Assembly (NCBI GenBank): GCA_028286865.1
Contig: JAQBQU010000010.1
Span: forward strand, 6,143 to 70,142
Source of the DNA: Candidatus Kaiserbacteria bacterium
GTDB lineage: Bacteria; Patescibacteriota; Minisyncoccia; Phycocordibacterales; UBA2100
Length of the DNA: 64,000 nucleotides
Direction of reading: 5' to 3'
Shown here: in pieces, positions 1 to 64,000 of the stretch
How positions within the stretch are numbered: the stretch's first letter is position 1
Layout: each line of letters begins with the position of its first letter
Translations under genes and position numbers: made by a program
The notes under the pieces: model-generated
Told to the model about the DNA's origin: nothing
Seen by the model: the letters and a program-made list of their open reading frames with translations, nothing else
Databases searched by the model: none

Positions 1-65
1 ATGATTTTTGCTGCAATGTGTAAATATTTCTTCATGGTGCTCTTAATTGCCTATATAAATAGTAA

Positions 66-366
66 CTTCTCCATTTTATACCGAAACATGACTAACGCCA
101 TAGGTGCTCCAGTGGCCGCCCTGTCCACTTTGTGGGTCACAGATAATTTCTTCGCCGACGCTCAGAAATTCTCTGACCACGGCTCGCGGTTCGCTCTACT
201 GAGCTCACATCGCTGCGCCCGTTTACCTTGCCGGATACGGCGTGACTCACTAAACTCGCCAGCTCGTTAAGTGGTCACTGCCCTGGCTCGCCCGTCGCGA
301 AGCGACATGGCTCCGCCTTTCGAATCCGGACGTACGCAAAGCAGTTTGCGTACTCAAGGTCCCCTG
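66..366. ncRNA. Candidate structured RNA, class and strand unresolved
   Basis: GC-rich segment with no credible ORF. It has dense helices: a perfect 9-bp hairpin at 332-353, GUCGC-GAA-GCGAC at 294-306, and long-range CCGGAT/ATCCGG pairing between 231-236 and 324-329. It is flanked by an AT-rich promoter-like TTCATG-17-TATAAA at 31-59 (+) and a hairpin at 374-397. The minus strand reads GGGGACC...GGAUUCGAA. Confidence 0.3.
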
Positions 367-373
367 TAAACAC

Positions 374-397
374 AAAACCCGCTTCTCAGCGGGTTTT
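374..397. terminator. Hairpin terminator downstream of tRNA-Ala (usable on both strands)
   Basis: AAAACCCGC-TTCTCA-GCGGGTTTT, a 9-bp stem with A/T runs on both sides. On the minus strand it is followed by UUUUGUGUUU. Confidence 0.6.
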
Positions 398-406
398 GCG
401 ATTCAG

Positions 407-479
407 TGGACCTTGCCGGATTCGAACCGGCCACCCCCTCATTGCAAATGAGGTGCTCTACCAAATGAGCTAAAGGCCC
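407..479 (-). tRNA. tRNA-Ala (anticodon UGC)
   Basis: The reverse complement is GGGCCTTTAGCTCATTTGGTAGAGCACCTCATTTGCAATGAGGGGGTGGCCGGTTCGAATCCGGCAAGGTCCA. It folds as a cloverleaf with a G3:U70 pair, anticodon loop TTTGCAA, a GGTTCGAATCC T-arm and discriminator A. No CCA is encoded. Confidence 0.95.
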
Positions 480-545
480 AGCGTGCGAGAACTAGAGGAT
501 TATATCCTAGCGAGTGGATCGAGCAAGCCCTCGCGCAATCTATCT

Positions 546-1517
546 CTAAGCTCTTTGAGCACGTGCAAGTGCGATCGCATGTTCGAGGAATTCCGCTACA
601 TTCGAGCCGACGGAATTGAGCATCGCGGGGAATGAGGCGCCCGCGTAGAGGCCCGGGACCGTATTCACTTCGAGCAGGTATACCGTGCGCGGCGTGACGA
701 TCATGTCGGCGCGGGAAAAATGCAACATCTGAAGTGCTTTGTGCGCAGCGCGCGCCATTTCGGTTATGTTCAATTTCTGGATATGGGTGAATCTGCTGGG
801 AACCACGTGCTGCACGCTTCCGTTCTCGTGCATCTCGCGCGTGAGGTGCATCGCGTCTTTCAGCACGTGTGCGGGCGGAAGTACGTAGAGCTCTTCGCCG
901 CGGAAATCATCGATGACACCCGCACTCACTTCATCGCCGCGGATATATTCCTCCACGAGCGCCGCTCCATAAGAGTCCAGAATATCTCCGAGCACATCGG
1001 GCAGCTCCACTATGCTCGCGGCGATGCGTATCCCGTGCCCGGCACCATCCGACGGCGGCTTCACGATATAGGGCGGCCCGAACTGTTCGAACACTGAGCG
1101 CGACATTTCGGCTGTATTGAGTCCGGCGTTCACCGAGAACGACGCACCTCGCGGCATGCGCACTCCGGCTCGCTCCAGAATTTCGCGCGCGCGGATCTTG
1201 TTGAGAGAAAGTGCCGAAGGCAGCGAGCGCGAGCCCGCATACGGGACGCCCGAGCGATCGAGCACCCGCTGCACCGTACCGTCCTCTCCGACGCCGCCGT
1301 GAAGCGCATTGAGCACGACATCGATCTGTGTCAGTGCTCGGGCGGGAGTCGCGGGAGTGCCGCGTGAATACCACGTGCCGCTTTTGTCGATGAGGATGTC
1401 GCGCACGTCATACTTCTCTTCCGGTAGCGCCGTGAGCATTGCCGCCCCCGTCTTTAGCGAAAGCGCGTACTCATTCGATGTACCGCCGCGCAGCACTCCT
1501 ACAATAGTGCGAGTCAT
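546..1517 (-). CDS. ddl: D-alanine--D-alanine ligase
   Basis: 323-aa ORF with an ATP-grasp Ddl pattern: LRGGTSNEYALS near the N-terminus, HGGVGEDGTVQ, EEYIRGDE and a C-terminal LLEVNTVPGL. Confidence 0.9.
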   Translation of the reverse strand: MTRTIVGVLRGGTSNEYALSLKTGAAMLTALPEEKYDVRDILIDKSGTWYSRGTPATPARALTQIDVVLNALHGGVGEDGTVQRVLDRSGVPYAGSRSLPSALSLNKIRAREILERAGVRMPRGASFSVNAGLNTAEMSRSVFEQFGPPYIVKPPSDGAGHGIRIAASIVELPDVLGDILDSYGAALVEEYIRGDEVSAGVIDDFRGEELYVLPPAHVLKDAMHLTREMHENGSVQHVVPSRFTHIQKLNITEMARAAHKALQMLHFSRADMIVTPRTVYLLEVNTVPGLYAGASFPAMLNSVGSNVAEFLEHAIALARAQRA

Positions 1518-1529
1518 GAAATAATTATA

Positions 1530-2006
1530 TCACTGTGCGGCATCAAAGCTGACCTCCGGTGGCAGTTTGAACGGAACAAGATTCGGTATCCACCAGGGAG
1601 AACATCCGCCCGTGCCGTCCGGGACAGTGAACTGACTTTTTGAATAGAGATCTGTTCCCGATATGCCGGCGGTATCTCCCTCGAACCAGCTGTGAATAGA
1701 TCCGTTGTTCTCATCGCTATATACGATATGCACGCGCTTCACCTGCCCTCCGTTCTGCACGACCGTCGCTGCGACACTCATCATTCCGTTGTAGATGTAC
1801 ACGGTTCCCGCAGTTGCTCCGTCAAAATCTCCGGTGGACACGGCGCATACCGTAGCGGGGAACGCCGAAAGATCCGTGATCTGCTGGAGGCTACCTACAG
1901 ACGGATTCTCATGAATGCGATAGAACGCATATACACCGACAAAAAGTATCGTGAGCAGCAGGATGAAAACAATGCTCTTGAGTACCTTGGGCTCATCCCT
2001 TTGCAT
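1530..2006 (-). CDS. Hypothetical membrane-anchored protein
   Basis: ORF 1530-2066. I prefer the internal ATG at 2006 (MQRDEPKVLKSIVFILLLTILFVGVYAF), which avoids overlapping the uvrC end. It has one N-terminal TM helix and lies between uvrC and ddl on the same strand. Confidence 0.55.
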   Translation of the reverse strand: MQRDEPKVLKSIVFILLLTILFVGVYAFYRIHENPSVGSLQQITDLSAFPATVCAVSTGDFDGATAGTVYIYNGMMSVAATVVQNGGQVKRVHIVYSDENNGSIHSWFEGDTAGISGTDLYSKSQFTVPDGTGGCSPWWIPNLVPFKLPPEVSFDAAQ

Positions 2007-2026
2007 GAGCAAATAATACCATCGGT

Positions 2027-3295
2027 TCAGGCAAAAGTGCGGCGCGACCTGCGCTTGCGATGCCATGTGATACCGAAACGATGCGCCTCGTTGTTGGCAA
2101 GCAGGATGTCGCGCTCGTATGCTTCGATGGCACGTGTATCTCCGATGAGCCGCTCCGGCTGATGCTTATCATTTTTGACGACACCGACGACCGGGATCAT
2201 GACGCCCGCTTTTTTCAGCACTTTTTCTGCGGCGCGAAGCTGTGCCGTACCGCCGTCCACTACGAATGCGCGCGGAAGCGGCCACTCGGGATGATTGAGC
2301 CGTCGCTCGAGGGCCTCCGTGAGTGCAGCAACGTCGTTATTCCCCACCGTTTGAATTTTGAACTTGCGATACGCCGCTTTGTAGATGGCGCCGTTATCTA
2401 CCACCGTCATTACCGCCACTGTCTCCTGCCCGCTCGTGTGAGCCACATCGAAGGCCTCGATGCGCGCGCCGCCGCCCGCCGAAATGCGCTCGGTCTTGAT
2501 GAGCGAGACATCTTTGATGTGCTCGAGTGCTGAACATTGTCGACGAAGCTGTTCGGCTTTCTCAAAGTCTTCCGCTTTTGATGCGGCTTTCATTTCTTTC
2601 ACCAACTGTCGCTTAAGTCCCTGAAAGTTGCCCGAGAACAGTTGTTGAATATGCCGCACGATCTGCGCATATTCTTCTTTCGAGGATTCCCCCGTGCAAA
2701 CACCGGGACAAAGTCCGATCTGCCTGTTGAAACACGGCTTGCACGATTTGAACTTTTCTCCTTTTTTTTGCTTTTTCTGTTCGGGGCACGGCGTACACTT
2801 ATTATCCCGGAACGGGAATATCTTGCGCACTATCTTTATCGCCTCCTGAAGCGAAAGCCCCTGCGGGAACGGGCCGAAGAGACTTTTGATCTTGGCGTCA
2901 TCCCAATTCTGATAGAGTTCGCGGCCACGCACGATCAGGACGCGCGGGAAATCTTCTTTTGTGAGCACGAGATAGTTGAAGCTCTTATTATCCTTGGAAG
3001 CCGAGTTGTACGGCGGCATGTTCTGCTTGATCTCATTGGCCTCAAGAATAAGCGCTTCAAGTACTGAATCGGTCTGAGTGAATGAAATAGAATTCGCCTT
3101 TTTTACCATCTCAACGATCGCCGGCGAGCGCGACTCAGCAAGGTCCTTGGAGAAATAGCTGCGCGTGCGGTCGCGCAGGCTTGCGGCCTTGCCGATATAG
3201 AGGATCTTTCGCCCCTCTTTAAATATATAGATGCCCGGTTCATCCGGAAGTTTAAATGTATCGAGTTCAGCGCGTTCCATATATCGAGTATACAA
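2027..3295 (-). CDS. uvrC: Excinuclease ABC subunit C, short form without the C-terminal (HhH)2 domain
   Basis: Carries GIY-YIG (PGIYIFKEGRKILYIGKA), a UVR motif (FEKAEQLRRQCSALEHI) and an RNase H-like endonuclease region (IEAFDVAHTSGQETV). It ends at 422 aa. Confidence 0.85.
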   Translation of the reverse strand: MYTRYMERAELDTFKLPDEPGIYIFKEGRKILYIGKAASLRDRTRSYFSKDLAESRSPAIVEMVKKANSISFTQTDSVLEALILEANEIKQNMPPYNSASKDNKSFNYLVLTKEDFPRVLIVRGRELYQNWDDAKIKSLFGPFPQGLSLQEAIKIVRKIFPFRDNKCTPCPEQKKQKKGEKFKSCKPCFNRQIGLCPGVCTGESSKEEYAQIVRHIQQLFSGNFQGLKRQLVKEMKAASKAEDFEKAEQLRRQCSALEHIKDVSLIKTERISAGGGARIEAFDVAHTSGQETVAVMTVVDNGAIYKAAYRKFKIQTVGNNDVAALTEALERRLNHPEWPLPRAFVVDGGTAQLRAAEKVLKKAGVMIPVVGVVKNDKHQPERLIGDTRAIEAYERDILLANNEAHRFGITWHRKRRSRRTFA

Positions 3296-3314
3296 GAGGG
3301 GTCCGGAAACGGAG

Positions 3315-3343
3315 TTGACACAATCTCTCTGTCAAAGCATAGT
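3315..3343 (+). promoter_or_regulatory. Sigma70-like promoter for the CSD-like gene
   Basis: TTGACA (3315-3320), 17 nt, CATAGT (3338-3343). It is followed by an extended hairpin at 3352-3400 (CUUCCUAUCGGGGAC...GUCCCUGAGAGGAAG) in the roughly 90-nt leader. Confidence 0.4.
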
Positions 3344-3437
3344 ATTGTCGGCTTCCTATCGGGGACATGGGCATTCCGTGCTCAAGTCCCTGAGAGGAAG
3401 GGTGGTTCTTTCAGGTCTTGTCTCAGCCACCGCGGGA

Positions 3438-3959
3438 ATGAAAGACATGTCCTACTACGGCCGGTACTACGGAATTGTGGGGACTGCAGGCAAAGCGGAA
3501 GACTACGGACTCATCTTCCCTGATTCCATTTATGTGGATCACAAAATTGGCGGACATATGCCAAAGACGAGCGTCTTCGTCCACGTAAAAGGTGTTGGAG
3601 TCTCGATCAAGAAGGGATTAGCGGTATCGTTCGGCATTGTTGCCAACGAACGCAAGAGTGGCGCCCTTGAAGCCATCGACGCACAAGCGCATCCGCGATT
3701 ACTCGGCGAGATCGTCAACGTCGGAGGATTCGCCAAATACGGATTTGTTCGTTCTGGACTTGCTCGAATCCATCCCGAATGCATGGCTCCTGCATTCAGC
3801 AAAGACGTACCCGAGCAGGATGTCTTCGTCTTTTGCAGGGAGTTTCGCGGAGGTCCCCAGCTGCTTCGCGACGGAATGAAGATCGGATTCTTCTCATTCC
3901 CGAGCCGACGCAAGCCGGGAAGTCTCGCTGCGATCTCGGTAAGCCTCGAGGCCGTGTGA
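3438..3959 (+). CDS. Hypothetical protein with two cold-shock-domain-like modules
   Basis: ORF 3231-3959. The ATG at 3438 clears the divergent uvrC. Two segments parallel CspA: YGIVG...YGLIF...SVFVHVKG...GLAVSFGIVANERKSGALEAIDA and GEIVNV..AKYGFVR...DVFVFCREF...DGMKIGFFSF..RKPGSLAAISVSL. Confidence 0.6.
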   Translation: MKDMSYYGRYYGIVGTAGKAEDYGLIFPDSIYVDHKIGGHMPKTSVFVHVKGVGVSIKKGLAVSFGIVANERKSGALEAIDAQAHPRLLGEIVNVGGFAKYGFVRSGLARIHPECMAPAFSKDVPEQDVFVFCREFRGGPQLLRDGMKIGFFSFPSRRKPGSLAAISVSLEAV

Positions 3960-3977
3960 GTTCTATATACTAATGAT

Positions 3978-4005
3978 GGGCGTCGCGAAAGCGGCGCCCG
4001 TTTTG
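3978..4005 (+). terminator. Intrinsic terminator
   Basis: GGGCGTCGC-GAAA-GCGGCGCCC followed by GTTTTGTG. Confidence 0.7.
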
Positions 4006-4036
4006 TGTTACATATGTTTTCCCCAGGTACCCAAAT

Positions 4037-4064
4037 TTGACCGGCTCAGAAAGGGGTCTATACT
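4037..4064 (+). promoter_or_regulatory. Sigma70-like promoter of the carAB leader
   Basis: TTGACC (4037-4042), 16 nt, TATACT (4059-4064). The predicted start falls in a T5 run at 4068-4072. Confidence 0.5.
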
Positions 4065-4135
4065 GCGTTTTTAATGACTCGAAAGATGTTTCCGACACCA
4101 CTCACCCACCCGGGTGCATTTTTTTATAATTTTGG

Positions 4136-4161
4136 AACTCGCGAGAAATCGCGAGTTTTTT
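4136..4161 (+). terminator. Intrinsic terminator inside the carA leader (attenuator candidate)
   Basis: AACTCGCGA-GAAA-TCGCGAGTT followed by TTTTTT. It lies about 65-90 nt after the predicted start site and 130 nt before the carA ATG. Confidence 0.6.
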
Positions 4162-4291
4162 CTGTAACCGGTAGCGCGGAGTCGAGTATGTTGGTTCTGC
4201 CGTGTCTCGCAGTGCGACGGCCCGAGAGGCAGCGCTGGCACAGCAGTGCCAGACAGCGACGGCAGAACAACATGCTCGCGGAGCAACCTCT

Positions 4292-5344
4292 ATGAAGCTC
4301 TTTCTAGAGGACGGTTCAATATTCGAGGGCGAGAGCTTCGGCGCCAATGCTCCCGCTGCGGGTGAGGTCGTATTCACGACCGGTATGACCGGATACGTGG
4401 AAACGCTCTCTGACCCTTCTTTTGCCGGACAGATCGTCGTGGGCACCTTCCCGCTTGTCGGCAATTACGGAGTCCCATCGTCGGAACTTTTTGAGTCGGA
4501 AAAGATACAGGCAGCGGGGCTCATCGTGAGCGAATATTCTCCTACGTATTCACACCACGAAGCACGGGGTTCACTTGCCGACTGGCTCAAAGCTTCGGGA
4601 GTTCCGGCGCTTACCGGCGTCGATACCCGCGCGCTCACAAAAAAGCTTCGCGACCGCGGTGTCATGCTCGGGCAGATCGCACCGCACCTCGGTGAATTTG
4701 TAAATCCGAATCGCGAGAACCTCGTGGCAAAGGTGAGTCCAAAAGAAAAAAAGGTCTACGGCTCAGGCCCTATCCGGATCATCGCGGTCGATTGCGGCAT
4801 GAAGGAGAATATTGTGCGCTCTCTTGCGCGCCCAGAGGTCACCCTCACCCGCGTGCCGTGGAACTACGACTTCTCGCACGATCAGTACGATGCGCTCGTG
4901 CTCTCCAACGGCCCGGGAGACCCGGAGATGTGCGAGATCACGATCAAGCACATCCGCGAAGCGATGCGCGACGGCAAACCGATATTGGGCGTGTGTCTCG
5001 GCAATCAGCTGCTCGCACTCGCCGCCGGCGGCTCGACCTACAAGCTCAAATACGGTCATCGCGGACAGAATCAGCCGTGTATCGATGTCACAACGGGTCG
5101 CTGCTATATCACGTCTCAAAATCACGGCTTTGCGGTAGATGCGAAATCACTTCCGTCCAGCTGGGAGGTATGGTTTGAAAATGCCAACGACGGCTCCGTA
5201 GAGGGTATACGACACACCTCCCGCTCCTGGCGCTCGGTACAGTTCCATCCCGAAGCGAATCCCGGGCCGACCGACACCGCCTGGATATTCGATGACTTTT
5301 TGCAGGAGCTCGCAGGACGCCGCCGTATAACGATAAAAATATGA
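4292..5344 (+). CDS. carA: Carbamoyl-phosphate synthase small (glutaminase) subunit
   Basis: ORF 4202-5344. The conserved sequence begins at the ATG at 4292 (MKLFLEDGSIFEGESFG). It has GMTGYVETLSDPSFAGQIV, the GATase nucleophile elbow GVCLGNQLL, and FHPE. Confidence 0.9.
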   Translation: MKLFLEDGSIFEGESFGANAPAAGEVVFTTGMTGYVETLSDPSFAGQIVVGTFPLVGNYGVPSSELFESEKIQAAGLIVSEYSPTYSHHEARGSLADWLKASGVPALTGVDTRALTKKLRDRGVMLGQIAPHLGEFVNPNRENLVAKVSPKEKKVYGSGPIRIIAVDCGMKENIVRSLARPEVTLTRVPWNYDFSHDQYDALVLSNGPGDPEMCEITIKHIREAMRDGKPILGVCLGNQLLALAAGGSTYKLKYGHRGQNQPCIDVTTGRCYITSQNHGFAVDAKSLPSSWEVWFENANDGSVEGIRHTSRSWRSVQFHPEANPGPTDTAWIFDDFLQELAGRRRITIKI

Positions 5345-8300
5345 GACCCAAAATGCCAAAGAAAGTACTTTTGCTCGGCTCCGGCGGACTACGCATCGGC
5401 CAGGCCGGAGAATTCGACTATTCGGGTTCCCAAGCTATCAAGGCTATGAAAGAGGAAGGGATCGAGATCGTGCTCATGAACCCGAATATCGCTACCGTTC
5501 AGACCGATGAGAGGCTTGCCGACACCGTGTACTTCCTGCCGCTCACTATAGAGTTCGCGACGAAGATCATCGAGAAGGAGCGGCCCGATGCGATCTTCCT
5601 CTCCTTCGGCGGACAGACCGCGCTCAACCTCGGACTTTCGCTCGAAGAGAAAGGTATCCTCAAAAAATACGATGTTGCCGTACTCGGGACACCGGTCGAT
5701 ACGATACGGAATACCGAAGACCGCGACCTGTTCGTCGAGAAGCTGAAAGAAATTGACGTGAAAACGGCGATCAGCCGCGGCACGAGAAATATCGCGCAGG
5801 CGCTGAGTGCCGCGCAAGAGATCGGGTACCCGGTGATGGTGCGCGCCGGATTCGCGCTCGGGGGCGAAGGCTCCGGCATGGTCGCGGATCCGAAAGAGCT
5901 GAGGGAAAAGCTTGAGGAAGTATTTCGCAATGTCGATCAGGTCCTTATCGAGGAATATCTCGGAGGGTGGAAGGAGGTCGAATATGAGGTCGTGCGCGAT
6001 CGCTCCAACAACTGCATCACGGTCTGCAATATGGAGAACATCGACCCGATGGGCATTCATACGGGAGAGAGCATCGTCGTCGCACCGTCGCAAACACTGT
6101 CGAATTTCGAATATCACATGCTCCGCGAAGTAGCATTGAAAACGATCAGACATCTCGGGATCGTCGGCGAGTGCAACATTCAGTACGCGCTCGATCCCAT
6201 GAGCCACGAGTACCGCGTGATAGAAGTGAACGCGCGCCTCTCTCGCTCTTCGGCGCTTGCTTCCAAGGCTACCGGATACCCGCTCGCGTTCGTCGCTGCA
6301 AAGCTTGGGCTCGGATACACGCTCACCGAGATAAAGAACTCCGTGACCGGTAAGACGAGCGCATGCTTTGAGCCTGCTCTCGATTATGTGGTGCTTAAGA
6401 TGCCACGCTGGGACCTTGCCAAATTCGAAGGTGCCGCCACGCGTATCGGGACCGAGATGAAAAGCGTCGGAGAAGTGATGGCGATCGGCCGCAACTTTGA
6501 AGAAGTGCTCCAGAAAGCACTGCGCATGCTCAACGTGGGTGCGATGGGATTCACTGCGCAGAAAAATGCCACGTTTTCGATACCGAATTATAAAAAAGAG
6601 ATCCGCTTTGCGACGACCCGGCGCATTTTTGCACTTGGAGAGGCGCTTCGATCCGGAGTCACTACGAAAGAGATCCATGCGCTCTCCAGGATCGATATGT
6701 GGTTCTTGGATAAGATGAAGCACATCATTGATATAGAGAAGTCGCTCAAACAGAAGCGCCTTGATGCACCGCGCCTTCTTGAGGCGAAGCGTAACGGATT
6801 CTCCGATGCGCAGATCGCGGTCATTAAACGATCGACCGAAGAGAAAGTGCGTGCACTTCGCCATAAATACGGTATCCGCCCGTGGATCAAGCAGATCGAT
6901 ACCCTTGCGGGAGAGTTCCCTGCCAAAACGAATTATCTGTACGTGACCTATCACGGGTCGGAACACGATATCGGTCGCGGGGTCAATCAGGTCGCAGTAC
7001 TTGGTTCCGGCCCGTACTGCATCGGGTCGTCGGTCGAATTCGATTGGTCGTGCGTGCAAGCGCTCAAAACCCTCAAGCGCGAAGGTTCGAACACGATCAT
7101 GATTAACTCCAATCCGGAGACCGTTTCGACCGATTACGACATGTCGGATCGCCTCTATTTCGAAGAGCTTTCTCTCGAGCGCATTCTCGACATTACAGAC
7201 TTTGAAAATCCGAAGGGAGTCGTTATATCGACCGGCGGGCAAATTCCGAACAATCTTGCACTCCCGCTCGAGCGTAACGGTGTACCCGTCATGGGCACAG
7301 CTCCCGAAAATATCGATCGCGCCGAGGATCGGCACGTATTTTCTAAAATGCTTGATCGCCTCGAGATCGACCAGCCGCAGTGGGTCGAACTCACAACTCC
7401 GCTTGCGGCCAAGAAAGCGGCAAAAGAACTCGGCTATCCCGTATTGGTGCGACCGTCATACGTGCTATCGGGCGCCGCGATGAGCGTGGCATATGACGAA
7501 AAAGCGCTGATGAAATTCCTTAAGCGTGCGACTGATGTATCGAATGATCACCCGGTCGTCATATCGAAATTCATCGAGAATGCGCGCGAGATCGAAATAG
7601 ACGGCGTGGCTTCAAAAGGCAAGCTCGCCATCTATGCCATCACCGAGCACGTGGAGAATGCCGGTACACATTCCGGTGACGCCACCGTGGTGCTCCCACC
7701 GCAGCGCACCTACCTTGAGACGATCCGCCGAGCAAAAGCTTCGGCAAAGCGCATCGTGAAAGAGCTCAATATCACGGGCCCGTTCAATATTCAGTTCTTG
7801 GCAAAGGAAAATCACATCCTCGTTATCGAGTGCAACGCGCGTGCATCGCGTAGCTTTCCGTTCGTTTCAAAGGTCACCGGCTACAATTTCATCGATATCG
7901 CGGTGCGCGCCCTTCTCGGCAAAGACGTGCATGCCGACTATCACACTGTCGAGATCGACACTGTCGCTGTGAAATCGCCGCAGTTCTCATACAGCCGCAT
8001 CAAAGGTGCCGACCCGATCCACTACGTGGAAATGGCTTCTACGGGAGAGGTCGCCTGCTTCGGTGATTCGTATTCTGAAGCGCTCATCAAATCGATGATG
8101 GCGGCCGGATTCAGGCTGCCGAAGAAGAATATATTGGTCTCCCTCGGTAAGGAGGAGAATCAGGTAAAGCTCTTGCCGTCGATCAGAACGCTCTCTGAAA
8201 TGGGATTCAAATTGTTTGCGACCGAGCACACGGCGGACTTCCTGCTTGATAATAAAGTGAAGTGCACCAAGGTATACAAAATGGGGCGCAAGAACAAGCC

Positions 8301-8532
8301 GAACGTATCCGACCTTCTCGCATCCGGCGATCTTGATCTTATCGTGAACGTTCCCGAGCGTGCGCTCGCACGCAACGCCGAAGACGGCTTCGCACTTCGC
8401 CGCAAAGCGGTCGACCTTAATATTCCGCTTATCACGAATCGTCAGCTCGCGGAATCATTCGTCTCGGCATTCCATGAGATATGCACGCAGAAGATCGTGA
8501 TCAAGTCGTGGGACGAGTATCGTGCCACATAA
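5341..8532 (+). CDS. carB: Carbamoyl-phosphate synthase large subunit
   Basis: 1063 aa with duplicated ATP-grasp halves and an MGS-like C-terminus. It has an ATGA start/stop overlap with carA. Confidence 0.95.
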   Translation: MRPKMPKKVLLLGSGGLRIGQAGEFDYSGSQAIKAMKEEGIEIVLMNPNIATVQTDERLADTVYFLPLTIEFATKIIEKERPDAIFLSFGGQTALNLGLSLEEKGILKKYDVAVLGTPVDTIRNTEDRDLFVEKLKEIDVKTAISRGTRNIAQALSAAQEIGYPVMVRAGFALGGEGSGMVADPKELREKLEEVFRNVDQVLIEEYLGGWKEVEYEVVRDRSNNCITVCNMENIDPMGIHTGESIVVAPSQTLSNFEYHMLREVALKTIRHLGIVGECNIQYALDPMSHEYRVIEVNARLSRSSALASKATGYPLAFVAAKLGLGYTLTEIKNSVTGKTSACFEPALDYVVLKMPRWDLAKFEGAATRIGTEMKSVGEVMAIGRNFEEVLQKALRMLNVGAMGFTAQKNATFSIPNYKKEIRFATTRRIFALGEALRSGVTTKEIHALSRIDMWFLDKMKHIIDIEKSLKQKRLDAPRLLEAKRNGFSDAQIAVIKRSTEEKVRALRHKYGIRPWIKQIDTLAGEFPAKTNYLYVTYHGSEHDIGRGVNQVAVLGSGPYCIGSSVEFDWSCVQALKTLKREGSNTIMINSNPETVSTDYDMSDRLYFEELSLERILDITDFENPKGVVISTGGQIPNNLALPLERNGVPVMGTAPENIDRAEDRHVFSKMLDRLEIDQPQWVELTTPLAAKKAAKELGYPVLVRPSYVLSGAAMSVAYDEKALMKFLKRATDVSNDHPVVISKFIENAREIEIDGVASKGKLAIYAITEHVENAGTHSGDATVVLPPQRTYLETIRRAKASAKRIVKELNITGPFNIQFLAKENHILVIECNARASRSFPFVSKVTGYNFIDIAVRALLGKDVHADYHTVEIDTVAVKSPQFSYSRIKGADPIHYVEMASTGEVACFGDSYSEALIKSMMAAGFRLPKKNILVSLGKEENQVKLLPSIRTLSEMGFKLFATEHTADFLLDNKVKCTKVYKMGRKNKPNVSDLLASGDLDLIVNVPERALARNAEDGFALRRKAVDLNIPLITNRQLAESFVSAFHEICTQKIVIKSWDEYRAT

Positions 8533-8564
8533 AAAAGTTGGGATATGTTCCCGAACAAAGTGAA

Positions 8565-8593
8565 AACCCAACGCGGAACATCCGCGTTGGGTT
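8565..8593. terminator. Bidirectional terminator between convergent carB and ilvD
   Basis: AACCCAACGCGGA-ACA-TCCGCGTTGGGTT, a 13-bp stem with U-rich tails on both strands. Confidence 0.7.
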
Positions 8594-8619
8594 GGTTTAT
8601 TGCGATTGCTCAGTGCCGA

Positions 8620-10293
8620 TCAGATGCAGGCGCCTTCACTCGAAGGGCCAACATTGCGGATGTAGATGCCGAGAACACCGCTGTCGAAACGTGGTTTCGG
8701 CTGTACCCATTCCGCACGTCGCCGAGCAATTTCTTCCTCGGGGACGTTGAGCTGCACCAGGTTCCGCTCGGCATCGATAGTGATCATGTCGCCATCTTTG
8801 ATCAGTGCGATTACGCCACCGTCGTATGCCTCGGGATCAACATGCCCGACAGCGAAGCCGCGCGTTCCACCGGAGAACCGTCCATCGGTGAGAAGCGCAA
8901 CTTGTCCGTCGAGACCTTGTCCGGAGAGTTCCGAGGTCGGCGCGAGCATTTCACGCATTCCCGGACCGCCCTTCGGGCCTTCGTTCCGAACGACAACAAC
9001 GTCGCCCGGCACAATCTTCAGAGCACGAATTGCCTTCGCACAGTCTTCTTCCGATTCGAACACGCGCGCAGGGCCCGTGATCGAAGGATTTGCGAGGCCC
9101 GTGATCTTCGCCACCGCGCCGTTCGGAGCAAGGTTGCCCTTCAAGATGGCGAGGTGCCCATGTTTGTGCATGGGATTGGACCACGGACGAACAACGTCCT
9201 GGCCTTCCGGTGGTTCCGACGGAACCCCTTCCAGCATTTCACCCATCGTCTTCCCGTGGATAGTCATGCAGCCCTCGTTCAGTTCGCCATGTTTACGCAG
9301 CATGCTGAGAAGGAGCGGCACGCCGCCGACTCGGTTGAAGTCGACGGCAAGGTATTGGCCCCACGGCTTCATGTTGCAAACCACGGGCACCATCAGGCGC
9401 ACGCGCTCGAAGTCGTTGATTGTCCACTCCACTTTCGCAGCGCGGGCAATCGCCATGCCGTGCAGGATGAGGTTGGTTGAACCGCCAGCCATCATGACCA
9501 CCTTCACCGCGTTCTCGAAGGACTTCCGAGTGATGATTTTCCGCGGCGTAAGGTCGTCGCGGATTGCATCAATAAGAAGCCGCGCCGAGACTTCGACGGA
9601 GTCGAGTTTCTCGTCAGCGACGGCGGCCAACTGCGATGAGCGCAAACGACTCATGCCGAGAGCTTCCGCAAATGCTGAGAAGGTATTGGCGGTGTACATG
9701 CCGCCGCACGCCCCAGGGCCCGGGCACGCATGTCGCTCGATCGCATCGAATTGTTCGCGATCGATTTTGCCGGCGCTGAGCTGCCCAACGGCGATGAACG
9801 GGTCGATAATCGTGAGATCACGTCCGTTCAACTTGCCGGGCATGATTGTGCCGCCGTACTCGAAGACAGAGGGCACGTTCATTTCAGCCATCGCAATCAA
9901 AATGCCGGGCTGGTTCTTGTCGCACGCGCCGATGGCCATGAAGCCATCCATCGCGTGTCCCATAACCCCACATTCAATCGACTGCGCGATCACGCCACGT
10001 GACACCAGCGAATATCTCATCGCCGGCGTGCCCATGCTGGTGCCGTCGGTGACGGTCGAAAAACCGAACGTCTGAGGCATCGCACCGGCCGACAACAGTG
10101 CCTTTTTCGCGCGCTCGACGAGTGGACGAATACCGGCGTTGCAGGTGCTGACGGTCGCGTGACCGTCGGCGATCCCAACCTTTGGCTTCGCCATGTCGGC
10201 ATCGGTATAGCCGAGACCGCGGACCATTGCACGCGCAGGCGAACGGTCGTCGCCCTTGTAAATCACATCGGATCGTCTGGTGAGGCTTTTCAA
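8620..10293 (-). CDS. ilvD: IlvD/Edd-family dehydratase (dihydroxy-acid or sugar-acid dehydratase)
   Basis: Family motifs CDKNQPG, ACPGPGACGGMYTANT and LLTDGRFSGGTRG. The ORF is open to a TTG at 10386, 1 nt after the uvrA stop. I prefer the TTG at 10293 because it is preceded by GGGAG and gives MKSLTRRSDVIYKG. Confidence 0.85.
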   Translation of the reverse strand: MKSLTRRSDVIYKGDDRSPARAMVRGLGYTDADMAKPKVGIADGHATVSTCNAGIRPLVERAKKALLSAGAMPQTFGFSTVTDGTSMGTPAMRYSLVSRGVIAQSIECGVMGHAMDGFMAIGACDKNQPGILIAMAEMNVPSVFEYGGTIMPGKLNGRDLTIIDPFIAVGQLSAGKIDREQFDAIERHACPGPGACGGMYTANTFSAFAEALGMSRLRSSQLAAVADEKLDSVEVSARLLIDAIRDDLTPRKIITRKSFENAVKVVMMAGGSTNLILHGMAIARAAKVEWTINDFERVRLMVPVVCNMKPWGQYLAVDFNRVGGVPLLLSMLRKHGELNEGCMTIHGKTMGEMLEGVPSEPPEGQDVVRPWSNPMHKHGHLAILKGNLAPNGAVAKITGLANPSITGPARVFESEEDCAKAIRALKIVPGDVVVVRNEGPKGGPGMREMLAPTSELSGQGLDGQVALLTDGRFSGGTRGFAVGHVDPEAYDGGVIALIKDGDMITIDAERNLVQLNVPEEEIARRRAEWVQPKPRFDSGVLGIYIRNVGPSSEGACI

Positions 10294-10387
10294 TTTCAAA
10301 CTCCCATCTGTCAAACAGCGAAAATCCCCGGTATTCAATAGTCCCGGGGCGACGAAAACTTTACATAAATCACGAGTCGATGTCAAC

Positions 10388-13033
10388 CTAGGACTTCTTT
10401 GCTTTCTTCAGTATCTTTTTGAGGTAGTAGCCGGTGTGTGAGCCTTCGGTGCGCGCCACTTCTTCGGGCGTGCCTTTGGCCACGATATTGCCGCCTCCTT
10501 CTCCCCCTTCAGGGCCCATGTCGATAAGGTAATCAGCGCACTTTAGGAGATCGAGATTGTGCTCGATCACGACGACCGTGTTGCCGCGGTCAACGAGCTT
10601 CTGAAGAATGTCGATGAGCTTCGCGACGTCGTCGTAATGAAGTCCGACCGTCGGCTCATCAAGAAGATAAATGCTCTTAGTGATGTGCGGACGATACAGT
10701 TCCGACGCGATCTTGACGCGCTGTGCTTCACCTCCGGAGAGCGTCGTCGCACTCTGACCAAGCTCAAGGTAAGAAAGGCCCACATCGGCGAGCGTACTCA
10801 ATCGGTCATGGATCGCTGGAATATCCTCGAAAAAATTTATGGCCTGCTCGACGGTCATGGTGAGCACATCGTGAATACTCTTCTTCTTGTACTTCACTTC
10901 GAGCGTCTCTTTCATAAAACGCTTGCCGTTGCAGACATCGCAGGTCACGTAGACCGTCGGAAGGAAGTGCATCTCCACTGCGACAAGGCCGTTGCCTTGG
11001 CATGCCTCGCAGCGACCGCCTTTGACGTTGAATGAGAAGCGTCCCGGTCCCCATCCGCGCGCCTTGCTCTCTTCGCTCATCGCGAACATGTCGCGGATGT
11101 GCGTCCATGCACCGGTGTATGTGGCGGGATTCGAGCGCGGCGTGCGACCGATTGCTGACTGATCGATGAGGATCGCACGGCCGAGATATTCGGTGCCGGC
11201 GAATTCTTTGCAGTTGTATATCTTGGCCGTACGGAAACGCTTGTCGAAGCGCGCCTGAAGATTGCGATGCAGGATTTCGTACAAGAAGGTCGATTTGCCC
11301 GATCCCGAGACACCCGTGATACCCACGAGCTTATTGAGCGGGATATCTACGTTGAGATCCTTCATGTTGAACTTATTGGCTCCGCGCACCTTGATCTTCC
11401 CGCGATCAGCGGTACGACGGTGCTCGGGAAGCTCGATGCGGATCTCATCACGGAGGTATCCGAGCGTGCGCGATTTACTCTTGTTGGTCTTCGCGGTGAG
11501 CAGTTCGTCGAGCCAGCCGGCGGCAACGATATTGCCGCCATGCACTCCGGCGCCCGGACCGATGTCGATGATGTAGTCGGATGCATAGATCGTATCTTCG
11601 TCGTGCTCGACCACGAGCACGCTGTTACCGAGATCCCGCAAATGTTTGAGCGTGACGATGAGCTTATCGTTGTCGCGCTGGTGAAGACCGATGGTCGGCT
11701 CATCGAGCACATACAAAGCGCCCACGAGGCCGGAGCCGAGCTGCGAGGCCAAGCGGATGCGTTGTGCCTCGCCGCCGGAGAGCGTATTGGCCTTTCGATC
11801 GAGTGTGAGGTATTCGATACCCACATTGAGCATGAACTGCAGGCGCGACGTGATCTCCTTGATCACCTGGCGCGAGATCTCTTCTTCTTTTTTGGTAAGT
11901 TTGAGCTTATTGAAAAAATCCATCGCGTGCTCAATGGAAAGCGATGAGAGATTCACGATGTTGGTGCCCTTCGCCGGACCTTTATGATCCGCCGGCGCTT
12001 CTACATGCCCGAGAAAGACGTTGAGCGCCTCGGGACGAAGTCGTGCACCTTCGCAGACAGGACACGCCTCGTCGCTGAAAAGATACTTGGTACCAAGACC
12101 CTTACACTCGGGGCATGCACCGTACGGTGAATTGAAAGAGAAGAGTCGCGGTTCGACTTCGGGGAATGAAAACCCGTCGTACGGGCACAAGAATTTTGCC
12201 GAAACGATATGAGTAGAGCCGTCGGCGTCCATGATGCGCACTAATCCGTCGGATTCGAGGAGAGCGCGTTCGATGGCCTCCGAGGCCCGCTCGAAAGAGC
12301 CCTTCTTGTCGTCGCTGAACTCGCTGACGAATATCTCGTCGACGATGATATCGATATCGTGGCGGTCGTTCTTCTCGAGCACGATGCGCTCGCGAAGTGA
12401 TTTCTCCTTACCGTCGATGATGGCCTTTTCGTATCCCTTGCCGAGCATGTCGTAGAGCAACTGGTAGTACTCACCTTTGCGCCCTACAACGATGGGAGCA
12501 AGTATTTTGATCTTCGCATCGGTCACACCGGACGTGAGATTCTTCTTAGCTTCGGCCTTTCCCTTCTTTTGTGCTTTTTCGACGAGCTCAAGCACTGATT
12601 CGAGTATCTCTTCGTTGGTGAGCTTCTTTACTTCGCGTCCGCAGACCGGGCAGTGCGGATGTCCGATGCGCGCATACAAGACGCGCAGATAGTCGTATAT
12701 CTCGGTGATCGTCGCCACGGTTGAGCGTGGATTATTAGAGCGACTTTTCTGATCGATCGAGATCGCTGGAGAGAGTCCCGTTATCTCGTCGAGATCGGGC
12801 TTCTGCATCTGACGCAGGAATTGGCGGGCATAGGCGGAGAGTGATTCCACATATTTTCGCTGACCTTCGGCAAAGATAGTGTCGAACGCGAGCGATGACT
12901 TACCCGAGCCGGAGAGGCCGGTGAAGACCACCATTTTGCCGCGCGGCATTTCAACGCTCACATTCTTGAGATTGTGAGTACGGGCGCCTTTGATGACGAT
13001 CTTGTCGTTTTCGTCCATGCGTTTGTCTGCCAT
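10388..13033 (-). CDS. uvrA: Excinuclease ABC subunit A
   Basis: 881 aa with [34 protein letters not shown], CxxC zinc modules and a second Walker [10 protein letters not shown]. Confidence 0.95.
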
Positions 13034-13136
13034 AGCAAATGTTTCTGACCCCCTGCTTACGCTGGGGGGTTGGATGTAGACATTATATCACAAAGCGCTT
13101 ATTCTGGCCGTGGCACATCATTGAGGGAGTTCGTGT

Positions 13137-13601
13137 ATGTATCGCAGTCTGCGGATCGAATCTGCGGAAGCACAGAAATTCCGCGCTCAACACCTGACTG
13201 ATCGAGGTCTTATAATTGACGAGTGGGACCGGATCAGTTTCCATTACGGGGTATGCGGCGATACGGGTCTCGTTGCCGTCTTTAGGCTCACCGCAGTGCT
13301 TGAACAGAAGCTGCCGTTCACCGGGCATGTGAAGCCAGAAGCGCCCCTGAAGAACAATAGCTTAGAGATCGGACGGTTACTTATTGCGCCCGCAGCGAGG
13401 CAAAGCTTACTGGGGCTTAAGGTTTACCGGACGGTGCAGGCTTCACTCGCCTCGAGCGGCTGCATATACGCGTACGCCGACAGCATCGCAAAGTCGGGGT
13501 TGACGCACCTCGGCTTTCGAAGAACGACTGCGACATATTTCGATGAACGATATGGCGCACAGAGTACCGTCTATGAGGCGTTCATCATTGACCTGCTTTG
13601 A
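13137..13601 (+). CDS. Small GNAT-fold N-acyltransferase-like protein (LuxI/OlsB-like pattern)
   Basis: 154 aa with a GAGGGAG RBS 7 nt upstream. The pattern DEWD...GLVAVFRL...SLEIGRLLI resembles the E-x-D / G..RL / E-x-(S/G)-R blocks of autoinducer-synthase and Acetyltransf_5 type GNATs. The assignment was made by eye only. Confidence 0.45.
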   Translation: MYRSLRIESAEAQKFRAQHLTDRGLIIDEWDRISFHYGVCGDTGLVAVFRLTAVLEQKLPFTGHVKPEAPLKNNSLEIGRLLIAPAARQSLLGLKVYRTVQASLASSGCIYAYADSIAKSGLTHLGFRRTTATYFDERYGAQSTVYEAFIIDLL

Positions 13602-13619
13602 TCACACGCATCCAATATT

Positions 13620-13650
13620 AAAAGGCCGGGCAATGCGCCCGGCCTTTTTT
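13620..13650. terminator. Bidirectional terminator (copy 1 of a repeated hairpin)
   Basis: AAAA-GGCCGGGC-AATGC-GCCCGGCC-TTTTTT, sitting between two convergent genes. Confidence 0.75.
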
Positions 13651-13669
13651 CGAATAAGCGGTATTTGGA

Positions 13670-14383
13670 TCAGAACGTCTTGACCGCCTTGGCGAAAAAC
13701 GTAAGCCCTCCGGAATCGCCGTCCGGACCGTTGGTGTAGCGCTTGCCGGCGTAGCGGATCGCGGGAAGTGTGACTTCAAAGCTCTTGTCGAGCTTAAACA
13801 CGAGTCCCGCATCTACGACCCCGTTGATGCCCGGTTTTCCGAACACGCCCGTGCCATACACGACGCGTGCCCCGGTGTCTACGGACAACAGATCGCTGAG
13901 GTTGTGCCGTACCCAGACGCCCACATGGGTGCCGATGGCAGCATGTCCGTTGAGCAGTTGCCAGTAGTCGACACGAGCATACGGGGAGATCACCGACGCG
14001 CCGACCTCGAAGTCCTTCCAGAGCTTGGAACCGACGACGACTGCGTCGCCGAGACTCCGTGTGGCACCCGAGAGACTCAGATACGTGACGCTCAGATCGA
14101 GCTTCATTTTTCCGATCGGTACGACGAGACCTGCGAACGCGTCGGTCTCGTTATTGGGCGTGCGCTGATACGCACCGAAGTATGCGCCGTTCGTAAGCGC
14201 CGCCGAGATACTTGTCCACATCACGGGACCTCTCTTCTCGCCCGGATAACTGAAATCGGGTCCGATCCAGTTAGTCCCGAACCACAGGGCGGTTGTGATC
14301 GATTCGATCTTCAGATCGCTCGCATGTGCAGCAGAGGTGCACATGAAAAGCCCGAAGAAGAATGCTCTCAGATACGAGTACAT
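13670..14383 (-). CDS. Secreted beta-barrel-like protein (outer-membrane-protein-like)
   Basis: 237 aa with a signal peptide (FFFGLFMCTSAAHA-SD), alternating amphipathic strands rich in Y/W/G, and a C-terminal ...FAKAVKTF ending in Phe. It has its own promoter and terminator. Confidence 0.6.
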   Translation of the reverse strand: MYSYLRAFFFGLFMCTSAAHASDLKIESITTALWFGTNWIGPDFSYPGEKRGPVMWTSISAALTNGAYFGAYQRTPNNETDAFAGLVVPIGKMKLDLSVTYLSLSGATRSLGDAVVVGSKLWKDFEVGASVISPYARVDYWQLLNGHAAIGTHVGVWVRHNLSDLLSVDTGARVVYGTGVFGKPGINGVVDAGLVFKLDKSFEVTLPAIRYAGKRYTNGPDGDSGGLTFFAKAVKTF

Positions 14384-14428
14384 GGTGCCCCCTTGGCAAG
14401 CCTGGTTGAGACAAATTACACTGGCAAC

Positions 14429-14457
14429 GTAATACCATTGAAGTAGTGAGGTGTCAA
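14429..14457 (-). promoter_or_regulatory. Sigma70-like promoter of the beta-barrel gene
   Basis: The minus strand reads TTGACA, 17 nt, TATTAC. An AAGGGGG RBS precedes the ATG at 14383. Confidence 0.45.
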
Positions 14458-14480
14458 CCTTATCGATATTCTACAAATGA

Positions 14481-14504
14481 AAAGACCGGGCAATGCGCCC
14501 GGCC
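14481..14504 (-). terminator. Terminator of the receiver gene (copy 2 of the repeated hairpin)
   Basis: GACCGGGC-AATGC-GCCCGGCC. On the minus strand it is followed by UCUUUUCAUUU. The 19-mer CCGGGCAATGCGCCCGGCC is identical to 13626-13644. Confidence 0.65.
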
Positions 14505-14528
14505 TTCGTCATAAATAATTTGCCTGCC

Positions 14529-14909
14529 TTAACGTTCGCAGACGATATCGACCACGTTAGCGATCTCTTCGTCCTTAGACAGATACTTGAGATCTTCGGT
14601 GGTTGAATCGCCGGCATCGATACCGGTCACCTTCTCGAATGAGCACGAGGAGTGCGACGTAAAGCTTATTGCTCGGATCAATTCGTGTCCGGGCAGCTGC
14701 CGGATCAACGAGACCATTTGTGCTCCGCTGCCGTCGCGACCCAGATGTGTGACGATGGTATCCCAATCAGGAATGTGGGGCATCATCGCTGTCACTGCAC
14801 GGTGGCTCTCATAGACGTCGACACGGCAACCCGCGTCGGTCAGAGCCTTATAAAGTGCCTCACGCATTTCCTTGTCTTCCTCGACCACGCAAATGCGAGC
14901 ATGTGCCAT
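14529..14909 (-). CDS. Stand-alone receiver (CheY-like) domain protein, atypical
   Basis: 126 aa. It has beta1 plus an acidic pair (RICVVEEDKE) and the beta3 region DTIVTHLGRDGSG. His sits where the phospho-acceptor Asp is expected, and there is no output domain. Confidence 0.55.
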   Translation of the reverse strand: MAHARICVVEEDKEMREALYKALTDAGCRVDVYESHRAVTAMMPHIPDWDTIVTHLGRDGSGAQMVSLIRQLPGHELIRAISFTSHSSCSFEKVTGIDAGDSTTEDLKYLSKDEEIANVVDIVCER

Positions 14910-14977
14910 CTCTACCTCCTACAGCCGGGCACGTGAAATTCCTCGGCAACAGTACTATCCCTCGGCATCTGCGTCCA

Positions 14978-15910
14978 CTACATCATTGCCGCTTCTTCTT
15001 GGAGTTCGACGCCGAATTGAGCGGCGACGTCGAGCTTGATCACTTGAGCAAGATTGCGTACATCATGCGCCGTCGCATTACCCGTGTTCACGATGTAGTT
15101 CGGATGCTGCTCACTCGCTATCGCATCCCCTACCCGATGACCTTTGAGTCCCGCCTTTTCGATCAGCCATCCCGCTGGCACTCGCCCGCCGCGCGCTTTT
15201 ACTCCCTTTTCGGACTCGAACATATCAATAATATTTTGCGGAGCTGTCGGATTCATAAAAAAACTGCCTGCCGCTCGCACATTCTGCAAATGCCGCTTCT
15301 CGCGCTCCGCGATCGTCTCCTCGGCGAGGCGCTTTGAAGTTTGCGGATCAGTTTGCAGTAATTCAACGGTAACGCCCGTGATCACCCACTCCGGATGATC
15401 CTTGAAATATGAATGTCGGTATGAGAAATCACATTCCGCATTTGAAAAATCCCTTGCCTCGCCCGATACGATATTGATAGCGCGCACATTCCGGACGAAA
15501 TCTTTTATCTCGGGTCCGAACGCACCCGCATTGCCTCGCGCAGCTCCTCCGATCGAACCGGGAATACCGGCGAGCTTCTCCCACCCTCCCAGATCCTTTT
15601 CCGCCGCTGCATTGATGAGTCCCAGCAAATTGCATCCCGCTTCTGCACTCACGGTGACACCATTGATGGAGTGTTCGCCTTCCCCGATGCGGATAACCAG
15701 CCCCTGCATGCCACCGTCGGGGATGAGTACATTGCTCCCGCCGGCAAGTATCGTCATTTTGAGTCCCTTCTCTTTGGTATAGGCGAGCGCTTCCAGAATT
15801 TCGGCCTCGTTCTTAACTTCGACGATGTATTGCGCCGGGCCTCCGATCTCAAAGGTCGTGAGCGGAGCCAGCGGCACGTTCTCGCGGATATTAAGCGCCA
15901 TATTCTTCAT
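14978..15910 (-). CDS. murB: UDP-N-acetylenolpyruvoylglucosamine reductase
   Basis: 310 aa with LAPLTTFEIGGPA, the FAD-binding GGSNVL motif and GSFFMNP. It overlaps the uvrB end by 20 nt. Confidence 0.9.
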   Translation of the reverse strand: MKNMALNIRENVPLAPLTTFEIGGPAQYIVEVKNEAEILEALAYTKEKGLKMTILAGGSNVLIPDGGMQGLVIRIGEGEHSINGVTVSAEAGCNLLGLINAAAEKDLGGWEKLAGIPGSIGGAARGNAGAFGPEIKDFVRNVRAINIVSGEARDFSNAECDFSYRHSYFKDHPEWVITGVTVELLQTDPQTSKRLAEETIAEREKRHLQNVRAAGSFFMNPTAPQNIIDMFESEKGVKARGGRVPAGWLIEKAGLKGHRVGDAIASEQHPNYIVNTGNATAHDVRNLAQVIKLDVAAQFGVELQEEAAMM

Positions 15911-17990
15911 CGGACTTAGGATTCGCGATCGTGTTCTTTGCCGCCTTCTTCGCGGTCTTGGTCAATTTCTCAAGCTCCCCGATCTCGTCGCGCAAAATTG
16001 CTGCCGTCTCAAAGTCGAGATCGTCGGCAGCCTGATGCATCTGACGGCGCTTTTCGGCGATGGCTTTCTTCGGATCCTTCTGCGCCGACATATCAAGTTC
16101 AGTGAGCTCAGTGACAGCTTTACGACGATTCTTTTGAATGTCGGCGGTAATATCGTGAATGCGCTTCTGAACCGTCTGCGGTGTGATGCCGTGCTTCTCG
16201 TTGTACGCCGTCTGGATCTTTCGTCTGCGGTCGGTCTCGTCGATAGCGCGCTGCATCGAGCCCGTCATATTATCCGCATACAGAATGACCTTACCGTTGA
16301 CGTTGCGCGCGGCGCGACCCATCGTCTGAATGAGGGAGGTCTCTGAGCGCAGGAACCCTTCTTTGTCGGCATCAAGAATTGCCACGAGTTCGACTTCCGG
16401 AAGGTCGAGCCCTTCGCGCAGCAGGTTGACGCCTACGAGCACATCAAAGGTCCCGCGACGGAATTCGGTGAGGATCTCGATGCGCTCGATCGTCTTTACG
16501 TCGCTGTGCAGGTATCGCACCTTGATCTTGCGCTCCTCGAGGAATGTAGCGAGATCTTCCGCCATCTTCTTGGTAAGGACCGTACACATCGTACGCGCAC
16601 CGCGAGCCGTGATCTTCTCCGCTTCCGCTATGAAATCCTTCACCTGTCCGGTGAATGTATCGGAACTTACGATCGGGCGAATGATGATCTCCGGGTCGAT
16701 GAGTCCGGTCGGGCGAATGACCTGCTCGATCGGCTTACCGCTTCGTGCGAGCTCGTAGACGCCTGGGGTGGCCGATGTATAGATGGTTTGTCCGACGCTC
16801 TTCTCGAATTCTGCAAATTTAAGCGGACGATTGTCGAGTGCGGACGGCAAGCGGAACCCGTATTCGATAAGGATATCCTTGCGAGCTTTGTCTCCGGCAT
16901 ACATACCGCCGATCTGCGGTATGGTCACGTGCGACTCGTCGATCACGGTAAGGAAGTCGGGAGTCCCGTCGGCCTTGTGCGGGAAATACGAGAGCAGCGA
17001 GTACGACGGCTCGCCCGGCTTACGTCGGTCGAAGTGTCGCGAGTAGTTCTCTATGCCGTTGCAGTACCCGAACTCATTGATCATTGAGATGTCCTGACGG
17101 GTACGACGCTTGAGCCGCTCCGCCTCCAGAATTTTTCCCTGTGTGCCCAATACTTTCAGCCGCTCTTCGAGCTCGAATTTGATATCTGCCACGGCCGCCT
17201 CCTGCACCTCTTTGGGCGTCACGTAGTGCTTTGCAGGAAATATAAATACGGCATCCTTACTCTCGCCGATCTCGCGTGTCATCGCGTCGATCTCATCGAT
17301 ATGCGTGATCTTGCCGCCGCTAAGGTCGATGCGATAGATAGTGCGCTCGTTGGCAGGCATCACCTCGATCTTCGCACCCAGTGCTCGAAATGTACCGGGC
17401 GAAAGGTCGCCGGCGACTCGCTCGAAATACATTGCAATGAATTGGCGGGTCAGCGATGCGCGGGTGTATGCATCACCTTTGGAGAGCTTGAGATTCACCT
17501 TTTGATACTCTATCGGGCTTCCCAAGCCGTAGATACATGAGACGGATGCGACAACGATCACGTCCTTGCGTGTGAGCAATGCCTGCGTCGAGGCGTGACG
17601 AAGACGCTCGATGTCCTCGTTGATCATTGCCTCCTTCTCGATGTACGTGTCGGTCACCGCCATGTACGCCTCCGGCTGGTAGTAGTCGTAATACGAAACG
17701 AAATAATGTACCGCAGCATCGGGGAAGAAATCACGATACTCCGCCGCGAGCTGCGCGGCGAGCGTTTTGTTGTGAGCGATGACGAGTGTTGGCTTTTGGA
17801 TCTGTTCGATCACATTGGCGATGGTGAACGTCTTACCCGAGCCCGTGACGCCGAGGAGCGTCTGGTCGCGCTGTCCGGCCTTCACCCCCTTTACGAGCGC
17901 TTCTATCGCCTTGGGCTGGTCGCCCGCAGGTGTATATGAGGATTTAATATTGAGCGACATATCCATGTACTCTACCAAAATAGTTGCCAA
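15891..17990 (-). CDS. uvrB: Excinuclease ABC subunit B
   Basis: 699 aa with GVTGSGKTFT, DESHVTIPQ, helicase motifs and a C-terminal UVR motif (FETAAILRDEIGELE). Confidence 0.95.
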   Translation of the reverse strand: MATILVEYMDMSLNIKSSYTPAGDQPKAIEALVKGVKAGQRDQTLLGVTGSGKTFTIANVIEQIQKPTLVIAHNKTLAAQLAAEYRDFFPDAAVHYFVSYYDYYQPEAYMAVTDTYIEKEAMINEDIERLRHASTQALLTRKDVIVVASVSCIYGLGSPIEYQKVNLKLSKGDAYTRASLTRQFIAMYFERVAGDLSPGTFRALGAKIEVMPANERTIYRIDLSGGKITHIDEIDAMTREIGESKDAVFIFPAKHYVTPKEVQEAAVADIKFELEERLKVLGTQGKILEAERLKRRTRQDISMINEFGYCNGIENYSRHFDRRKPGEPSYSLLSYFPHKADGTPDFLTVIDESHVTIPQIGGMYAGDKARKDILIEYGFRLPSALDNRPLKFAEFEKSVGQTIYTSATPGVYELARSGKPIEQVIRPTGLIDPEIIIRPIVSSDTFTGQVKDFIAEAEKITARGARTMCTVLTKKMAEDLATFLEERKIKVRYLHSDVKTIERIEILTEFRRGTFDVLVGVNLLREGLDLPEVELVAILDADKEGFLRSETSLIQTMGRAARNVNGKVILYADNMTGSMQRAIDETDRRRKIQTAYNEKHGITPQTVQKRIHDITADIQKNRRKAVTELTELDMSAQKDPKKAIAEKRRQMHQAADDLDFETAAILRDEIGELEKLTKTAKKAAKNTIANPKSDEEYGA

Positions 17991-17997
17991 ATGAAGA

Positions 17998-18018
17998 GGC
18001 CCGGCAAAATACCGGGCC
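17998..18018 (-). terminator. Hairpin terminator after the zinc-ribbon gene
   Basis: GGCCCGG-CAAAATA-CCGGGCC. On the minus strand it is followed by UCUUCAUUU. Confidence 0.5.
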
Positions 18019-18062
18019 TATCCACAGAACTGAAAGATCTATCCGTCCCCGAAAAAGCGCTT

Positions 18063-18233
18063 CTAGGCTTTTGCGGCCTGCTCGTCGATCACCATTGCGT
18101 AGCCGCAATTGCTGCATGTGAACGTGCCCGGTGCATTAGGCACCTCGTTCATCGTGCTATTACACGACCCGCACAGATGCTTGGTCGCCGATGCCGAAGG
18201 CAGTGGAGAAGCTTGAACCGCTTCGCAGCTCAT
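18063..18233 (-). CDS. Small zinc-ribbon protein
   Basis: ORF 18063-18305. The internal ATG at 18233 has a GGGGA RBS 8 nt upstream. There are two CxxC pairs (CGSC ... CSNC). Confidence 0.45.
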   Translation of the reverse strand: MSCEAVQASPLPSASATKHLCGSCNSTMNEVPNAPGTFTCSNCGYAMVIDEQAAKA

Positions 18234-18334
18234 CGTTGTATCCCCGTAGTTGTTTGAGTAGAAATAAGCGATACGCAATCGACGCACTGGGAGACACTCT
18301 GGCATTTCGATGCTGAAGCTCAGGTGAAGAATAG

Positions 18335-18362
18335 AAAAAGGCGGCCACGAGGACCACCTTTT
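18335..18362 (-). terminator. Hairpin terminator after the 53-aa ORF
   Basis: Minus strand: AAAAGGUGGUC-CUCGU-GGCCGCCUUUU followed by UCUAUU. Confidence 0.45.
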
Positions 18363-18388
18363 GCATTACAAATCTCTTACTCGGATCT

Positions 18389-18550
18389 TCAGTTTGAGGT
18401 CGAAACTAGCGGTGTCATCCACGGATAGACACCCGTCTCGCGCTCTGTTGTGCATTTGCGCACGAGCGCCACAAGGGCTTCGCTCGGCGGTTCCGTATAT
18501 GCCCGGAGCGCACGTATCAACTCATCCAGATCTGCATTGTCAGCGGCCAT
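18389..18550 (-). CDS. Hypothetical 53-aa protein (below the ORF-track cutoff)
   Basis: Hand translation gives MAADNADLDELIRALRAYTEPPSEALVALVRKCTTERETGVYPWMTPLVSTSN. It has a GGGGGA RBS and lies between its own promoter and terminator. Confidence 0.4.
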   Translation of the reverse strand: MAADNADLDELIRALRAYTEPPSEALVALVRKCTTERETGVYPWMTPLVSTSN

Positions 18551-18613
18551 TTATTCCCCCGTTTGACCGTCGAAAATTACGCGATGAATACGCGAACGCA
18601 ATTACTAAAGTGT

Positions 18614-18665
18614 ATTATAGCACAGATATAAGTCACTTGCAATAGGTATAAAAGTCCGCTACTAT
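18614..18665. promoter_or_regulatory. Back-to-back divergent promoters sharing one palindromic -35 hexamer
   Basis: TTGCAA at 18637-18642 is its own reverse complement. Plus strand: TTGCAA, 17 nt, TACTAT (18660-18665). Minus strand: TTGCAA, 17 nt, TATAAT (complement of 18614-18619). Confidence 0.45.
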
Positions 18666-18693
18666 CACCCCAGCGATCACGAGGGCAGGTCTA

Positions 18694-18864
18694 ATGGGAC
18701 ATAAGAAACCGCACAAATCGAAGGGTAAGGGTAAGAAAAACAAGAAGAAGGGGTCGAAGAAAGACGGTGGTCAGCCAGTAGTTGCGGTTGTTGTTGAAGA
18801 GTTAATGGACTCGCGAAGGGGTAGCTGGATATCGGCACCGCGACGCATCCACAGTGACGACTGA
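18694..18864 (+). CDS. Hypothetical 56-aa lysine-rich protein (below the ORF-track cutoff)
   Basis: Hand translation gives MGHKKPHKSKGKGKKNKKKGSKKDGGQPVVAVVVEELMDSRRGSWISAPRRIHSDD. It has a GAGGG RBS and is followed by the terminator at 18890-18911. Confidence 0.4.
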   Translation: MGHKKPHKSKGKGKKNKKKGSKKDGGQPVVAVVVEELMDSRRGSWISAPRRIHSDD

Positions 18865-18889
18865 ATGTCGTCCGAGAGAAAACGTTTTC

Positions 18890-18910
18890 GAGGCGGCCAT
18901 GTGGCCGCCT

Positions 18911-18911
<1 letters not shown>
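18890..18911. terminator. Bidirectional terminator
   Basis: GAGGCGGCC-ATGT-GGCCGCCTC followed by TACTTTTTG. It abuts the tgt stop codon. Confidence 0.6.
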
Positions 18912-20167
<1,256 letters not shown>

Positions 20168-20305
20168 CTATTTGCTGCGCGGGATCGAGCGGCGGTTCTT
20201 GTTGCCAAACTGATTCGCGCGAGATGCGATGCGCGGCGGTGTTTGAGCGCGCTGCTTATCGAAATGCGGCTTATTGTTGTTCTTGTCTAATCCTCCTCCT
20301 TTCAT
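20168..20305 (-). CDS. Hypothetical 45-aa basic peptide
   Basis: Hand translation gives MKGGGLDKNNNKPHFDKQRAQTPPRIASRANQFGNKNRRSIPRSK. It starts 13 nt after the tyrS stop and was not reported in the ORF track. Confidence 0.3.
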   Translation of the reverse strand: MKGGGLDKNNNKPHFDKQRAQTPPRIASRANQFGNKNRRSIPRSK

Positions 20306-20317
20306 ATGTTCATTATA

Positions 20318-21556
20318 TCACTCCTTAACAAGCACACTAATATTACGCTTCCCTCTTTTGAGGATAGCTGCGCCCTTTGAAAAGTCGGATTCTTCGAACA
20401 GACGCTTCTCGTCGCTCAGGCTCTCGCCATTGAGGTAGATAGCGCCTGATGAAAGAAATTGTCGTGCTTGGGTCTTCGATTCCGCGAGACCGCTCTCAAT
20501 GATCGCATCGATCAGCGGACTGCCTACTGCGATCTTTCTGCTTGGGGCATCTGTCGCAATAGCACTCCACCCTTCTTCGGATATTTCCGCATCGCCGAAG
20601 AGGGCCTCGGTCACGAGCTGAGCGCGGTGCGCTGCATCCGCACCGTGCACGATCGTGACCACTTCGATCGCAAGGGAGCGCTGGGCCAGGCGCTTTGAAG
20701 GATCGGTCTTGTGACCGAGCATGATGGCTTCAATATCTGACCAATTCAGAAGTGTGAGCTTCAGCAGATACTCCTCGACGACGTCGTCCTCGCTGTTGAG
20801 CAGGAACTGATACATCTCAAATGGCGTCGTCTTCTTCGGGTCGAGCCAGATCGCACCGCTTTCGGACTTGCCGAATTTCTTGCCTGTGGATTTATTCACA
20901 ATGAGCGGCCAGGTAAGTGCGTAGACTGTCTTCTCCGTTTTTCGTCGTATGAACTCAACTCCCGCAAGAATATTGCTCCACTGGTCCGAGCCTCCCACCT
21001 GCAGGTCGCAGCCATATTCCTGATTGAGATGTAGATAGTCGTAGCCCTGCAAAAGTGAATAGCTGAATTCGGTGAACGAAATAGGAGATTCCTTGGCGAG
21101 ACGGTCATGAACGATATCCTTCTTGATCATCGAATTGACCGTAAAGTGCTTGCCGATGTCACGCAAAAATTCCAGAAGCGAAAGCTTCGAGAGCCACGCG
21201 GCATTATTTACCTCGGTGAAATCGTCCGTTCCGAATACCTTCCGGATCTGAGCCGCGACTGCCGTAGAATTCCTTTTGATGGTCTCCTCGTCGAGCAGAT
21301 TTCGCTCTTCACTCTTTCCTCCCGGGTCGCCTATCATTCCCGTGCCGCCGCCGGTAAGGAGTATCACCTTGTGACCGTCTTCAAGGAATCGGCGCAACAC
21401 CAAAAGACCCATCAGATTGCCGATATGAAGCGAATCGGCCGACGGGTCGATACCGAGATATACCGTGCGCTTGGCACCATCGGTGATCTCCTCAAGTGTC
21501 TCCGAAGACTGCTGATATGCGTAGCCGCGTTCCTTCAATACTTCGGACAATTTCAT
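20318..21556 (-). CDS. tyrS: Tyrosine--tRNA ligase
   Basis: 412 aa with HIGNL (the HIGH motif), KFGKS (the KMSKS motif) and a C-terminal S4-like domain. Confidence 0.95.
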   Translation of the reverse strand: MKLSEVLKERGYAYQQSSETLEEITDGAKRTVYLGIDPSADSLHIGNLMGLLVLRRFLEDGHKVILLTGGGTGMIGDPGGKSEERNLLDEETIKRNSTAVAAQIRKVFGTDDFTEVNNAAWLSKLSLLEFLRDIGKHFTVNSMIKKDIVHDRLAKESPISFTEFSYSLLQGYDYLHLNQEYGCDLQVGGSDQWSNILAGVEFIRRKTEKTVYALTWPLIVNKSTGKKFGKSESGAIWLDPKKTTPFEMYQFLLNSEDDVVEEYLLKLTLLNWSDIEAIMLGHKTDPSKRLAQRSLAIEVVTIVHGADAAHRAQLVTEALFGDAEISEEGWSAIATDAPSRKIAVGSPLIDAIIESGLAESKTQARQFLSSGAIYLNGESLSDEKRLFEESDFSKGAAILKRGKRNISVLVKE

Positions 21557-21582
21557 GCCAAAAATATACCACGGAAATGGGC

Positions 21583-22632
21583 TTAGGCCTGCGGGTCGGG
21601 CATGACCGTATAGAGCGCCTCGATATCTTTCATCACATCGGCGCTGAGCTTGATATCAGCACTGGCGATGTCGGCTTTGAGCTGCTCCATTGATGTGCAG
21701 CCGATAATATTCGCGGTCACGAACGGGCGGTCGTTGGTGAATGAGAGCGCCATCTGAGCAGGGTCGAGTCCATGCTTATGCGCAAGATCGACATATGCCT
21801 GAATACCTGACTGAAGATGAGGGGCATTGTATCGGGCTCGATTGCGAGCGTAGAGCGTGTGTCGCGCGCCCGGCGGATTCGCACCTCCAAGGTACTTGCC
21901 ACTGAGCGCTCCGCCGCCGAGTGAGGAATATGGAAGCAGGCCGACATTTTCATGCATGCACATTTCGGATAGACCGATCTCAAAGAGACGGTTCATGATC
22001 GAGTATTGATTCTGGATGGTTATCACGCGGGGAAGACCTTTTTCTTTTGCGACTCGTAGATACTCCGAAAGTCCCCACGGTGTTTCGTTGGAAATGCCGA
22101 TAAAGCGGACCTTGCCCGCCTTTACGATCTCGCCGAGCGCCTCGAGTGTCTCTTCTATCGGAGTTACATCCTCATCAACGATGTTCTCAAAATTGCGAAT
22201 ACCGAAGAAGTTGGTCGAACGCTCCGGCCAGTGCACCTGATACAGATCGATGTAATCGGTCTGAAGTCGAGAGAGCGTGCCGTCAATTGCGGCGAGTATG
22301 TTCTTTTTATTGTAACGGGTGCGATCACCTTCGATCGGGCGAGTACGGATCAGATTCGATGACGCGACCTTGCTCGCGATGATGAGGTCGTCGCGTTTGC
22401 CACGTTTAGCAAGCCAATTGCCGACGTATCTCTCGGTTGTCCCCTGCTTCTCCGGCTCGGGTGGGATCGGGTACATCTCGGCGCTGTCGATAAAATTGAT
22501 CTCTCCGACCGTCGTCGCGTAATCAAGCTGCTCATGCGCCTCGGCTTCGGTGTTCTGCTGACCCCAGTTCATGGTGCCGAGGCAGATCTTCGAGACTTCC
22601 AGTCCCGTATTAGAAAGTTTTCTGTATTCCAT
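21583..22632 (-). CDS. Aldo/keto reductase (Tas-like NADP-dependent oxidoreductase)
   Basis: 349 aa. The N-terminus YRKLSNTGLEVSKICLGTMNWG and the overall layout are AKR-like. Confidence 0.85.
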   Translation of the reverse strand: MEYRKLSNTGLEVSKICLGTMNWGQQNTEAEAHEQLDYATTVGEINFIDSAEMYPIPPEPEKQGTTERYVGNWLAKRGKRDDLIIASKVASSNLIRTRPIEGDRTRYNKKNILAAIDGTLSRLQTDYIDLYQVHWPERSTNFFGIRNFENIVDEDVTPIEETLEALGEIVKAGKVRFIGISNETPWGLSEYLRVAKEKGLPRVITIQNQYSIMNRLFEIGLSEMCMHENVGLLPYSSLGGGALSGKYLGGANPPGARHTLYARNRARYNAPHLQSGIQAYVDLAHKHGLDPAQMALSFTNDRPFVTANIIGCTSMEQLKADIASADIKLSADVMKDIEALYTVMPDPQA

Positions 22633-22657
22633 AGTCGCGCATTATAGCAAAAGCTAT

Positions 22658-23317
22658 TTATCCCAAATGAGCGTGGTCGTTATACGTCCACAATTTCCAT
22701 TTTGGGGCCGCATTCTGATATCCGCCCGCATATTGAACCACCGAGATGCCCGTATTTTCCGAAGAAACACTTGATTGAATATTCCTAAAATTTTCCGGCG
22801 ACAACGTATCTCCCAGTATCACGCGAGCGAGCATGGTACGGAGAAAAAATCCGTGGGTAACGACCAAGATACCTTTTTCCGGACGACTTAGCAGATACGC
22901 GAGCGCCTTATCTGCTCTCGCCAGCAGATCGGAATAATTTTCACCGTCACGCACTCTGACCGACGGGTCGCCCTGACTTTTGTGCCACTGAAGCCACAAT
23001 GCGTTTGCTTCAGGGTCTGAGTACATTTTACCCGCGAGTCCGGTCGGCTTTACCGATTCAATGAAGAGCTCCGAATATTCGGGTGTCTTACCGGTCTTTC
23101 GCGCAATAGCCTCGGCGGTATCCTTTGTTCGCGGATGCGGGCTGCTGATCAAGGCATCGAACTCGATCTCTGCGGCCCTACTCGCGATCATGTCGGCCTG
23201 CATGACCCCGGTTTCCGTCAGCGGGGAATCGTCAGACTGGAAGCGCGGCGCCACATTGTCCTCACTTTGCCCGTGCCGCACGAAGTACACAGTTTTTTCC
23301 GCTTTCGGATCGAACAT
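22658..23317 (-). CDS. Histidine phosphatase family protein
   Basis: 219 aa with the RHG motif VYFVRHGQSEDN and a later HGFFLR. Confidence 0.8.
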   Translation of the reverse strand: MFDPKAEKTVYFVRHGQSEDNVAPRFQSDDSPLTETGVMQADMIASRAAEIEFDALISSPHPRTKDTAEAIARKTGKTPEYSELFIESVKPTGLAGKMYSDPEANALWLQWHKSQGDPSVRVRDGENYSDLLARADKALAYLLSRPEKGILVVTHGFFLRTMLARVILGDTLSPENFRNIQSSVSSENTGISVVQYAGGYQNAAPKWKLWTYNDHAHLG

Positions 23318-23323
23318 ACTCGG

Positions 23324-23875
23324 TTATTGCTGCACCAGCTCCGCGAAGCGCTTCTTTACTTTCTCGATCTTGGGCTCGATGACCACCTGACAGTAGGGAG
23401 CGGAGGTATTCTGCGCATAGTAATCCTTGTGATAGGACTCAGCGGGATAGAAGGTATCAAGCGGGAGTATCTGCGTCACAACGCTCGTTCCGTCGGTGAG
23501 TGAATCCTGAATGTCTTTCGCGATGCGCTCCGCCGCAGTCTTCTCCTCTTCATTGGCATAGAAGATCACCGAACGGTACTGCTCACCGACATCAGCTCCC
23601 TGCCGGTTGGGTGTCGTAGGGTCGTGAGAGCCGAAGAATACGGTGAACAGATCTTCGAGCGTGATGATCTGCGGGTCATACGTCACCCGGATCACTTCCG
23701 CATGCCCCGTATTCCCTTCCGATACGCGCTCGTACGTCGGACTCCGTCCGTCGGCTGACGGATTCCCTCCCGCATACCCGGGCTCAATGGCGCTCACGCC
23801 CTTGAGCATTTTGAATACGGCCTCCGTGCACCAAAAGCACCCGCCTCCGAATACGATGGTCTGCGTTGCGCTCAT
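23324..23875 (-). CDS. msrA: Peptide-methionine (S)-S-oxide reductase
   Basis: ORF 23324-23980. The conserved part starts at the ATG at 23875 (MSATQTIVFGGGCFWCTEAVF). Confidence 0.9.
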   Translation of the reverse strand: MSATQTIVFGGGCFWCTEAVFKMLKGVSAIEPGYAGGNPSADGRSPTYERVSEGNTGHAEVIRVTYDPQIITLEDLFTVFFGSHDPTTPNRQGADVGEQYRSVIFYANEEEKTAAERIAKDIQDSLTDGTSVVTQILPLDTFYPAESYHKDYYAQNTSAPYCQVVIEPKIEKVKKRFAELVQQ

Positions 23876-23957
23876 ATGACTGATTATACGCCAAGCCGTG
23901 AAATAATACGTATGTTCACGATGTATTAAGCTCGTAACCTCGTAATTCTTCTTTTTC

Positions 23958-25787
23958 ATGCAAGCACATATATCCCGCATCGCCGGGCTTAAGAAGTACG
24001 TGATCGCTCACAAAGTATTGAGCGGTTTTCTCGCCGTGGTCATTCTGGGTGTCGGCTACGCGGGATACAAGCATTTCAATCCGGTCGTCGTACAGACCCG
24101 CTACGTGCTGAGCAATGTCGCGACAGGTACTATCGTCGCGGTCGTTTCCGGCTCCGGGCAGGTGTCTGCTTCTAACCAAGTCGATATCAAGCCAAAGGCA
24201 TCCGGCGACGTAACAGCGGTATTGGTGGCAGAAGGACAGTACGTGGGTTCCGGTGCCGCTATCGCATATATAGACGCGACCGATGCGCAGAAAGCGGTGC
24301 GCGATGCGCAAACCAGCCTTGAGACGGCACAGCTGAGTCTCGAAAAATTGCAGCAGCCTGCCGACACGCTCACGCTGACCCAGGCGCAGAATAATCTGGC
24401 GCGCGCGCAAGAATCACAACAGAGCGCGCAGGATGCGTTGCCAAAAGCGTATGACGATGCGTACACGCAGATAGATTCGGTGTATCAGAACCTGCCGAAC
24501 GTCGTGACCGGGCTCAATTCCATTATCTTTGGCACCGACCGCACGCTCGGCGGCTCAGGACAGTGGAATATCGATTACTACGCCAACTCAATAAATACTC
24601 AGCGAAATAGCCTTGATGCGAACGCTCCTCGGCAGCAGGTCATCGACGGCTACAATGCCGCCAAGAGCGCTTACGATAAGGCGGCAGCTGATTATCAGTC
24701 GGCCTCACGCGCACAAAGCCAGGCAGCAACTGACGCGCTTCTTTCGGAGACCATAAATGCGGTGACGCTCACCTCTGCCGCGGTAAAGAATGCGAGCAAT
24801 TTCATCCAGCTCTATAAGGATACATTCAGCGCAAAGAACGTTACCAGTTCCCCCACCGCTGACACGCACATTACGACTCTGAGCGGGTATATTTCAACGA
24901 CCAACTCCGAACAAGCCGGGGTCAAGTCTTCACAGGCGTCGATAAAGAATGCCCAGCAAGCCATCACTGATGCGATCCGCTCGGTAGCAGAAAGCCAGGC
25001 CTCACTTACCAAGACCACAGGCGGCCCGGATTCGCTCGACCTCCGCTCCGCACAGATCACCGTACAGCAACGCAAAGACGCGCTGACCGATGCGCAGAAT
25101 ACTCTTGCCGATTATTCGATACGTGCGCCGTTCGCAGGCACTATCGCCAAACTCGATCTGCACAAAGGTGACAGTGTCTCTACGGGAACTACTGCGGCGA
25201 CGATCATCACTAAGCAAGACATTGCCGAGCTTTCGCTCAATGAGATAGATGCTACAAAAGTGAAAATGGGTCAAAAAGTGACGCTCACCTTCGATGCAAT
25301 AGACGGGCTCACCGTGACCGGTGAGGTCGCATCTATCGATTCGCTCGGTACGGTGACGCAGGGCGTCGTTTCGTACGCGGTAAAAATAGGATTTGATACG
25401 CAGGATGCTCGCGTAAAGCCCGGCATGACGGTCAATGCGGATATCCAGACTGACGTACGGCAGAACGTGCTGGTGGTGCCGTCAGGCGCCGTAAAGACCT
25501 CCAACGGATCGAGTTACGTACAGATGTTTACCCCGCCGCTGACAGACACCGGGACGGGCAACGCGGGAGTGACGACGACGCAGATCCCCCAGAGCGTACA
25601 GGTAACCATAGGCATTACCGACGGCACTAACACCGAGATCACTGCGGGACTCGCGGCCGGTGATCAGGTCGTAGCGCGTACAACGACCACCAGCGGCACA
25701 GCGACCGCAGCTGCAACTGCGGCAACAAGTAGGACGGGCGCTCGCGGACCGACCGGAGGCACTGCGGTCGGCGGAATTCGTCTCTAG
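23958..25787 (+). CDS. Efflux adaptor (HlyD/MacA-like membrane fusion protein)
   Basis: 609 aa with an N-terminal TM helix, a lipoyl-like segment, a very long Q/A/S/T-rich coiled coil and beta-barrel segments. It sits directly upstream of the ABC ATPase and permease genes. Confidence 0.8.
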   Translation: MQAHISRIAGLKKYVIAHKVLSGFLAVVILGVGYAGYKHFNPVVVQTRYVLSNVATGTIVAVVSGSGQVSASNQVDIKPKASGDVTAVLVAEGQYVGSGAAIAYIDATDAQKAVRDAQTSLETAQLSLEKLQQPADTLTLTQAQNNLARAQESQQSAQDALPKAYDDAYTQIDSVYQNLPNVVTGLNSIIFGTDRTLGGSGQWNIDYYANSINTQRNSLDANAPRQQVIDGYNAAKSAYDKAAADYQSASRAQSQAATDALLSETINAVTLTSAAVKNASNFIQLYKDTFSAKNVTSSPTADTHITTLSGYISTTNSEQAGVKSSQASIKNAQQAITDAIRSVAESQASLTKTTGGPDSLDLRSAQITVQQRKDALTDAQNTLADYSIRAPFAGTIAKLDLHKGDSVSTGTTAATIITKQDIAELSLNEIDATKVKMGQKVTLTFDAIDGLTVTGEVASIDSLGTVTQGVVSYAVKIGFDTQDARVKPGMTVNADIQTDVRQNVLVVPSGAVKTSNGSSYVQMFTPPLTDTGTGNAGVTTTQIPQSVQVTIGITDGTNTEITAGLAAGDQVVARTTTTSGTATAAATAATSRTGARGPTGGTAVGGIRL

Positions 25788-25789
25788 CC

Positions 25790-26500
25790 ATGATCGAGGT
25801 TAAGAACATCACAAAGACGTACGGCGCGGGAGATACTGCCTTCCAAGCGCTCAAAGGAATTTCGTTTGATATTCAAGACGGCGAATTCGTCGCCATTATG
25901 GGACCGTCAGGCTCGGGCAAATCGACGTTGATGCACATTCTCGGCTGTCTTGATACGCCGACGTCGGGCACATACAAACTCGATAACAAAGACGTCTCAA
26001 AAATGGACGACGAAGAGCTTGCGGATATCCGCAAGGACAAGATCGGATTCGTGTTCCAGGCGTTTAATCTACTTCCCCGCACTACCGTGCTTCGCAACGT
26101 GATGCTCCCGCTTATCTACGCGGGAGTGGACGCCGATGAGCGCGAAGCGCGCGCAGAAAAGTCGTTGCTCGCCGCCGGCATGACCGAGGCGCACTTTGCG
26201 CACAAGAGCAACGAACTCTCGGGTGGTCAGATACAGCGTGTGGCCATCGCACGCGCGCTCGTCAATGACCCGTCGCTTATTTTGGCAGACGAACCGACCG
26301 GTAATCTCGACACCAAGACCGGCGAGATCGTCCTCGGGACATTTCAGAAGCTCAATGAGGAACACGGGCGCACGATCATACTTATTACACACGAACCCGA
26401 TGTCGCCGAGCATGCACAGCGCATCATCCATATCCGAGACGGTGAGATCCTCTCCGACAAGAAACATCCGCAGCGCAAGGCGCGGCATCATGCGCAATAG
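25790..26500 (+). CDS. ABC transporter ATP-binding protein (MacB/LolD type)
   Basis: Walker [10 protein letters not shown], signature [15 protein letters not shown], Walker [13 protein letters not shown]. Confidence 0.9.
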
Positions 26501-26502
26501 AT

Positions 26503-27726
26503 ATGAATATCAACGACACGATCCAAGAAACATACGTGGCACTTTCAGCCAATAAAGTGCGCTCGAGCCTTACCATCCTCGGTATTGTTATCGGCATATC
26601 GAGCGTCATCGCCCTTGTATCCATCGGCCAAGGTGCGACCAAGTCTATCCAGACAAGTATTCAATCGATCGGATCGAATCTGCTCGTCATTACGCCGGGC
26701 GCGCAGCGCTCACCCGGCGGGTTCGGTGTCTCATCCGGCCGAGGTAATGCTAAGACCCTGACCGCCGACGACGCGACGGCGATCGCTTCCGTTGCCAATG
26801 TGAGTGCGGTGGCGAGCGAAGTCGCCGGCCGCTACCAAGTGACCGCGCAAGGGACGAACACGAATACGACCGTCACCGGTGTATCTGAAAATTATCCGGC
26901 GGTACGCAATGTCCAGATCGCCGACGGGCGCTTCGTGAACGACTCCGACAGCAATTCGCTGACGAAGGTCGCCGTACTCGGCCCGACCACGGTAAGCGAC
27001 CTGATACCCGATGGCACCGAACCCGTCGGACAGACGGTGCGTATCAACGGCATTCAGTTCAAGATCGTCGGTGTTACGGTGGCCAAAGGCGGCTCGGGAT
27101 TTACCAACGCGGATGATGCGATCTATATTCCGCTCAAAGCCGCACAGCGATTCCTCTCGGGAAATAATTACGTGACCACGATAGACGTGCAGGCCGCAAG
27201 CGCGGATGCGACGACGCAGGTATTAAATGACGCAACACAGCTCTTGCTCGATCGGCATCACATAACTGATCCGACCGCGGCCGATTTCAGTATCCTCAAC
27301 CAGGCGGATATTCTTGCGAGCGCCTCCACCATCACGACCACACTCACCTACCTCTTGGGAGCTATCGCGGGCATTTCACTTTTGGTAGGCGGCATCGGGA
27401 TCATGAACATGATGCTCACGACGGTGACGGAGCGCACGCGCGAGATCGGATTGCGTAAAGCCATCGGGGCCAGGAGATCGGATATCAGCAGACAATTCCT
27501 GATCGAAGCGATCGCGCTTACCGTGATCGGCGGCATTATCGGCATTGCCCTCGGCGGTGCCATATCGCTCGGAGTCAACGCGACCGGATTACTCACGACG
27601 AGCATATCCCTTTCCTCGATAGCCATGGCATTTGGAGTCTCTGCCGGTATCGGTATCGTATTCGGATGGTATCCCGCACGGCGTGCCGCTTCAATGAACC
27701 CTATAGAAGCACTTCGGTACGAATAG
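26503..27726 (+). CDS. ABC transporter permease (FtsX/MacB type)
   Basis: 407 aa. It has TM1, a large extracytoplasmic domain and a C-terminal FtsX module (GGIGIMNMMLTTVTERTREIGLRKAIGA). Confidence 0.85.
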   Translation: MNINDTIQETYVALSANKVRSSLTILGIVIGISSVIALVSIGQGATKSIQTSIQSIGSNLLVITPGAQRSPGGFGVSSGRGNAKTLTADDATAIASVANVSAVASEVAGRYQVTAQGTNTNTTVTGVSENYPAVRNVQIADGRFVNDSDSNSLTKVAVLGPTTVSDLIPDGTEPVGQTVRINGIQFKIVGVTVAKGGSGFTNADDAIYIPLKAAQRFLSGNNYVTTIDVQAASADATTQVLNDATQLLLDRHHITDPTAADFSILNQADILASASTITTTLTYLLGAIAGISLLVGGIGIMNMMLTTVTERTREIGLRKAIGARRSDISRQFLIEAIALTVIGGIIGIALGGAISLGVNATGLLTTSISLSSIAMAFGVSAGIGIVFGWYPARRAASMNPIEALRYE

Positions 27727-27755
27727 GGTGGGGTCTTATAAATTCAAGTGTACGT

Positions 27756-28220
27756 ATGAAAAATAATATCGTGGTCAGCAGCGTAGTCATTGCGGTAGTG
27801 TTCGCAGGCATCGGTTTCTTTAGTGGAACGAAATACCAGGCGGGCCAGACGCCTGCCCGTGGCATGTTTGCGGCAGGTGCGGGAGCGGGTGGCACGACGT
27901 TCGCGGGTGGAGCTGGAACACGCGCCGGTCGCGGCGGTGTAACAGGAGGCGCGGGAGCTGTCTTCGGAACGATCATCTCCAAGGATGCCAATGGCATTAC
28001 TGTGCAGCTCGGCGGACCAAATGCGACTTCGACCAACGGAACTGCCACCGGTTCCAAGATAATTCTGGTGAATGATTCGACTCAGATATCAAAGATGGCA
28101 GCGGGCTCTCTTTCTGACCTCACCATCGGCGAAGGCGTCACCGCAAGCGGAACGACCAACAGCGATGGGTCGGTCACCGCAACGATGATCCAGATCCGTC
28201 CCGTCGGCACCGCCCGATAA
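27756..28220 (+). CDS. Membrane-anchored Gly-rich protein with a DUF5666-like beta domain
   Basis: ORF 27666-28220. The ATG at 27756 gives MKNNIVVSSVVIAVVFAGIGFF (TM helix), then a G/A-rich linker, then GTIISKDANGITVQL...VTATMIQIRP. Confidence 0.55.
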   Translation: MKNNIVVSSVVIAVVFAGIGFFSGTKYQAGQTPARGMFAAGAGAGGTTFAGGAGTRAGRGGVTGGAGAVFGTIISKDANGITVQLGGPNATSTNGTATGSKIILVNDSTQISKMAAGSLSDLTIGEGVTASGTTNSDGSVTATMIQIRPVGTAR

Positions 28221-28238
28221 GGCCGGACATGAGTAAGA

Positions 28239-28264
28239 ACGACCCGGTCCGCCGGGTCGTTTTG
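28239..28264. terminator. Bidirectional terminator
   Basis: ACGACCCGG-TCCG-CCGGGTCGT followed by TTTG. It abuts the PAP2 stop codon. Confidence 0.7.
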
Positions 28265-28915
28265 TTATGAGTGCGAGTGATATTCCCGCGCAACAATATT
28301 TCCGATCAGAGTACCAAATATTGCGCCGGCGGCCACGTCGGACAACCAGTGAAATCCGACCGCTACGCCTACTGCAACGATGCCCATATACAATACCGAG
28401 AGCACTCGTACAGGAGTGTTTTTAAACAGGCGAAATATCGTTACGCCACCCGCAACGGCCACGGCAGTGTGCGAGGATGGCCACCCCCAGAATATTCCGT
28501 TTCGAAGGAATCCGAAATCGAAACGATGGCTTATGTCCGTTGTGCCGATGGATGTAATGAATTCAGGCGGGAGCCTCCCGGTGAATATTTTATACATGAT
28601 CGCAAGGACCGAAGCCAGAATGACAGCAGATGCCACCGCCATGGCCTTGTGCCTCAACGGCCCGTTTCTATTGATCGCTCCGGCAATATACATCCCGAGC
28701 GGAACTACGACCGGCAAAAGGAATCCGCCGATACCCGCTGCCCACACGATCGGATGAAAGATGGTACTTCGCGTGGCTTCGTAGAATGTCCAATCAAGAC
28801 CGGTCGTAACAATCACAAAAGTAATAAGTATTGCGACTGTGTGCCACCACAAGCTGCGGCCCGTGATAGTTGACCAAGCGCTACCAGAGAAATTTCTGAG
28901 TATTTGTCTAAACAT
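28265..28915 (-). CDS. PAP2-family phosphatase
   Basis: 216 aa and polytopic, with the motifs PSSHTAV and GFHWLSDVAAG. Confidence 0.75.
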   Translation of the reverse strand: MFRQILRNFSGSAWSTITGRSLWWHTVAILITFVIVTTGLDWTFYEATRSTIFHPIVWAAGIGGFLLPVVVPLGMYIAGAINRNGPLRHKAMAVASAVILASVLAIMYKIFTGRLPPEFITSIGTTDISHRFDFGFLRNGIFWGWPSSHTAVAVAGGVTIFRLFKNTPVRVLSVLYMGIVAVGVAVGFHWLSDVAAGAIFGTLIGNIVAREYHSHS

Positions 28916-28945
28916 TTTGGCAGTATAACGAATAATATTGGATAT

Positions 28946-28973
28946 TTGACTTATATATACCGAGTGTTATAAT
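28946..28973 (+). promoter_or_regulatory. Near-consensus sigma70 promoter
   Basis: TTGACT (28946-28951), 16 nt, TATAAT (28968-28973). It is followed by an AAGGAGG RBS 6 nt before the ATG at 29003. Confidence 0.6.
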
Positions 28974-29002
28974 AGATTCTGTTCAACCAAGGAGGTTTAC
29001 AG

Positions 29003-29254
29003 ATGCTTGTAACGGCCCGAATCCTCGATGCGCCGGTCGATGATCTCAATCTCACTGTTCGTCACCAAGTGGCGCTCAAGGAGAAAGGTCTTCGGACTAT
29101 CGGTGACATTGTCCAGTCTGATTTTCGGCTCATCGCTATTCGTCGCTACCGGGTTCACCGCCAGGAAGTCGACACCGCGATCGCCGAATATATCGGACGC
29201 AAGGCACTCGCCATCATCAACCCCGAACGCTACAAGGAGGTTCCCCATGCGTAA
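29003..29254 (+). CDS. Free-standing RNA polymerase alpha C-terminal-domain-like protein
   Basis: 83 aa. ILDAPVDDLNLTVRHQVALKEKGLRTIGDIVQ parallels E. coli alpha-CTD [31 protein letters not shown] (recalled from memory). Confidence 0.6.
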   Translation: MLVTARILDAPVDDLNLTVRHQVALKEKGLRTIGDIVQSDFRLIAIRRYRVHRQEVDTAIAEYIGRKALAIINPERYKEVPHA

Positions 29255-29504
29255 GTCCACAGTACGAAATGACGGTCGCGGTTTTTTCGAACACAGCGAC
29301 CGTAAACTCATCAAGCGTCGCTCTGCGCGTCGCCAGCGCAAGGCCAACAAGGACGTTCTCAAGAATACTGAGAACGTCCCTTTTAATTTCTCGGACGAAG
29401 CAGCGGGAACAGCTGCGCTTGATTCACCGGCTTGTTCTCAAGGAATGAAAAGAGGCGCTCGGACATACCGAAGCCGAATGCCGGCGGCATGCCGTATTCC
29501 ATAG
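29247..29504 (+). CDS. Questionable basic ORF translationally coupled to the alpha-CTD-like gene
   Basis: ATG at 29247 with an AGGAGG RBS 6 nt upstream and an ATGCGTAA overlap with the preceding stop. It gives MRKSTVRNDGRGFFEHSDRKLIKRRSARRQRKANKDVLK... The frame runs through the terminator hairpin and 122 nt antisense into lysS, so the true 3' end is unclear. Confidence 0.25.
   Translation: MRKSTVRNDGRGFFEHSDRKLIKRRSARRQRKANKDVLKNTENVPFNFSDEAAGTAALDSPACSQGMKRGARTYRSRMPAACRIP
29351..29379. terminator. Bidirectional terminator
   Basis: GGACGTTCTCA-AGAATAC-TGAGAACGTCC followed by CTTTTAATTT. It lies directly downstream of the lysS stop at 29383. Confidence 0.65.
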
Positions 29505-30834
29505 CTTGTACATAGTCCTCATCGAGGCGCTGCGCCTCACTGTCTCCCGCATCGCGCATTTTCTGCTGGTCTTCGAAGCGCGCGCGCTGGTCCTGCGGAT
29601 CATTGAGCTCCGAGAATCCCTTGCCCATTTCAGAGCCGGCGAGGATGACCTGGAATCGCTCAACGACGTTCTCATTCGATGGACTGCGCTTCGCGAGCGG
29701 CTCCATGTATACCGGCACTCCCGTGAGAAATGCAGGGCCTGATATGGTCTTGCGAATGCTTTTCCACAGAAGATCGATAGCGCGCACTTTGTTGAGCTCT
29801 TCAGATACTACGATCTCCGCATTGCGAACCGCTTGTATCGCCTCCGCTTCAGTGCACGTGAGCGGGTCTATGCCGAATTTCTCGCTGATGATGGAACACA
29901 GATCTATCTCTTTCCATTCTTCCGCAAGATCTACGGTGTGGTCTCCTATTTCGAAGGTGTATTTACCGTACACCTCTTTGGCTATCGTGCGATAGAGATC
30001 CTGCACGAACACCATTCCTTTGCGCATGTCGCTGAAGGCTTCGTATGACTCCCACTGCGTATAGTCCTGCAAATGCTCGCGTGACTGACCTTCATTGCGG
30101 AAGATGCGCCCGATCTCGAATACCTTGGGAAATCCCGCGACGAGAAGGCGCTTGAGCCAGAGCTCGAGAGAGATGCGAAGCGATACGTCGATATCAAGCG
30201 CATTGTGGTGCGTTTCAAACGGGCGCGCCTCAGCACCTCCCGGAGTCGATTCCAAGACCGGTGTCTCCACCTCCATAAATCCGTGTGCGATATAAAAATT
30301 ACGAATTGTCTGCCAGAATTTCGAACGTCGCTCGAACATCTCTCGCACATCCGCGTTCATCAAGATATCCAGATAGCGCTCACGCAATATTTTTTCCTCG
30401 TCTTTGAGCCCGAACCATCCGTCGGGAATCGCGGTAAGCGATTTTGAGAGCATTTTCCAATTCTTAGCAAGGAGGGACTTCTCGCCGCGCTTAGTGATAT
30501 ATGCGCTTCCCGCGGTCTCAATAAAATCTCCGATATCGGTCGCTTCCGAAAAAAGTGCGAAAATCGATTCATCCATTTCATCTTTCTGAAACACCACCTG
30601 CACTTTCGCGGTGCCGTCGTAAAGCGAGACGAACATGATGCCGCCTTGTCCGCGGATCGACATGATCCTGCCGGCGATCGTGAGTGTCGTTTCCGGCGTG
30701 AGGGAATCGAAATTGCCGACGAGATCGGAAATATTAGTATCTTTGCCGGAGTTGACCGGATATCCTTCCATTCCCGCAGCACGGACACGCTCGAGTTTTT
30801 TCAAGCGCTCAGCGCGAAGTTCGTCGATGCTCAT
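29383..30834 (-). CDS. lysS: Lysine--tRNA ligase (class II)
   Basis: 483 aa with an N-terminal OB fold and class II motifs (FRNEGQS, PPAFGFGMSERL). Confidence 0.95.
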   Translation of the reverse strand: MSIDELRAERLKKLERVRAAGMEGYPVNSGKDTNISDLVGNFDSLTPETTLTIAGRIMSIRGQGGIMFVSLYDGTAKVQVVFQKDEMDESIFALFSEATDIGDFIETAGSAYITKRGEKSLLAKNWKMLSKSLTAIPDGWFGLKDEEKILRERYLDILMNADVREMFERRSKFWQTIRNFYIAHGFMEVETPVLESTPGGAEARPFETHHNALDIDVSLRISLELWLKRLLVAGFPKVFEIGRIFRNEGQSREHLQDYTQWESYEAFSDMRKGMVFVQDLYRTIAKEVYGKYTFEIGDHTVDLAEEWKEIDLCSIISEKFGIDPLTCTEAEAIQAVRNAEIVVSEELNKVRAIDLLWKSIRKTISGPAFLTGVPVYMEPLAKRSPSNENVVERFQVILAGSEMGKGFSELNDPQDQRARFEDQQKMRDAGDSEAQRLDEDYVQAMEYGMPPAFGFGMSERLFSFLENKPVNQAQLFPLLRPRN

Positions 30835-30877
30835 GGGTGCTTATGATACCAGATGAAGAGCGGGACGCTATGCCGAA

Positions 30878-31990
30878 TTAGTGATGGTGGCCGCTGTGCC
30901 GGCTATGGGAGACCTTGCCCACCAGCATCCGTACGGATATGAACGTGGTGATGGGTACCGCAAGTACCAAGCCGATCGATCCGATAAGAATGCGCACGAT
31001 CTCGGTGGCAAAGATCTCCCTATTGATCGCCGTGGACCATGTGTCCGTACCATACCCGAAGAACAACAGCAGAAGCGGCAAGGCCGCGCCCACGTACGCG
31101 ATCGCGAGCGTATTGACCAAAGCCCCGATATGTTCGCGGCCGATACGAAGTGCCCGCTTATAAATATGCGCTCGACTGAGCTCGGGAGCCGCGACCGTGA
31201 GTTCCTCCACGGCTACCGCCTGTCCGATCGCCGCATCGTAGAGGACTCCCAGTACGCCGATGAGCATACCTCCCAGGAGAAGTCCCGCGAGATCAATCGA
31301 CCCGTGCGCATTCAGGTTCAGGTATACGGCTTCTTCATTGGCGATACCTGTTAATCGCGTGAACGGGATCGCGGCGTATGCGAGAAGACCGGTGATGACG
31401 ATGGTTAAGACCATGCCGAACACTGCGGTCGAGGTGGTCCTGTTGAATCCGTGGGTTATGTACGACCCCAGACAGATAATGAGAGACGAAACACCCATCG
31501 CGACGAGTACCGGCGGATATCCGTGAAGAATGCCCGGCAAGAGAAGGAATACAATGAAGAAGAGACTGCCGCCCAATGCAAGCAGTCCGCGCGCACCCTG
31601 CTTTCCGCCGAAGAAAAGAACAAGCGCGATAAAAAGGGCGCCGAGTATCGCGAGCGAGCCGAGCCGGTACGGTTCGTATACATAATAGTAATCGGTGCCG
31701 TCCAGCGCATTGACGTCGTGCCTCAGGTAGAACACTTCTCCCTGTTTCAACACGAGATAATCATTGGCGATGGTGACGGTCGTCCCCTGCTCTGCGCCGT
31801 CGAGTATTTGAATCTTGATCGTCTGGGTCGTAGCCGAGACATTAAGGCCGGGGACCTGCTTTGTCTCCTGCGAAACTACCTCAACGACCTTCGCTCTCAT
31901 CGTCGTGATCGTGTCGGATACGAGTTCCTGCGCATGCGCGAACGGCGCAACGAACAGAAGTGCCACTATCGGCAGCAGGAATATCCTCAT
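30878..31990 (-). CDS. YibE/F-family membrane protein with a His-rich tail
   Basis: 370 aa with a signal/TM segment, an extracytoplasmic domain and a polytopic YibE/F-like core (GGKQGARGLLALGGSLFFIVFLLLPGILHGYPP...HGFNRTT). The C-terminus is HSRHSGHHH. Confidence 0.7.
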   Translation of the reverse strand: MRIFLLPIVALLFVAPFAHAQELVSDTITTMRAKVVEVVSQETKQVPGLNVSATTQTIKIQILDGAEQGTTVTIANDYLVLKQGEVFYLRHDVNALDGTDYYYVYEPYRLGSLAILGALFIALVLFFGGKQGARGLLALGGSLFFIVFLLLPGILHGYPPVLVAMGVSSLIICLGSYITHGFNRTTSTAVFGMVLTIVITGLLAYAAIPFTRLTGIANEEAVYLNLNAHGSIDLAGLLLGGMLIGVLGVLYDAAIGQAVAVEELTVAAPELSRAHIYKRALRIGREHIGALVNTLAIAYVGAALPLLLLFFGYGTDTWSTAINREIFATEIVRILIGSIGLVLAVPITTFISVRMLVGKVSHSRHSGHHH

Positions 31991-32039
31991 AAATATATGG
32001 TACCTCCGATCCGCCGTTTCATAAACCCCGGAACTTCGG

Positions 32040-32840
32040 TCAGGGTCGATCCTTTCCAGCCATGATAAGAAGGAAGACTATCAGCATAATGAGCACGATA
32101 GTGCCCCCCGTAGCAAGGTTCAGATAGAACGACGCAAAAATACCGGTCACAACGGAGAATACGGATATCACCTCTGCATAGACGAGAGTTTGCAAAAAAC
32201 TTTTTCGAAGCTGCAATGCGGCGACAACGGGGATGACAATGAGAGCCGCGATCAAGAGTATGCCCACGACGGGAATTGAGAGTGCTACCGTCAACGCGGC
32301 CAGAACAATAAGAACTCTGTTTATGCGATCGACAGCGATCCCGGAGACCCGCGCGGATTCTTCATCGAAGCTGATATATACGAGCTCTTTGTAGAGCGCG
32401 AAGAGAACGCAGGCAACGACAACTGCAAGCACGGCGATGGTATACACGTCAGTCTGTGTCACGGTGACGATGCTGCCAAAAAGATAATTCAGCAGATTGG
32501 CGTTAAAGCCTTTACCGAGACTCAGGAGAACCGTGGCAAGGGCGAGAGCACCGGAAAGAAAAAGTGCAAGAGCCGATTCACCATAAACGCGCTTCGATGT
32601 TCGTAATTTTTCGATCCCGAGCGAAGAAACGACAGTTACGCCTATTGCACTCCACATGGGATTGACTCCGAACAGAAATCCCAATGCTACTCCCGCCAAA
32701 GACACATGAGAAAGTGTGTCCGCGATAAGAGAATAGCGACGCAAGACCAAAAAGATGCCAATGAGTGGCGCAATGAATGCGACGATCACTCCGGCCTCGA
32801 TTCCGCGAACGAAAAAACTGTAGTGCAAAATATCAAACAT
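32040..32840 (-). CDS. Metal (Zn/Mn) ABC transporter permease, ABC-3 family
   Basis: 266 aa and polytopic. LRRYSLIADTLSHVSLAGVALG is typical of ZnuB/MntB-type permeases. Confidence 0.85.
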   Translation of the reverse strand: MFDILHYSFFVRGIEAGVIVAFIAPLIGIFLVLRRYSLIADTLSHVSLAGVALGFLFGVNPMWSAIGVTVVSSLGIEKLRTSKRVYGESALALFLSGALALATVLLSLGKGFNANLLNYLFGSIVTVTQTDVYTIAVLAVVVACVLFALYKELVYISFDEESARVSGIAVDRINRVLIVLAALTVALSIPVVGILLIAALIVIPVVAALQLRKSFLQTLVYAEVISVFSVVTGIFASFYLNLATGGTIVLIMLIVFLLIMAGKDRP

Positions 32841-32843
32841 ACA

Positions 32844-33581
32844 TCATGGATGAGGATGAACTACTGCGTGTGAATCCTTGAAATAGGCGTCGATCGAATC
32901 ATGGAAGAAGATCGTGTGGTCTATGCATGCGATGTGCATGGCTTCGTGCGCCATACTTTCGATGTCGTGAGTTATGAGCACGACCGTGAGATGTAGGTCT
33001 TCATTCAGCTTGCGAAGTAGAGCATAGAACTCGTCCTTGATATGCGTTTCGACGCCAACGGTGGGTTCATCGAGAAATATCACCTCCGGCTTACCCGCGA
33101 GCGCACGCGCTATGAACACACGCTGTTGCTGACCCCCTGAAAGATCACCGATCTGGCGATCCTTGTATTCCCACATTTCTACCTGTTCAAGCGCTTTTCT
33201 TGCCTCAGTGCGGTCTTCTTCTGTCACGCGATGCATGAGACCTCGTCGCCCATAACGACCCATGAGGACGACCTCTCTGACCGTGGCGGGGAAATTCGGA
33301 TCGAAATTCGTTACCTTTTGCGGCACGTAACCGATCTTCGACCAGTCTTTGAACTCCCTTATGTCCTGTCCGAAAAGTAGGACCTTCCCTTTTTGCGGCG
33401 ACAAAAGCCCGAGTATGATCTTCAGAAGCGACGTCTTCCCCGCGCCATTCCCGCCAACAATACCGAGATAATCACCCCGGTGAATGGAAAGCGTGATGTC
33501 TTTCAAGACCTGTGTCGCGCCATAAGAGAACGAAATGTCGCTCACTTCTATAATATTTTCACCGTGATCCGAATTGCTCAT
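32844..33581 (-). CDS. Metal ABC transporter ATP-binding protein
   Basis: Walker A GGNGAGKTS, signature LSGGQQQRVFIARAL, Walker B VIFLDEPT. Confidence 0.9.
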   Translation of the reverse strand: MSNSDHGENIIEVSDISFSYGATQVLKDITLSIHRGDYLGIVGGNGAGKTSLLKIILGLLSPQKGKVLLFGQDIREFKDWSKIGYVPQKVTNFDPNFPATVREVVLMGRYGRRGLMHRVTEEDRTEARKALEQVEMWEYKDRQIGDLSGGQQQRVFIARALAGKPEVIFLDEPTVGVETHIKDEFYALLRKLNEDLHLTVVLITHDIESMAHEAMHIACIDHTIFFHDSIDAYFKDSHAVVHPHP

Positions 33582-34499
33582 TTATATGCATTCTAGCGCC
33601 TTTCTGAGGTTTGCAAGATTGTTTCGCATTACCGTCATGTAGTCCTTCCCGGCAGCGAGATCATCGGCGCTCAGTCCCTCGAGAGGATCAAGTACCATTG
33701 TTTCCGCGCCGACCTCAGATGCGATTGTCTGCGAGAGCTTAGGGGATACGAGACTCTCGAAGAAAATAATTTTTACATTATTTTTTCGCGCAAAATCAGC
33801 AATATCCGCCAGTTCTTTTGTGGAAGGCTCTGCATCGGGAGACAGCCCTGTGATCGCGACCTGGGTCAGATGGTAGGTCGTTGCGAGATAACCAAAGGCA
33901 GCATGTGAAGTGATGATGTCTTTCTTGGCACAGCTTGCCAGACCCGTCTTGAATTCAGAATCGAGTTGGTCCAACTGCGATTTAAGAGCTTCTGCATTCG
34001 CAGCATAATAGGAGGTATTTGACGGATCTATCTGCACGAATCCACGTTCGATCTTATCCACCATCTTCTTAGCAAGAGTCGGCGATTGCCATACGTGCGG
34101 ATCTGTTACGCTCTGTCCGCCCTCTACAACCTGCTGTGTCTCAAGACCTTCTCCGGCTGTCACGATAAGAGTCTTGTTAGGATCAAGATTTTTTTGCATG
34201 TTAACTCCCCACGGCTCAACTCCGCCGTTGAGCACAAGCATTCTGCTGTTCTCTATGGTCGCCATGTCTTGCGCCGTTGGCTCATAGTCATGCGGTTCGG
34301 CGTCGGCCGGCGTAATATTCACTACATCAGCTTTGTCGCCCCCGATCTGACTAGCAAAAAAGTATTCGGGATAAAAACCCGTTGCCACTTTGATCTTATG
34401 TGTATCCTGCCCCGGTGTCCGCTCATGAAAGATCGCAAATGAGATAACTCCGATGATGATGACTCCTATGAGTGCTGCGAACCATTTAGTAGTGTTCAT
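33582..34499 (-). CDS. Metal ABC transporter substrate-binding protein (ZnuA/TroA family)
   Basis: 305 aa with an N-terminal anchor. The pattern is cluster A-I SBP-like (EPHDYEP, DPHVWQSP). Confidence 0.85.
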   Translation of the reverse strand: MNTTKWFAALIGVIIIGVISFAIFHERTPGQDTHKIKVATGFYPEYFFASQIGGDKADVVNITPADAEPHDYEPTAQDMATIENSRMLVLNGGVEPWGVNMQKNLDPNKTLIVTAGEGLETQQVVEGGQSVTDPHVWQSPTLAKKMVDKIERGFVQIDPSNTSYYAANAEALKSQLDQLDSEFKTGLASCAKKDIITSHAAFGYLATTYHLTQVAITGLSPDAEPSTKELADIADFARKNNVKIIFFESLVSPKLSQTIASEVGAETMVLDPLEGLSADDLAAGKDYMTVMRNNLANLRKALECI

Positions 34500-34516
34500 A
34501 TGACTTATTATTTATA

Positions 34517-34954
34517 TTAAGCTGTTTTGACGCAGGTATTGCAGAGTCCAAAAAGCTCAAGCGAATGATTGGTAACTTTTGCGAAGCCGCTCGTCTGACT
34601 CAAGGCTTTATCGGCAAGCTTGTCATAATCGCATCCGGTAAAATCTTCCACTCGGTCGCATCCTGTACAGACAATGTGATGATGATCGTGCGCCGCGTCT
34701 TTCAACTCATAGTAGGCGCGACCGTGCTGGAAATCCACTTGCGCCACAAGTCCGACTGCCTTAAAGGCTTCGAGTATGCGATACACGGTGACCTGGTCGA
34801 CTTTCTCCCGGCCGATCCCCGTGATTATTTCCTTAATGCTCGCCGGATATTCGATTCCATGTAGAAAAGCGAGCACCAGCAGCCGAGGTTTCGTGGCGCG
34901 AAAACCCGCCTTTCTGATAATGCCGGCGAGTTCAACTCCTGCTGGCTTTTTCAT
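34517..34954 (-). CDS. Fur-family metalloregulator (Zur-like by context)
   Basis: 145 aa with a winged helix (TKPRLLVLAFL...VTVYRILEAF), HDHHHIVCTGCDRV and a C-terminal CNTC. Confidence 0.85.
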   Translation of the reverse strand: MKKPAGVELAGIIRKAGFRATKPRLLVLAFLHGIEYPASIKEIITGIGREKVDQVTVYRILEAFKAVGLVAQVDFQHGRAYYELKDAAHDHHHIVCTGCDRVEDFTGCDYDKLADKALSQTSGFAKVTNHSLELFGLCNTCVKTA

Positions 34955-34974
34955 ATGCAGTCATGGTATACCAC

Positions 34975-34991
34975 TTGCAACTGACTTGCAA
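34975..34991. promoter_or_regulatory. Operator-like box 1 (6-5-6 inverted repeat)
   Basis: TTGCAACTGACTTGCAA, 21 nt upstream of the regulator gene ATG. Confidence 0.45.
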
Positions 34992-35030
34992 GTACTTGAC
35001 GACAGCTATAGCGATACCATAGTATGACCA

Positions 35031-35047
35031 ATGCAAGTCAGTTGCAT
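35031..35047. promoter_or_regulatory. Operator-like box 2 (mirror copy of box 1)
   Basis: ATGCAAGTCAGTTGCAT. Its reverse complement matches box 1 at 15 of 17 positions. It lies 17 nt upstream of the ATG at 35064 and just after TTGACG-18-TAGTAT. Confidence 0.45.
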
Positions 35048-35063
35048 TTATAAATAGTCAAAT

Positions 35064-36485
35064 ATGATCATGTATAGCATCAGAAAATATTCGTTCGCAA
35101 CCCTTCCGCTGCTGGCTCTGTATTTCACTCTGATAGCATTTGCTCAGGCAGATACCACGACTGCCCCTTGTCCTTACTCCTGGACGCAAGATCTCCAAGT
35201 GGGCAGCGCCGGCGATGATGTTCTGAAGCTCCAGCAATTCCTTAACTCAGATCTAAATACACAGATCGCGGTATCCGGTGCAGGGTCTCCTGGAAATGAG
35301 AGCACGAGTTATGGACTGCGAACCAAACAAGCCGTCGCAAAGCTACAGGAAAAGTATGCAGCCGATATTTTGTATCCGATCGGACTCGTAAAAGGAACTG
35401 GTTCGGTTGGCATGAAAACTCGAACGAAATTGAACGCGCTGTGCACTACTTCTACGACAACTGCCGCCGTGCAGATCACTCTTTCCGATGCTGAAATTTT
35501 GACTATCACGGATCCGACTCAACCAGCGGCAACACTAGCTCCCCCAGGCGCAGGCGGGGTGCCGTTCACGACAATCACCCTCACGGCCGGAAGTAAAGAT
35601 GTAGACGTGCAGAGTATCACTGTCGAGCGTACGGGTCCTGGATCGGATGGATCGTTCGACAGCATCTCCCTTACGGATGAAAATGGAGACGGCATTGGCG
35701 GCGATGAACATTTCGACTCAAATCACCAGACCGTGTTCCGTGAACCGTTCACGATACCGGCGCACACGTCTAAAACGCTTACCATCTTGGGCAATATGGC
35801 AAATGAGCTAACAGACTATGCCGGACAGACGCCGATAATACAGATCAACGTTATTGATACGTCGGCAAGTGTTGTCGGGACACTCCCGTTCAAAGGCACG
35901 GCCCAGACCATAAACGATTCCCTCATCATCGGAGGCGCGACCGCGATGCTGTCTCAGTATGACCCGGACACGAATACAAATCGCTACATCAACGATACAG
36001 ACATTCGCTTCTCAGGTATTCGTATTACCGCAAACTCCCAAGAAGACCTCACTCTCGATTCGATCACATGGGACCAAGGCGGTACGGCAGGAAATAGCGA
36101 TATCTCGAATGTCGTTACTTTCGTGAATGGAACACCATATCCCACCGAAATGGTCGATCACTCCTATACCTCTACTTTTTTCCCGGGCATTGTGATCCCC
36201 AAGGGCCGATCAATAGATGCGTATATCCAGGGAGACCTCACCACAGGCGGGTCAAATCGAACGGTTGAGTTTGACATAGGCGGTTCAGACGACATCGCTC
36301 TCACTGGCAATACGTTCGGGTACGGTGTAGGAATTTCGGCGCAGGGCAACACTGCCGTGAGCGGTAATTCCGTATTCATTACAAGCGACGGCTCTCCTGA
36401 CGGCGACGAAGGTGGTCCGTTCTATGCCGGATCAGTCGTAACGATCAATGGCAGTGCAGTTACCTCGATCGGGAAAGCGAACTAG
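35064..36485 (+). CDS. Secreted protein with an N-terminal peptidoglycan-binding domain and repeated beta-rich modules
   Basis: 473 aa with a signal peptide and a PG_binding_1-like segment (VGSAGDDVLKLQQFLN...YGLRTKQAVAKLQEKY), followed by two similar Ig-like modules. Confidence 0.65.
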   Translation: MIMYSIRKYSFATLPLLALYFTLIAFAQADTTTAPCPYSWTQDLQVGSAGDDVLKLQQFLNSDLNTQIAVSGAGSPGNESTSYGLRTKQAVAKLQEKYAADILYPIGLVKGTGSVGMKTRTKLNALCTTSTTTAAVQITLSDAEILTITDPTQPAATLAPPGAGGVPFTTITLTAGSKDVDVQSITVERTGPGSDGSFDSISLTDENGDGIGGDEHFDSNHQTVFREPFTIPAHTSKTLTILGNMANELTDYAGQTPIIQINVIDTSASVVGTLPFKGTAQTINDSLIIGGATAMLSQYDPDTNTNRYINDTDIRFSGIRITANSQEDLTLDSITWDQGGTAGNSDISNVVTFVNGTPYPTEMVDHSYTSTFFPGIVIPKGRSIDAYIQGDLTTGGSNRTVEFDIGGSDDIALTGNTFGYGVGISAQGNTAVSGNSVFITSDGSPDGDEGGPFYAGSVVTINGSAVTSIGKAN

Positions 36486-36538
36486 ATCCGCGAACACTGA
36501 CTGCAAATCACTTGTTGGCCGATTAATTGGAGAGATCT

Positions 36539-37111
36539 CTACAGACTTATCCTCATGTACCCGTTATGATCGCGCAGATATTTCTTGGCGATGACGGTCG
36601 TTGCGAATGTCGCGATCATCAGCATGATCCATGCAGCGAGCAAGAGGTCACCCAGATCACTGATCCGTGCCTCGACGACCCGCATGTTGCGTCCCACGAG
36701 CACGAATCCTTTTCCCTGCGGGATGGCTTTTACGACCGCAGCAATGCGAACTCCGACCTCCGGCTCGAGCGTCAGGCGGTCGTCGGAGTTGTTCGCGGCG
36801 TACTCAAAGACACCGGCGGGAGGCACCGGTACGCGGCCGTCGAGCAGGCCCGAGGATACCAGCGGCGTGCCGGTGGCATCGTATACCACCATGAAAGCGG
36901 CGAGACTTCCCGCGATATCGACACTGGTCTTGGGTATGGTACTCGATGCGCTCGCACCGCCCGATATGCGTGCCACAGCGTCCTCGGCGAGCTGTATCTG
37001 AGGGTCATTGAGCGACTGGCGATATATCTGCTGTCCCGAGGCGTATATGGCCAAACAGAGGCCCGTGATGGCCACTGCAAGCGGCAACCAGCTTCTCAGG
37101 TATGTGGGCAT
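36539..37111 (-). CDS. Hypothetical two-TM protein with an extracytoplasmic domain
   Basis: 190 aa with TM helices at both ends (WLPLAVAITGLCLAIY and LLLAAWIMLMIATFATTVI) around a roughly 130-aa domain. Confidence 0.55.
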   Translation of the reverse strand: MPTYLRSWLPLAVAITGLCLAIYASGQQIYRQSLNDPQIQLAEDAVARISGGASASSTIPKTSVDIAGSLAAFMVVYDATGTPLVSSGLLDGRVPVPPAGVFEYAANNSDDRLTLEPEVGVRIAAVVKAIPQGKGFVLVGRNMRVVEARISDLGDLLLAAWIMLMIATFATTVIAKKYLRDHNGYMRISL

Positions 37112-37142
37112 CTATCGACTATACCAGAGCCTTCATAAACGC

Positions 37143-37166
37143 AAAGCGCCTTAGGAAAGGCGCTTT
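37143..37166. terminator. Hairpin enclosing the pyrB stop codon
   Basis: AAAGCGCC-TTAGGAAA-GGCGCTTT. The pyrB stop (complement of 37151-37153) lies in the loop. Confidence 0.45.
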
Positions 37167-38104
37167 TTGTCGAGAAGTGTCGAGAGGATGGCCATGCGGA
37201 CGATGAGCCCGTAGCCGACCTGTTTGAAATATACGGCATGCGGCGAATCATCGACTTCGGGCATGATCTCGCCGACGCGCGGAAGCGGATGAATGATGAT
37301 AGCCCCCGGCTTCATGGAATCCGCGAGCGAGCGGTCGATGATGTAGCCCCCGCGGAATCGTTCGTATTCCTCGATGCTCGGAAATCGTTCTTTTTGCACG
37401 CGCGTCTGGTAGATCACATCCGCCACCGCCATCGCATCCTTCATACTCTCGGTCTCGGTGTAGGACACATGATGCTCATCGAGATGCGCTTTTATATCGT
37501 CAGCCATTCGCAGCTCGGGAGAAGAGACGAGCGTGAGTTTAATGTCGTTGTATTTGCTCAAGAGGTACGCGAGGGAGCGTGCGGCCCGCCCGTAGCGAAG
37601 ATCGCCGATGATGGCCACGTGCACTCCGTCAATATGTCCGATCTCTCGGTCTATCGTGTAGAGATCGAGCAGTGCCTGGGTCGGATGCTGACCGGCGCCG
37701 TCGCCCGCATTGATCACCGGTATCTCTGAGATAGCCGCAGCTCTCTCGGCGGCGCCCGCTTCAGGAGAACGCATGACGATGACATCCGCGTAATTATTCA
37801 TCACACGGATCGTATCCTCGAGCGTCTCCCCTTTTGTGGCCGATGATGCTTCGGTCGCATTCTCCGCCGTGATCACATGCCCGCCGAGCCGGTACATCGC
37901 AGACTCAAATGAAAAACGTGTACGCGTCGATGGCTCAAAGAAAAGTGACGCAAGTATCTTTCCGTGGAGCGAATCATCCCGGCGCGTCTCAAGTGCCGTC
38001 GCCAGTTCAAAAAGTTCCTTGAGCGAGGCGCGATCGAACTGCTGCGTTTCTACGAGATGATGCATGTTTTGAGGGATTATAGCACCGCTATATTCCCATG
38101 CCAC
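37151..38104 (-). CDS. pyrB: Aspartate carbamoyltransferase catalytic subunit
   Basis: 317 aa with FFEPSTRTRFSFE, HPTQALLD and HPLPR. There is no pyrI next to it. Confidence 0.9.
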   Translation of the reverse strand: MAWEYSGAIIPQNMHHLVETQQFDRASLKELFELATALETRRDDSLHGKILASLFFEPSTRTRFSFESAMYRLGGHVITAENATEASSATKGETLEDTIRVMNNYADVIVMRSPEAGAAERAAAISEIPVINAGDGAGQHPTQALLDLYTIDREIGHIDGVHVAIIGDLRYGRAARSLAYLLSKYNDIKLTLVSSPELRMADDIKAHLDEHHVSYTETESMKDAMAVADVIYQTRVQKERFPSIEEYERFRGGYIIDRSLADSMKPGAIIIHPLPRVGEIMPEVDDSPHAVYFKQVGYGLIVRMAILSTLLDKKRLS

Positions 38105-38108
38105 CGGA

Positions 38109-38840
38109 TCAGCGCGAGAGAATACTCAAGGCCCCGCGACTGCCGAGCAGCCAGCTGAAGAAACCCGATATCATGCCGGCGCGCGTCGGTACAACGCTTT
38201 GCGACGGCGTCTTCCACGAGAGGCGCTGTGCCACGAGCGTATGATCTTTTGTGTTGAGACTTCCGATCACCTCTATTTCGATGCCGACGGCAAGCTGATC
38301 GAGGGTGGCGTAGTTGCCGTCGAGCGTGAGGATGGTACCGCCGTTCGTGAAGACCGTCGTTCCGTCGGCGAGCGTGACAGTGGCTTTAGTCGCATCAATG
38401 CCGGTCACGGCTCCCCGCTCGGTGACCGACTCCCGCTGTATCGCGGTGTCTTTCACCATTGTCGCGTTCACCGTCGGGCTCGATGCCGACGTGTCGAGAT
38501 AGCCGCTGAATGAGATCGTGTCGCCGATCTTGATGAGCTTCAATGCGGCCGTACTTGTCGCATTGGGCTGAAAGCGGGTGGAGCCGGTGGTGTTGATGGT
38601 CCAGTTCATTGAAAAGGCTCCCCATCGACTGGAAACCATGATGACGTCGCCATAGACGGCCGTGACCACGGCATCCTTGACGATGACCTGTCCGCTCGAA
38701 GCGATAGAGACCTGCCCCGAGGATGAACCGGTATCGGCATGTGCGGTATTTACTGCCCATGCAAAAGAGAGTGCGATCGCAAGCATAAAAAAGGTAGTAC
38801 GGATCTGCCAGGTGGTGTAGTACTCGCGTGATGTGTTCAT
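38109..38840 (-). CDS. Secreted protein with repeated DUF5666-like beta modules
   Basis: 243 aa with a signal peptide ending AHA-DTG and repeated ...GDxIxVxG... modules similar to the 27756-28220 protein. Confidence 0.55.
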   Translation of the reverse strand: MNTSREYYTTWQIRTTFFMLAIALSFAWAVNTAHADTGSSSGQVSIASSGQVIVKDAVVTAVYGDVIMVSSRWGAFSMNWTINTTGSTRFQPNATSTAALKLIKIGDTISFSGYLDTSASSPTVNATMVKDTAIQRESVTERGAVTGIDATKATVTLADGTTVFTNGGTILTLDGNYATLDQLAVGIEIEVIGSLNTKDHTLVAQRLSWKTPSQSVVPTRAGMISGFFSWLLGSRGALSILSR

Positions 38841-38929
38841 AGATAGTGTGTATTGACGGGGCGATTAATGAGAACGCGTAAGGGGACGGCGCGACCGACC
38901 GTCCCCCGGGATACGTATCGGAAGTTGTC

Positions 38930-39082
38930 TTATCTGACCGGATTCTCCCCGCGAATGAGCCTGATAAGCACCATGATGATCGCTACGACGAGCAACAGAT
39001 GGATGAATCCGCCGATCGTGTACGAGGTGACGACCCCCAAAAGCCAAAGAACCAATAGTATGACGGCTATCGTATATAACAT
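38930..39082 (-). CDS. lmo0937-family small membrane protein (below the ORF-track cutoff)
   Basis: Hand translation gives MLYTIAVILLVLWLLGVVTSYTIGGFIHLLLVVAIIMVLIRLIRGENPVR. This matches the well-known roughly 50-aa two-helix family. A hairpin at 38883-38907 follows. Confidence 0.6.
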   Translation of the reverse strand: MLYTIAVILLVLWLLGVVTSYTIGGFIHLLLVVAIIMVLIRLIRGENPVR

Positions 39083-39255
39083 ATGATCGCTGTGTATTGA
39101 TTGATAACGCTACCTGTAAGACGCGGGCCGAGGCTCACGCTTACCGAGCTTCATGATGCCCTATCGTGCCTGAAGTCATTATGAAGTTCGACTCCGAGCA
39201 GCGGGTGAAAAGCCCTTTATTTGCACAATATCCTGTGCGTAGCTACAATCAGACA

Positions 39256-41802
39256 ATGAAGAAAAAGAGCGTACGACTGACCACGGATGTGCTTCCGCTC
39301 AAATATCAGATAGGCATCACGACCGACCTCGCTACATTCGTATTCACGGGCGAAGAGGTCATTCACCTCTCGCTCAAAAAGCCGACCCGCTCTATCACGC
39401 TGCACGCCAAGGATATCGGGATCTCGGCGGCGCGCGTGGCGCAGAAAAATATTGAGCAACCGACGCGCATCACGTTTGATGCCGCCTCCGAGACCGTCAC
39501 CTTTGTGTTTAAGACTCCACTCTCAAAAGGCCCCGCGAAGCTCGCGATCGCATTCCAGGGTGTGCTCAATGACAACATGCGCGGATTCTACAAAAGCAGC
39601 TATACCGTGGACGGAGAAACGAGATACCTTGCAACGACGCAGTTCGAAGCGACCGACGCGCGACGTGCATTCCCCTGCTTTGACGAGCCGGCGATGAAAG
39701 CGGTCTTCGAGGTCGCGCTTACCGTGGCTTCCGCGTACACGGTGATATCGAATACTATTCCGACCGCGACCGCAAAGCATTCCGACGGCACAAAGACCGT
39801 CACCTTTGCCCCGACGCCGCTCATGTCGACATACCTGCTCGCATTCATCATCGGCGACTTCGAGTGCGTCCAGAAAAAGAGCAAGGACGGCGTCCTGGTG
39901 CGCGTCTTTGTGACACCGGGCAAAAAGCACCAGGCGAAGTTCGCGCTCGATTGCGCCGCAAAGACGATCACATTCTTCAATACGTATTTTGATATCCCGT
40001 ATCCGATGCCGGTGATGGACCTCATCGCGATCCCGGATTTCGACGCGGGAGCCATGGAGAACTGGGGAGCGATCACCTATCGTGAAAGTGCTCTTTTGGT
40101 GGATCCCGAGCACTCCTCAACGATGACCAAGCAGTGGGTCGCGCTCGTGATCGCGCACGAGATAGCACACCAGTGGTTCGGCAACCTCGTTACGATGGAA
40201 TGGTGGACGCACCTGTGGCTCAACGAGGGCTTCGCCTCATATATTGAATATCTTGCGGTAGACCATATATTCCCCGCGTGGGACATCTGGACGCAGTTTC
40301 TGGTCAGTGATCATGGCCGCGCGCTCACCGCTGACGGGCTCAAGCACACTCACCCGATCGAGGTCGAAGTACATCACCCTGCGGAGATCACGGAGGTCTT
40401 CGATGCGGTCAGCTATTCCAAAGGCGCGAGCATCATCCGCATGCTTGCTGAATACCTCGGAGAGAAGGATTTCCGCGATGGCCTGCGCCACTATCTGAAG
40501 AAGCATCGCTACGGCAATACATTTACCGTCGACCTCTGGAATGCACTTTCCTCAGTATCGGGAAAGCCGGTCGCCAAGATCATGAGCAGCTGGACCGGTA
40601 CGGAAGGATACCCGCTGATCTCTATTACAGAGGGCAAGAAGCATCTTGAGCTCACCCAGGCGAGGTTCTTTGCGAGCCCGCTGTCGCAGAAGCAGTCTAA
40701 AGACGAGGGCCTCTGGCAGATACCGGTGAGCGTTGAGAACGCGAAAAAGCAACGGACGCAATTCATCATGAGCAAACCTGCTGCGCGCTTACCGAAAAGC
40801 GACTCATGGATAAAGCTCAACATGAACGAGACCGGCTTCTATCGCACGAGCTACCCGGCGCGCTTGCGGGATCTCCTTGCGGCGCCGATCTCCGAAAAGA
40901 AACTGAACACGCGCGACCGACTCGGGCTGATACGCGACATCATGGCGCTCGCTGAGACCGGAGAGATACCGACCCATGAGGGGTTGAAGTTCGCGCAGCA
41001 TTATACGAAGGAGACACAATACGTGGTGTGGTCGGAGATCGCGTCGCATCTGGCGAAACTGCATGTGCTGTTCGCAAATGAGCCCTTCGTCAAAGAATAC
41101 GATGCATTCGCATGCGCGATCTTCGATGAGATCCGTCGCTCTATCACGTGGGACATGAAGCCGAAGGATCATGCCCAAGCACTCCTGAAAGTACTGGTCT
41201 TGGGAAGCCTCGGAAGATACGGCGACAAGGAGACGGTCGCCGAGGCGAAGAAGCGCTTCGCCTCGATCACCGATAAAAAAAATCCGGTTCCGGCTGACCT
41301 GCGCGGCGTCGTGTATGACATTATCGCGAGAAACGGAGGTACCTCAGAATATGCGGCGCTCACGAAAATGTATACGGATGCGAGCCTTCACGAAGAAAAG
41401 AATCGGGTCGGACGCGCGCTCGGAAGCTTCAAGCAAAAGGACCTGCTTCAAAAGACGCTCGCCTTTTCCCTCTCTAAACACGTCCGGCCGCAGGATAGCG
41501 TGCGTATGATCGCGGGTGTTGTCGTAAATCCGCACGGCACCGAGCTTGCCTGGACATTCATCAAGAGAGAATGGAAGACATTTTCTGAGCGTTATACGGG
41601 AAGTCGCGACCTCGGGTATCTTTTTGCGCCGCTTGAGATCTCGGCATCGAAAGAACTCGCGCGCGACCTCGCAGGCTTCGTCAAGAAAAATAAGGCGCCC
41701 GGAACGGAACGCACCGTGCGTCAGGTGCTCGAACACATCAATTCGAATGCCGCATGGCTCACGCGTGACAAAATGAAGCTCAAGGCATTTTTGACACAAT
41801 AG
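39256..41802 (+). CDS. pepN: Aminopeptidase N (M1 family)
   Basis: ORF 39166-41802. The ATG at 39256 gives MKKKSVRLTTDVLP. It has GAMENWG and HEIAHQWFGNLVTMEWWTHLWLNEGFA. Confidence 0.9.
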   Translation: MKKKSVRLTTDVLPLKYQIGITTDLATFVFTGEEVIHLSLKKPTRSITLHAKDIGISAARVAQKNIEQPTRITFDAASETVTFVFKTPLSKGPAKLAIAFQGVLNDNMRGFYKSSYTVDGETRYLATTQFEATDARRAFPCFDEPAMKAVFEVALTVASAYTVISNTIPTATAKHSDGTKTVTFAPTPLMSTYLLAFIIGDFECVQKKSKDGVLVRVFVTPGKKHQAKFALDCAAKTITFFNTYFDIPYPMPVMDLIAIPDFDAGAMENWGAITYRESALLVDPEHSSTMTKQWVALVIAHEIAHQWFGNLVTMEWWTHLWLNEGFASYIEYLAVDHIFPAWDIWTQFLVSDHGRALTADGLKHTHPIEVEVHHPAEITEVFDAVSYSKGASIIRMLAEYLGEKDFRDGLRHYLKKHRYGNTFTVDLWNALSSVSGKPVAKIMSSWTGTEGYPLISITEGKKHLELTQARFFASPLSQKQSKDEGLWQIPVSVENAKKQRTQFIMSKPAARLPKSDSWIKLNMNETGFYRTSYPARLRDLLAAPISEKKLNTRDRLGLIRDIMALAETGEIPTHEGLKFAQHYTKETQYVVWSEIASHLAKLHVLFANEPFVKEYDAFACAIFDEIRRSITWDMKPKDHAQALLKVLVLGSLGRYGDKETVAEAKKRFASITDKKNPVPADLRGVVYDIIARNGGTSEYAALTKMYTDASLHEEKNRVGRALGSFKQKDLLQKTLAFSLSKHVRPQDSVRMIAGVVVNPHGTELAWTFIKREWKTFSERYTGSRDLGYLFAPLEISASKELARDLAGFVKKNKAPGTERTVRQVLEHINSNAAWLTRDKMKLKAFLTQ

Positions 41803-41814
41803 ACGGATGCATGC

Positions 41815-41837
41815 AAAAGGCCCCCGAGGGGCCTTTT
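41815..41837. terminator. Bidirectional terminator
   Basis: AAAAGGCCCC-CGA-GGGGCCTTTTG, between convergent genes. Confidence 0.7.
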
Positions 41838-41859
41838 GCAATGTCACACGAGTGACGAA

Positions 41860-42744
41860 TTAGTAGTTGGATCCGGATGCAGATGCGTTGGCCTGAGCAT
41901 TTGCCGATGTGGAACCGTTGAGTTCCTCGTTCATGATACGACGCATTTCAGCGACGATACGTGCCTGCGTATCGGCGGTGAGCTTGAACGACGCATTGGC
42001 ATTGGCATTGGCGGTTGCATTGGCGTTCGGAGTCGTGCCGCTCCCGCCGGCGGTAGTGGCCGATGTCTTGGTCATCGCGTCGACGCTTGCCTGAAGCTTC
42101 GCCTGAAGGTCCGCACGGTCGGTCGCGGTAAGGAACGTATACCATGGGTACTTCAGACTTACCTGGCCGTTCTGATCTACCATCGCGGTAGCCTTAACAG
42201 TCACCGGAATGAAGCCGAGGAAGCGGCCGCGCTGTTTGTAGGTCACGGCAACATCGGATGAATTTGCTTCAACAGCCGAAAGGTTGCTGTCGCTTTTCAT
42301 CTGTGATGCAACATATGCCTTGAGGTCGGCGCTGGACTGCACATCGGAAGCGGGGCGCGAGGTCCCCCATGATGAGCTTTCGACGGCATTAGAGTCGATG
42401 TCGGCTCTCGTGATCATGAGCGCGTCGCCCGTGCCCGCGTTGGCCTGAGCATCGGCGGATGTATGTACGTTGCCCGAGATAGAAGAATTGCCCGAAGTAC
42501 CGGTACCGTTCGATCCCGTCACTGATCCGTTGCCGCTGACGCCCACGCCCGCAGTGCCGGATGTGTTTGAGCCCGTGTTTGAAGAACCCGAGCCTGTGAC
42601 ACCAACTGAAGTGGTGACCGATCCGGTCAGATCACCGTTGGTGCTGCCTGAGCCGTTACCCACACTGAGGGCTGCGGCCGGGAGTACGGCACCGAGTGCG
42701 ATGGCTGCCACTGAGGCACCTGCTGCTATTTTTCGAATGTCCAT
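41860..42744 (-). CDS. Secreted G/S/T/N-rich low-complexity protein
   Basis: 294 aa with a signal peptide (AIALGAVLPAAALS), long GS/GT/N tracts and one ordered segment (LKAYVASQMK...VSLKYPWYTFL). Confidence 0.55.
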   Translation of the reverse strand: MDIRKIAAGASVAAIALGAVLPAAALSVGNGSGSTNGDLTGSVTTSVGVTGSGSSNTGSNTSGTAGVGVSGNGSVTGSNGTGTSGNSSISGNVHTSADAQANAGTGDALMITRADIDSNAVESSSWGTSRPASDVQSSADLKAYVASQMKSDSNLSAVEANSSDVAVTYKQRGRFLGFIPVTVKATAMVDQNGQVSLKYPWYTFLTATDRADLQAKLQASVDAMTKTSATTAGGSGTTPNANATANANANASFKLTADTQARIVAEMRRIMNEELNGSTSANAQANASASGSNY

Positions 42745-43044
42745 ATTATTTTGTTTGCATTACTGCTAATTTATAACCGGCGTCTTCACATGGCGAATGC
42801 CGTGCGAAGCGAGCATCATACGGGACCAATTATGAAGGTGAAATGAAAGATCCGCGCCTTTTGCCGCACCGTCAATTGGTCAGGGACCATGCCCGAATTG
42901 CAGCAAGGTCCCCTACATAGGTAATGACGATCTCGCCCCGCCCCGCTTACGCTCCTCCCGCTCACTGCTTCATATCTGGTTCACCCATAGCAGGGTATAT
43001 ATAGAAAATACATTCCTCTATTAATAATAATTCATTCAATAACT

Positions 43045-43587
43045 ATGGCAAAAAAGAAAGCAACAACATCCAAATACTCAACCCTCCATGAGCTGCTTAT
43101 TTTAAAGCTGCAGACCCTGCACGATGTCGAGAAAGAACTTATAAAAGCACTTCCCAAAATGGCCAAGGCGGCGACCGATCCTGCGTTGAAGAGCGCATTC
43201 TCTGAGCACCTTGAAGAGACCAAGACACATGAAGCGCGGATCGATCAGGCACTTGAACATGCCGGCGACACAGGCAAGCACAAGCAGAAGTCCGAAGCCA
43301 TCCGTGGATTGATCAAGGACGCACAGTGGTGCATCAAGAACGTGAAAGAGCCGCGTGCGCGGGATGCCATTCTGATCGCCGCTGCCCAGTACGTCGAACA
43401 CTATGAAATGGCAGGATACGGCGCCGCTCGGACGTGGGCGGAAGACATGGGTCATGCAGAGATATCGGATCTGCTTCAATTGACGCTTACGGAAGAAGGC
43501 AATGCGAATAAGAAACTCACAAGCTTAGCCGAAGGCGGCATCAATGAAAATGTTGCAAGCGGAATGGAGGAGCAGATCGCCCTGTGA
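43045..43587 (+). CDS. Ferritin-like DUF892 (YciE/YciF-type) protein
   Basis: 180 aa. LHELLILKLQTLHDVEKELIKALPKMAKAA...EHLEETKTHEARI...YVEHYEMAGYG follows the DUF892 four-helix pattern. Confidence 0.8.
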   Translation: MAKKKATTSKYSTLHELLILKLQTLHDVEKELIKALPKMAKAATDPALKSAFSEHLEETKTHEARIDQALEHAGDTGKHKQKSEAIRGLIKDAQWCIKNVKEPRARDAILIAAAQYVEHYEMAGYGAARTWAEDMGHAEISDLLQLTLTEEGNANKKLTSLAEGGINENVASGMEEQIAL

Positions 43588-43588
43588 T

Positions 43589-44044
43589 CTATGGGAGCCG
43601 ACTTATGAGCCGATGCATTTCAGCGATGGAATTGACCGTGTGTGTCGGCACATAGCTCTCTCCCAAGACGCTCGCGAACGACTGCTGTCTGAACCATATC
43701 GTTTCAATACCGAGTTCCCCTGCAGCGACAAGTTCCGACGAGATCATGTCGCCCACGACGATGCAGGTCTCCGGAGTGAGGCTATGTGCCTTCAATATAT
43801 CGCGCAGATTGTCCGCATCTTTTTTATCGACGAAATAGGCACCTGCAAAGAGATCGGCTATTTCCATCTCCTCGAGAAGTTCAAGGCGGCTGCGGTCGCG
43901 GCGACTATAGAGGATGAGCTGGCGGTCCTCAGAGACCTCGTTGAGCATCGCGCGGGCACCGTTGTAGAGATTTGCGCTCACGGGGTCGTAGAGCGTTCGA
44001 ATGAAATCAAAAATCACCGCGCGTTTCGGATGTTCATTTTTCAT
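43589..44044 (-). CDS. HAD-like hydrolase (degenerate motif I)
   Basis: ORF 43589-44227. The ATG at 44044 gives MKNEHPKRAVIFDFIRTLYDP. Motif IV is VGDMISSE. The second Asp of DxD is absent. Confidence 0.55.
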   Translation of the reverse strand: MKNEHPKRAVIFDFIRTLYDPVSANLYNGARAMLNEVSEDRQLILYSRRDRSRLELLEEMEIADLFAGAYFVDKKDADNLRDILKAHSLTPETCIVVGDMISSELVAAGELGIETIWFRQQSFASVLGESYVPTHTVNSIAEMHRLISRLP

Positions 44045-44054
44045 GATGTACGTA

Positions 44055-44441
44055 TTAAGACGTGCGAAAGCCCTCTTTCTGACCGGTATCATCGCTTTCG
44101 AAAAAAGCGAGGGCGAGGGCTCCCGCCGCGATCGAAAGATCCCTGAAAACGACCTCAAAATTGCTGAAGTCGAAAATAACGATGGCAAGCAGAATGAGCG
44201 CGGCGAGTACCGAAGGGTACTGCACACGTCTACCGGAGAGTATCCATAGAGCGATCACGACCTCAAGAATGCCGAATCCGTGGAGCAGCACCATATCCGG
44301 CACGTATCCGTGCATGAAGGCCGGAAAGTATCCGAGCCACGAATACGGGTCGTAGAGCGCACTGATCGGCGGGTATAAGAACGCGAAGGCCACGCCGATC
44401 CTGAGGATAAGCATGCCTTTTTGGTGCGATTTCATTGTCAT
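44055..44441 (-). CDS. DoxX-like membrane protein
   Basis: 128 aa with four hydrophobic helices (LRIGVAFAFLYPP, GILEVVIALWILSG, AALILLAIVIF). Confidence 0.5.
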   Translation of the reverse strand: MTMKSHQKGMLILRIGVAFAFLYPPISALYDPYSWLGYFPAFMHGYVPDMVLLHGFGILEVVIALWILSGRRVQYPSVLAALILLAIVIFDFSNFEVVFRDLSIAAGALALAFFESDDTGQKEGFRTS

Positions 44442-44456
44442 AAGCCTAGGTGGTGA

Positions 44457-45515
44457 TTATAACGCAATTGCCGCGCTCGCCGCCTCCGAGGAGCTTGGCA
44501 CCCGCGGGAGGGCGCTCTGGTCGTAGACGAGCATTAGTACAACGACACCCACGAGCACAAAGCCGCCGGTCAGCACTTCCATGTATACGAATCGCTTTCG
44601 CGCATGTACGGCAAGCGTTATCAAGAGGATCATGAGGAAGAAACCGATCAGTGCCGAGAGCAGATACAGTATGAAATGCGTCGGTGAGGTGACGGCTACC
44701 GCGACGCGAGCGGGCGCCGGAGCGCTGTGTGCCGTCGTCTGTTCGGAAGCGACGGTGGTGACCGGGGCGGCAGCCGTCTTTACAGCCTTGACCGCTGTCA
44801 CGGGTTTCTTGGGAGGAACGGTCTCAGACCCCAGAACAGCCGCCTTGGGATTCACGGTCGTAGCGAGAGCGGTCGCAGGCACAGTTGCGACAGACGCATT
44901 CGAAACGACGGCCGCAGCGGCAGCTGACGAGTCTTCTGCACGCGTCGCGAAGAACTGCACCACGAAGGTGGTCTCTTTACCCTGATACATTCCCTGAGCG
45001 ATGCCGATGCCGATGCGCGTATATTGTGCCTTGAGAATATTGGCCCGATGCATCGGCGAATTCATCCATGCGGTTTCTACGTCTTGAGAATCGGTGAAAT
45101 CCACCGCGAGGTTCTCCCCCGCGTACGAATACGGATACTTCACCGAATCGAACCAGTACCACGGGGTCTTGCCGTCGGGAGAAACGTGCGAGAAATACCC
45201 CTTGGCCGCCATGTCGTTTGCCTTTGCCTGCGCCGCTTGAGCCAGAAGCGGGTCTTCGGTGAGCGATGAGAGCCCTTGAGAACTGCGGTCGGCATTGGTC
45301 AGGCTCGTAATGGCTGCGGGGAGCACCGCCGCGAGAAAGCCATTGTTCTTGAGGACGACGTGTATCTGGATGAGGTATATCCCTTCGATGAGCAGGAGGC
45401 ATAAGACCAAAGCTCCGACCGATTGCCTGCTGAAGATCTGCGGCTTGTAGCGATTGCGCCGATGCGGTATGAGATATCGCTTGAGGGACCTCAGTAACTG
45501 CTTCATTTCATCCAT
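44457..45515 (-). CDS. Membrane-anchored CAP/SCP (YkwD-like) domain protein
   Basis: ORF 44457-45665. The ATG at 45515 clears the upstream gene. The CAP pattern is AQAKANDMAAKGYFSHVSPDG...GENLA...WMNSPMHRANIL. It has a TM helix before the domain and TM helices after it. Confidence 0.75.
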   Translation of the reverse strand: MDEMKQLLRSLKRYLIPHRRNRYKPQIFSRQSVGALVLCLLLIEGIYLIQIHVVLKNNGFLAAVLPAAITSLTNADRSSQGLSSLTEDPLLAQAAQAKANDMAAKGYFSHVSPDGKTPWYWFDSVKYPYSYAGENLAVDFTDSQDVETAWMNSPMHRANILKAQYTRIGIGIAQGMYQGKETTFVVQFFATRAEDSSAAAAAVVSNASVATVPATALATTVNPKAAVLGSETVPPKKPVTAVKAVKTAAAPVTTVASEQTTAHSAPAPARVAVAVTSPTHFILYLLSALIGFFLMILLITLAVHARKRFVYMEVLTGGFVLVGVVVLMLVYDQSALPRVPSSSEAASAAIAL

Positions 45516-45529
45516 AATACACCACCATA

Positions 45530-45561
45530 AAACAACAACCCCGCTTTCGCGGGGTTGTTGT
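45530..45561 (-). terminator. Intrinsic terminator after the 913-aa gene
   Basis: Minus strand: ACAACAACCCCGC-GAAA-GCGGGGUUGUUGU followed by UUUAUGG. Confidence 0.7.
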
Positions 45562-45582
45562 GGGCGCGGGTCTAAGCAGTGC

Positions 45583-48324
45583 TTAGTGACCTGCAGCGGC
45601 CTTCGCTGCGATGATCGCTGCAAGCTGGGCCTGAAGGGCCTGAAGCTGGGCAGTGAGGCTCGCAATGAGGGCTGCGCGCTGTGCGTCGGTCATGACCGGG
45701 GTCACCGTAGCGTTTACCACTGCGCGCGTGAGCGGGCCGAAGTATCCTACTGACGGCTTGATGCCATGAGCTGACTGGTACGCGGCGACAGCTGCACGTG
45801 TCTGGACACCGAAGTATCCGTACGTGGCCGTGCCGTTCGTAAGGGCCGGTATCGAGAAGCCTTGCGCGATGAGGAACTTCTGGAGTTCTATCACCTGCGT
45901 GCCGGTCGAGCCGATCGTGAGATCAGTCGTGAAGTTGAAGGTACTGGCACCGAGGACCTGACCACCGGTCGAGCCGCCTACGGAACCCGTAGTGCCGCCC
46001 GTCGTTCCGGTAGTGCCACCAGTCGTGCCTGTTGTTGCGCCGGTAAGCGGAGCGGTACCGGTCGATCCTGCGATCGGTCCGTTGCCTCCACCACCACCCC
46101 CTCCGTTGTTAGATACAGTAGCTGCAGTTTCGGTATAGAGAGTGAAGACCGTGAAGTGTTTCGTCCAGACGACGAGATCGCCGCCCACGTCCATTTTACA
46201 ATCGGCTCCTGCAGCGAGACTGCTGTCTTCTGCGGTCTGATCATTTGCTGAACACGTAGCGGTTATCGTCGTGAACGCTCCTCCCGGAGCTTTCCAACCG
46301 ATGAGCTTGCCCGCCTGACCCGAGAACGTGAGCTTCGCTGCGCGAGAAAGCGTCAGCTTGCTCTGCGTCGAACCGATCTCCACTGAATAGACGGAAGATG
46401 TGACCGTGGAGTTGCTCGACGGAGTGACACCTTGAGTCGTTACGAAGTGTACCGGTTCAAGAGTCCCGTCCCAATTCGAGTCACCAGTGATCACCGTGTT
46501 CGGTGCGATCGATTCACTGACGGTGCTGCCGTTGGCGTTGGTTGCGCTCGAAGTAGTCGTCGCGCTGCCGGTGCTTGATGCAACTCCCGAGAACTGAAGG
46601 GTCGTCTTCGCGAAGTCCGTGTACCACGGAGAGTACGAGACGTTGCCATCTATTGTGCTGCCTGTTGCGCTCGTGCTTGATGCCGTCTTAGGACCTGAGG
46701 CGCTTCCCCAGTAGTTCTTTGTTGCGTCTACAGCAGCTGTCGTTGTGCCGTTTCCGTTCTGTGCAGTAACTCCCACCGGAACGTTCACAAAGTCGTTCTC
46801 ATGTATCGAAGCGTTTGATGCGTTCGATTCGAAGCTTACGCCTGTGTTGGTCTCGTGTACGTTGTTATCGTTGACTGTCGCAGAAGAGGTGTCGCCGGGA
46901 GCATAGAACGACCCGACGGTGACTGCTGTGTCATCGCTATAAATCTCATTGTTGTGGACGTTGGCAGAAGACGCCGAGCCATTTGCAGTGCCATCGAACG
47001 AGGTCACAATGACCGCCGTCGAAGACCATGTCGGCGTCGTGCCAGTTGTCAGAGCGTTGTGAAGGACGTTACCGTAGACCTCTACATTAGAACCGGTCCA
47101 GATAGTAACGAGGTTTTGTACTCGGCCGGTACCGTCGACGTTGTCGCCGATGATATCGCTGGCGAAGATGGAGCCTGTCGAGGTGCTGAAGCGAATGCCT
47201 CGCTTGTGGAAGCTTGAGATCGCTACATTGTGCACATTGGCGGTACTACCGCTTACATCGATACCGTTCTCTGCGGAAGCACCCGTGGATGCTACGGCAA
47301 GGTTCTCGATGGTAACTCCGGTCGCTCCGTTTACTTTAATGACGTAATTGGCATTCGTAGATGTTCCGGTGATCATCGTTGGCGTAGTTGTCGCGCCGGC
47401 ACCGTTGAGTGTAAGTGCCTTTGAGATGAGCACGCTTTCCGGATAGGTGCCTGCCGCGACGGTTACGGTGCCGCCCGCTGCAACGGCATCAACTGCCGAC
47501 TGAATGGTGGAATAGCACGGTGTTTGCCCTGCACATGTATTGTCTGTTCCGTTTACATATGCGGCGGTCGGTGCCGGTGTCGGATCGAAGTCGAATGTTG
47601 TTGTGGTGGATCCTGTTATGCCGACGGTGAGATTGTCGACGTTACCATCGAACGCTTCGCCATCTGCACCGTTCGTACGAAGAATGAGCTGCCCGGGAGC
47701 GCGCATTGCGATATTTGGGTAGGAGGCAAGAACCTCCGCCCACGTGCAGGGATCAGCCTGGGTACAGACGCTCGAGACCGCTCCGTTGAGAGTTGCGTGA
47801 GAGAACCACCAATTTCCAGTGCTGGTACTACTTGCTGCTGCTCCGGTAAGGGTGTCCCATGTTTGCCAAGAGCCCGTGTTCACTGTCTGAGTGAAGTATG
47901 GTTCGTAGGTCAAACGGCCTTCGTATGAGGTGATGCCGTCGGTACTGTTGCTGTCGACATCGAAGCCGAGCGACGGGACCTGGGCCGACGTGCCGCTCGC
48001 GCGATACGTGGAAAACGAGAGCGCCGTGATGCTACTGAGTGATGTGGATGCGAACTGCGAAGTAGCGATACCGTATTTGTCGGTCGTCGCTTTTGTGAGA
48101 TGCACGCTTCCGCTTCCGACGGGCGGTGTGCCCGGACCGGTAACGAAACCATGAGCTGCAGTATCGGTCTGGACGGTGTCTGTCTGATCATTATAGAGAT
48201 ACCAGCCGTTGAGACTCGCCGGCGTGACGACTGTCGCCGCGGATGCGATCCCCGCGAACGAAAAAGCCGCCGTCATGATGACCGCGCTGATAATCGAACC
48301 CTTCAATATATTCTTACTATTCAT
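45583..48324 (-). CDS. Giant secreted surface protein, paralog A (beta-helix core, Gly/Thr linker, PG-binding domain, coiled-coil tail)
   Basis: 913 aa with a signal peptide MNSKNILKGSIISAVIMTAAFSFAGIASA and a parallel beta-helix-like repeat region. It then has GGGGGGGNGP...TTGGTTGTTGG, a PG_binding_1-like segment (TQVIELQKFLIAQGF...YGYFGVQTRAAVAAYQSAHG), and ends LQALQAQLAAIIAAKAAAGH. Confidence 0.8.
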   Translation of the reverse strand: MNSKNILKGSIISAVIMTAAFSFAGIASAATVVTPASLNGWYLYNDQTDTVQTDTAAHGFVTGPGTPPVGSGSVHLTKATTDKYGIATSQFASTSLSSITALSFSTYRASGTSAQVPSLGFDVDSNSTDGITSYEGRLTYEPYFTQTVNTGSWQTWDTLTGAAASSTSTGNWWFSHATLNGAVSSVCTQADPCTWAEVLASYPNIAMRAPGQLILRTNGADGEAFDGNVDNLTVGITGSTTTTFDFDPTPAPTAAYVNGTDNTCAGQTPCYSTIQSAVDAVAAGGTVTVAAGTYPESVLISKALTLNGAGATTTPTMITGTSTNANYVIKVNGATGVTIENLAVASTGASAENGIDVSGSTANVHNVAISSFHKRGIRFSTSTGSIFASDIIGDNVDGTGRVQNLVTIWTGSNVEVYGNVLHNALTTGTTPTWSSTAVIVTSFDGTANGSASSANVHNNEIYSDDTAVTVGSFYAPGDTSSATVNDNNVHETNTGVSFESNASNASIHENDFVNVPVGVTAQNGNGTTTAAVDATKNYWGSASGPKTASSTSATGSTIDGNVSYSPWYTDFAKTTLQFSGVASSTGSATTTSSATNANGSTVSESIAPNTVITGDSNWDGTLEPVHFVTTQGVTPSSNSTVTSSVYSVEIGSTQSKLTLSRAAKLTFSGQAGKLIGWKAPGGAFTTITATCSANDQTAEDSSLAAGADCKMDVGGDLVVWTKHFTVFTLYTETAATVSNNGGGGGGGNGPIAGSTGTAPLTGATTGTTGGTTGTTGGTTGSVGGSTGGQVLGASTFNFTTDLTIGSTGTQVIELQKFLIAQGFSIPALTNGTATYGYFGVQTRAAVAAYQSAHGIKPSVGYFGPLTRAVVNATVTPVMTDAQRAALIASLTAQLQALQAQLAAIIAAKAAAGH

Positions 48325-48504
48325 ATGCTGCTTACTATTTGATAAATACTAATAATCCAAGCTCTCCCCTTTGATCAAAGATCATTCGTCTTTTCTCTTG
48401 AAGTTCTGCTTATGTCGTCTCTATACTTAGTGACGCTGGCAGTACTATTACATTACGTTCATGTACGTGAGATGAACGGTTTTCTTCACCTGGCGTTCAT
48501 AAAC

Positions 48505-48530
48505 AAAAGCCCCGCTTACGCGGGGCTTTT
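48505..48530 (-). terminator. Intrinsic terminator after the 942-aa gene
   Basis: AAAAGCCCCGC-TTAC-GCGGGGCTTTT. Confidence 0.7.
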
Positions 48531-48552
48531 GCAATTCTTTCGAGTGAAAGGA

Positions 48553-51381
48553 TTAGTGGGTCGCTGCCTTAGCTGCGATCAATGCTGCAAGCTGAGCCTG
48601 GAGCGTTGTGAGCTGAGCCGTGAGGCTCGCAACAAGCGCTGTGCGCTGTGCGTCAGTCATGGTCGTTGTCGTGCCGGCATTGAGTGCCGCACGAGTAAGC
48701 GGTCCGACAGTTCCTGTCTGAGAGATGCCGTGAGCCTTCTGCCACATCTTCACTGCCGAAGCCGTGAGAGAGCCATAGAAGCCTGTCGTCGAGGAGATCT
48801 TGAGATATCCCGCGTCGATGAGGATCTGCTGGAGAGCATTCACATCAGCACCCTTCGATCCGATCGTGAGATTGGTCGTGAAGTTGTATGTGCTTGCACC
48901 GAGAACCTGTCCGCCGTTGCCGGTCGAGACTGTTCCGGTAGTTCCTCCGGTCGTACCTGTAGTAGCGCCGGTAAGTGGAGCTGTGCCGGTCGATCCTGCG
49001 ACCGGTCCGTTACCACCACCTCCGCCTCCACCTCCGCCTGAGGAAACAGATGCTGCTGTTTCAGTGTAGACAGAGAAGACAGTGAAGTGCTTGGTCCAGA
49101 CGACGAGGTCGCCTGCTACGTCAGCCTTACAGTCAGCACCTGCTGCGAGATTCGCGTTTGCAGTTGCCTGATCGGTCACGCCGATGCTTGAGCAGGAGGT
49201 CGTGATCGGAGTTGTTAGGCCGTTGAACGACCATGCGATGAGCTTACCTGCTTGTCCTACGAATGTGAGCTTCGCAGCATTGGAGAGAGTGAGCTGGCTG
49301 GTAGGTGATCCTACTTCGATCGAGAGAACTGTTGAGGTCTGAGTGCTGTTGCTTGATGGTGGAACACCCTGCGTCGTTACAACAGTTACCGGCTCGATCG
49401 TTCCGTCCCAGGTATTGCTACCCGTTACGGTCGTGTTCGCAGGAACATCAGCCGTTACGGTAGTGCCGTTCGAGGTCGTAGAGCTGTCCGTGTTTGAAGA
49501 GCCGGTCGTTGCTGTCGTTGATGATGGGCTTGGCGATGTGGTCGTAAAGCCGAGACCCGTCATTGCCGCATCGCTGTACCAAGGAGAAACATTTATAACT
49601 GAACCCGAGATATTTGCCGCAGTTGGACCCGTGGTGTTCCCCCAGTAGTTATCGTCTGCCTTGAACGTGCCTGTCATGCCGGACTTGATCTTCAAGATCA
49701 CCTGATCAGTCGCCATGCTGAGGAACTTGTTCTGGTGCATGTCGACCGTGGAGCCGGTGAAATCTGGCTGATTGACCCAGGTGGTCGCACCGATAGCAGA
49801 GTAATACGTAGCACCAGTTGCATCGGACCAGATCTTATTGCCGGTGAACGTGTTGTTGTTCACTGCAACAGTCCAATTGCTGCCGAAGCTATCGAACGTT
49901 ACGCCTGAATTTGTGAACAAGTTGTTCGTAACGGTTCCTGTTCGCGCTGCCGTAGCACTATTGTTGTTGAAGTAGACACCGGAGCCGTACTTGCTGATGT
50001 CGTTGCCGGTCGAGCCATCCGGGTCAGAGTAGTTAGCAGCTGATGGAAGAATGCTTACTGGGATCGGAGCAAATTCGTTGTACTGAGCGGTAAAGTTATT
50101 GCCGAGCACTTCGATGCCCTTGTTCGGTGAAAGCTTGTTCATGACGCGAAGACCCTTGATCGTCACATTATCCGCAAAGACGGTGATGAGATTCTGGGTC
50201 GCCCATGCACCGTTTGCCGTCGGCTGTGTGCTGTAGATGTTAGCCGCGACATTCGCAGCGTCTGTGATCGGTGTCCCAGCAGCATCAACGCCCTGGAGCG
50301 TTACGCCGTTCTTGGTCAGAGCCAAATACCAACCGGTCTGTCCTTCGAGAACAGTCGTGTCATCTTTTACAAGATTGTAATTGCCCGGATATACCTTCAC
50401 GGTACCGTTTGCAGCAACTGCTTTCACAGCTGCCTCAAGGGTAGTGAATGCATCAACGCCAACGGTGTGGCCATCGGTTGTGGACGCGCCGATCGTCGAT
50501 GAGTAGGAACCGTTAACATAGACGGTCGCAGGAGCGACGGTCGTGGAGTTAGAGATTGAGAAATTGTCGAAGAGGAAACCGTTGCCAGTTACGCCGGTAG
50601 CGGAGTTCGAGCGGATGATGAGTGTCTTTACGATGCGTGGAGACTGTTCCGCACTGGCTTCGGCGTCGTAGCGGTAATAGTTCTCCCAGGAAGTCCCCGT
50701 CTTTTTAAGTACACCATCAATGAAGACCTGAACAACATCGTTAGACGCGCCGTCTACGGTATCAAGAGTCATCTTGATCGTGTGTGTTCCACGGTCGATC
50801 GTCGCAATATCGTTCATGTTGAACGTCGCGACGGTTGGCAATGGTCCGGCATCAGTTACATCGGAAAAGATGACATGTATGCCGTCTGCCTGATCTTCAA
50901 AGCGGAGGTAGCTCATGCGTGAACCGTCGCCGCGATCTGGAGATACAGAAAGAGTGAGACCGGATTGTACGGTTGGAAGTGTAGAGGCGATATCGAACTG
51001 TGCTTCAAAATGATTTGTTTTCGTGCCTACCGCAAAGGCCGCTGCTGTAGCCGATGTTTCCCCGACTGAGTCCGAGATAGGAGCAGCGAATATCTGGTCA
51101 CCGAATCCGCCGGTGCCGAATTCATTAGATACACGAAGTGCGATGCCGCGAACTCCTGAGCCAAGTGGTGATGCCGCGGCAAAACCGTACGTGCTTGAGT
51201 CAACAATGGCCTGATCATTTGAACCGGATGTCCAATTTTGCTGACCGTTTACAGAACCAGCGCTAAAGCTTTCGAAGTCCGCTGTCGAAGTGCTTGCCGA
51301 AGCAATACCTGCGAACGCGAAAACTGCGGTCATGACGACTGCGCTGATAATCGAACCCTTCAATACATTCTTACTATTCAT
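48553..51381 (-). CDS. Giant secreted surface protein, paralog B
   Basis: 942 aa. Its signal peptide is MNSKNVLKGSIISAVVMTAVFAFAGIASA, identical to paralog A at 25 of 29 positions. The C-terminal module matches paralog A (HFTVFSVYTETAA...GGGGGGGGGNGP...PG-binding...LQAQLAALIAAKAATH). The central roughly 600 aa differ. Confidence 0.8.
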   Translation of the reverse strand: MNSKNVLKGSIISAVVMTAVFAFAGIASASTSTADFESFSAGSVNGQQNWTSGSNDQAIVDSSTYGFAAASPLGSGVRGIALRVSNEFGTGGFGDQIFAAPISDSVGETSATAAAFAVGTKTNHFEAQFDIASTLPTVQSGLTLSVSPDRGDGSRMSYLRFEDQADGIHVIFSDVTDAGPLPTVATFNMNDIATIDRGTHTIKMTLDTVDGASNDVVQVFIDGVLKKTGTSWENYYRYDAEASAEQSPRIVKTLIIRSNSATGVTGNGFLFDNFSISNSTTVAPATVYVNGSYSSTIGASTTDGHTVGVDAFTTLEAAVKAVAANGTVKVYPGNYNLVKDDTTVLEGQTGWYLALTKNGVTLQGVDAAGTPITDAANVAANIYSTQPTANGAWATQNLITVFADNVTIKGLRVMNKLSPNKGIEVLGNNFTAQYNEFAPIPVSILPSAANYSDPDGSTGNDISKYGSGVYFNNNSATAARTGTVTNNLFTNSGVTFDSFGSNWTVAVNNNTFTGNKIWSDATGATYYSAIGATTWVNQPDFTGSTVDMHQNKFLSMATDQVILKIKSGMTGTFKADDNYWGNTTGPTAANISGSVINVSPWYSDAAMTGLGFTTTSPSPSSTTATTGSSNTDSSTTSNGTTVTADVPANTTVTGSNTWDGTIEPVTVVTTQGVPPSSNSTQTSTVLSIEVGSPTSQLTLSNAAKLTFVGQAGKLIAWSFNGLTTPITTSCSSIGVTDQATANANLAAGADCKADVAGDLVVWTKHFTVFSVYTETAASVSSGGGGGGGGGNGPVAGSTGTAPLTGATTGTTGGTTGTVSTGNGGQVLGASTYNFTTNLTIGSKGADVNALQQILIDAGYLKISSTTGFYGSLTASAVKMWQKAHGISQTGTVGPLTRAALNAGTTTTMTDAQRTALVASLTAQLTTLQAQLAALIAAKAATH

Positions 51382-51562
51382 AATTCTTCTACTTTTCTAC
51401 TAAAACTTGATAAATAATTAAACGAGGGACATTCCCAAGTTGGAGGGTCTACAGTATTCCTTTACGCCGAAAGCGCAACTTTTTTGCTACGGCGAAGATC
51501 GGATGATGAACAGATGAATATGTGCAAACGATGGCTCATCGGCTCAGCGCCTTCACTTGACC

Positions 51563-51586
51563 GAGTGTCCTATAGAGTGTCCTATA
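51563..51586. repeat. Perfect tandem duplication of a 12-mer
   Basis: GAGTGTCCTATA appears twice, about 180-205 nt upstream of the paralog B start, in a 394-bp non-coding gap. Confidence 0.9.
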
Positions 51587-51775
51587 CAAAACCCAGTATT
51601 TCCGTGGTTTTCGGCCGGCCTTCCGGCTGCGCGTCATGAAGTCCTTTATCTCATGTGGTTCGCCGGGATGAGCCTGCGAATAGAAATCATGAAGGTATTC
51701 GATGCTTTGCGACACGCTTTTTTTACAGCGTCAAATCCGACGCTACGCGTATTCTGCGGAATTATTTTCCGGCGC

Positions 51776-52744
51776 TTACGCTGATCGGCGCGAAAGAATG
51801 TATGCGGATCCGGCGACGGCAAGCAATGCAGATAGTGCGAGGACGAGCGTATTTTCAGAAGCATGTCCCCCGCTGCCGGTATTGGGTGTCTTTGGATCTG
51901 CGATCGATGTCGTTACGGCTGGTGGAACAACAGGCAGGACCACAACAGGAGGAACTACCGGCGGCACCACTACCGGAGGTACCACTGGGGGGACAACAAC
52001 AGGCGGGACCACGGGAGGAACGACCGGCACGCATGAAGCAGGTGCCGATATCGTATCGTCCACATTGGTGGATACGATCCCGCTCGGGAGGAATACGCCG
52101 CCGGTCACTGCGACATTGGTGCGGATATCGAGGCGCGTCGTACCGATGATAGTTCCCGCGAATTTTGAATTTTCTCCGAGGGTCGAGGTGATGGCATTAT
52201 CAACCGGCGTCCAGAAGACGTCGCATGCTGATGCTCCGCTAGAGAGCGTGACGACCGAGCTTGATGCGGTCACGAGCGAGCGATTCAAGCGGAAGATGTA
52301 TGTTCCGCTTCCGCTGAGGGTGATCCCTGCCGTTCCTATCGTGACGCTCGGTGAGATCGACGGCACGCAGTACACGCCCGGCGTGTAGACGCCGAGGGCA
52401 CCGTGCAGTGTGTCAGTGGAGAGATCTACGGCGCCCGCAGGGAACGTGAATGTGCAGGGCTGAGTGTTCAGGGCAGTAAGTGCAGTATTGATATCGCTGA
52501 TAGCGGTCGTGAATGGTGCGCCTGACCCATAATTGGTGTGAGTACCCGACGGAATGACGGCCGGCCCCGTGATGAATCCGATATCCCCATTGACCGTTGT
52601 TCCCGGTACCGGATTATTGTATGTGCCGGCAAGGATACCGTACGTGGCGGCCGCTCCGTACGCGGGTGTGGTAGCTGCGGAGGCGGTAAAGGGGGCGAGG
52701 GCAAGTATCGAGAGGGTAAGCGCGGCGATGCTTCGTGATCTCAT
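51776..52744 (-). CDS. DUF3494 (ice-binding-like) surface protein with a Pro/Val repeat stalk and a sortase-like sorting signal
   Basis: 322 aa with a signal peptide. The N-terminal YGILAGT...GTTVNGDIGFITGPAV is typical of DUF3494. A (PVVPPVV)n stalk follows, then KTPNTGS, a hydrophobic helix and an RRSA tail. Confidence 0.7.
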   Translation of the reverse strand: MRSRSIAALTLSILALAPFTASAATTPAYGAAATYGILAGTYNNPVPGTTVNGDIGFITGPAVIPSGTHTNYGSGAPFTTAISDINTALTALNTQPCTFTFPAGAVDLSTDTLHGALGVYTPGVYCVPSISPSVTIGTAGITLSGSGTYIFRLNRSLVTASSSVVTLSSGASACDVFWTPVDNAITSTLGENSKFAGTIIGTTRLDIRTNVAVTGGVFLPSGIVSTNVDDTISAPASCVPVVPPVVPPVVVPPVVPPVVVPPVVPPVVVLPVVPPAVTTSIADPKTPNTGSGGHASENTLVLALSALLAVAGSAYILSRRSA

Positions 52745-52835
52745 ATGTGTTTATTACGGAGTAAAACGGTAGGGGTCATTCCTCACGGGATTCTACTATC
52801 GGCCCATGCCTTTGCATAGCGCGTACCGCAAACGG

Positions 52836-54059
52836 TTATTTGTCGGCCAAACGACTGATAGAGACCATGTACGCTGCTTCGCGAAGCGAACATGAATTCT
52901 TGACCGCGGAGGCAAAGGTGGCTTCCGCCGCTGCGGTCATTTTTGCCTTAAGCTTTGAGAACACGTCGTCTTTCCCCCAGTTCTCATCGTTCATATTTTG
53001 GAACCATTCAAAGTACGAGACCGCGACACCTCCGGAATTGGCAAGGATATCCGGTATCACCATGATCCCCTTTTCGTTGAGGATGGCGTCGGCCTCAGGC
53101 GTGGTCGGGCCATTGGCCATTTCCACAATGGTCGTCGCACGGATGTCGTTCACATTGTCGATCGTTATTGAATTCTCGAGTGCCGCCGGTACCAGGATAT
53201 CGACGTCGAGCAGCATGACCGCGGAAGGATCAAGATATTCGGCACCCGGGAATCCTTCGAGCGAACGCGTCGCTTTCTTGTGCTTTTCTATCGCCTTAAT
53301 GTCTTTGATGCCCTGATTCATATAGAGCGTCCCCTTTGAATCCGAGACCGCCACGACTTTGCAGCCGAGCTCTATCGCGTATTCAGCAAAGTAGCTGCCC
53401 ACGTTGCCGAAGCCTTGTATCGCGACCGTTTTGCCTTTGAGCGATTCACCTTTGAGCTGCATGAGTGCTTCGAGTGCGAAGCTGCCGCCAAGCCCCGTGG
53501 CTTCGGTGCGTCCTTCAGAGCCGCCGTTGTCGAGCGATTTGCCGGTGACGACCGCGGGCGACTGCTTGCCTGCAATTTTTTCGTATTCGTCGCGTATCCA
53601 CATCATGATCTGACCGTTGGTGTTCACATCGGGCGCGGGCACATCGGTCGTAGGGCCGATCACCGGATAGAGCTTGCGGGCAAATTCGCGCGTGAGCCGC
53701 TCAAGCTCAGAAGCCGAGAGCTTCTTCGGGTCGACCGCGACGCCGCCCTTGCCGCCGCCGAACGGCACGTCGATGAGCGCATTCTTCATCGTCATCCAAA
53801 AAGAGAGCGCCTTTACCTCGCTCATGTCCACATCGGGGTGATATCGCAGCCCGCCCTTGTAGGGTCCGCGGATATTATTGTGTTGTACGCGAAAACCCGA
53901 GAAGACGCGCACTGAGCCGTCATCCATCGTGACGGGCAGCGACACCTCGACGATGCGGTCCGGCTGCGAGAGTCGCGCATGCAGGAACGCATCGAGAGAA
54001 AGCCGCTTTGATGCGAGTTCGAGCTGGCCTTGTGCTGTTTCCCACGGGTCGATCGCCAT
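52836..54059 (-). CDS. gdhA: Glutamate dehydrogenase
   Basis: ORF 52836-54113. The ATG at 54059 gives MAIDPWETAQGQLE. It has KGGLRYHP, FGGGKGG and GFGNVG. Confidence 0.9.
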   Translation of the reverse strand: MAIDPWETAQGQLELASKRLSLDAFLHARLSQPDRIVEVSLPVTMDDGSVRVFSGFRVQHNNIRGPYKGGLRYHPDVDMSEVKALSFWMTMKNALIDVPFGGGKGGVAVDPKKLSASELERLTREFARKLYPVIGPTTDVPAPDVNTNGQIMMWIRDEYEKIAGKQSPAVVTGKSLDNGGSEGRTEATGLGGSFALEALMQLKGESLKGKTVAIQGFGNVGSYFAEYAIELGCKVVAVSDSKGTLYMNQGIKDIKAIEKHKKATRSLEGFPGAEYLDPSAVMLLDVDILVPAALENSITIDNVNDIRATTIVEMANGPTTPEADAILNEKGIMVIPDILANSGGVAVSYFEWFQNMNDENWGKDDVFSKLKAKMTAAAEATFASAVKNSCSLREAAYMVSISRLADK

Positions 54060-54063
54060 ATGA

Positions 54064-55110
54064 CTATTCGGTGGGATGCGTATGCCGGTCGGAATACAGC
54101 GAAAGCAGCGCAATGAAAAGGCTCAGTGCCAAGGGGCCGAGAAAGACTCCGAGAGGTCCGAAGAATCCGATACCGCCGAGTGCCGAGAAAAGGACCAAGA
54201 GCGGATGGAGCGCCATTCCTTCGCTCATGAGGTAGGGGCCCAGGAAATTGTCGATGAGACCGACCGCAAGCGATGCCCAGATCGCGAGACCTATCGCCGG
54301 TGCGATGTGGCCGGTGAGAACGAGATACACGACGCCCGGAGCGAGCACCATCGCGGTGCCAAACGGCGGAATGAACGATGCCATAGCGGCGACAAGCCCC
54401 CACAAGACCGGATTGGCGATACCGAAGACGGCGAAGCCGATGCCGGCCAGAAATCCTTGTGCAAGTGCGACGATGATCTTCCCCTTCACGAGCGAATTGA
54501 TCGCCAGGTGCATGCGGTGCATGAGCGCATCATCGTCGGCGTTATCGAGCGGGCTGAGCTTGGTGATGAGGCGCTTGAGGCTCGCCCCGTCGCGGATGAG
54601 ATAGTAGAGAATGACAAAAAAGAGGAATGCATCGAACAGTACGCCCGCAACCCCCGAGAAGACAACTGCGAGATGCTGTATCACCCAGGCGAGCGCCGTC
54701 TGTGTATAGGTGCTCAAGGTCGCCGAAAATGCTTCAATGCGCGCCGTCGCGCCCGGAATATACCGCTCCAGCGAAGGGCCCATCGCTGCGATCTGTTGCT
54801 GGACGCTTGAATGGTCCGGAGACACGATAGTGGCATAGAGCTGCTGGGATTCTTTCAGGAGCTGAACACCCAGTATCACCGTCGGCACAAGAAGGACCAC
54901 GATGGAAATGAGCACTGTGCAGAGCGCCGCGAGCGAATCATGTTCCCCGAATGACGACCGAAGGCGTTGATAGACGGGCTGGAGTACCACTGCAAAAACC
55001 GCCGCCAGGAGCATCAGTCCCAAAAAGTCCTGAAGAATGAAGAATGAGACGACGCCCGTCACTGCGAGCAGCACCATCAGGAAGTATGTCTGGAATGTTC
55101 GCTGTGGCAT
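54064..55110 (-). CDS. AI-2E family transporter (PerM/UPF0118)
   Basis: 348 aa and polytopic, with KGKIIVALAQGFLAGIGFAVFGIANPVLWG...FIPPFGT. Confidence 0.8.
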   Translation of the reverse strand: MPQRTFQTYFLMVLLAVTGVVSFFILQDFLGLMLLAAVFAVVLQPVYQRLRSSFGEHDSLAALCTVLISIVVLLVPTVILGVQLLKESQQLYATIVSPDHSSVQQQIAAMGPSLERYIPGATARIEAFSATLSTYTQTALAWVIQHLAVVFSGVAGVLFDAFLFFVILYYLIRDGASLKRLITKLSPLDNADDDALMHRMHLAINSLVKGKIIVALAQGFLAGIGFAVFGIANPVLWGLVAAMASFIPPFGTAMVLAPGVVYLVLTGHIAPAIGLAIWASLAVGLIDNFLGPYLMSEGMALHPLLVLFSALGGIGFFGPLGVFLGPLALSLFIALLSLYSDRHTHPTE

Positions 55111-55146
55111 GGTCTGAGTATACCCTACCGACCTAAAGAGAACATG

Positions 55147-56169
55147 TTACCAATCGCGAGGGTCTTCGGGCTCCTGCGGCTTGGCAGCAGCGGTGGCCGC
55201 GGCGTTGAGTTTATGGTCCTTTATCTCATTCAAAAGTTTCTTGATCGATGCCATATGCTCCGCATCAATGACCGAAAGCGGCTGGGCCTCGATGCCTGCC
55301 TTTTTCAAAAGCGCGAGCTTCTCCTTGAGTTCGGCCGCGTCCGCCATGTCGCTTTTTGAGAGGAATACGTATTCCTTTTTATGTGTAAGAGAATCGCTGT
55401 AGGCTTCGAGCTCGCCGCGTATCACTTTGTAATCGCGCACGACGTCGTCGGAATCAGCCGCGACGAGATGAAAGAGAGTGCCGGTGCGCTCGATGTGGCG
55501 AAGGAATTTGGTTCCGAGCCCCTTTCCGCCGGATGCACCTTCGATGAGCCCGGGGATGTCCGCCAAGATAAGCTCGTAATAGGCACCCAGGCTCGGCTCG
55601 AGTGTCGTGAAGGCGTAATTGGCGACCTTGCTCTGCGCACGGGTGAGCTCGTTAAGCAGCGATGACTTTCCCGCATTCGGAAGACCGACGAGACCGATAT
55701 CGGCGATGAGACGCAGCTCGAAACGGAACTGTATTCGGTCTCCCGGGAGCCCCGTCTGGAACTCAAGCGGGGTCGTATTGATGGCTGAGCGATATTTGAA
55801 ATTACCCTTGCCTCCCATGCCGCCGCCGGCCAGAAGGATGCGCTGGCCTACATCGGTGAGTTCCTGCACATAGCCATTATGGAGATTCGTGATGCGGGTC
55901 CCCGCAGGTATCTTGATCACCAGGTCCTCGCCGCGTTTGCCGTCGAGATTCTTCCCGCGACCGTCGCGACCGTTGTCGGCATGCACTTCTCGGCGCGACG
56001 CGTAGTTGGCGAGCGCGTTGATATCCGAAATGCCTTCGGCATACACATTGCCGCCGCTCCCGCCGTCGCCGCCGGTCGGACCCTTCACGAGCCGCACCTT
56101 ACTGAAGGCCACGGCTCCCTTGCCGCCGTTACCTCCGGCGACCTCTAACTGAATGTCATCGATTAACAT
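55147..56169 (-). CDS. obg: GTPase Obg
   Basis: 340 aa with a Gly-rich Obg fold (GGNGGKGAVAF, GGDGGSGGNVY), G1 GLPNAGKSS and DIPGLIEGA. Confidence 0.95.
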   Translation of the reverse strand: MLIDDIQLEVAGGNGGKGAVAFSKVRLVKGPTGGDGGSGGNVYAEGISDINALANYASRREVHADNGRDGRGKNLDGKRGEDLVIKIPAGTRITNLHNGYVQELTDVGQRILLAGGGMGGKGNFKYRSAINTTPLEFQTGLPGDRIQFRFELRLIADIGLVGLPNAGKSSLLNELTRAQSKVANYAFTTLEPSLGAYYELILADIPGLIEGASGGKGLGTKFLRHIERTGTLFHLVAADSDDVVRDYKVIRGELEAYSDSLTHKKEYVFLSKSDMADAAELKEKLALLKKAGIEAQPLSVIDAEHMASIKKLLNEIKDHKLNAAATAAAKPQEPEDPRDW

Positions 56170-56232
56170 TCGTGCATGCTAACACAGTCCGCTTTTTCTT
56201 GCCGAGAATGTCGCAGCCGGGAAAGATGATCA

Positions 56233-56268
56233 TAAAAAAACGGCCCCGAGCTTTCGCTCGAGGCCGTT
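56233..56268 (-). terminator. Strong intrinsic terminator after the 517-aa gene
   Basis: Minus strand: AACGGCCUCGAGC-GAAA-GCUCGGGGCCGUU followed by UUUUUUUAUG. Confidence 0.75.
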
Positions 56269-56288
56269 CATATTCGTCCGGACAAAGA

Positions 56289-57842
56289 TCAGGCTTTGGA
56301 GAAGTTCTTGCAGACCCGCTGCTTCAGCGCAATGAACTTGAAGCGGATCGTACGCGGCCTGAACGGCAACTGCTTGACGTCGGGCGTACGCGGCCCGGTC
56401 GTCGTACAGATCAGTTCGCGCACTTCTCTTTCCACGGCATCTTGGCGGATACGCTCACGCGCTGCCTGCTCTTCTCGGTGGCGAGCCCATTTCTCGGCTC
56501 TGGCCCGTGATTTCTTTTCTTTCGAGCGCTCGCTCGATTCGTTGATCATCGCGCCCAAGCGGTCGAGCTTCTCTTCCCATTTGATGCCTTCTGCCCAATA
56601 CAGGGCATATCCGAGAATAGCACCTAATGAGATCACGAACCCGAGGGAAACAGAAGTGTGGATCAGGAAGGTCCGCACGTCCGCCGCGTTTATGGTCGCC
56701 GTGCCGAACGACACCTCACCTCGATATACGTTGTAGAGGGCCACAGCGAGAACGACCGCGATCCACAACATCGGACTGAACACGAGCGGCACAATGAAAT
56801 GTCGCCCGTCCTTTCTCGTTACATATCGCGATTCACCGAGGTTGGCCCAAATATATCGGATCGGGATCTCGTAGGGATCATGCAGGAACGTTCTGAACGC
56901 GATGCCGCTCATGCCGGCCCCCCAGAGGGCAAGTGCCGCGATCGCGCCGATGATCAGTTTGATCAGGGCAAGGATCGCAATGTACGGCATGCGTACGATC
57001 TGCAACGGGTAGACGAAAGCGCGGCGCCAGCGGTATTTGCATTCATTCTTCGGTTTCTTCTTGAAGAACTGATTGACGAATGCGTAGTCGGCCGGCTGAG
57101 CAGCGAACAAACCGGCCGGTATCTCGAGATCCACGCTCCCGGTACCGAGCGCATAACCCGCCCATTGGAGACAGTCCCCGAAATGGGAGATCACGGTCGT
57201 ACTGTACTTGCCGTTCGATTCCGCAAGATACGTGTCCTCCGGATTGCCGCCGGAGACCACCATAGCGACAAGCCGATGCGTTCCCGACGAGTCGAATGAT
57301 ATGACGGCCATCGGATCGTCGAGTTCTGCGATCAGTCGCTTTTCATCGGCGACCGGGTTTTCCTTATCCCCGGTCAATCGAAAATGTACCAACAGAAGTC
57401 TCGTCCTCTCACGCTCGTTGACGATCTTGTCACGAACTTTTGCTGCCAGTGCCGCATCAATGCACCACGTAACGAATACGTTGGCGTCGTCGAGCTGTTC
57501 CTGGTTGAAGCCGATCTGCACGCCGCCCTCCGTCATGCCGCGTAAGCGACTATCGGAAGTTTCGGTCGCATTGAAGGCACGGAAGCATCGTTCGCGCCGT
57601 GTATCGGGCTCGGCGCGAAAGAGAACTTTCATTCCGACACGGAGCGGACGATCGGTATTGTCCTGATGAATGAAGATTCCTTCGTCGGGCGGACCATCGT
57701 ATGGAGGAGTACCTTCTTCCGGTTCGAGGGTCCTTTGGTCGATGAAGCCGTGGGGAAAATGTCCGTCGGCCTTAACGGATCGAACGGCACCTTTGTACCA
57801 ACGTTCGACTGGCGGAGACGCGATCGTGAGATCTTGGGTCAT
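56289..57842 (-). CDS. Orphan membrane protein with an N-terminal cold-shock-like module and a basic coiled-coil tail
   Basis: 517 aa. The N-terminus is WYKGAVRSVKADGHFPHGFID...EGIFIHQDNTDRPLRVGMKVLFRAE. A roughly 150-aa unknown domain follows, then at least four TM helices, then a K/R/E-rich C-terminal helix. Confidence 0.6.
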   Translation of the reverse strand: MTQDLTIASPPVERWYKGAVRSVKADGHFPHGFIDQRTLEPEEGTPPYDGPPDEGIFIHQDNTDRPLRVGMKVLFRAEPDTRRERCFRAFNATETSDSRLRGMTEGGVQIGFNQEQLDDANVFVTWCIDAALAAKVRDKIVNERERTRLLLVHFRLTGDKENPVADEKRLIAELDDPMAVISFDSSGTHRLVAMVVSGGNPEDTYLAESNGKYSTTVISHFGDCLQWAGYALGTGSVDLEIPAGLFAAQPADYAFVNQFFKKKPKNECKYRWRRAFVYPLQIVRMPYIAILALIKLIIGAIAALALWGAGMSGIAFRTFLHDPYEIPIRYIWANLGESRYVTRKDGRHFIVPLVFSPMLWIAVVLAVALYNVYRGEVSFGTATINAADVRTFLIHTSVSLGFVISLGAILGYALYWAEGIKWEEKLDRLGAMINESSERSKEKKSRARAEKWARHREEQAARERIRQDAVEREVRELICTTTGPRTPDVKQLPFRPRTIRFKFIALKQRVCKNFSKA

Positions 57843-58004
57843 TTTCAGAGTCCTACCTGGGTAGCAGGAGCCAATATCTTTGTGAAGGAACTACCCTTTC
57901 CTTCAGATATCCTTCGAATCCCCTGGGACGCGGAGGTGACTAAAGAAAAGGAATTGCATAGTGCCACGCACCTGCGAATCTGTCTACCTAGCAGTGAGAG
58001 CGGT

Positions 58005-59456
58005 CTACTTCCCGAGATCGAGTGTTTCGTCAATGCGAATTTGCGCGACGAATTCGGGCACGTGGCTTACGAGGATCATTGCTCCTTTGTACTCATCGAG
58101 TGCTTTCGCGATGACCGGCAAGTGGCGGAAGTTGATGTGGTTAGTCGGCTCATCGAGAATGAGAAGCCCCGGCTTGAGCAACACGAGTCGTGCGAATGCG
58201 ACGAGCCCCTTTTGGCCTTCCGATAGATGCCCGACTTTGGTGCCAATTACGTCGCCGACGAGCAAAAATCCTGCTGCTGTCTGGCGCATGGTTTCTTCCA
58301 TGTGTTTCGGCATTGCTTCGAAGAGGACTTCGCGCACGGTCTTTTCAAAATCAAGGTTCGAGAAGTCCTGGCGGTAATACCCCACTTTCACGCCCTTCGT
58401 AATTTCGGCGCCCTCGGCCTCGCCGCTTGCGAGCGATTCGAGAAGCGTAGATTTGCCTATCCCATTAGGCCCTTGCAGAAGCAGGTGCTGGTTCTTACGA
58501 ATGGCGAGGGTCTTGTGGACGATCTTCGGCTTGTAGTTCTTGATAACTTTAAATGACTCGATCTTGAGAATATCTCCCGAAAGCTCGTCCTGCGTCGGAA
58601 TAGTGAACGACTTGATGGTGGTATCCTCGCGGCGCACATCCACCATCGCCTCTTCGGCCTCTTCCGCTTTTTGTCTCATGCGCTTCGCGACGAGGCGCAG
58701 ATTACCGCCCTTCATTGCGAAGAAGTTGGCCTTCTCTTTATTTGCGATAGCAGTTTTGTGAAGCAGCGCATTCTTAGAATTTTCCTTCTCGACGCGAATG
58801 CGGATCTGATCCACCACGTCGGTATAGTTGCCCACATACTGCTCGATCTTGTGCGTGTGTACGTCGAGATACAAAACGCCCTGGGTGAATGAATTGAGGA
58901 ATTCCGCGTCGTGCGAAATGACGACGCAGGTCTTTTCGTACTGTTGGATGAATTTGGTGAGATGCGCGATACCCTCTTTGTCGAGATTGTTCGTCGGCTC
59001 GTCGAGCAGCAAGAGGTCGGGATCCTGAATAAGCGCCGATGCGAGCAAAAGCCGCGCCTGCTGTCCGCCGGAGAATGATTTGATAAGGCGATCATGAGGC
59101 GCATGGAGATTCACAACGTCGAGCACCTCATCTATCTTCGGATCTATGTCGTACATTTTCTTCGGAAACATTTTTTGAAAGAATTCCGAGACAGTGAGCT
59201 TCATTTCTTCCCTCGGGATCACTTGGCGGGCGATCGCGATCGAGAGTCCCTTCTCGATATGAATGATGCCGTCCTCCGGGCGCACCGCGCCGGTGATCAG
59301 TCCGAAGAGCGTCGATTTACCGGCGCCATTCTGCCCCATGAGCGTAAGCTTCATTCCGCGTCGAATAGGAAAAGAGACCTCATCTAGTATGGGTTTACGT
59401 GTTCCGTATTCGTAGGAGACTCCCTCGAACCGGATGATCGTGTCATCCTTGGCCAT
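58005..59456 (-). CDS. ABC-F family ATPase (two NBDs, no TMD)
   Basis: 483 aa with Walker A GQNGAGKST and GPNGIGKST, signatures FSGGQQARL and LSEGQKGLV, and a charged inter-domain linker. Confidence 0.85.
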   Translation of the reverse strand: MAKDDTIIRFEGVSYEYGTRKPILDEVSFPIRRGMKLTLMGQNGAGKSTLFGLITGAVRPEDGIIHIEKGLSIAIARQVIPREEMKLTVSEFFQKMFPKKMYDIDPKIDEVLDVVNLHAPHDRLIKSFSGGQQARLLLASALIQDPDLLLLDEPTNNLDKEGIAHLTKFIQQYEKTCVVISHDAEFLNSFTQGVLYLDVHTHKIEQYVGNYTDVVDQIRIRVEKENSKNALLHKTAIANKEKANFFAMKGGNLRLVAKRMRQKAEEAEEAMVDVRREDTTIKSFTIPTQDELSGDILKIESFKVIKNYKPKIVHKTLAIRKNQHLLLQGPNGIGKSTLLESLASGEAEGAEITKGVKVGYYRQDFSNLDFEKTVREVLFEAMPKHMEETMRQTAAGFLLVGDVIGTKVGHLSEGQKGLVAFARLVLLKPGLLILDEPTNHINFRHLPVIAKALDEYKGAMILVSHVPEFVAQIRIDETLDLGK

Positions 59457-59549
59457 TTCCAGTGCACCTTACCGCACCTGCATGAAAATAGAAAGTGGCA
59501 TATACTGCGCGCCATGACAGAAACTGAAGATACTAAGGAGGTATATCCG

Positions 59550-60236
59550 ATGCGCATCAACAAATATCTGGCGCTCAAGAACTATTCCACGCGTCGTGGC
59601 GCTGACGTCCTCATCGAAAAAAAGATGGTGTTTATCAATGGCAAGCACGCGGTCCTCGGCGATAAGGTAAATGCGGATGATAAAGTCACGGTACGGCAGC
59701 CGAAGCGCACCTATCGCTATTATGCATACAACAAGCCGCGCGAGGTCATCACCCACTCGCCGCAAGGAGAAGAAGTCGATATCAAGCACGCGGTGGACCT
59801 TGACGGCGTCTTCCCGATAGGACGGCTCGACAAAGATTCTCACGGACTCATCATCCTCACCGACGACGGACGCATCACTGATCCCCTGCTCAATCCGGAA
59901 TCGGATCATGAAAAGGAATACCGCGTGACGGTCTCATATCGCCTCCGTCCGTCATTTCAGGAACACATGGAAAAAGGCGTCGACATCGGCGATTATGTCA
60001 CCAAGAAATGTAAGGTAAAGATATTGGGAGAGAAAACGTTCGTGATCGTGCTCTCCGAAGGCAAGAAGCATCAGATCCGCAGAATGTGTGCGAAGCTTCA
60101 TACCGACGTTATCGACCTCGAACGCACGCGCATTATGAATATCAAACTCGCGAAACTTCCGATCGGAGAATATCGCGCGATCGATGGCAAGGAATTGCAG
60201 GTGCTCCTTATGAGCCTTGGTATCAGCGGCGAGTGA
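59550..60236 (+). CDS. Pseudouridine synthase (RsuA/RluB family)
   Basis: ORF 59514-60236. The ATG at 59550 has an AAGGAGG RBS 9 nt upstream. It has an S4 domain (RINKYLALKNYSTRRGAD) and the catalytic motif GRLDKDSHGLIILT. Confidence 0.85.
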   Translation: MRINKYLALKNYSTRRGADVLIEKKMVFINGKHAVLGDKVNADDKVTVRQPKRTYRYYAYNKPREVITHSPQGEEVDIKHAVDLDGVFPIGRLDKDSHGLIILTDDGRITDPLLNPESDHEKEYRVTVSYRLRPSFQEHMEKGVDIGDYVTKKCKVKILGEKTFVIVLSEGKKHQIRRMCAKLHTDVIDLERTRIMNIKLAKLPIGEYRAIDGKELQVLLMSLGISGE

Positions 60237-60717
60237 CGGTAAATGTAAAGACGTAGTCCGCCGGGCGTATCTCCTGCTTAGAATCCTTTGCGGGGGCCAC
60301 GCTCGTGAGCTCGTATGAGTTCACTTCGGACGTACTGCTTTTGCCGAGCTCGAAAGTGACCTTGCTTGTGCCGTTGGCACCCGAGAGCGATGCGGTCGCA
60401 TGTACCGTCCCGGCCCAGATGCACTGCACGCCGGTCGGACACCTGCTATCGTCCAGGACGGCGGTCGGAGTGATCTTCTCGCCGAGCGCGGAAACGGTCT
60501 GGCCTATATGCGCAGTAACGACTACCGTATCGCCTTTTTGATAGGTGTTCGTGTTGCTCGGCGTCACCGTGCTCGCGGTGGTGGTCGTGGTCGCTACCGT
60601 CGGAGTGGTCGTGGCAACTTCGGCGGCGGATTGCGACTTATTGCTGTACAACGCGAAGAAGGCGAGAGCGGCTATGAGCAGCACGAGGAGATACAGTCCT
60701 GCGGTTCTTGAGTTCAT
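60223..60717 (-). CDS. Hypothetical membrane-anchored Thr-rich protein
   Basis: 164 aa with an N-terminal TM helix (LYLLVLLIAALAFFALY), a T-rich linker and a roughly 100-aa beta domain with CPTGVQC. Confidence 0.5.
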   Translation of the reverse strand: MNSRTAGLYLLVLLIAALAFFALYSNKSQSAAEVATTTPTVATTTTTASTVTPSNTNTYQKGDTVVVTAHIGQTVSALGEKITPTAVLDDSRCPTGVQCIWAGTVHATASLSGANGTSKVTFELGKSSTSEVNSYELTSVAPAKDSKQEIRPADYVFTFTVTRR

Positions 60718-60752
60718 ACGGTATAGACGTATCGGGGATATATTTCTGACCG

Positions 60753-63700
60753 TTATGCATTAACGTGCGGTTTCGGCTTCTGAGCGCGGTAGAAGAGCGT
60801 CGGTACCAAGACCAGCGTGAGAACGATGGCGAATGAAAGCCCGAACATGACACTGAGCGCGAGCGGCGCCCAGGTCGGGTTCGACATCGCCAGCGGTATC
60901 ATACCGAAGACCGTCGTAATGGTCGTGAGCACGATCGGGCGCAGGCGCATCGCGGCGGAATCCACCACCACATCGAGCATCGGCTTGTTCGGGTCTTCTT
61001 TGGCATGATGGATCATGGAATCCATGAGAATAATGGCGTGATTGATGATGACACCGCCGAGCGCTATGAATCCGAGCATCGACGGGAACGAGATCGGCTG
61101 GCTGGTGAATGCGAGTCCGTCGAGGACCCCGATGAGCGAAAGCGGGACGATCATCAAGAGATAGAATGTATAGCGGAATGAATTGAACGAGATGATGAGG
61201 ATCATGAACATCAGCGCAAGTCCGGCCACGAGCGCAATGAGCATCTGCGTGAACGACTGGACGATGTCCTTGTTGTCTCCTCCGTATGACACCGTGACCC
61301 CCGCCGGCAAATGCAGTTCGCCGATGCGCTTCTCAAATTCTCCGGTCACGGCTGCGGCGGTCGTATTAGCATCGGGATAGGCGTAAATGGTTTCGATACG
61401 GTTCTTATCAGTGTGCGAGATAGCGGAGTTGCTTTGGCCGAGGCTCTCCGTAAGGACCGAGCCGAGAATCACCGGGCCCGTCGGACCCTGTACCGAAAGG
61501 TTCTTGATCGTATCGATCGTCGTCTTGTTGGTATCGCTGTTGCTGGTGAACGCGGTATTGAGATTGAGCTTCACTACCACGTCGATGTTCTGCTTCGGCT
61601 GCGTGATAGAAGTCGCCTTGGTGCCGTTGATAGCGGCGCGGAGTGTCTGTGCGACGCTCTGCGTACTGAGTCCGAGAGCACTTGCCTTGGCACGATCGAT
61701 AGTGAGATCGAATTCCGTACCGTTATTCTGTGTCGTCGATGTGATGTTGGTGACATGCGGGATGTGTCCGAGCAGCTGCTTGCCGTTGTCCGCCGCATTG
61801 ACGAGATCGGTGAGATTGTCTCCGATAAATTGGATCTGGATCGGCGCCCCGCCCGATGGCCCATTGCTTGCCTGCACTACCTGGATGGAAGCGTCGGTTA
61901 CCTTTGCGAATTTCTGCTGCAATTCAGCGAGTACAGCGCTGCTCGTTTTCTTATGTCCCGTCGGCAGATTTGCAGTAACGCTCGCCTGATTGCTTCCGGC
62001 CGATCCGCCGCTGCCGTCGCCCGGATCAGCGCTGCGCCCCACGATGGTCTCGAACGAGGCGACATTTTTGTCGGCATAGAGTATCTCTTCCACCTCACGC
62101 GCCGCGAGATCCGTTTGCTCGAGCGCGGTCCCCTGTGGCTTCTGGATATTAATGCTCACGAAATCCTGGTCGCCGCCGGGGAAAAATATCGCGGTGACGA
62201 GCGGAGTAAAAGGGAGCACGAGTGAAAGCACGAAAAGTCCCGTGAGAGTCCAGAGGAATATCCGCTGGTACCGGCGATCGAGCAGGAAGGTGCGCAGATT
62301 ACGCTTGTACCACTCAGTGATGTCGTGTGTATACTCCTCGAGCTTCACTTCGTACGCGTTCGGCTCGCTCTTGGTGAACAAGACCGCAATGAGCGGCACG
62401 ATGCCGAGCGCCACAAAGATCGATGCCATGAGCACGAAGATGAGCGTGTACGGAATGCCGGCGATAAAAAGCCCGATGATGCCGGAGAGGAAGAAGAGCG
62501 GTGCAAAGACCGCGACCGTCGCCATGGTCCCGGCGATCAGCGGCCATGCATAATCGCGCAGCGCCGCACGCGCCGCCTCGGTCGCGGTTGCGTGGGCTCT
62601 GAGCCGTGCATGTATCGCTTCGGTCACCACGATGCCCGAATCCACGAGGATGCCCACGCCGAGGATGAGCGCAAAAAGACTGATGAAGTTGAGCGTATTG
62701 CCCGTGAATTCCAGACCGATGAATGCAATGAGGAACGACAGCGGAATAGAGAGCGCGGCGACGATCGCTTCGCGCCAACCGATCGTGAGCAAGAGGATGA
62801 GGATAACGAGTGCCACGGTCTCAAAGCCCGTCTTGGTGAGGTCTCCCAATTGCTTGGCCACTGACTTGCCCATGTCGGTCTGATCCGGGATAAGCACAGT
62901 GAGCCCCTTGAGCTCGGTCGACTGGAGCTTGGTGATCTGCGCTTTCACCGCACTCGCGGTCTCGATGATGCGAGCGCCCGATTGCTTGTGCACCTGCAGC
63001 GTGATCGCATTCGTACTTGGCTTTCCTCCGACGGAGACGCGCGAGTACGTGGTCGACGGCGCAAGCCCGTCGGAGATGACCGCAATATCTCGCAGATAGA
63101 TCGGCGCGCCGTTCTTCACTCCCACAGCAATATTATTGATCTCCGACGGGTCCGAGATGCCTCCCTTAAAATTCACATTGTAGTTCACCCCGTTCATCGT
63201 GATGGCGCCCGCCGGCAGCGCCGCATTCGATGCGCTGATAGCACCGATGACATCGGTGAGCCGGAGGCCGTACTGGTCGAGCGCCTCTTTGCGTACGATC
63301 ACGTCGACCTCGCGCGGCGGTACGCCCGCGACGTTGACCGTCGAGACACCCGGGATGTTCTGGATCTCATCTGAGAGTGAACGGCTCAGCGCCGAGAACT
63401 GGCCCTGCGAGAGATCACCCGCCACCGCTATGATCAATATCGGGGAGTCCGAGAACGAGAACTTTACGACCTGCGGAGCCATCGCATCCGACGGGAGTTT
63501 CGGAACGGCGCGCGAGACCGCATCGCGAAGGTCCTGGATGGATTGATTGATATCGGCATTGGCGTTGAACTGCACGATGATCGAAGAGATTCCGTCACCG
63601 GACGTCGAGGTGACGGTGTCGATGTTGGTGATGTTGGTGATCTGGTCCTCCAGCTTATCGGTGACAAGGGTTTCCATATCCTCGGAGGAGGCCCCGGGAA

Positions 63701-63854
63701 GCGCGGTCACCACGCTCGCTATCGCGACATTGATAGACGGAGCATTCTCTTTAGGGATCTCGAGTATCGCATAAAGTCCCGACACGATGAGTGCGGTCAC
63801 GAGCATGTAGCTGAACTGGCGCTTGTCGAGAAAGAAATTCCAGAGCCAGAGCAT
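60753..63854 (-). CDS. RND efflux transporter permease (AcrB/HAE family)
   Basis: 1033 aa with a duplicated 6-TM plus large-loop architecture and AcrB-like blocks throughout. Confidence 0.9.
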   Translation of the reverse strand: MLWLWNFFLDKRQFSYMLVTALIVSGLYAILEIPKENAPSINVAIASVVTALPGASSEDMETLVTDKLEDQITNITNIDTVTSTSGDGISSIIVQFNANADINQSIQDLRDAVSRAVPKLPSDAMAPQVVKFSFSDSPILIIAVAGDLSQGQFSALSRSLSDEIQNIPGVSTVNVAGVPPREVDVIVRKEALDQYGLRLTDVIGAISASNAALPAGAITMNGVNYNVNFKGGISDPSEINNIAVGVKNGAPIYLRDIAVISDGLAPSTTYSRVSVGGKPSTNAITLQVHKQSGARIIETASAVKAQITKLQSTELKGLTVLIPDQTDMGKSVAKQLGDLTKTGFETVALVILILLLTIGWREAIVAALSIPLSFLIAFIGLEFTGNTLNFISLFALILGVGILVDSGIVVTEAIHARLRAHATATEAARAALRDYAWPLIAGTMATVAVFAPLFFLSGIIGLFIAGIPYTLIFVLMASIFVALGIVPLIAVLFTKSEPNAYEVKLEEYTHDITEWYKRNLRTFLLDRRYQRIFLWTLTGLFVLSLVLPFTPLVTAIFFPGGDQDFVSINIQKPQGTALEQTDLAAREVEEILYADKNVASFETIVGRSADPGDGSGGSAGSNQASVTANLPTGHKKTSSAVLAELQQKFAKVTDASIQVVQASNGPSGGAPIQIQFIGDNLTDLVNAADNGKQLLGHIPHVTNITSTTQNNGTEFDLTIDRAKASALGLSTQSVAQTLRAAINGTKATSITQPKQNIDVVVKLNLNTAFTSNSDTNKTTIDTIKNLSVQGPTGPVILGSVLTESLGQSNSAISHTDKNRIETIYAYPDANTTAAAVTGEFEKRIGELHLPAGVTVSYGGDNKDIVQSFTQMLIALVAGLALMFMILIISFNSFRYTFYLLMIVPLSLIGVLDGLAFTSQPISFPSMLGFIALGGVIINHAIILMDSMIHHAKEDPNKPMLDVVVDSAAMRLRPIVLTTITTVFGMIPLAMSNPTWAPLALSVMFGLSFAIVLTLVLVPTLFYRAQKPKPHVNA

Positions 63855-63860
63855 AGGTAT

Positions 63861-64000
63861 TTATTGTGTATCCACGATGACTTCTTGTCCGTCGGTGAGT
63901 CCGCGCGCGTCGCTCACGATGGCCATATCCGGGGTAACGCCCGAAGTGACGTTGACCTGGTCGCCAAGAATGGTGCCGAGCACTACCGTATGCGCCTCAA
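63861..64000 (-). CDS. RND efflux adaptor (membrane fusion protein), 3' end only
   Basis: The hand-translated C-terminus is ...EAHTVVLGTILGDQVNVTSGVTPDMAIVSDARGLTDGQEVIVDTQ*. It stops 7 nt before the RND gene and is truncated by the window edge. Confidence 0.6.
   Translation of the reverse strand, partial: EAHTVVLGTILGDQVNVTSGVTPDMAIVSDARGLTDGQEVIVDTQ

Follow-up and report, generated by a model that had tools for sequence, protein, structure and literature searches.

The 64,000 nucleotides of Candidatus Kaiserbacteria DNA analyzed here (the window) very probably carry a real monocistronic gene whose 83-aa product descends from the alpha-CTD/(HhH)2 fold, with the first helix-hairpin-helix (HhH) kept and the second remodeled, and which represents a very rare family, lies in a lineage-specific insert, and is not a fragment of rpoA or a duplicate of the host alpha-CTD. 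On bacterial RNA polymerase, activators and upstream promoter DNA dock mainly on the alpha subunit's C-terminal domain (alpha-CTD). Identity and mechanism taken together form a reading that we hold tentatively and place somewhat below an even chance.

The gene and its expression signals

The locus is made up of the following features, given in window coordinates.

28265..28915, negative strand: PAP2-family membrane phosphatase gene (216 aa; PF01569, E 5.7e-15); divergent flank
28946..28973, positive strand: sigma-70-type promoter (TTGACT at 28946-28951, 16-nt spacer, TATAAT at 28968-28973)
28989..28995, positive strand: Shine-Dalgarno sequence AAGGAGG, with the ATG 7 nt downstream
29003..29254, positive strand: 83-aa alpha-CTD-like coding sequence (CDS), ATG start, stop codon included
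29272..29303, positive strand: 3' UTR hairpin (inverted repeat I3)
29351..29389, positive strand: intrinsic-terminator-like hairpin, an 11-bp stem at 29351-29379 and then CTTTTAATTT
29383..30834, negative strand: lysS, lysyl-tRNA synthetase, 483 aa; convergent flank

The first-pass annotation described an alpha-CTD-like ORF behind a near-consensus promoter and ribosome-binding site (RBS), and positions 29003..29254 of the positive strand read exactly as it quoted them, with both signals in place. From stop to stop, the open frame spans 92 aa. A TG at 28965-28966, one T ahead of the TATAAT (TGtTATAAT), gives the promoter an extended -10 element, and transcription probably starts near 28980, which would leave a leader of about 22 nt. 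The signals had also been called the strongest in the window, and for promoter consensus this is true. With an 11/12 match plus the TG, the promoter ranked at the top of the 22 sites returned by a consensus scan of positions 20000-39999, and in a genome-wide scan it was the sole site of at least 11/12 on the contig that holds the window (C11). The genome (871 kb in 21 contigs, 90% complete) contained 25 sites of at least 11/12, as opposed to 5 to 7 in each of five shuffled versions. Therefore, the organism uses this promoter type.

Past the stop codon, 141 nt (29255-29395) form an unusually stable fold with two hairpins (z = -3.83). The terminator-like hairpin abuts the stop codon (29383-29385) of the convergent lysS gene. 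Its stem at 29351-29379 was the first listed and the longest (11 pairs) among the terminator-like sites found in a scan of the 20-40 kb interval, and its T-run is present on the positive strand only. Thus, the promoter, the short leader, the ORF, the structured 3' end, and the terminator make up a compact monocistron.

Codon usage and codon-position GC content of the ORF are like those of the host's long genes. The codon score was 0.358, with a genome mean of 0.30 +/- 0.14, and the GC fractions at the three codon positions were.70/.36/.61 in the ORF versus.60/.43/.65 in the long genes. A separately assembled contig from the probable source run, which does not constitute independent data, covers positions 28600-29700 unbroken and with zero differences, ruling out a binning or joining artifact. 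The probable source run is labeled as a soil metagenome. No RNA run was among those listed as containing this DNA, and two metatranscriptome runs of the same study contained next to none of the words of this stretch; these results speak neither for nor against expression.

Two other open frames overlap the gene. The first, an 85-aa ORF at 29247-29504 of the positive strand (ORF2), overlaps the end of the CDS, has AAGGAGGT 6 nt before its ATG, and is probably not a gene. Neither Pfam nor PHROGs matched it; two strong hairpins, one of them the terminator, make up its first half, the second half lies antisense to the conserved 3' end of lysS, and the apparent RBS encodes the conserved YKE of the CDS. 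The second, an antisense ORF of 121 aa at 28997-29362, had no Pfam match and was rejected. Apart from a chance match with an E value of 0.4, Rfam returned nothing at the locus, and it returned one tRNA-Ala in the whole window.

Relationship to the alpha subunit

In a search with PF03118, the protein scored 28.7 bits against a cutoff of 23.8 (E 1.1e-6); in a six-frame search of the genome the ORF scored 28.1 bits. The match was confined to residues 6-40, corresponding to profile positions 9-43 of 67. The E. coli alpha string with which the ORF had originally been compared is correct: phmmer aligned residues 7-39 to residues 252-284 of full-length E. coli alpha without gaps, and a hand count over this part of the E. 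coli alpha-CTD (residues 249-329; PDB 3k4g and 1lb2) gave 55% identity. P256, V257, D258, D259, R265, K271, G279, and D280 are all kept. The ungapped alignment makes R20 the equivalent of R265, so that the arginine proposed to correspond to R265 is indeed there (phmmer; alignment A2). Every match up to an E value of 0.02 in a PDB sequence search was an alpha subunit.

The similarity by sequence ends with the first HhH. Hhalign related the family to six canonical alpha-CTDs with 90.9% probability over 33 columns and over nothing further, and PF03118 did not match the domain as a whole, with the second HhH and its hairpin glycine. What had been described as the alpha-CTD core thus stands for the first helix-hairpin-helix, while the second half is unmatched. 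Unlike in the alpha-CTD, the second HhH is unrecognizable by sequence in the ORF, the glycine corresponding to G296 is gone, and the 83-aa family ends in a C-terminal tail of its own, NPxRYKE.

The ORF also differs from the alpha-CTD of rpoA in having no N-terminal domain and no linker. Its description as a domain without either part was borne out, since PF01000 and PF01193 matched only the rpoA gene on contig C13. That gene, the full-length rpoA whose presence elsewhere in the genome was to be confirmed, is a single intact copy of 325 aa located beside rpsD. A check for a fragment of a disrupted rpoA found no rpoA remnant adjoining the ORF. BLASTP detected no similarity between the ORF and the alpha subunit of the host; therefore, the ORF is not a recent duplicate of the host alpha-CTD. 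Over the shared stretch, the ORF was nearer E. coli alpha than the host's own (alignment A2). Classification as RpoA (TIGR02027; PF01000 + PF01193 + PF03118) was rejected for a protein of 83 aa without the N-terminal domains, and the NCBIfam rpoA models scored 12-22 bits on the ORF as opposed to cutoffs of 228-523.

The family consists of three 83-aa members (the query, P0002, and P0049) and two tandem forms of 136 aa (P0047 and P0050). The sole true relative in an exhaustive HMMER search over 1.84 billion representatives was P0002 (83 aa, 55% identity, E 2.4e-20). A profile search added P0049 (83 aa, 63% identity) and P0050, the second tandem form beside P0047, and a word-based search, run against 5.8 billion proteins, retrieved the ORF's own protein alone. 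All five members are singleton clusters from short contigs (3167 nt for P0049 and 1138 nt for P0002), among ~15 billion for the query (P0001), P0002, and P0047, and among 5.8 billion non-redundant proteins for P0049 and P0050. Scans of genome contigs and metagenome contigs for the DNA of the relatives found none. An Atlas search with residues 41-83 alone gave no score above 0.81, a noise level. Residues 7-47 of the query also matched two long proteins of eukaryote type that carry MELT repeats and a Knl1 RWD domain (P0003 and P0012), with E values of 4e-10 and 2e-5; they were taken as spurious, repeat-driven hits and not as relatives.

Among the 83-aa members, 21-23 of 34 positions are identical in the N-terminal half and 21-26 of 42 in the C-terminal half. 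The two halves, at 50-68% identity, are thus about equally conserved, and the changes between homologs are mostly conservative. Conserved polar residues are N16, H21, Q22, E27, K28, S39, D40, R48, R53, T58, E62, Y63, N73, R76, Y77, K78, and E79, a set that takes in the family tail. The acidic pair at D258/D259 is only partly conserved, reading DD, DK, and EE in the three 83-aa members. PF03118 covers the 83-aa family over profile positions 8-45 only; P0049 scored 16.1 bits, and P0002 gave no match at E <= 0.001.

An AlphaFold model built from a two-row alignment (the query plus one homolog) had a pLDDT of 87.4 and a pTM of 0.75; the pLDDT of a single-sequence model was only 67. AlphaFold predicted helices at residues 2-8, 19-27, and 33-38, strands at 43-46 and 49-52, and a long helix at 53-72. 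Compared with the alpha-CTD, the ORF is thus predicted to have a beta-hairpin (43-52) and a longer last helix, the hairpin being a prediction of the two-sequence model. Foldseek returned no match to the model at E <= 0.001. Its top rows were almost all alpha-CTD chains, many of them aligned over 30-36 columns with an rmsd of 0.8-1.2 A and 50-56% identity, and many E. coli alpha-CTD chains superposed on the first HhH of the model with an rmsd of about 1 A. The best hit of a wide structural search was the B. subtilis alpha-CTD (1z3e_B), with a Z of 6.9 and an rmsd of 2.4 A over 60 of 67 residues, and other (HhH)2 domains ranked next with Z scores of 5-6. A Z of 6-7 lies in the middling range according to the tool, and the first model gave similar figures. 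On our reading of the model, the first HhH would be a near-consensus alpha-CTD motif, and the second half appears rebuilt, with the last helix in roughly its usual position.

The second acidic repeat of NusA (AR2) is an (HhH)2 domain that binds protein and not DNA. E. coli NusA-AR2, solved in complex with alpha-CTD (2jzb_B), shared the general fold with the ORF model at a Z of 4.2, which is within the noise range of the tool. The NusA acidic repeats AR1 and AR2 showed no sequence relationship to the ORF.

Distribution and genomic context

A six-frame search with the ORF protein as the query found it in 1 of 41 relative genomes, namely, that of the host (G000). The family profile (A1), also run against six-frame translations, gave one strong match in 116 genomes of the genus, again in the host; four weak matches (E 0.007-0.009) were rpoA genes. 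At E <= 1e-4, the same profile found the host alone among 401 genomes of the order and the host alone among 401 genomes of the phylum.

The neighboring lysS gene was present in all 31 genus genomes searched. At 29 other loci fetched with a lysS query, one of which was a weak paralog, the ORF was absent (E <= 0.1). In one of the relatives (G002), the PAP2 gene comes 15 nt after lysS and no ORF lies between them. The host has ~470 nt between lysS and the PAP2 gene, comprising the promoter, the ORF, and the terminator, with opposite orientation. In the closest relative (G022, LysS 86% identical), the order is an upstream DUF5666 gene, a terminator, and then lysS. The PAP2 gene is variable downstream of lysS, occurring there in the host and in G002 and missing from this locus in G022. 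The terminator between the DUF5666 gene and lysS in G022 looks bidirectional.

The insert between lysS and the PAP2 gene is single-copy in the genome. None of the repeats around it resembled element ends, and no transposase or integrase was found at the locus. The ORF protein had no match in PHROGs or PADLOC, none by tblastn against 50,697 phage records, and none in a scan of IMG/VR; its relative P0002 had one PHROGs match with an E value of 0.17. Given this lack of PHROGs, PADLOC, phage-record, and IMG/VR matches, an origin from a phage, a defense system, or a mobile element was rejected. The gene has no operon neighbor that would point to a partner.

Possible roles and other lone alpha-CTD proteins

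As a possible, still doubtful, mechanism, we propose that the protein is a small module for protein-protein interaction and not a binder of UP-element DNA. Since two-domain fusions also exist in the family (P0047 and P0050), the single-domain protein would probably work as a dimer. Its target would be a part of the transcription machinery, or a regulator, able to recognize alpha-CTD-like surfaces, and docking there would modulate transcription, with the protein acting as an adaptor or a decoy. A complex prediction with region 4 of the primary sigma factor of the host (residues 365-448 of a 448-aa ORF, L059) and alignment A1 scored 0.01 against a mark of 0.32; it thus gave no answer and counts neither for nor against binding. 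Besides the primary sigma factor, the host has four further proteins containing sigma region 4.

A bolder version of this proposal is a long shot. The protein would belong to a rare, highly expressed "half-alpha-CTD" family that keeps the face around the 261 determinant together with the first HhH, exchanges the DNA-binding second HhH for a beta-hairpin and a helix, and acts in trans as a mimic of the polymerase tail (an anti-alpha factor or an adaptor), rewiring transcription in a reduced genome that has few regulators. If true, mimicry or titration of the polymerase tail by a trans-acting copy would be a simple and new form of transcription control, of greatest importance in very small genomes where classical regulators are few. 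As it stands, the protein is one more uncharacterized small accessory protein from a rare family, and its presence in 1 of 116 genus genomes limits its biological reach. It is nevertheless a convenient test case, being short, having clear expression signals, and showing which half of the domain is constrained.

The same rarity raises the question of whether the gene does anything for its carrier; the selected function of an orphan found in a single genome of the genus may be slight or absent in the host. We consider it unlikely that the gene is in fact a young or decaying orphan without a selected function, a harmless stray that horizontal transfer or a mobile element left behind. Such an origin would fit an insert that separates two genes adjacent in G002, a family composed of five singleton clusters, and the lack of a functional neighbor. 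However, the reading frame is intact and its start matches those of the homologs, both halves are 50-68% identical among the three equally long members, and the codon usage is host-like. A full set of strong expression signals would not be expected of junk, and neither transposase, integrase, flanking repeats, nor phage similarity was found. The interaction module proposed above remains our preferred reading.

The first-pass annotation suggested that a detached alpha-CTD might compete with the alpha subunit for UP elements, an idea that bears on the surface by which the alpha-CTD contacts DNA. G296 and K298 belong to this surface. In six canonical alpha-CTDs, including three extra ones from the genus, the only invariant columns were R265 and G296. 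According to the published account (PMC1874639), the 265 determinant, centered on R265, binds DNA and has S266, N268, C269, L270, and S299 in or near it; contact with sigma region 4 is made by the 261 determinant, in or near which R255, P256, D258, E261, and K271 lie; and contact with CRP is made by the 287 determinant. At R265 and G296, and in pI, the 83-aa members read as follows.

R265 position: R in the query, R in P0049, P in P0002
G296 position: Y in the query, W in P0049, S in P0002
pI: 9.59 for the query, 6.72 for P0049, 4.96 for P0002

It is distinctly unlikely that the free domain binds AT-rich upstream DNA in the manner of the alpha-CTD and thereby competes with RNA polymerase alpha or coats the DNA. 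The fold family, (HhH)2, does often bind DNA, and the query combines the R265 equivalent with a basic pI and six arginines within residues 42-53; P0049 likewise keeps R20 and the basic stretch. However, P0002 has a proline at the R265 position and an acidic pI, and none of the three 83-aa members has the glycine of G296. In the query, N268, C269, G296, K298, and S299 are replaced by V23, A24, Y49, V51, and H52, respectively (alignment A2, which is uncertain in the second half), and a beta-hairpin is predicted in place of the second HhH, which bears half of the DNA contacts. The variation at R265 and G296, the other changes at the surface, and the spread of pI values therefore make a conserved alpha-CTD-like DNA-binding role unlikely, and they leave the idea of a UP-element competitor weak. 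By the same token they favor protein binding, as does the set of conserved polar residues with its family tail. The query and P0049, both with the arginine and an Arg-rich stretch at 42-53, may bind nucleic acid.

A role of the locus mainly as RNA, in which convergent transcription or a structured transcript would lower PAP2 expression or affect the 3' end of lysS and the ORF would be secondary, is very unlikely: the unit does lie antisense between two genes that form a 15-nt-spaced pair in G002, the scan showed no minus-strand PAP2 promoter in 28916-29383, and the 3' UTR is unusually structured with a one-sided T-run, but conservation of the protein in two other sequences is unexplained by an RNA-only role, no Rfam family matches, and the interference is pure inference.

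Whichever role the protein has, it belongs to a larger set, the descriptive class of proteins with one alpha-CTD-like domain only (here 83 aa and one domain); this class is not a curated family. Lone alpha-CTD proteins are common in databases and in the genus, and probably in the phylum. In the ESM Atlas, PF03118 clusters had lengths of 68, 71, 87 (351 members), 100, and 123 aa, the last of them viral. The best matches outside the family among the 1.84 billion representatives contained two to seven canonical alpha-CTD repeats, some of them fused to TPR or to sigma-70 region 4. The earlier statement that no characterized stand-alone copy was known agrees with our literature search, in which no described function for a stand-alone alpha-CTD protein was found and subscription journals were scarcely covered; such copies are nonetheless common in databases.

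Within the genus, 7 of 116 genomes, including the host, had a second PF03118 match. In the six genomes other than the host, the match lies in short ORFs of differing architectures, located as follows.

L051, 2940-3218: extra alpha-CTD ORF
L056, 2797-3222: extra alpha-CTD ORF
L054, 1923-2360: extra alpha-CTD ORF
L055, 2871-3212: extra alpha-CTD ORF
L052, 2967-3431, negative strand: extra alpha-CTD ORF
L053, 2620-3207, negative strand: extra alpha-CTD ORF

They include a lone domain of 92 aa (genome G080), proteins with Cys-rich N termini carrying motifs such as LEPCIAC and LTPCTSC (G071 and G074), a fusion to a sigma-70 region-4-like tail (G014), and one weak case with a zinc-ribbon-like N terminus. 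None was related to the 83-aa family at E <= 0.01 in a search with profile A1. The extent of the PF03118 match also sets the family apart: all 16 of the scanned non-family matches with PF03118 and four of the six genus ORFs reached profile positions 63-67, whereas the 83-aa family covers only 8-45.

In a phylum sample, ~62 of 301 genomes listed two or three PF03118 matches by hand count, matches not being equivalent to copy numbers. In some phylum families, f147 and f178 among them, nearly every genome had two PF03118 matches, and the rpoA open frames were 380-410 aa long. This pattern may reflect duplication or extension of the C-terminal region of the alpha subunit. On contig C13 of the host, a 340-aa ORF on the negative strand (L058, 676-1698) begins with a sigma-70 region-4 match of 59.5 bits, followed by ~270 aa; the N terminus is an unusual place for sigma-70 region 4.

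Follow-up and report, generated by a model that had tools for sequence, protein, structure and literature searches.

The two genes described here lie side by side in a 64,000-nucleotide stretch of a Candidatus Kaiserbacteria bacterium genome (GCA_028286865.1 JAQBQU010000010.1:6143-70142), which was analysed as a whole and is called the window; all coordinates count from its first letter. Gene A (P0001, ORF 45583-48324) encodes 913 aa and gene B (P0002, ORF 48553-51381) 942 aa, both on the minus strand, as are the gene parts, terminators and neighbouring genes listed below. As an earlier, preliminary description made from the sequence had stated, each gene has its own intrinsic-terminator-like element, a G+C-rich hairpin followed by a T-run, at 45532-45561 behind gene A and at 48504-48531 behind gene B, where the hairpin is palindromic and was reported by the scan on the plus strand. 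The upstream neighbour (51776..52744) encodes an Ice_binding-like protein (PF11999, E 4e-21), and the downstream neighbour (44457..45514, with the start at 45514 inferred) a CAP/SCP-domain protein (Pfam CAP, E 1.4e-18). The same neighbour genes accompany two related proteins, P0021 and P0074: the Ice_binding-like neighbour is 64.5% identical to a gene upstream of P0021 in L018, and the CAP gene, which is syntenic in L016, L017 and L018 at 63-70% identity, directly follows P0074 and is nearby, not adjacent, in the P0021 locus. In two genus-level relatives (G065 and G015) the four-gene surface cluster was not found, and a glutamate dehydrogenase gene is the only shared one.

Both genes are preceded by the 9-mer ATTTATCAA, at 48339-48347 for gene A and 51407-51415 for gene B, which had been described as a conserved 5' UTR element. 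The match itself stands, but the evidence for a function is weak: the 9-mer was not found upstream of P0074 and P0021, and the genome contains 8 copies of it where approximately 3.2 would be expected, a roughly 2.5-fold excess. We therefore rejected it as an established regulatory element.

The proteins begin with Sec-type signal peptides (aa 1-29; gene A 48238..48324, ending in AGIASA; gene B 51295..51381), recognised by eye in the translation from an n-region with Lys, a hydrophobic core and an ASA|A end. Protein comparison confirms identity at 25 of 29 positions, that is, four residues differ, with 85% identity in the coding DNA over 86 nt. P0021 and P0074 carry the same type of signal peptide.

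Behind the signal peptides the two proteins have N-terminal heads with no detectable similarity to each other (hhalign probability 16%), and neither gave a usable match to Pfam or NCBIfam. The head of A (aa 30-250, 47575..48237) belongs to an uncharacterised beta-sandwich family and shares 65-68% identity with domains of P0062, P0064, P0067, P0068, P0070 and P0073. Profile searches with it found no Pfam match and no PDB sequence match; its neighbours in the ESM Atlas are PEP-CTERM/IPTL-CTERM exoproteins (TM 0.73-0.80), with a CBM_4_9 lead, and on these structural leads it is possibly carbohydrate-binding. The head of B (aa 30-285, 50527..51294) is LamG/concanavalin-like according to its relatives, a weak profile match to the neurexin-1 LNS domain among PDB sequences (E 0.53) and Atlas leads to Sialidase-like_CBM and polysaccharide-lyase-like proteins (best structural neighbour TM 0.90). 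It is 45-62% identical to domains of about 20 otherwise different proteins and 63% identical to the head of P0003.

The heads are followed by right-handed beta-helix cores. For B (aa 286-620, 49522..50526), the AF2 model (pLDDT 80) has a rung-like strand pattern, and Foldseek places it with the pectin methylesterase 2nsp (E 1.4e-4), PL6 alginate lyases, RbmB and Pel9A, reaching a probability of 1.00 to pectin methylesterases, PL6 lyases and Pel9A at a TM of about 0.4; its profile gives weak matches to phage tail-fibre/tailspike proteins and pectinesterase. The core of A (aa 255-585, 46570..47562) is homologous to that of B and matches the NCBIfam NosD family at E 3.5e-14, which is below the cut-off, and Pfam NosD weakly. 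The nearest relative of the A core is P0065 (54% identity), and the B core is 67-68% identical to that of P0003. The lectin/LamG-like start of B and the beta-helix-like regions of both proteins had already been named in the preliminary description. The further claim that the central parts differ holds for the N-terminal domains but not for the cores, which are both beta-helices and can be aligned at 25-35% identity. From the fold leads, we infer that the lectin-like beta-sandwich and the beta-helix together form a glycan-binding or glycan-modifying unit.

The shared C-terminal block had been put at approximately 230 aa of common sequence including a PG-binding domain. The block and the domain are there, but it covers about 315 aa, starting near A598/B638, and its identity is not uniform: 63-86% in a beta-sandwich module, approximately 97% in the Gly/Thr linker, 32-51% in PG_binding_1 and 75-83% in the C-terminal helix. 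The poly-Gly and Gly/Thr-rich linker, taken from the translation and the A-B alignment, spans aa 736-795 in A (45940..46119; the 97% applies to its core) and aa 778-830 in B (48892..49050), and Gly runs behind the module are frequent among family members. PG_binding_1 (PF01471, cut-off 23 bits) is found above the cut-off in both A (aa 796-872, 45709..45939; E 1.1e-10, 42 bits) and B (aa 831-902, 48676..48891; E 2.2e-14, 53.8 bits). The proteins end in an amphipathic helix, in A with heptad-like Leu spacing (A aa 873-913, 45586..45708; B aa 903-942, 48556..48675), and similar tails are present in P0007, P0021, P0066, P0074, P0132 and P0157. A complex prediction that paired the C-terminal helix of A (A862-913) with that of B (B892-942) scored 0.04, which speaks neither for nor against an interaction.

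The block includes a 150-aa beta-sandwich (A aa 586-735, 46120..46569, A4 profile E 4.6e-59; B aa 627-777, 49051..49503, from the AF2 model and VIA-align), which we assign, from fold, motif and layout, to the MAIN / GAIN_B / ZU5-like modules, where MAIN stands for Microbial Autoproteolysis INducing, with Bacillus subtilis YfkN as an example (doi 10.64898/2026.05.12.724683). It has no Pfam match (E up to 10) and no NCBIfam match, no model of either collection covers it, and genome annotation currently misses it. Genome-wide family searches with Pfam ZU5 (PF00791) and GPS (PF01825) did not match A or B, and a profile search of PDB sequences with the module found nothing. PF22842, listed for many of the homologues, was rejected as its identity, being Pel9A-like_beta_helix and without a match in this genome. 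The AF2 model of the B module has a pLDDT of 90.9. Against 48,161 PDB representatives, the best 12 VIA-align matches are all ZU5 or GAIN domains (Z 8.7-5.3, 112-128 residues aligned), a homogeneous list even though a Z of 7-9 is only moderate for such a search: ankyrin ZU5 at 8.7, 8.4 and 8.0, CD97 at 7.3, BAI3 at 6.3, UNC5b at 6.2 and GPR56 at 5.3. The FIIND domains of CARD8 (Z 5.0) and NLRP1 (Z 3.8) come next, and Foldseek finds the same ZU5/GAIN families weakly.

The most informative feature of the pair is the string HFTVF near the end of this module, which the preliminary description did not recognise as a predicted MAIN-type site of self-cleavage, HX(S/T). The putative site is H723-F724|T725 in A (46150-46158) and H765-F766|T767 in B (49081-49089). 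Across 112 homologues, H is invariant (112/112), as is T-2 (112/112), the residue after H is F in 104, A in five and L in three, and the third is T in 79 and S in 33, hence S/T in 112/112, although the alignment holds strong matches only and the invariance is perhaps somewhat inflated. Mean column identity in the same alignment is only 34%, and two Cys are near-invariant. In the AF2 model, HF closes strand 149-157 and T precedes the last strand, 159-167. Model residues 1-157, which end at the Phe of HFT, align to residues 238-382 of GPR56, which is cleaved at H381-L382/T383 (PMC13123842), and to residues 1100-1212 of NLRP1, which is cleaved at F1212/S1213 (PMC9700037). The A4 profile also finds proteins of Bacilli (E 1e-13 to 1e-19) and of Paenibacillus/Clostridia (E about 1e-47), and those from Bacilli, Paenibacillus, Syntrophomonas and Peptococcaceae combine the HF[ST] motif with SLH anchors and a linker rich in Gly. 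Beside the module of one Paenibacillus relative there is a borderline ZU5 match.

The same fold could simply be a structural spacer, a ZU5-like beta-sandwich that leaves single, uncut, wall-bound chains. The top structural matches are indeed ankyrin ZU5 domains, which are not known to cleave themselves, and the missing matches to the Pfam ZU5 and GPS profiles would fit this too. We nevertheless consider a non-cleaving spacer unlikely: H and S/T are kept in all 112 homologues while the residue between them varies among F, A and L, and the motif occupies the turn that leads into the last strand, its place in GAIN and FIIND too. In those MAIN domains of Bacillota that were tested, the same motif and layout lead to cleavage, with the cut falling between the F and S of HFS and the fragments remaining associated (Brogan & Rudner, bioRxiv 2026, doi 10.64898/2026.05.12.724683). 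A and B share with these domains the GAIN_B/ZU5 fold, the HX(S/T) before the last strand and the architecture, and cleavage in A and B is predicted from sequence and model.

The module is widespread. Clustering at 50% identity gives 1428 clusters that contain it, and PG_binding_1 stands behind it in 97 of 164 fetched members. Proteins of 270-3138 aa have the combination of module, linker and PG_binding_1 with very different heads in front of it, and P0021 and P0074 have the signal peptide and C-terminal scaffold of A and B with other heads. The idea of a common export and wall-anchor scaffold carrying alternative heads is therefore borne out among the relatives. Species representatives contribute 472 relatives, and the best 80 of the 472 are mostly from CPR and DPANN; the family is abundant in CPR bacteria and DPANN archaea, and this subfamily seems to be at its most numerous there.

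A simple history for the pair would be tandem duplicates that diverged in place, with the ends kept by stronger constraint and no exchange of domains. Synonymous sites are near saturation over the whole A-B length, the boundaries of identity coincide with domain borders, and the cores are still alignable, all of which this history would explain. The domain trees are what it does not explain. The N-terminal heads come from unrelated families, each 50-68% identical to domains elsewhere; the head of B is related to that of P0003, yet its MAIN module groups with those of A and P0066 (100/98), and a clade of B with P0003 is rejected (AU p = 6.5e-5). In the core tree, a 100/100 split separates A from B and places them in two deeply divided subfamilies. 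The PG domains do not form a clade either (AU p = 0.013): that of A falls in a 96/97 clade with P0021, P0074, P0066 and P0157 from which B is excluded, and that of B is closest not to A but to P0020 and to further large proteins encoded in this genome. Divergence in place is rejected by the present trees and we regard it as very unlikely. We conclude from the conflicting domain trees that heads and anchors were exchanged over evolutionary time, and past domain-level recombination is supported.

The preliminary description had gone further and proposed a cassette system for shuffling, in which the shared ends are recombination sites and heads are swapped within the population or from silent copies, as in antigenic variation. 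Conserved ends around different middles suggest as much, as do relatives at loci with the same neighbours, in which signal peptide and scaffold are the same but enclose another head; the incongruent trees imply exchange at some time, and codon identity in the signal-peptide coding region is 1.6-2 times that expected. An active system is, however, not supported. At the nucleotide level, the blocks of identity do end at domain borders, but they are only 60-86% identical, or 72-85% where assessed as possible flanking DNA, and the longest exact match between the genes is 25 nt. Codon identity at identical residues of the MAIN modules (40 observed against 34-35 expected) is barely above random, and between A and B it is no higher than for pairs from different organisms. 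Apart from A and B, no further full, partial or silent copies of the signal peptide, module or tail were found in the approximately 90% complete genome, and both genes have their own terminator and are apparently complete. No inverted repeats of note were found, and there was no recombinase among the nine neighbouring ORFs scanned with Pfam, two of which had no Pfam match. Among sequencing runs the stretch is present only in the source soil metagenome, as contigs, with no RNA run listed as containing it, and no recombinant form was seen in the contigs of that sample. Two metagenome scans with the signal-peptide coding motif (exact and back-translated) gave 0 matches. One candidate joint, from 46108 to 49012, was rejected as a recombinant: it has a side of 22 letters, stands on another organism's contig and lies within the Gly/Thr linker. 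The intragenomic version of the cassette is thus largely refuted, and we regard active switching at this locus as very improbable.

We consider it likely instead that A and B are old tandem paralogues that encode secreted, wall-tethered modular proteins with a self-cleaving MAIN tether and a mosaic history, without programmed switching. In these mosaic paralogues the ends would be conserved because purifying selection acts on the export and tether modules, and the middles would differ because domain-level recombination put different heads, and in B also a different PG-binding domain, on the scaffold. The layout reads signal peptide, lectin-like head, beta-helix, MAIN, Gly/Thr linker, PG_binding_1 and C-terminal helix. 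The Sec signal peptide would direct export, the lectin-like beta-sandwich and the right-handed beta-helix would be displayed as the head, and PG_binding_1 would hold the protein on peptidoglycan. MAIN would cut its own chain between the Phe and Thr of H-F-T (A F724|T725, B F766|T767) by an N-O acyl shift, after which the last beta-strand (TVF.[LV]YTE) would remain inserted in the beta-sandwich. Because this strand stays in place, the head of approximately 700 aa would stay non-covalently on a wall-bound stub of approximately 180 aa until shed by force or unfolding. From this layout, A and B may act as releasable, wall-tethered adhesins or glycan-acting enzymes.

CPR bacteria, whose genomes are tiny, presumably live attached to other cells, yet the annotation of almost all their surface proteins goes no further than 'hypothetical' or 'peptidoglycan-binding'. 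A MAIN tether in A, B and hundreds of CPR/DPANN relatives would offer a testable mechanism by which a wall-displayed head is released without a protease. It would also explain the conserved ends and differing middles, and the locus is a clean case of domain-level mosaic evolution. A broader conjecture, unlikely in our judgement, is that MAIN-tethered lectin/beta-helix proteins are force-releasable host adhesins or depolymerases with which ultra-small CPR/DPANN episymbionts attach and detach, that the conserved ends act as homology arms for head replacement between strains, and that the locus is a horizontally diversifying host-range determinant.

Among known systems, Gram-positive wall-anchored proteins keep a YSIRK-type signal peptide at one end and an LPXTG sorting signal at the other, both conserved, around highly variable, modular and recombining middles. 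A and B resemble them in their conserved export and anchoring ends but have another signal peptide motif and no sortase signal, and their attachment would be non-covalent, via PG_binding_1. CwpV of Clostridioides difficile is a self-cleaving envelope protein whose fragments stay associated. Bacterial SEAL domains likewise mediate self-cleavage of envelope proteins with the fragments remaining bound (PMC10556640). Enzyme-independent self-cleavage into two non-covalently bound fragments is what we predict for A and B, although the folds (SEA-like, or a CwpV-specific domain) and the sequence motifs are different. The GAIN domains of adhesion GPCRs and polycystin-1 (GPS, HL|T/S) are similar in the fold of their B subdomain (Z 5.3-7.3), the place of the motif and the N-terminal position of the adhesion domains, whereas A and B are without the helical GAIN_A, the 7TM receptor and tethered-agonist signalling of adhesion GPCRs and without a Pfam GPS match. 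ZU5/FIIND domains (PIDD, NLRP1, CARD8) give the highest-scoring structural matches (Z up to 8.7), and an HF|S-type site ends the ZU5 sandwich, F1212|S1213 in NLRP1; those, however, belong to death-fold signalling in the cytosol or serve in toxin release, and Pfam ZU5 misses A and B. Zhang et al. 2012 (PMC3482391) noted bacterial ZU5 autopeptidases in surface proteins and polymorphic toxins, and predicted ZU5 processing for large surface proteins of bacteria that also have adhesion and glycohydrolase domains.

The closest parallel is with MAIN proteins, in which a signal peptide is followed by adhesion or enzyme domains, MAIN and a wall anchor (doi 10.64898/2026.05.12.724683). A and B have the same domain order, the GAIN_B-like beta-sandwich, an H-hydrophobic-S/T before the last strand (HFS in YfkN, HFT in A and B) and, like MAIN proteins, large size with lectin and glycan-acting domains. 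They differ in their anchor, which is PG_binding_1 with a C-terminal helix instead of a sortase LPXTG or SLH, and in their host, a CPR genome; the survey in the MAIN preprint covered RefSeq Select and does not mention CPR (Patescibacteria) (doi 10.64898/2026.05.12.724683). A and B are thus predicted, by fold, motif and layout, to belong to this recently described class and not to a gene-switching cassette system. Such membership would carry the MAIN finding beyond Bacillota, into the candidate phyla radiation, and add PG_binding_1 as an anchor.

Two neighbouring genes on the minus strand, A (45583-48324; protein P0001, 913 aa) and B (48553-51381; P0002, 942 aa), are complete ORFs in head-to-tail arrangement and encode secreted modular proteins consisting of a signal peptide, head, beta-helix core, predicted MAIN (microbial GAIN_B/ZU5-like autoproteolytic) domain, Gly/Thr linker, PG_binding_1 domain and C-terminal helix with heptad-like Leu spacing. 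The source genome, which contains the window, is 871 kb in 21 contigs and ~90% complete. By sliding comparison and BLASTP, amino-acid identity between A and B is 83% in the signal peptide (25/29 residues, as the preliminary description had it), 25-35% in the cores, 63-86% in a 150-aa module with the motif 'HFTVF', about 97% in the linker, 32-51% in PG_binding_1 and 75-83% in the C-terminal helix, and the N-terminal domains have no similarity. A conserved C-terminal module of ~230 aa had been described; the block common to A and B is real but about 315 aa long and itself mosaic, with identity uneven along it, and the PG-binding domain noted there is found in both proteins by Pfam. Likewise, the central parts differ as described at the N-terminal domains, but the cores are homologous.

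The main gain is the recognition of a predicted self-cleaving MAIN tether in A and B. The module has no model in Pfam or NCBIfam and is not matched by the Pfam models for ZU5 and GPS. A search of 1.84 billion representatives returned 1428 clusters, in which it typically lies 150-350 residues from the C-terminus of proteins 270-3138 aa long. Classic self-cleaving folds are ZU5, GAIN and FIIND. Modelled with 112 homologues, the module is a beta-sandwich (pLDDT 90.9) whose first 12 structural matches, in an exhaustive comparison with 48,161 PDB representatives, are ZU5 and GAIN domains only (Z 8.7 to 5.3); the CARD8 and NLRP1 FIIND rank lower in the same comparison, and Foldseek agrees weakly with this result. 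The His of the motif is invariant (n = 112) and is followed by F, A or L and then always by Thr (79) or Ser (33), with HF at the end of the penultimate strand of the model and Thr just before the last. Module alignments to N-terminal fragments stop at model residue 157, the Phe of the motif, equivalent to GPR56 L382 and NLRP1 F1212, the P1 residues of the respective cleavage sites (PMC13123842; PMC9700037). Processing of large bacterial surface proteins by the ZU5 superfamily was predicted earlier by Zhang et al. 2012 (PMC3482391), and a May 2026 preprint reports cleavage between F and S in MAIN domains of bacteria whose motif is HFS, with fragments that remain associated, and MAIN proteins that run from signal peptide through adhesion or enzyme domains and MAIN to a wall anchor (doi 10.64898/2026.05.12.724683). 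That work expressed YfkN in E. coli and has a set of 15,000 members. From model and alignment, the A/B module is predicted to be a MAIN-type domain, cleaved between F724 and T725 in A and between F766 and T767 in B, and A and B count as new members of this recently described kind of protein.

Both proteins are most likely exported through Sec and would then cleave themselves within MAIN. This would leave a wall-binding stub of ~180 aa (last strand, Gly/Thr linker, PG_binding_1 and helix) and a head fragment of ~700 aa, made up of the lectin-like domain, the beta-helix and the greater part of MAIN, which would be held via the shared beta-sheet and might be released under force.

The beta-helix-like cores of the preliminary description are borne out, for B by a predicted right-handed parallel beta-helix (pLDDT 80) that matches pectin methylesterases, PL6 alginate lyases, RbmB and Pel9A, and for A by BLASTP homology to B together with NosD matches below threshold. 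The N-terminal domains come from beta-sandwich families that are not catalogued and are found across many otherwise different secreted proteins. The A head shares 65-68% identity with domains of P0062, P0064 and other proteins, and it is similar to free-standing PEP-CTERM exoproteins and to CBM-like models. The B head, 45-62% identical to domains of about 20 other proteins, yields LamG, sialidase-CBM and polysaccharide-lyase-like leads, in line with the lectin/LamG-like start assigned to it. These resemblances suggest glycan binding or modification by the heads. Kinship of the two head families was considered and rejected; they are unrelated.

The pair had also been read as a cassette system, in which a common scaffold displays alternative heads that are shuffled by recombination. 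This reading is partly supported, and its design of one scaffold with different heads holds. Exchange on an evolutionary scale fits the domain trees, which disagree, and the related proteins P0021 and P0074 from other organisms, which carry different heads on the same scaffold with signal peptides of 60-80% identity. B and the related protein P0003 are 63% identical in the head, 21% in the signal peptide, 49% in MAIN and 51% in the C-terminus, and the last three values are each exceeded between B and A (83%, 63% and 67%). The MAIN tree unites A, B and P0066 (support 100/98), and the AU test rejects B+P0003 (p = 6.5e-5); the core tree has a 100/100 branch between A and B; and in the PG domain tree A groups with P0021, P0074, P0066 and P0157 (96/97), with B outside and an A+B clade rejected at p = 0.013. 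Judged from these comparisons of sequence, exchange of domains in the evolutionary past of A/B holds. An active cassette system with a working switch, however, is not supported: neither signal peptide nor module nor tail has a further copy, silent or otherwise, in the ~90%-complete genome; the common blocks are 60-86% identical in DNA, and the longest exact match is 25 nt; identical MAIN residues share the same codon in 40 cases versus 34-35 expected, barely above chance; and no A/B recombinant was seen in the contigs examined. Given this identity, the missing copies and recombinants, and codon agreement no higher than for pairs from different organisms, the pair is old, and the pattern of conserved ends and different middles is one of constraint and ancient domain shuffling.

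As described, each gene has its own terminator, a G+C-rich hairpin followed by a T-run; the hairpins have a common core, CCCCGCG(A/T)AAGCGGGG, at 45540-45555 after A and 48510-48525 after B, and this 16-mer pattern occurs just three times in the genome, the third near 110268 on contig C13. The reported 5' element, ATTTATCAA, does precede both start codons (15 nt before A, 25 nt before B), but it is weak evidence for a shared element, since the genome has 8 occurrences of the 9-mer versus ~3 expected, and none of them has a counterpart upstream of the related genes of two further organisms. At 48369-48380, 45-56 nt upstream of the A start codon, is a perfect 12-bp palindrome, CTTTGATCAAAG, which occurs once in the window and not upstream of B. 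The first ~15 signal-peptide codons are near-identical in DNA, with the core TTGAAGGGTTCGATTATCAGCGC, in four genes of three organisms (window 48280-48324 and 51337-51381; relatives' loci L016 2869-2913 and L018 4424-4468), whose neighbours share just 63-70% identity at the protein level. In these codons, identity is 1.6-2x expectation in 6/6 pairs, which could reflect mRNA-level constraint or a recombination arm.

The pair is flanked by an Ice_binding-like (PF11999) gene at 51776-52744 and a CAP/SCP-domain gene at 44457-45514, and in a further two organisms homologues of these (63-70% identical) occur at the loci of related genes with the MAIN scaffold (L016 6189-7295; L018 997-1830 and 2870-3745). 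The same CAP gene directly follows P0074, and the P0021 locus has a non-adjacent CAP gene and an Ice-binding-like gene. This suggests a conserved cluster of Ice_binding-like, CAP and MAIN-scaffold surface-protein genes. The four-gene cluster was absent beside the conserved glutamate dehydrogenase gene of two relatives. Some MAIN proteins (P0014 and an archaeal protein at L036) have Ice_binding itself as a head. Elsewhere in the source genome (G000), members of a separate family of large ORFs of 1016-1348 aa (C14:50226-54272, C20:19089-23102, C20:29725-33768 and C20:33768-36818) carry two N-terminal PG_binding_1 domains without the MAIN module, and the PG domain of B is nearer to theirs than to that of A.

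Within the genus the module is rare, found in 2/60 other genomes searched (two copies in G003, one in G073). Both G003 genes (contigs C106 and C75; loci L012 and L015) are broken at contig ends, consistent with assembly collapse on shared scaffold sequence; hence, counts of tandem pairs may be too low where MAGs are fragmented. Among the nearest relatives of the module are MAGs of Kaiserbacteria and other Patescibacteria. The motif pattern, run on 185,579 species genomes, gave 472 relatives, the best 80 of which are mostly from Patescibacteria and DPANN archaea, with a few from Bacillota and Chloroflexota. In archaeal members the heads are Ice_binding, beta-helix or PKD, and PG_binding_1 is absent. 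DPANN MAGs (Woesearchaeota, Micrarchaeia, Pacearchaeota and others; L036, L050, L055, L059, L060, L065, L082 and L098) encode the module with the exact WTKHFT motif, 130-270 residues beyond it and, in several, a Cys-rich C..W.C..W..C after the module.

Two modules each occur in P0149 and in a Bacilli protein (L114). A 730-aa protein of Paenibacillus silviterrae (L097 3188-5380) has a cadherin-like domain, three SLH domains and the module at about aa 271-407. Directly after the module comes a borderline Pfam ZU5 match (aa 414-491, E 3.3e-4), and the two may be self-cleaving domains in tandem. The lineage and anchor of the A/B proteins are not discussed in the preprint describing MAIN (doi 10.64898/2026.05.12.724683). 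The profile of the module (A4) reaches proteins of Paenibacillus, Syntrophomonas, Peptococcaceae and other Bacilli, and these Bacillota relatives resemble A and B in the HF[ST] motif and Gly-rich linkers but have SLH anchors, whereas the anchor in A and B is PG_binding_1.
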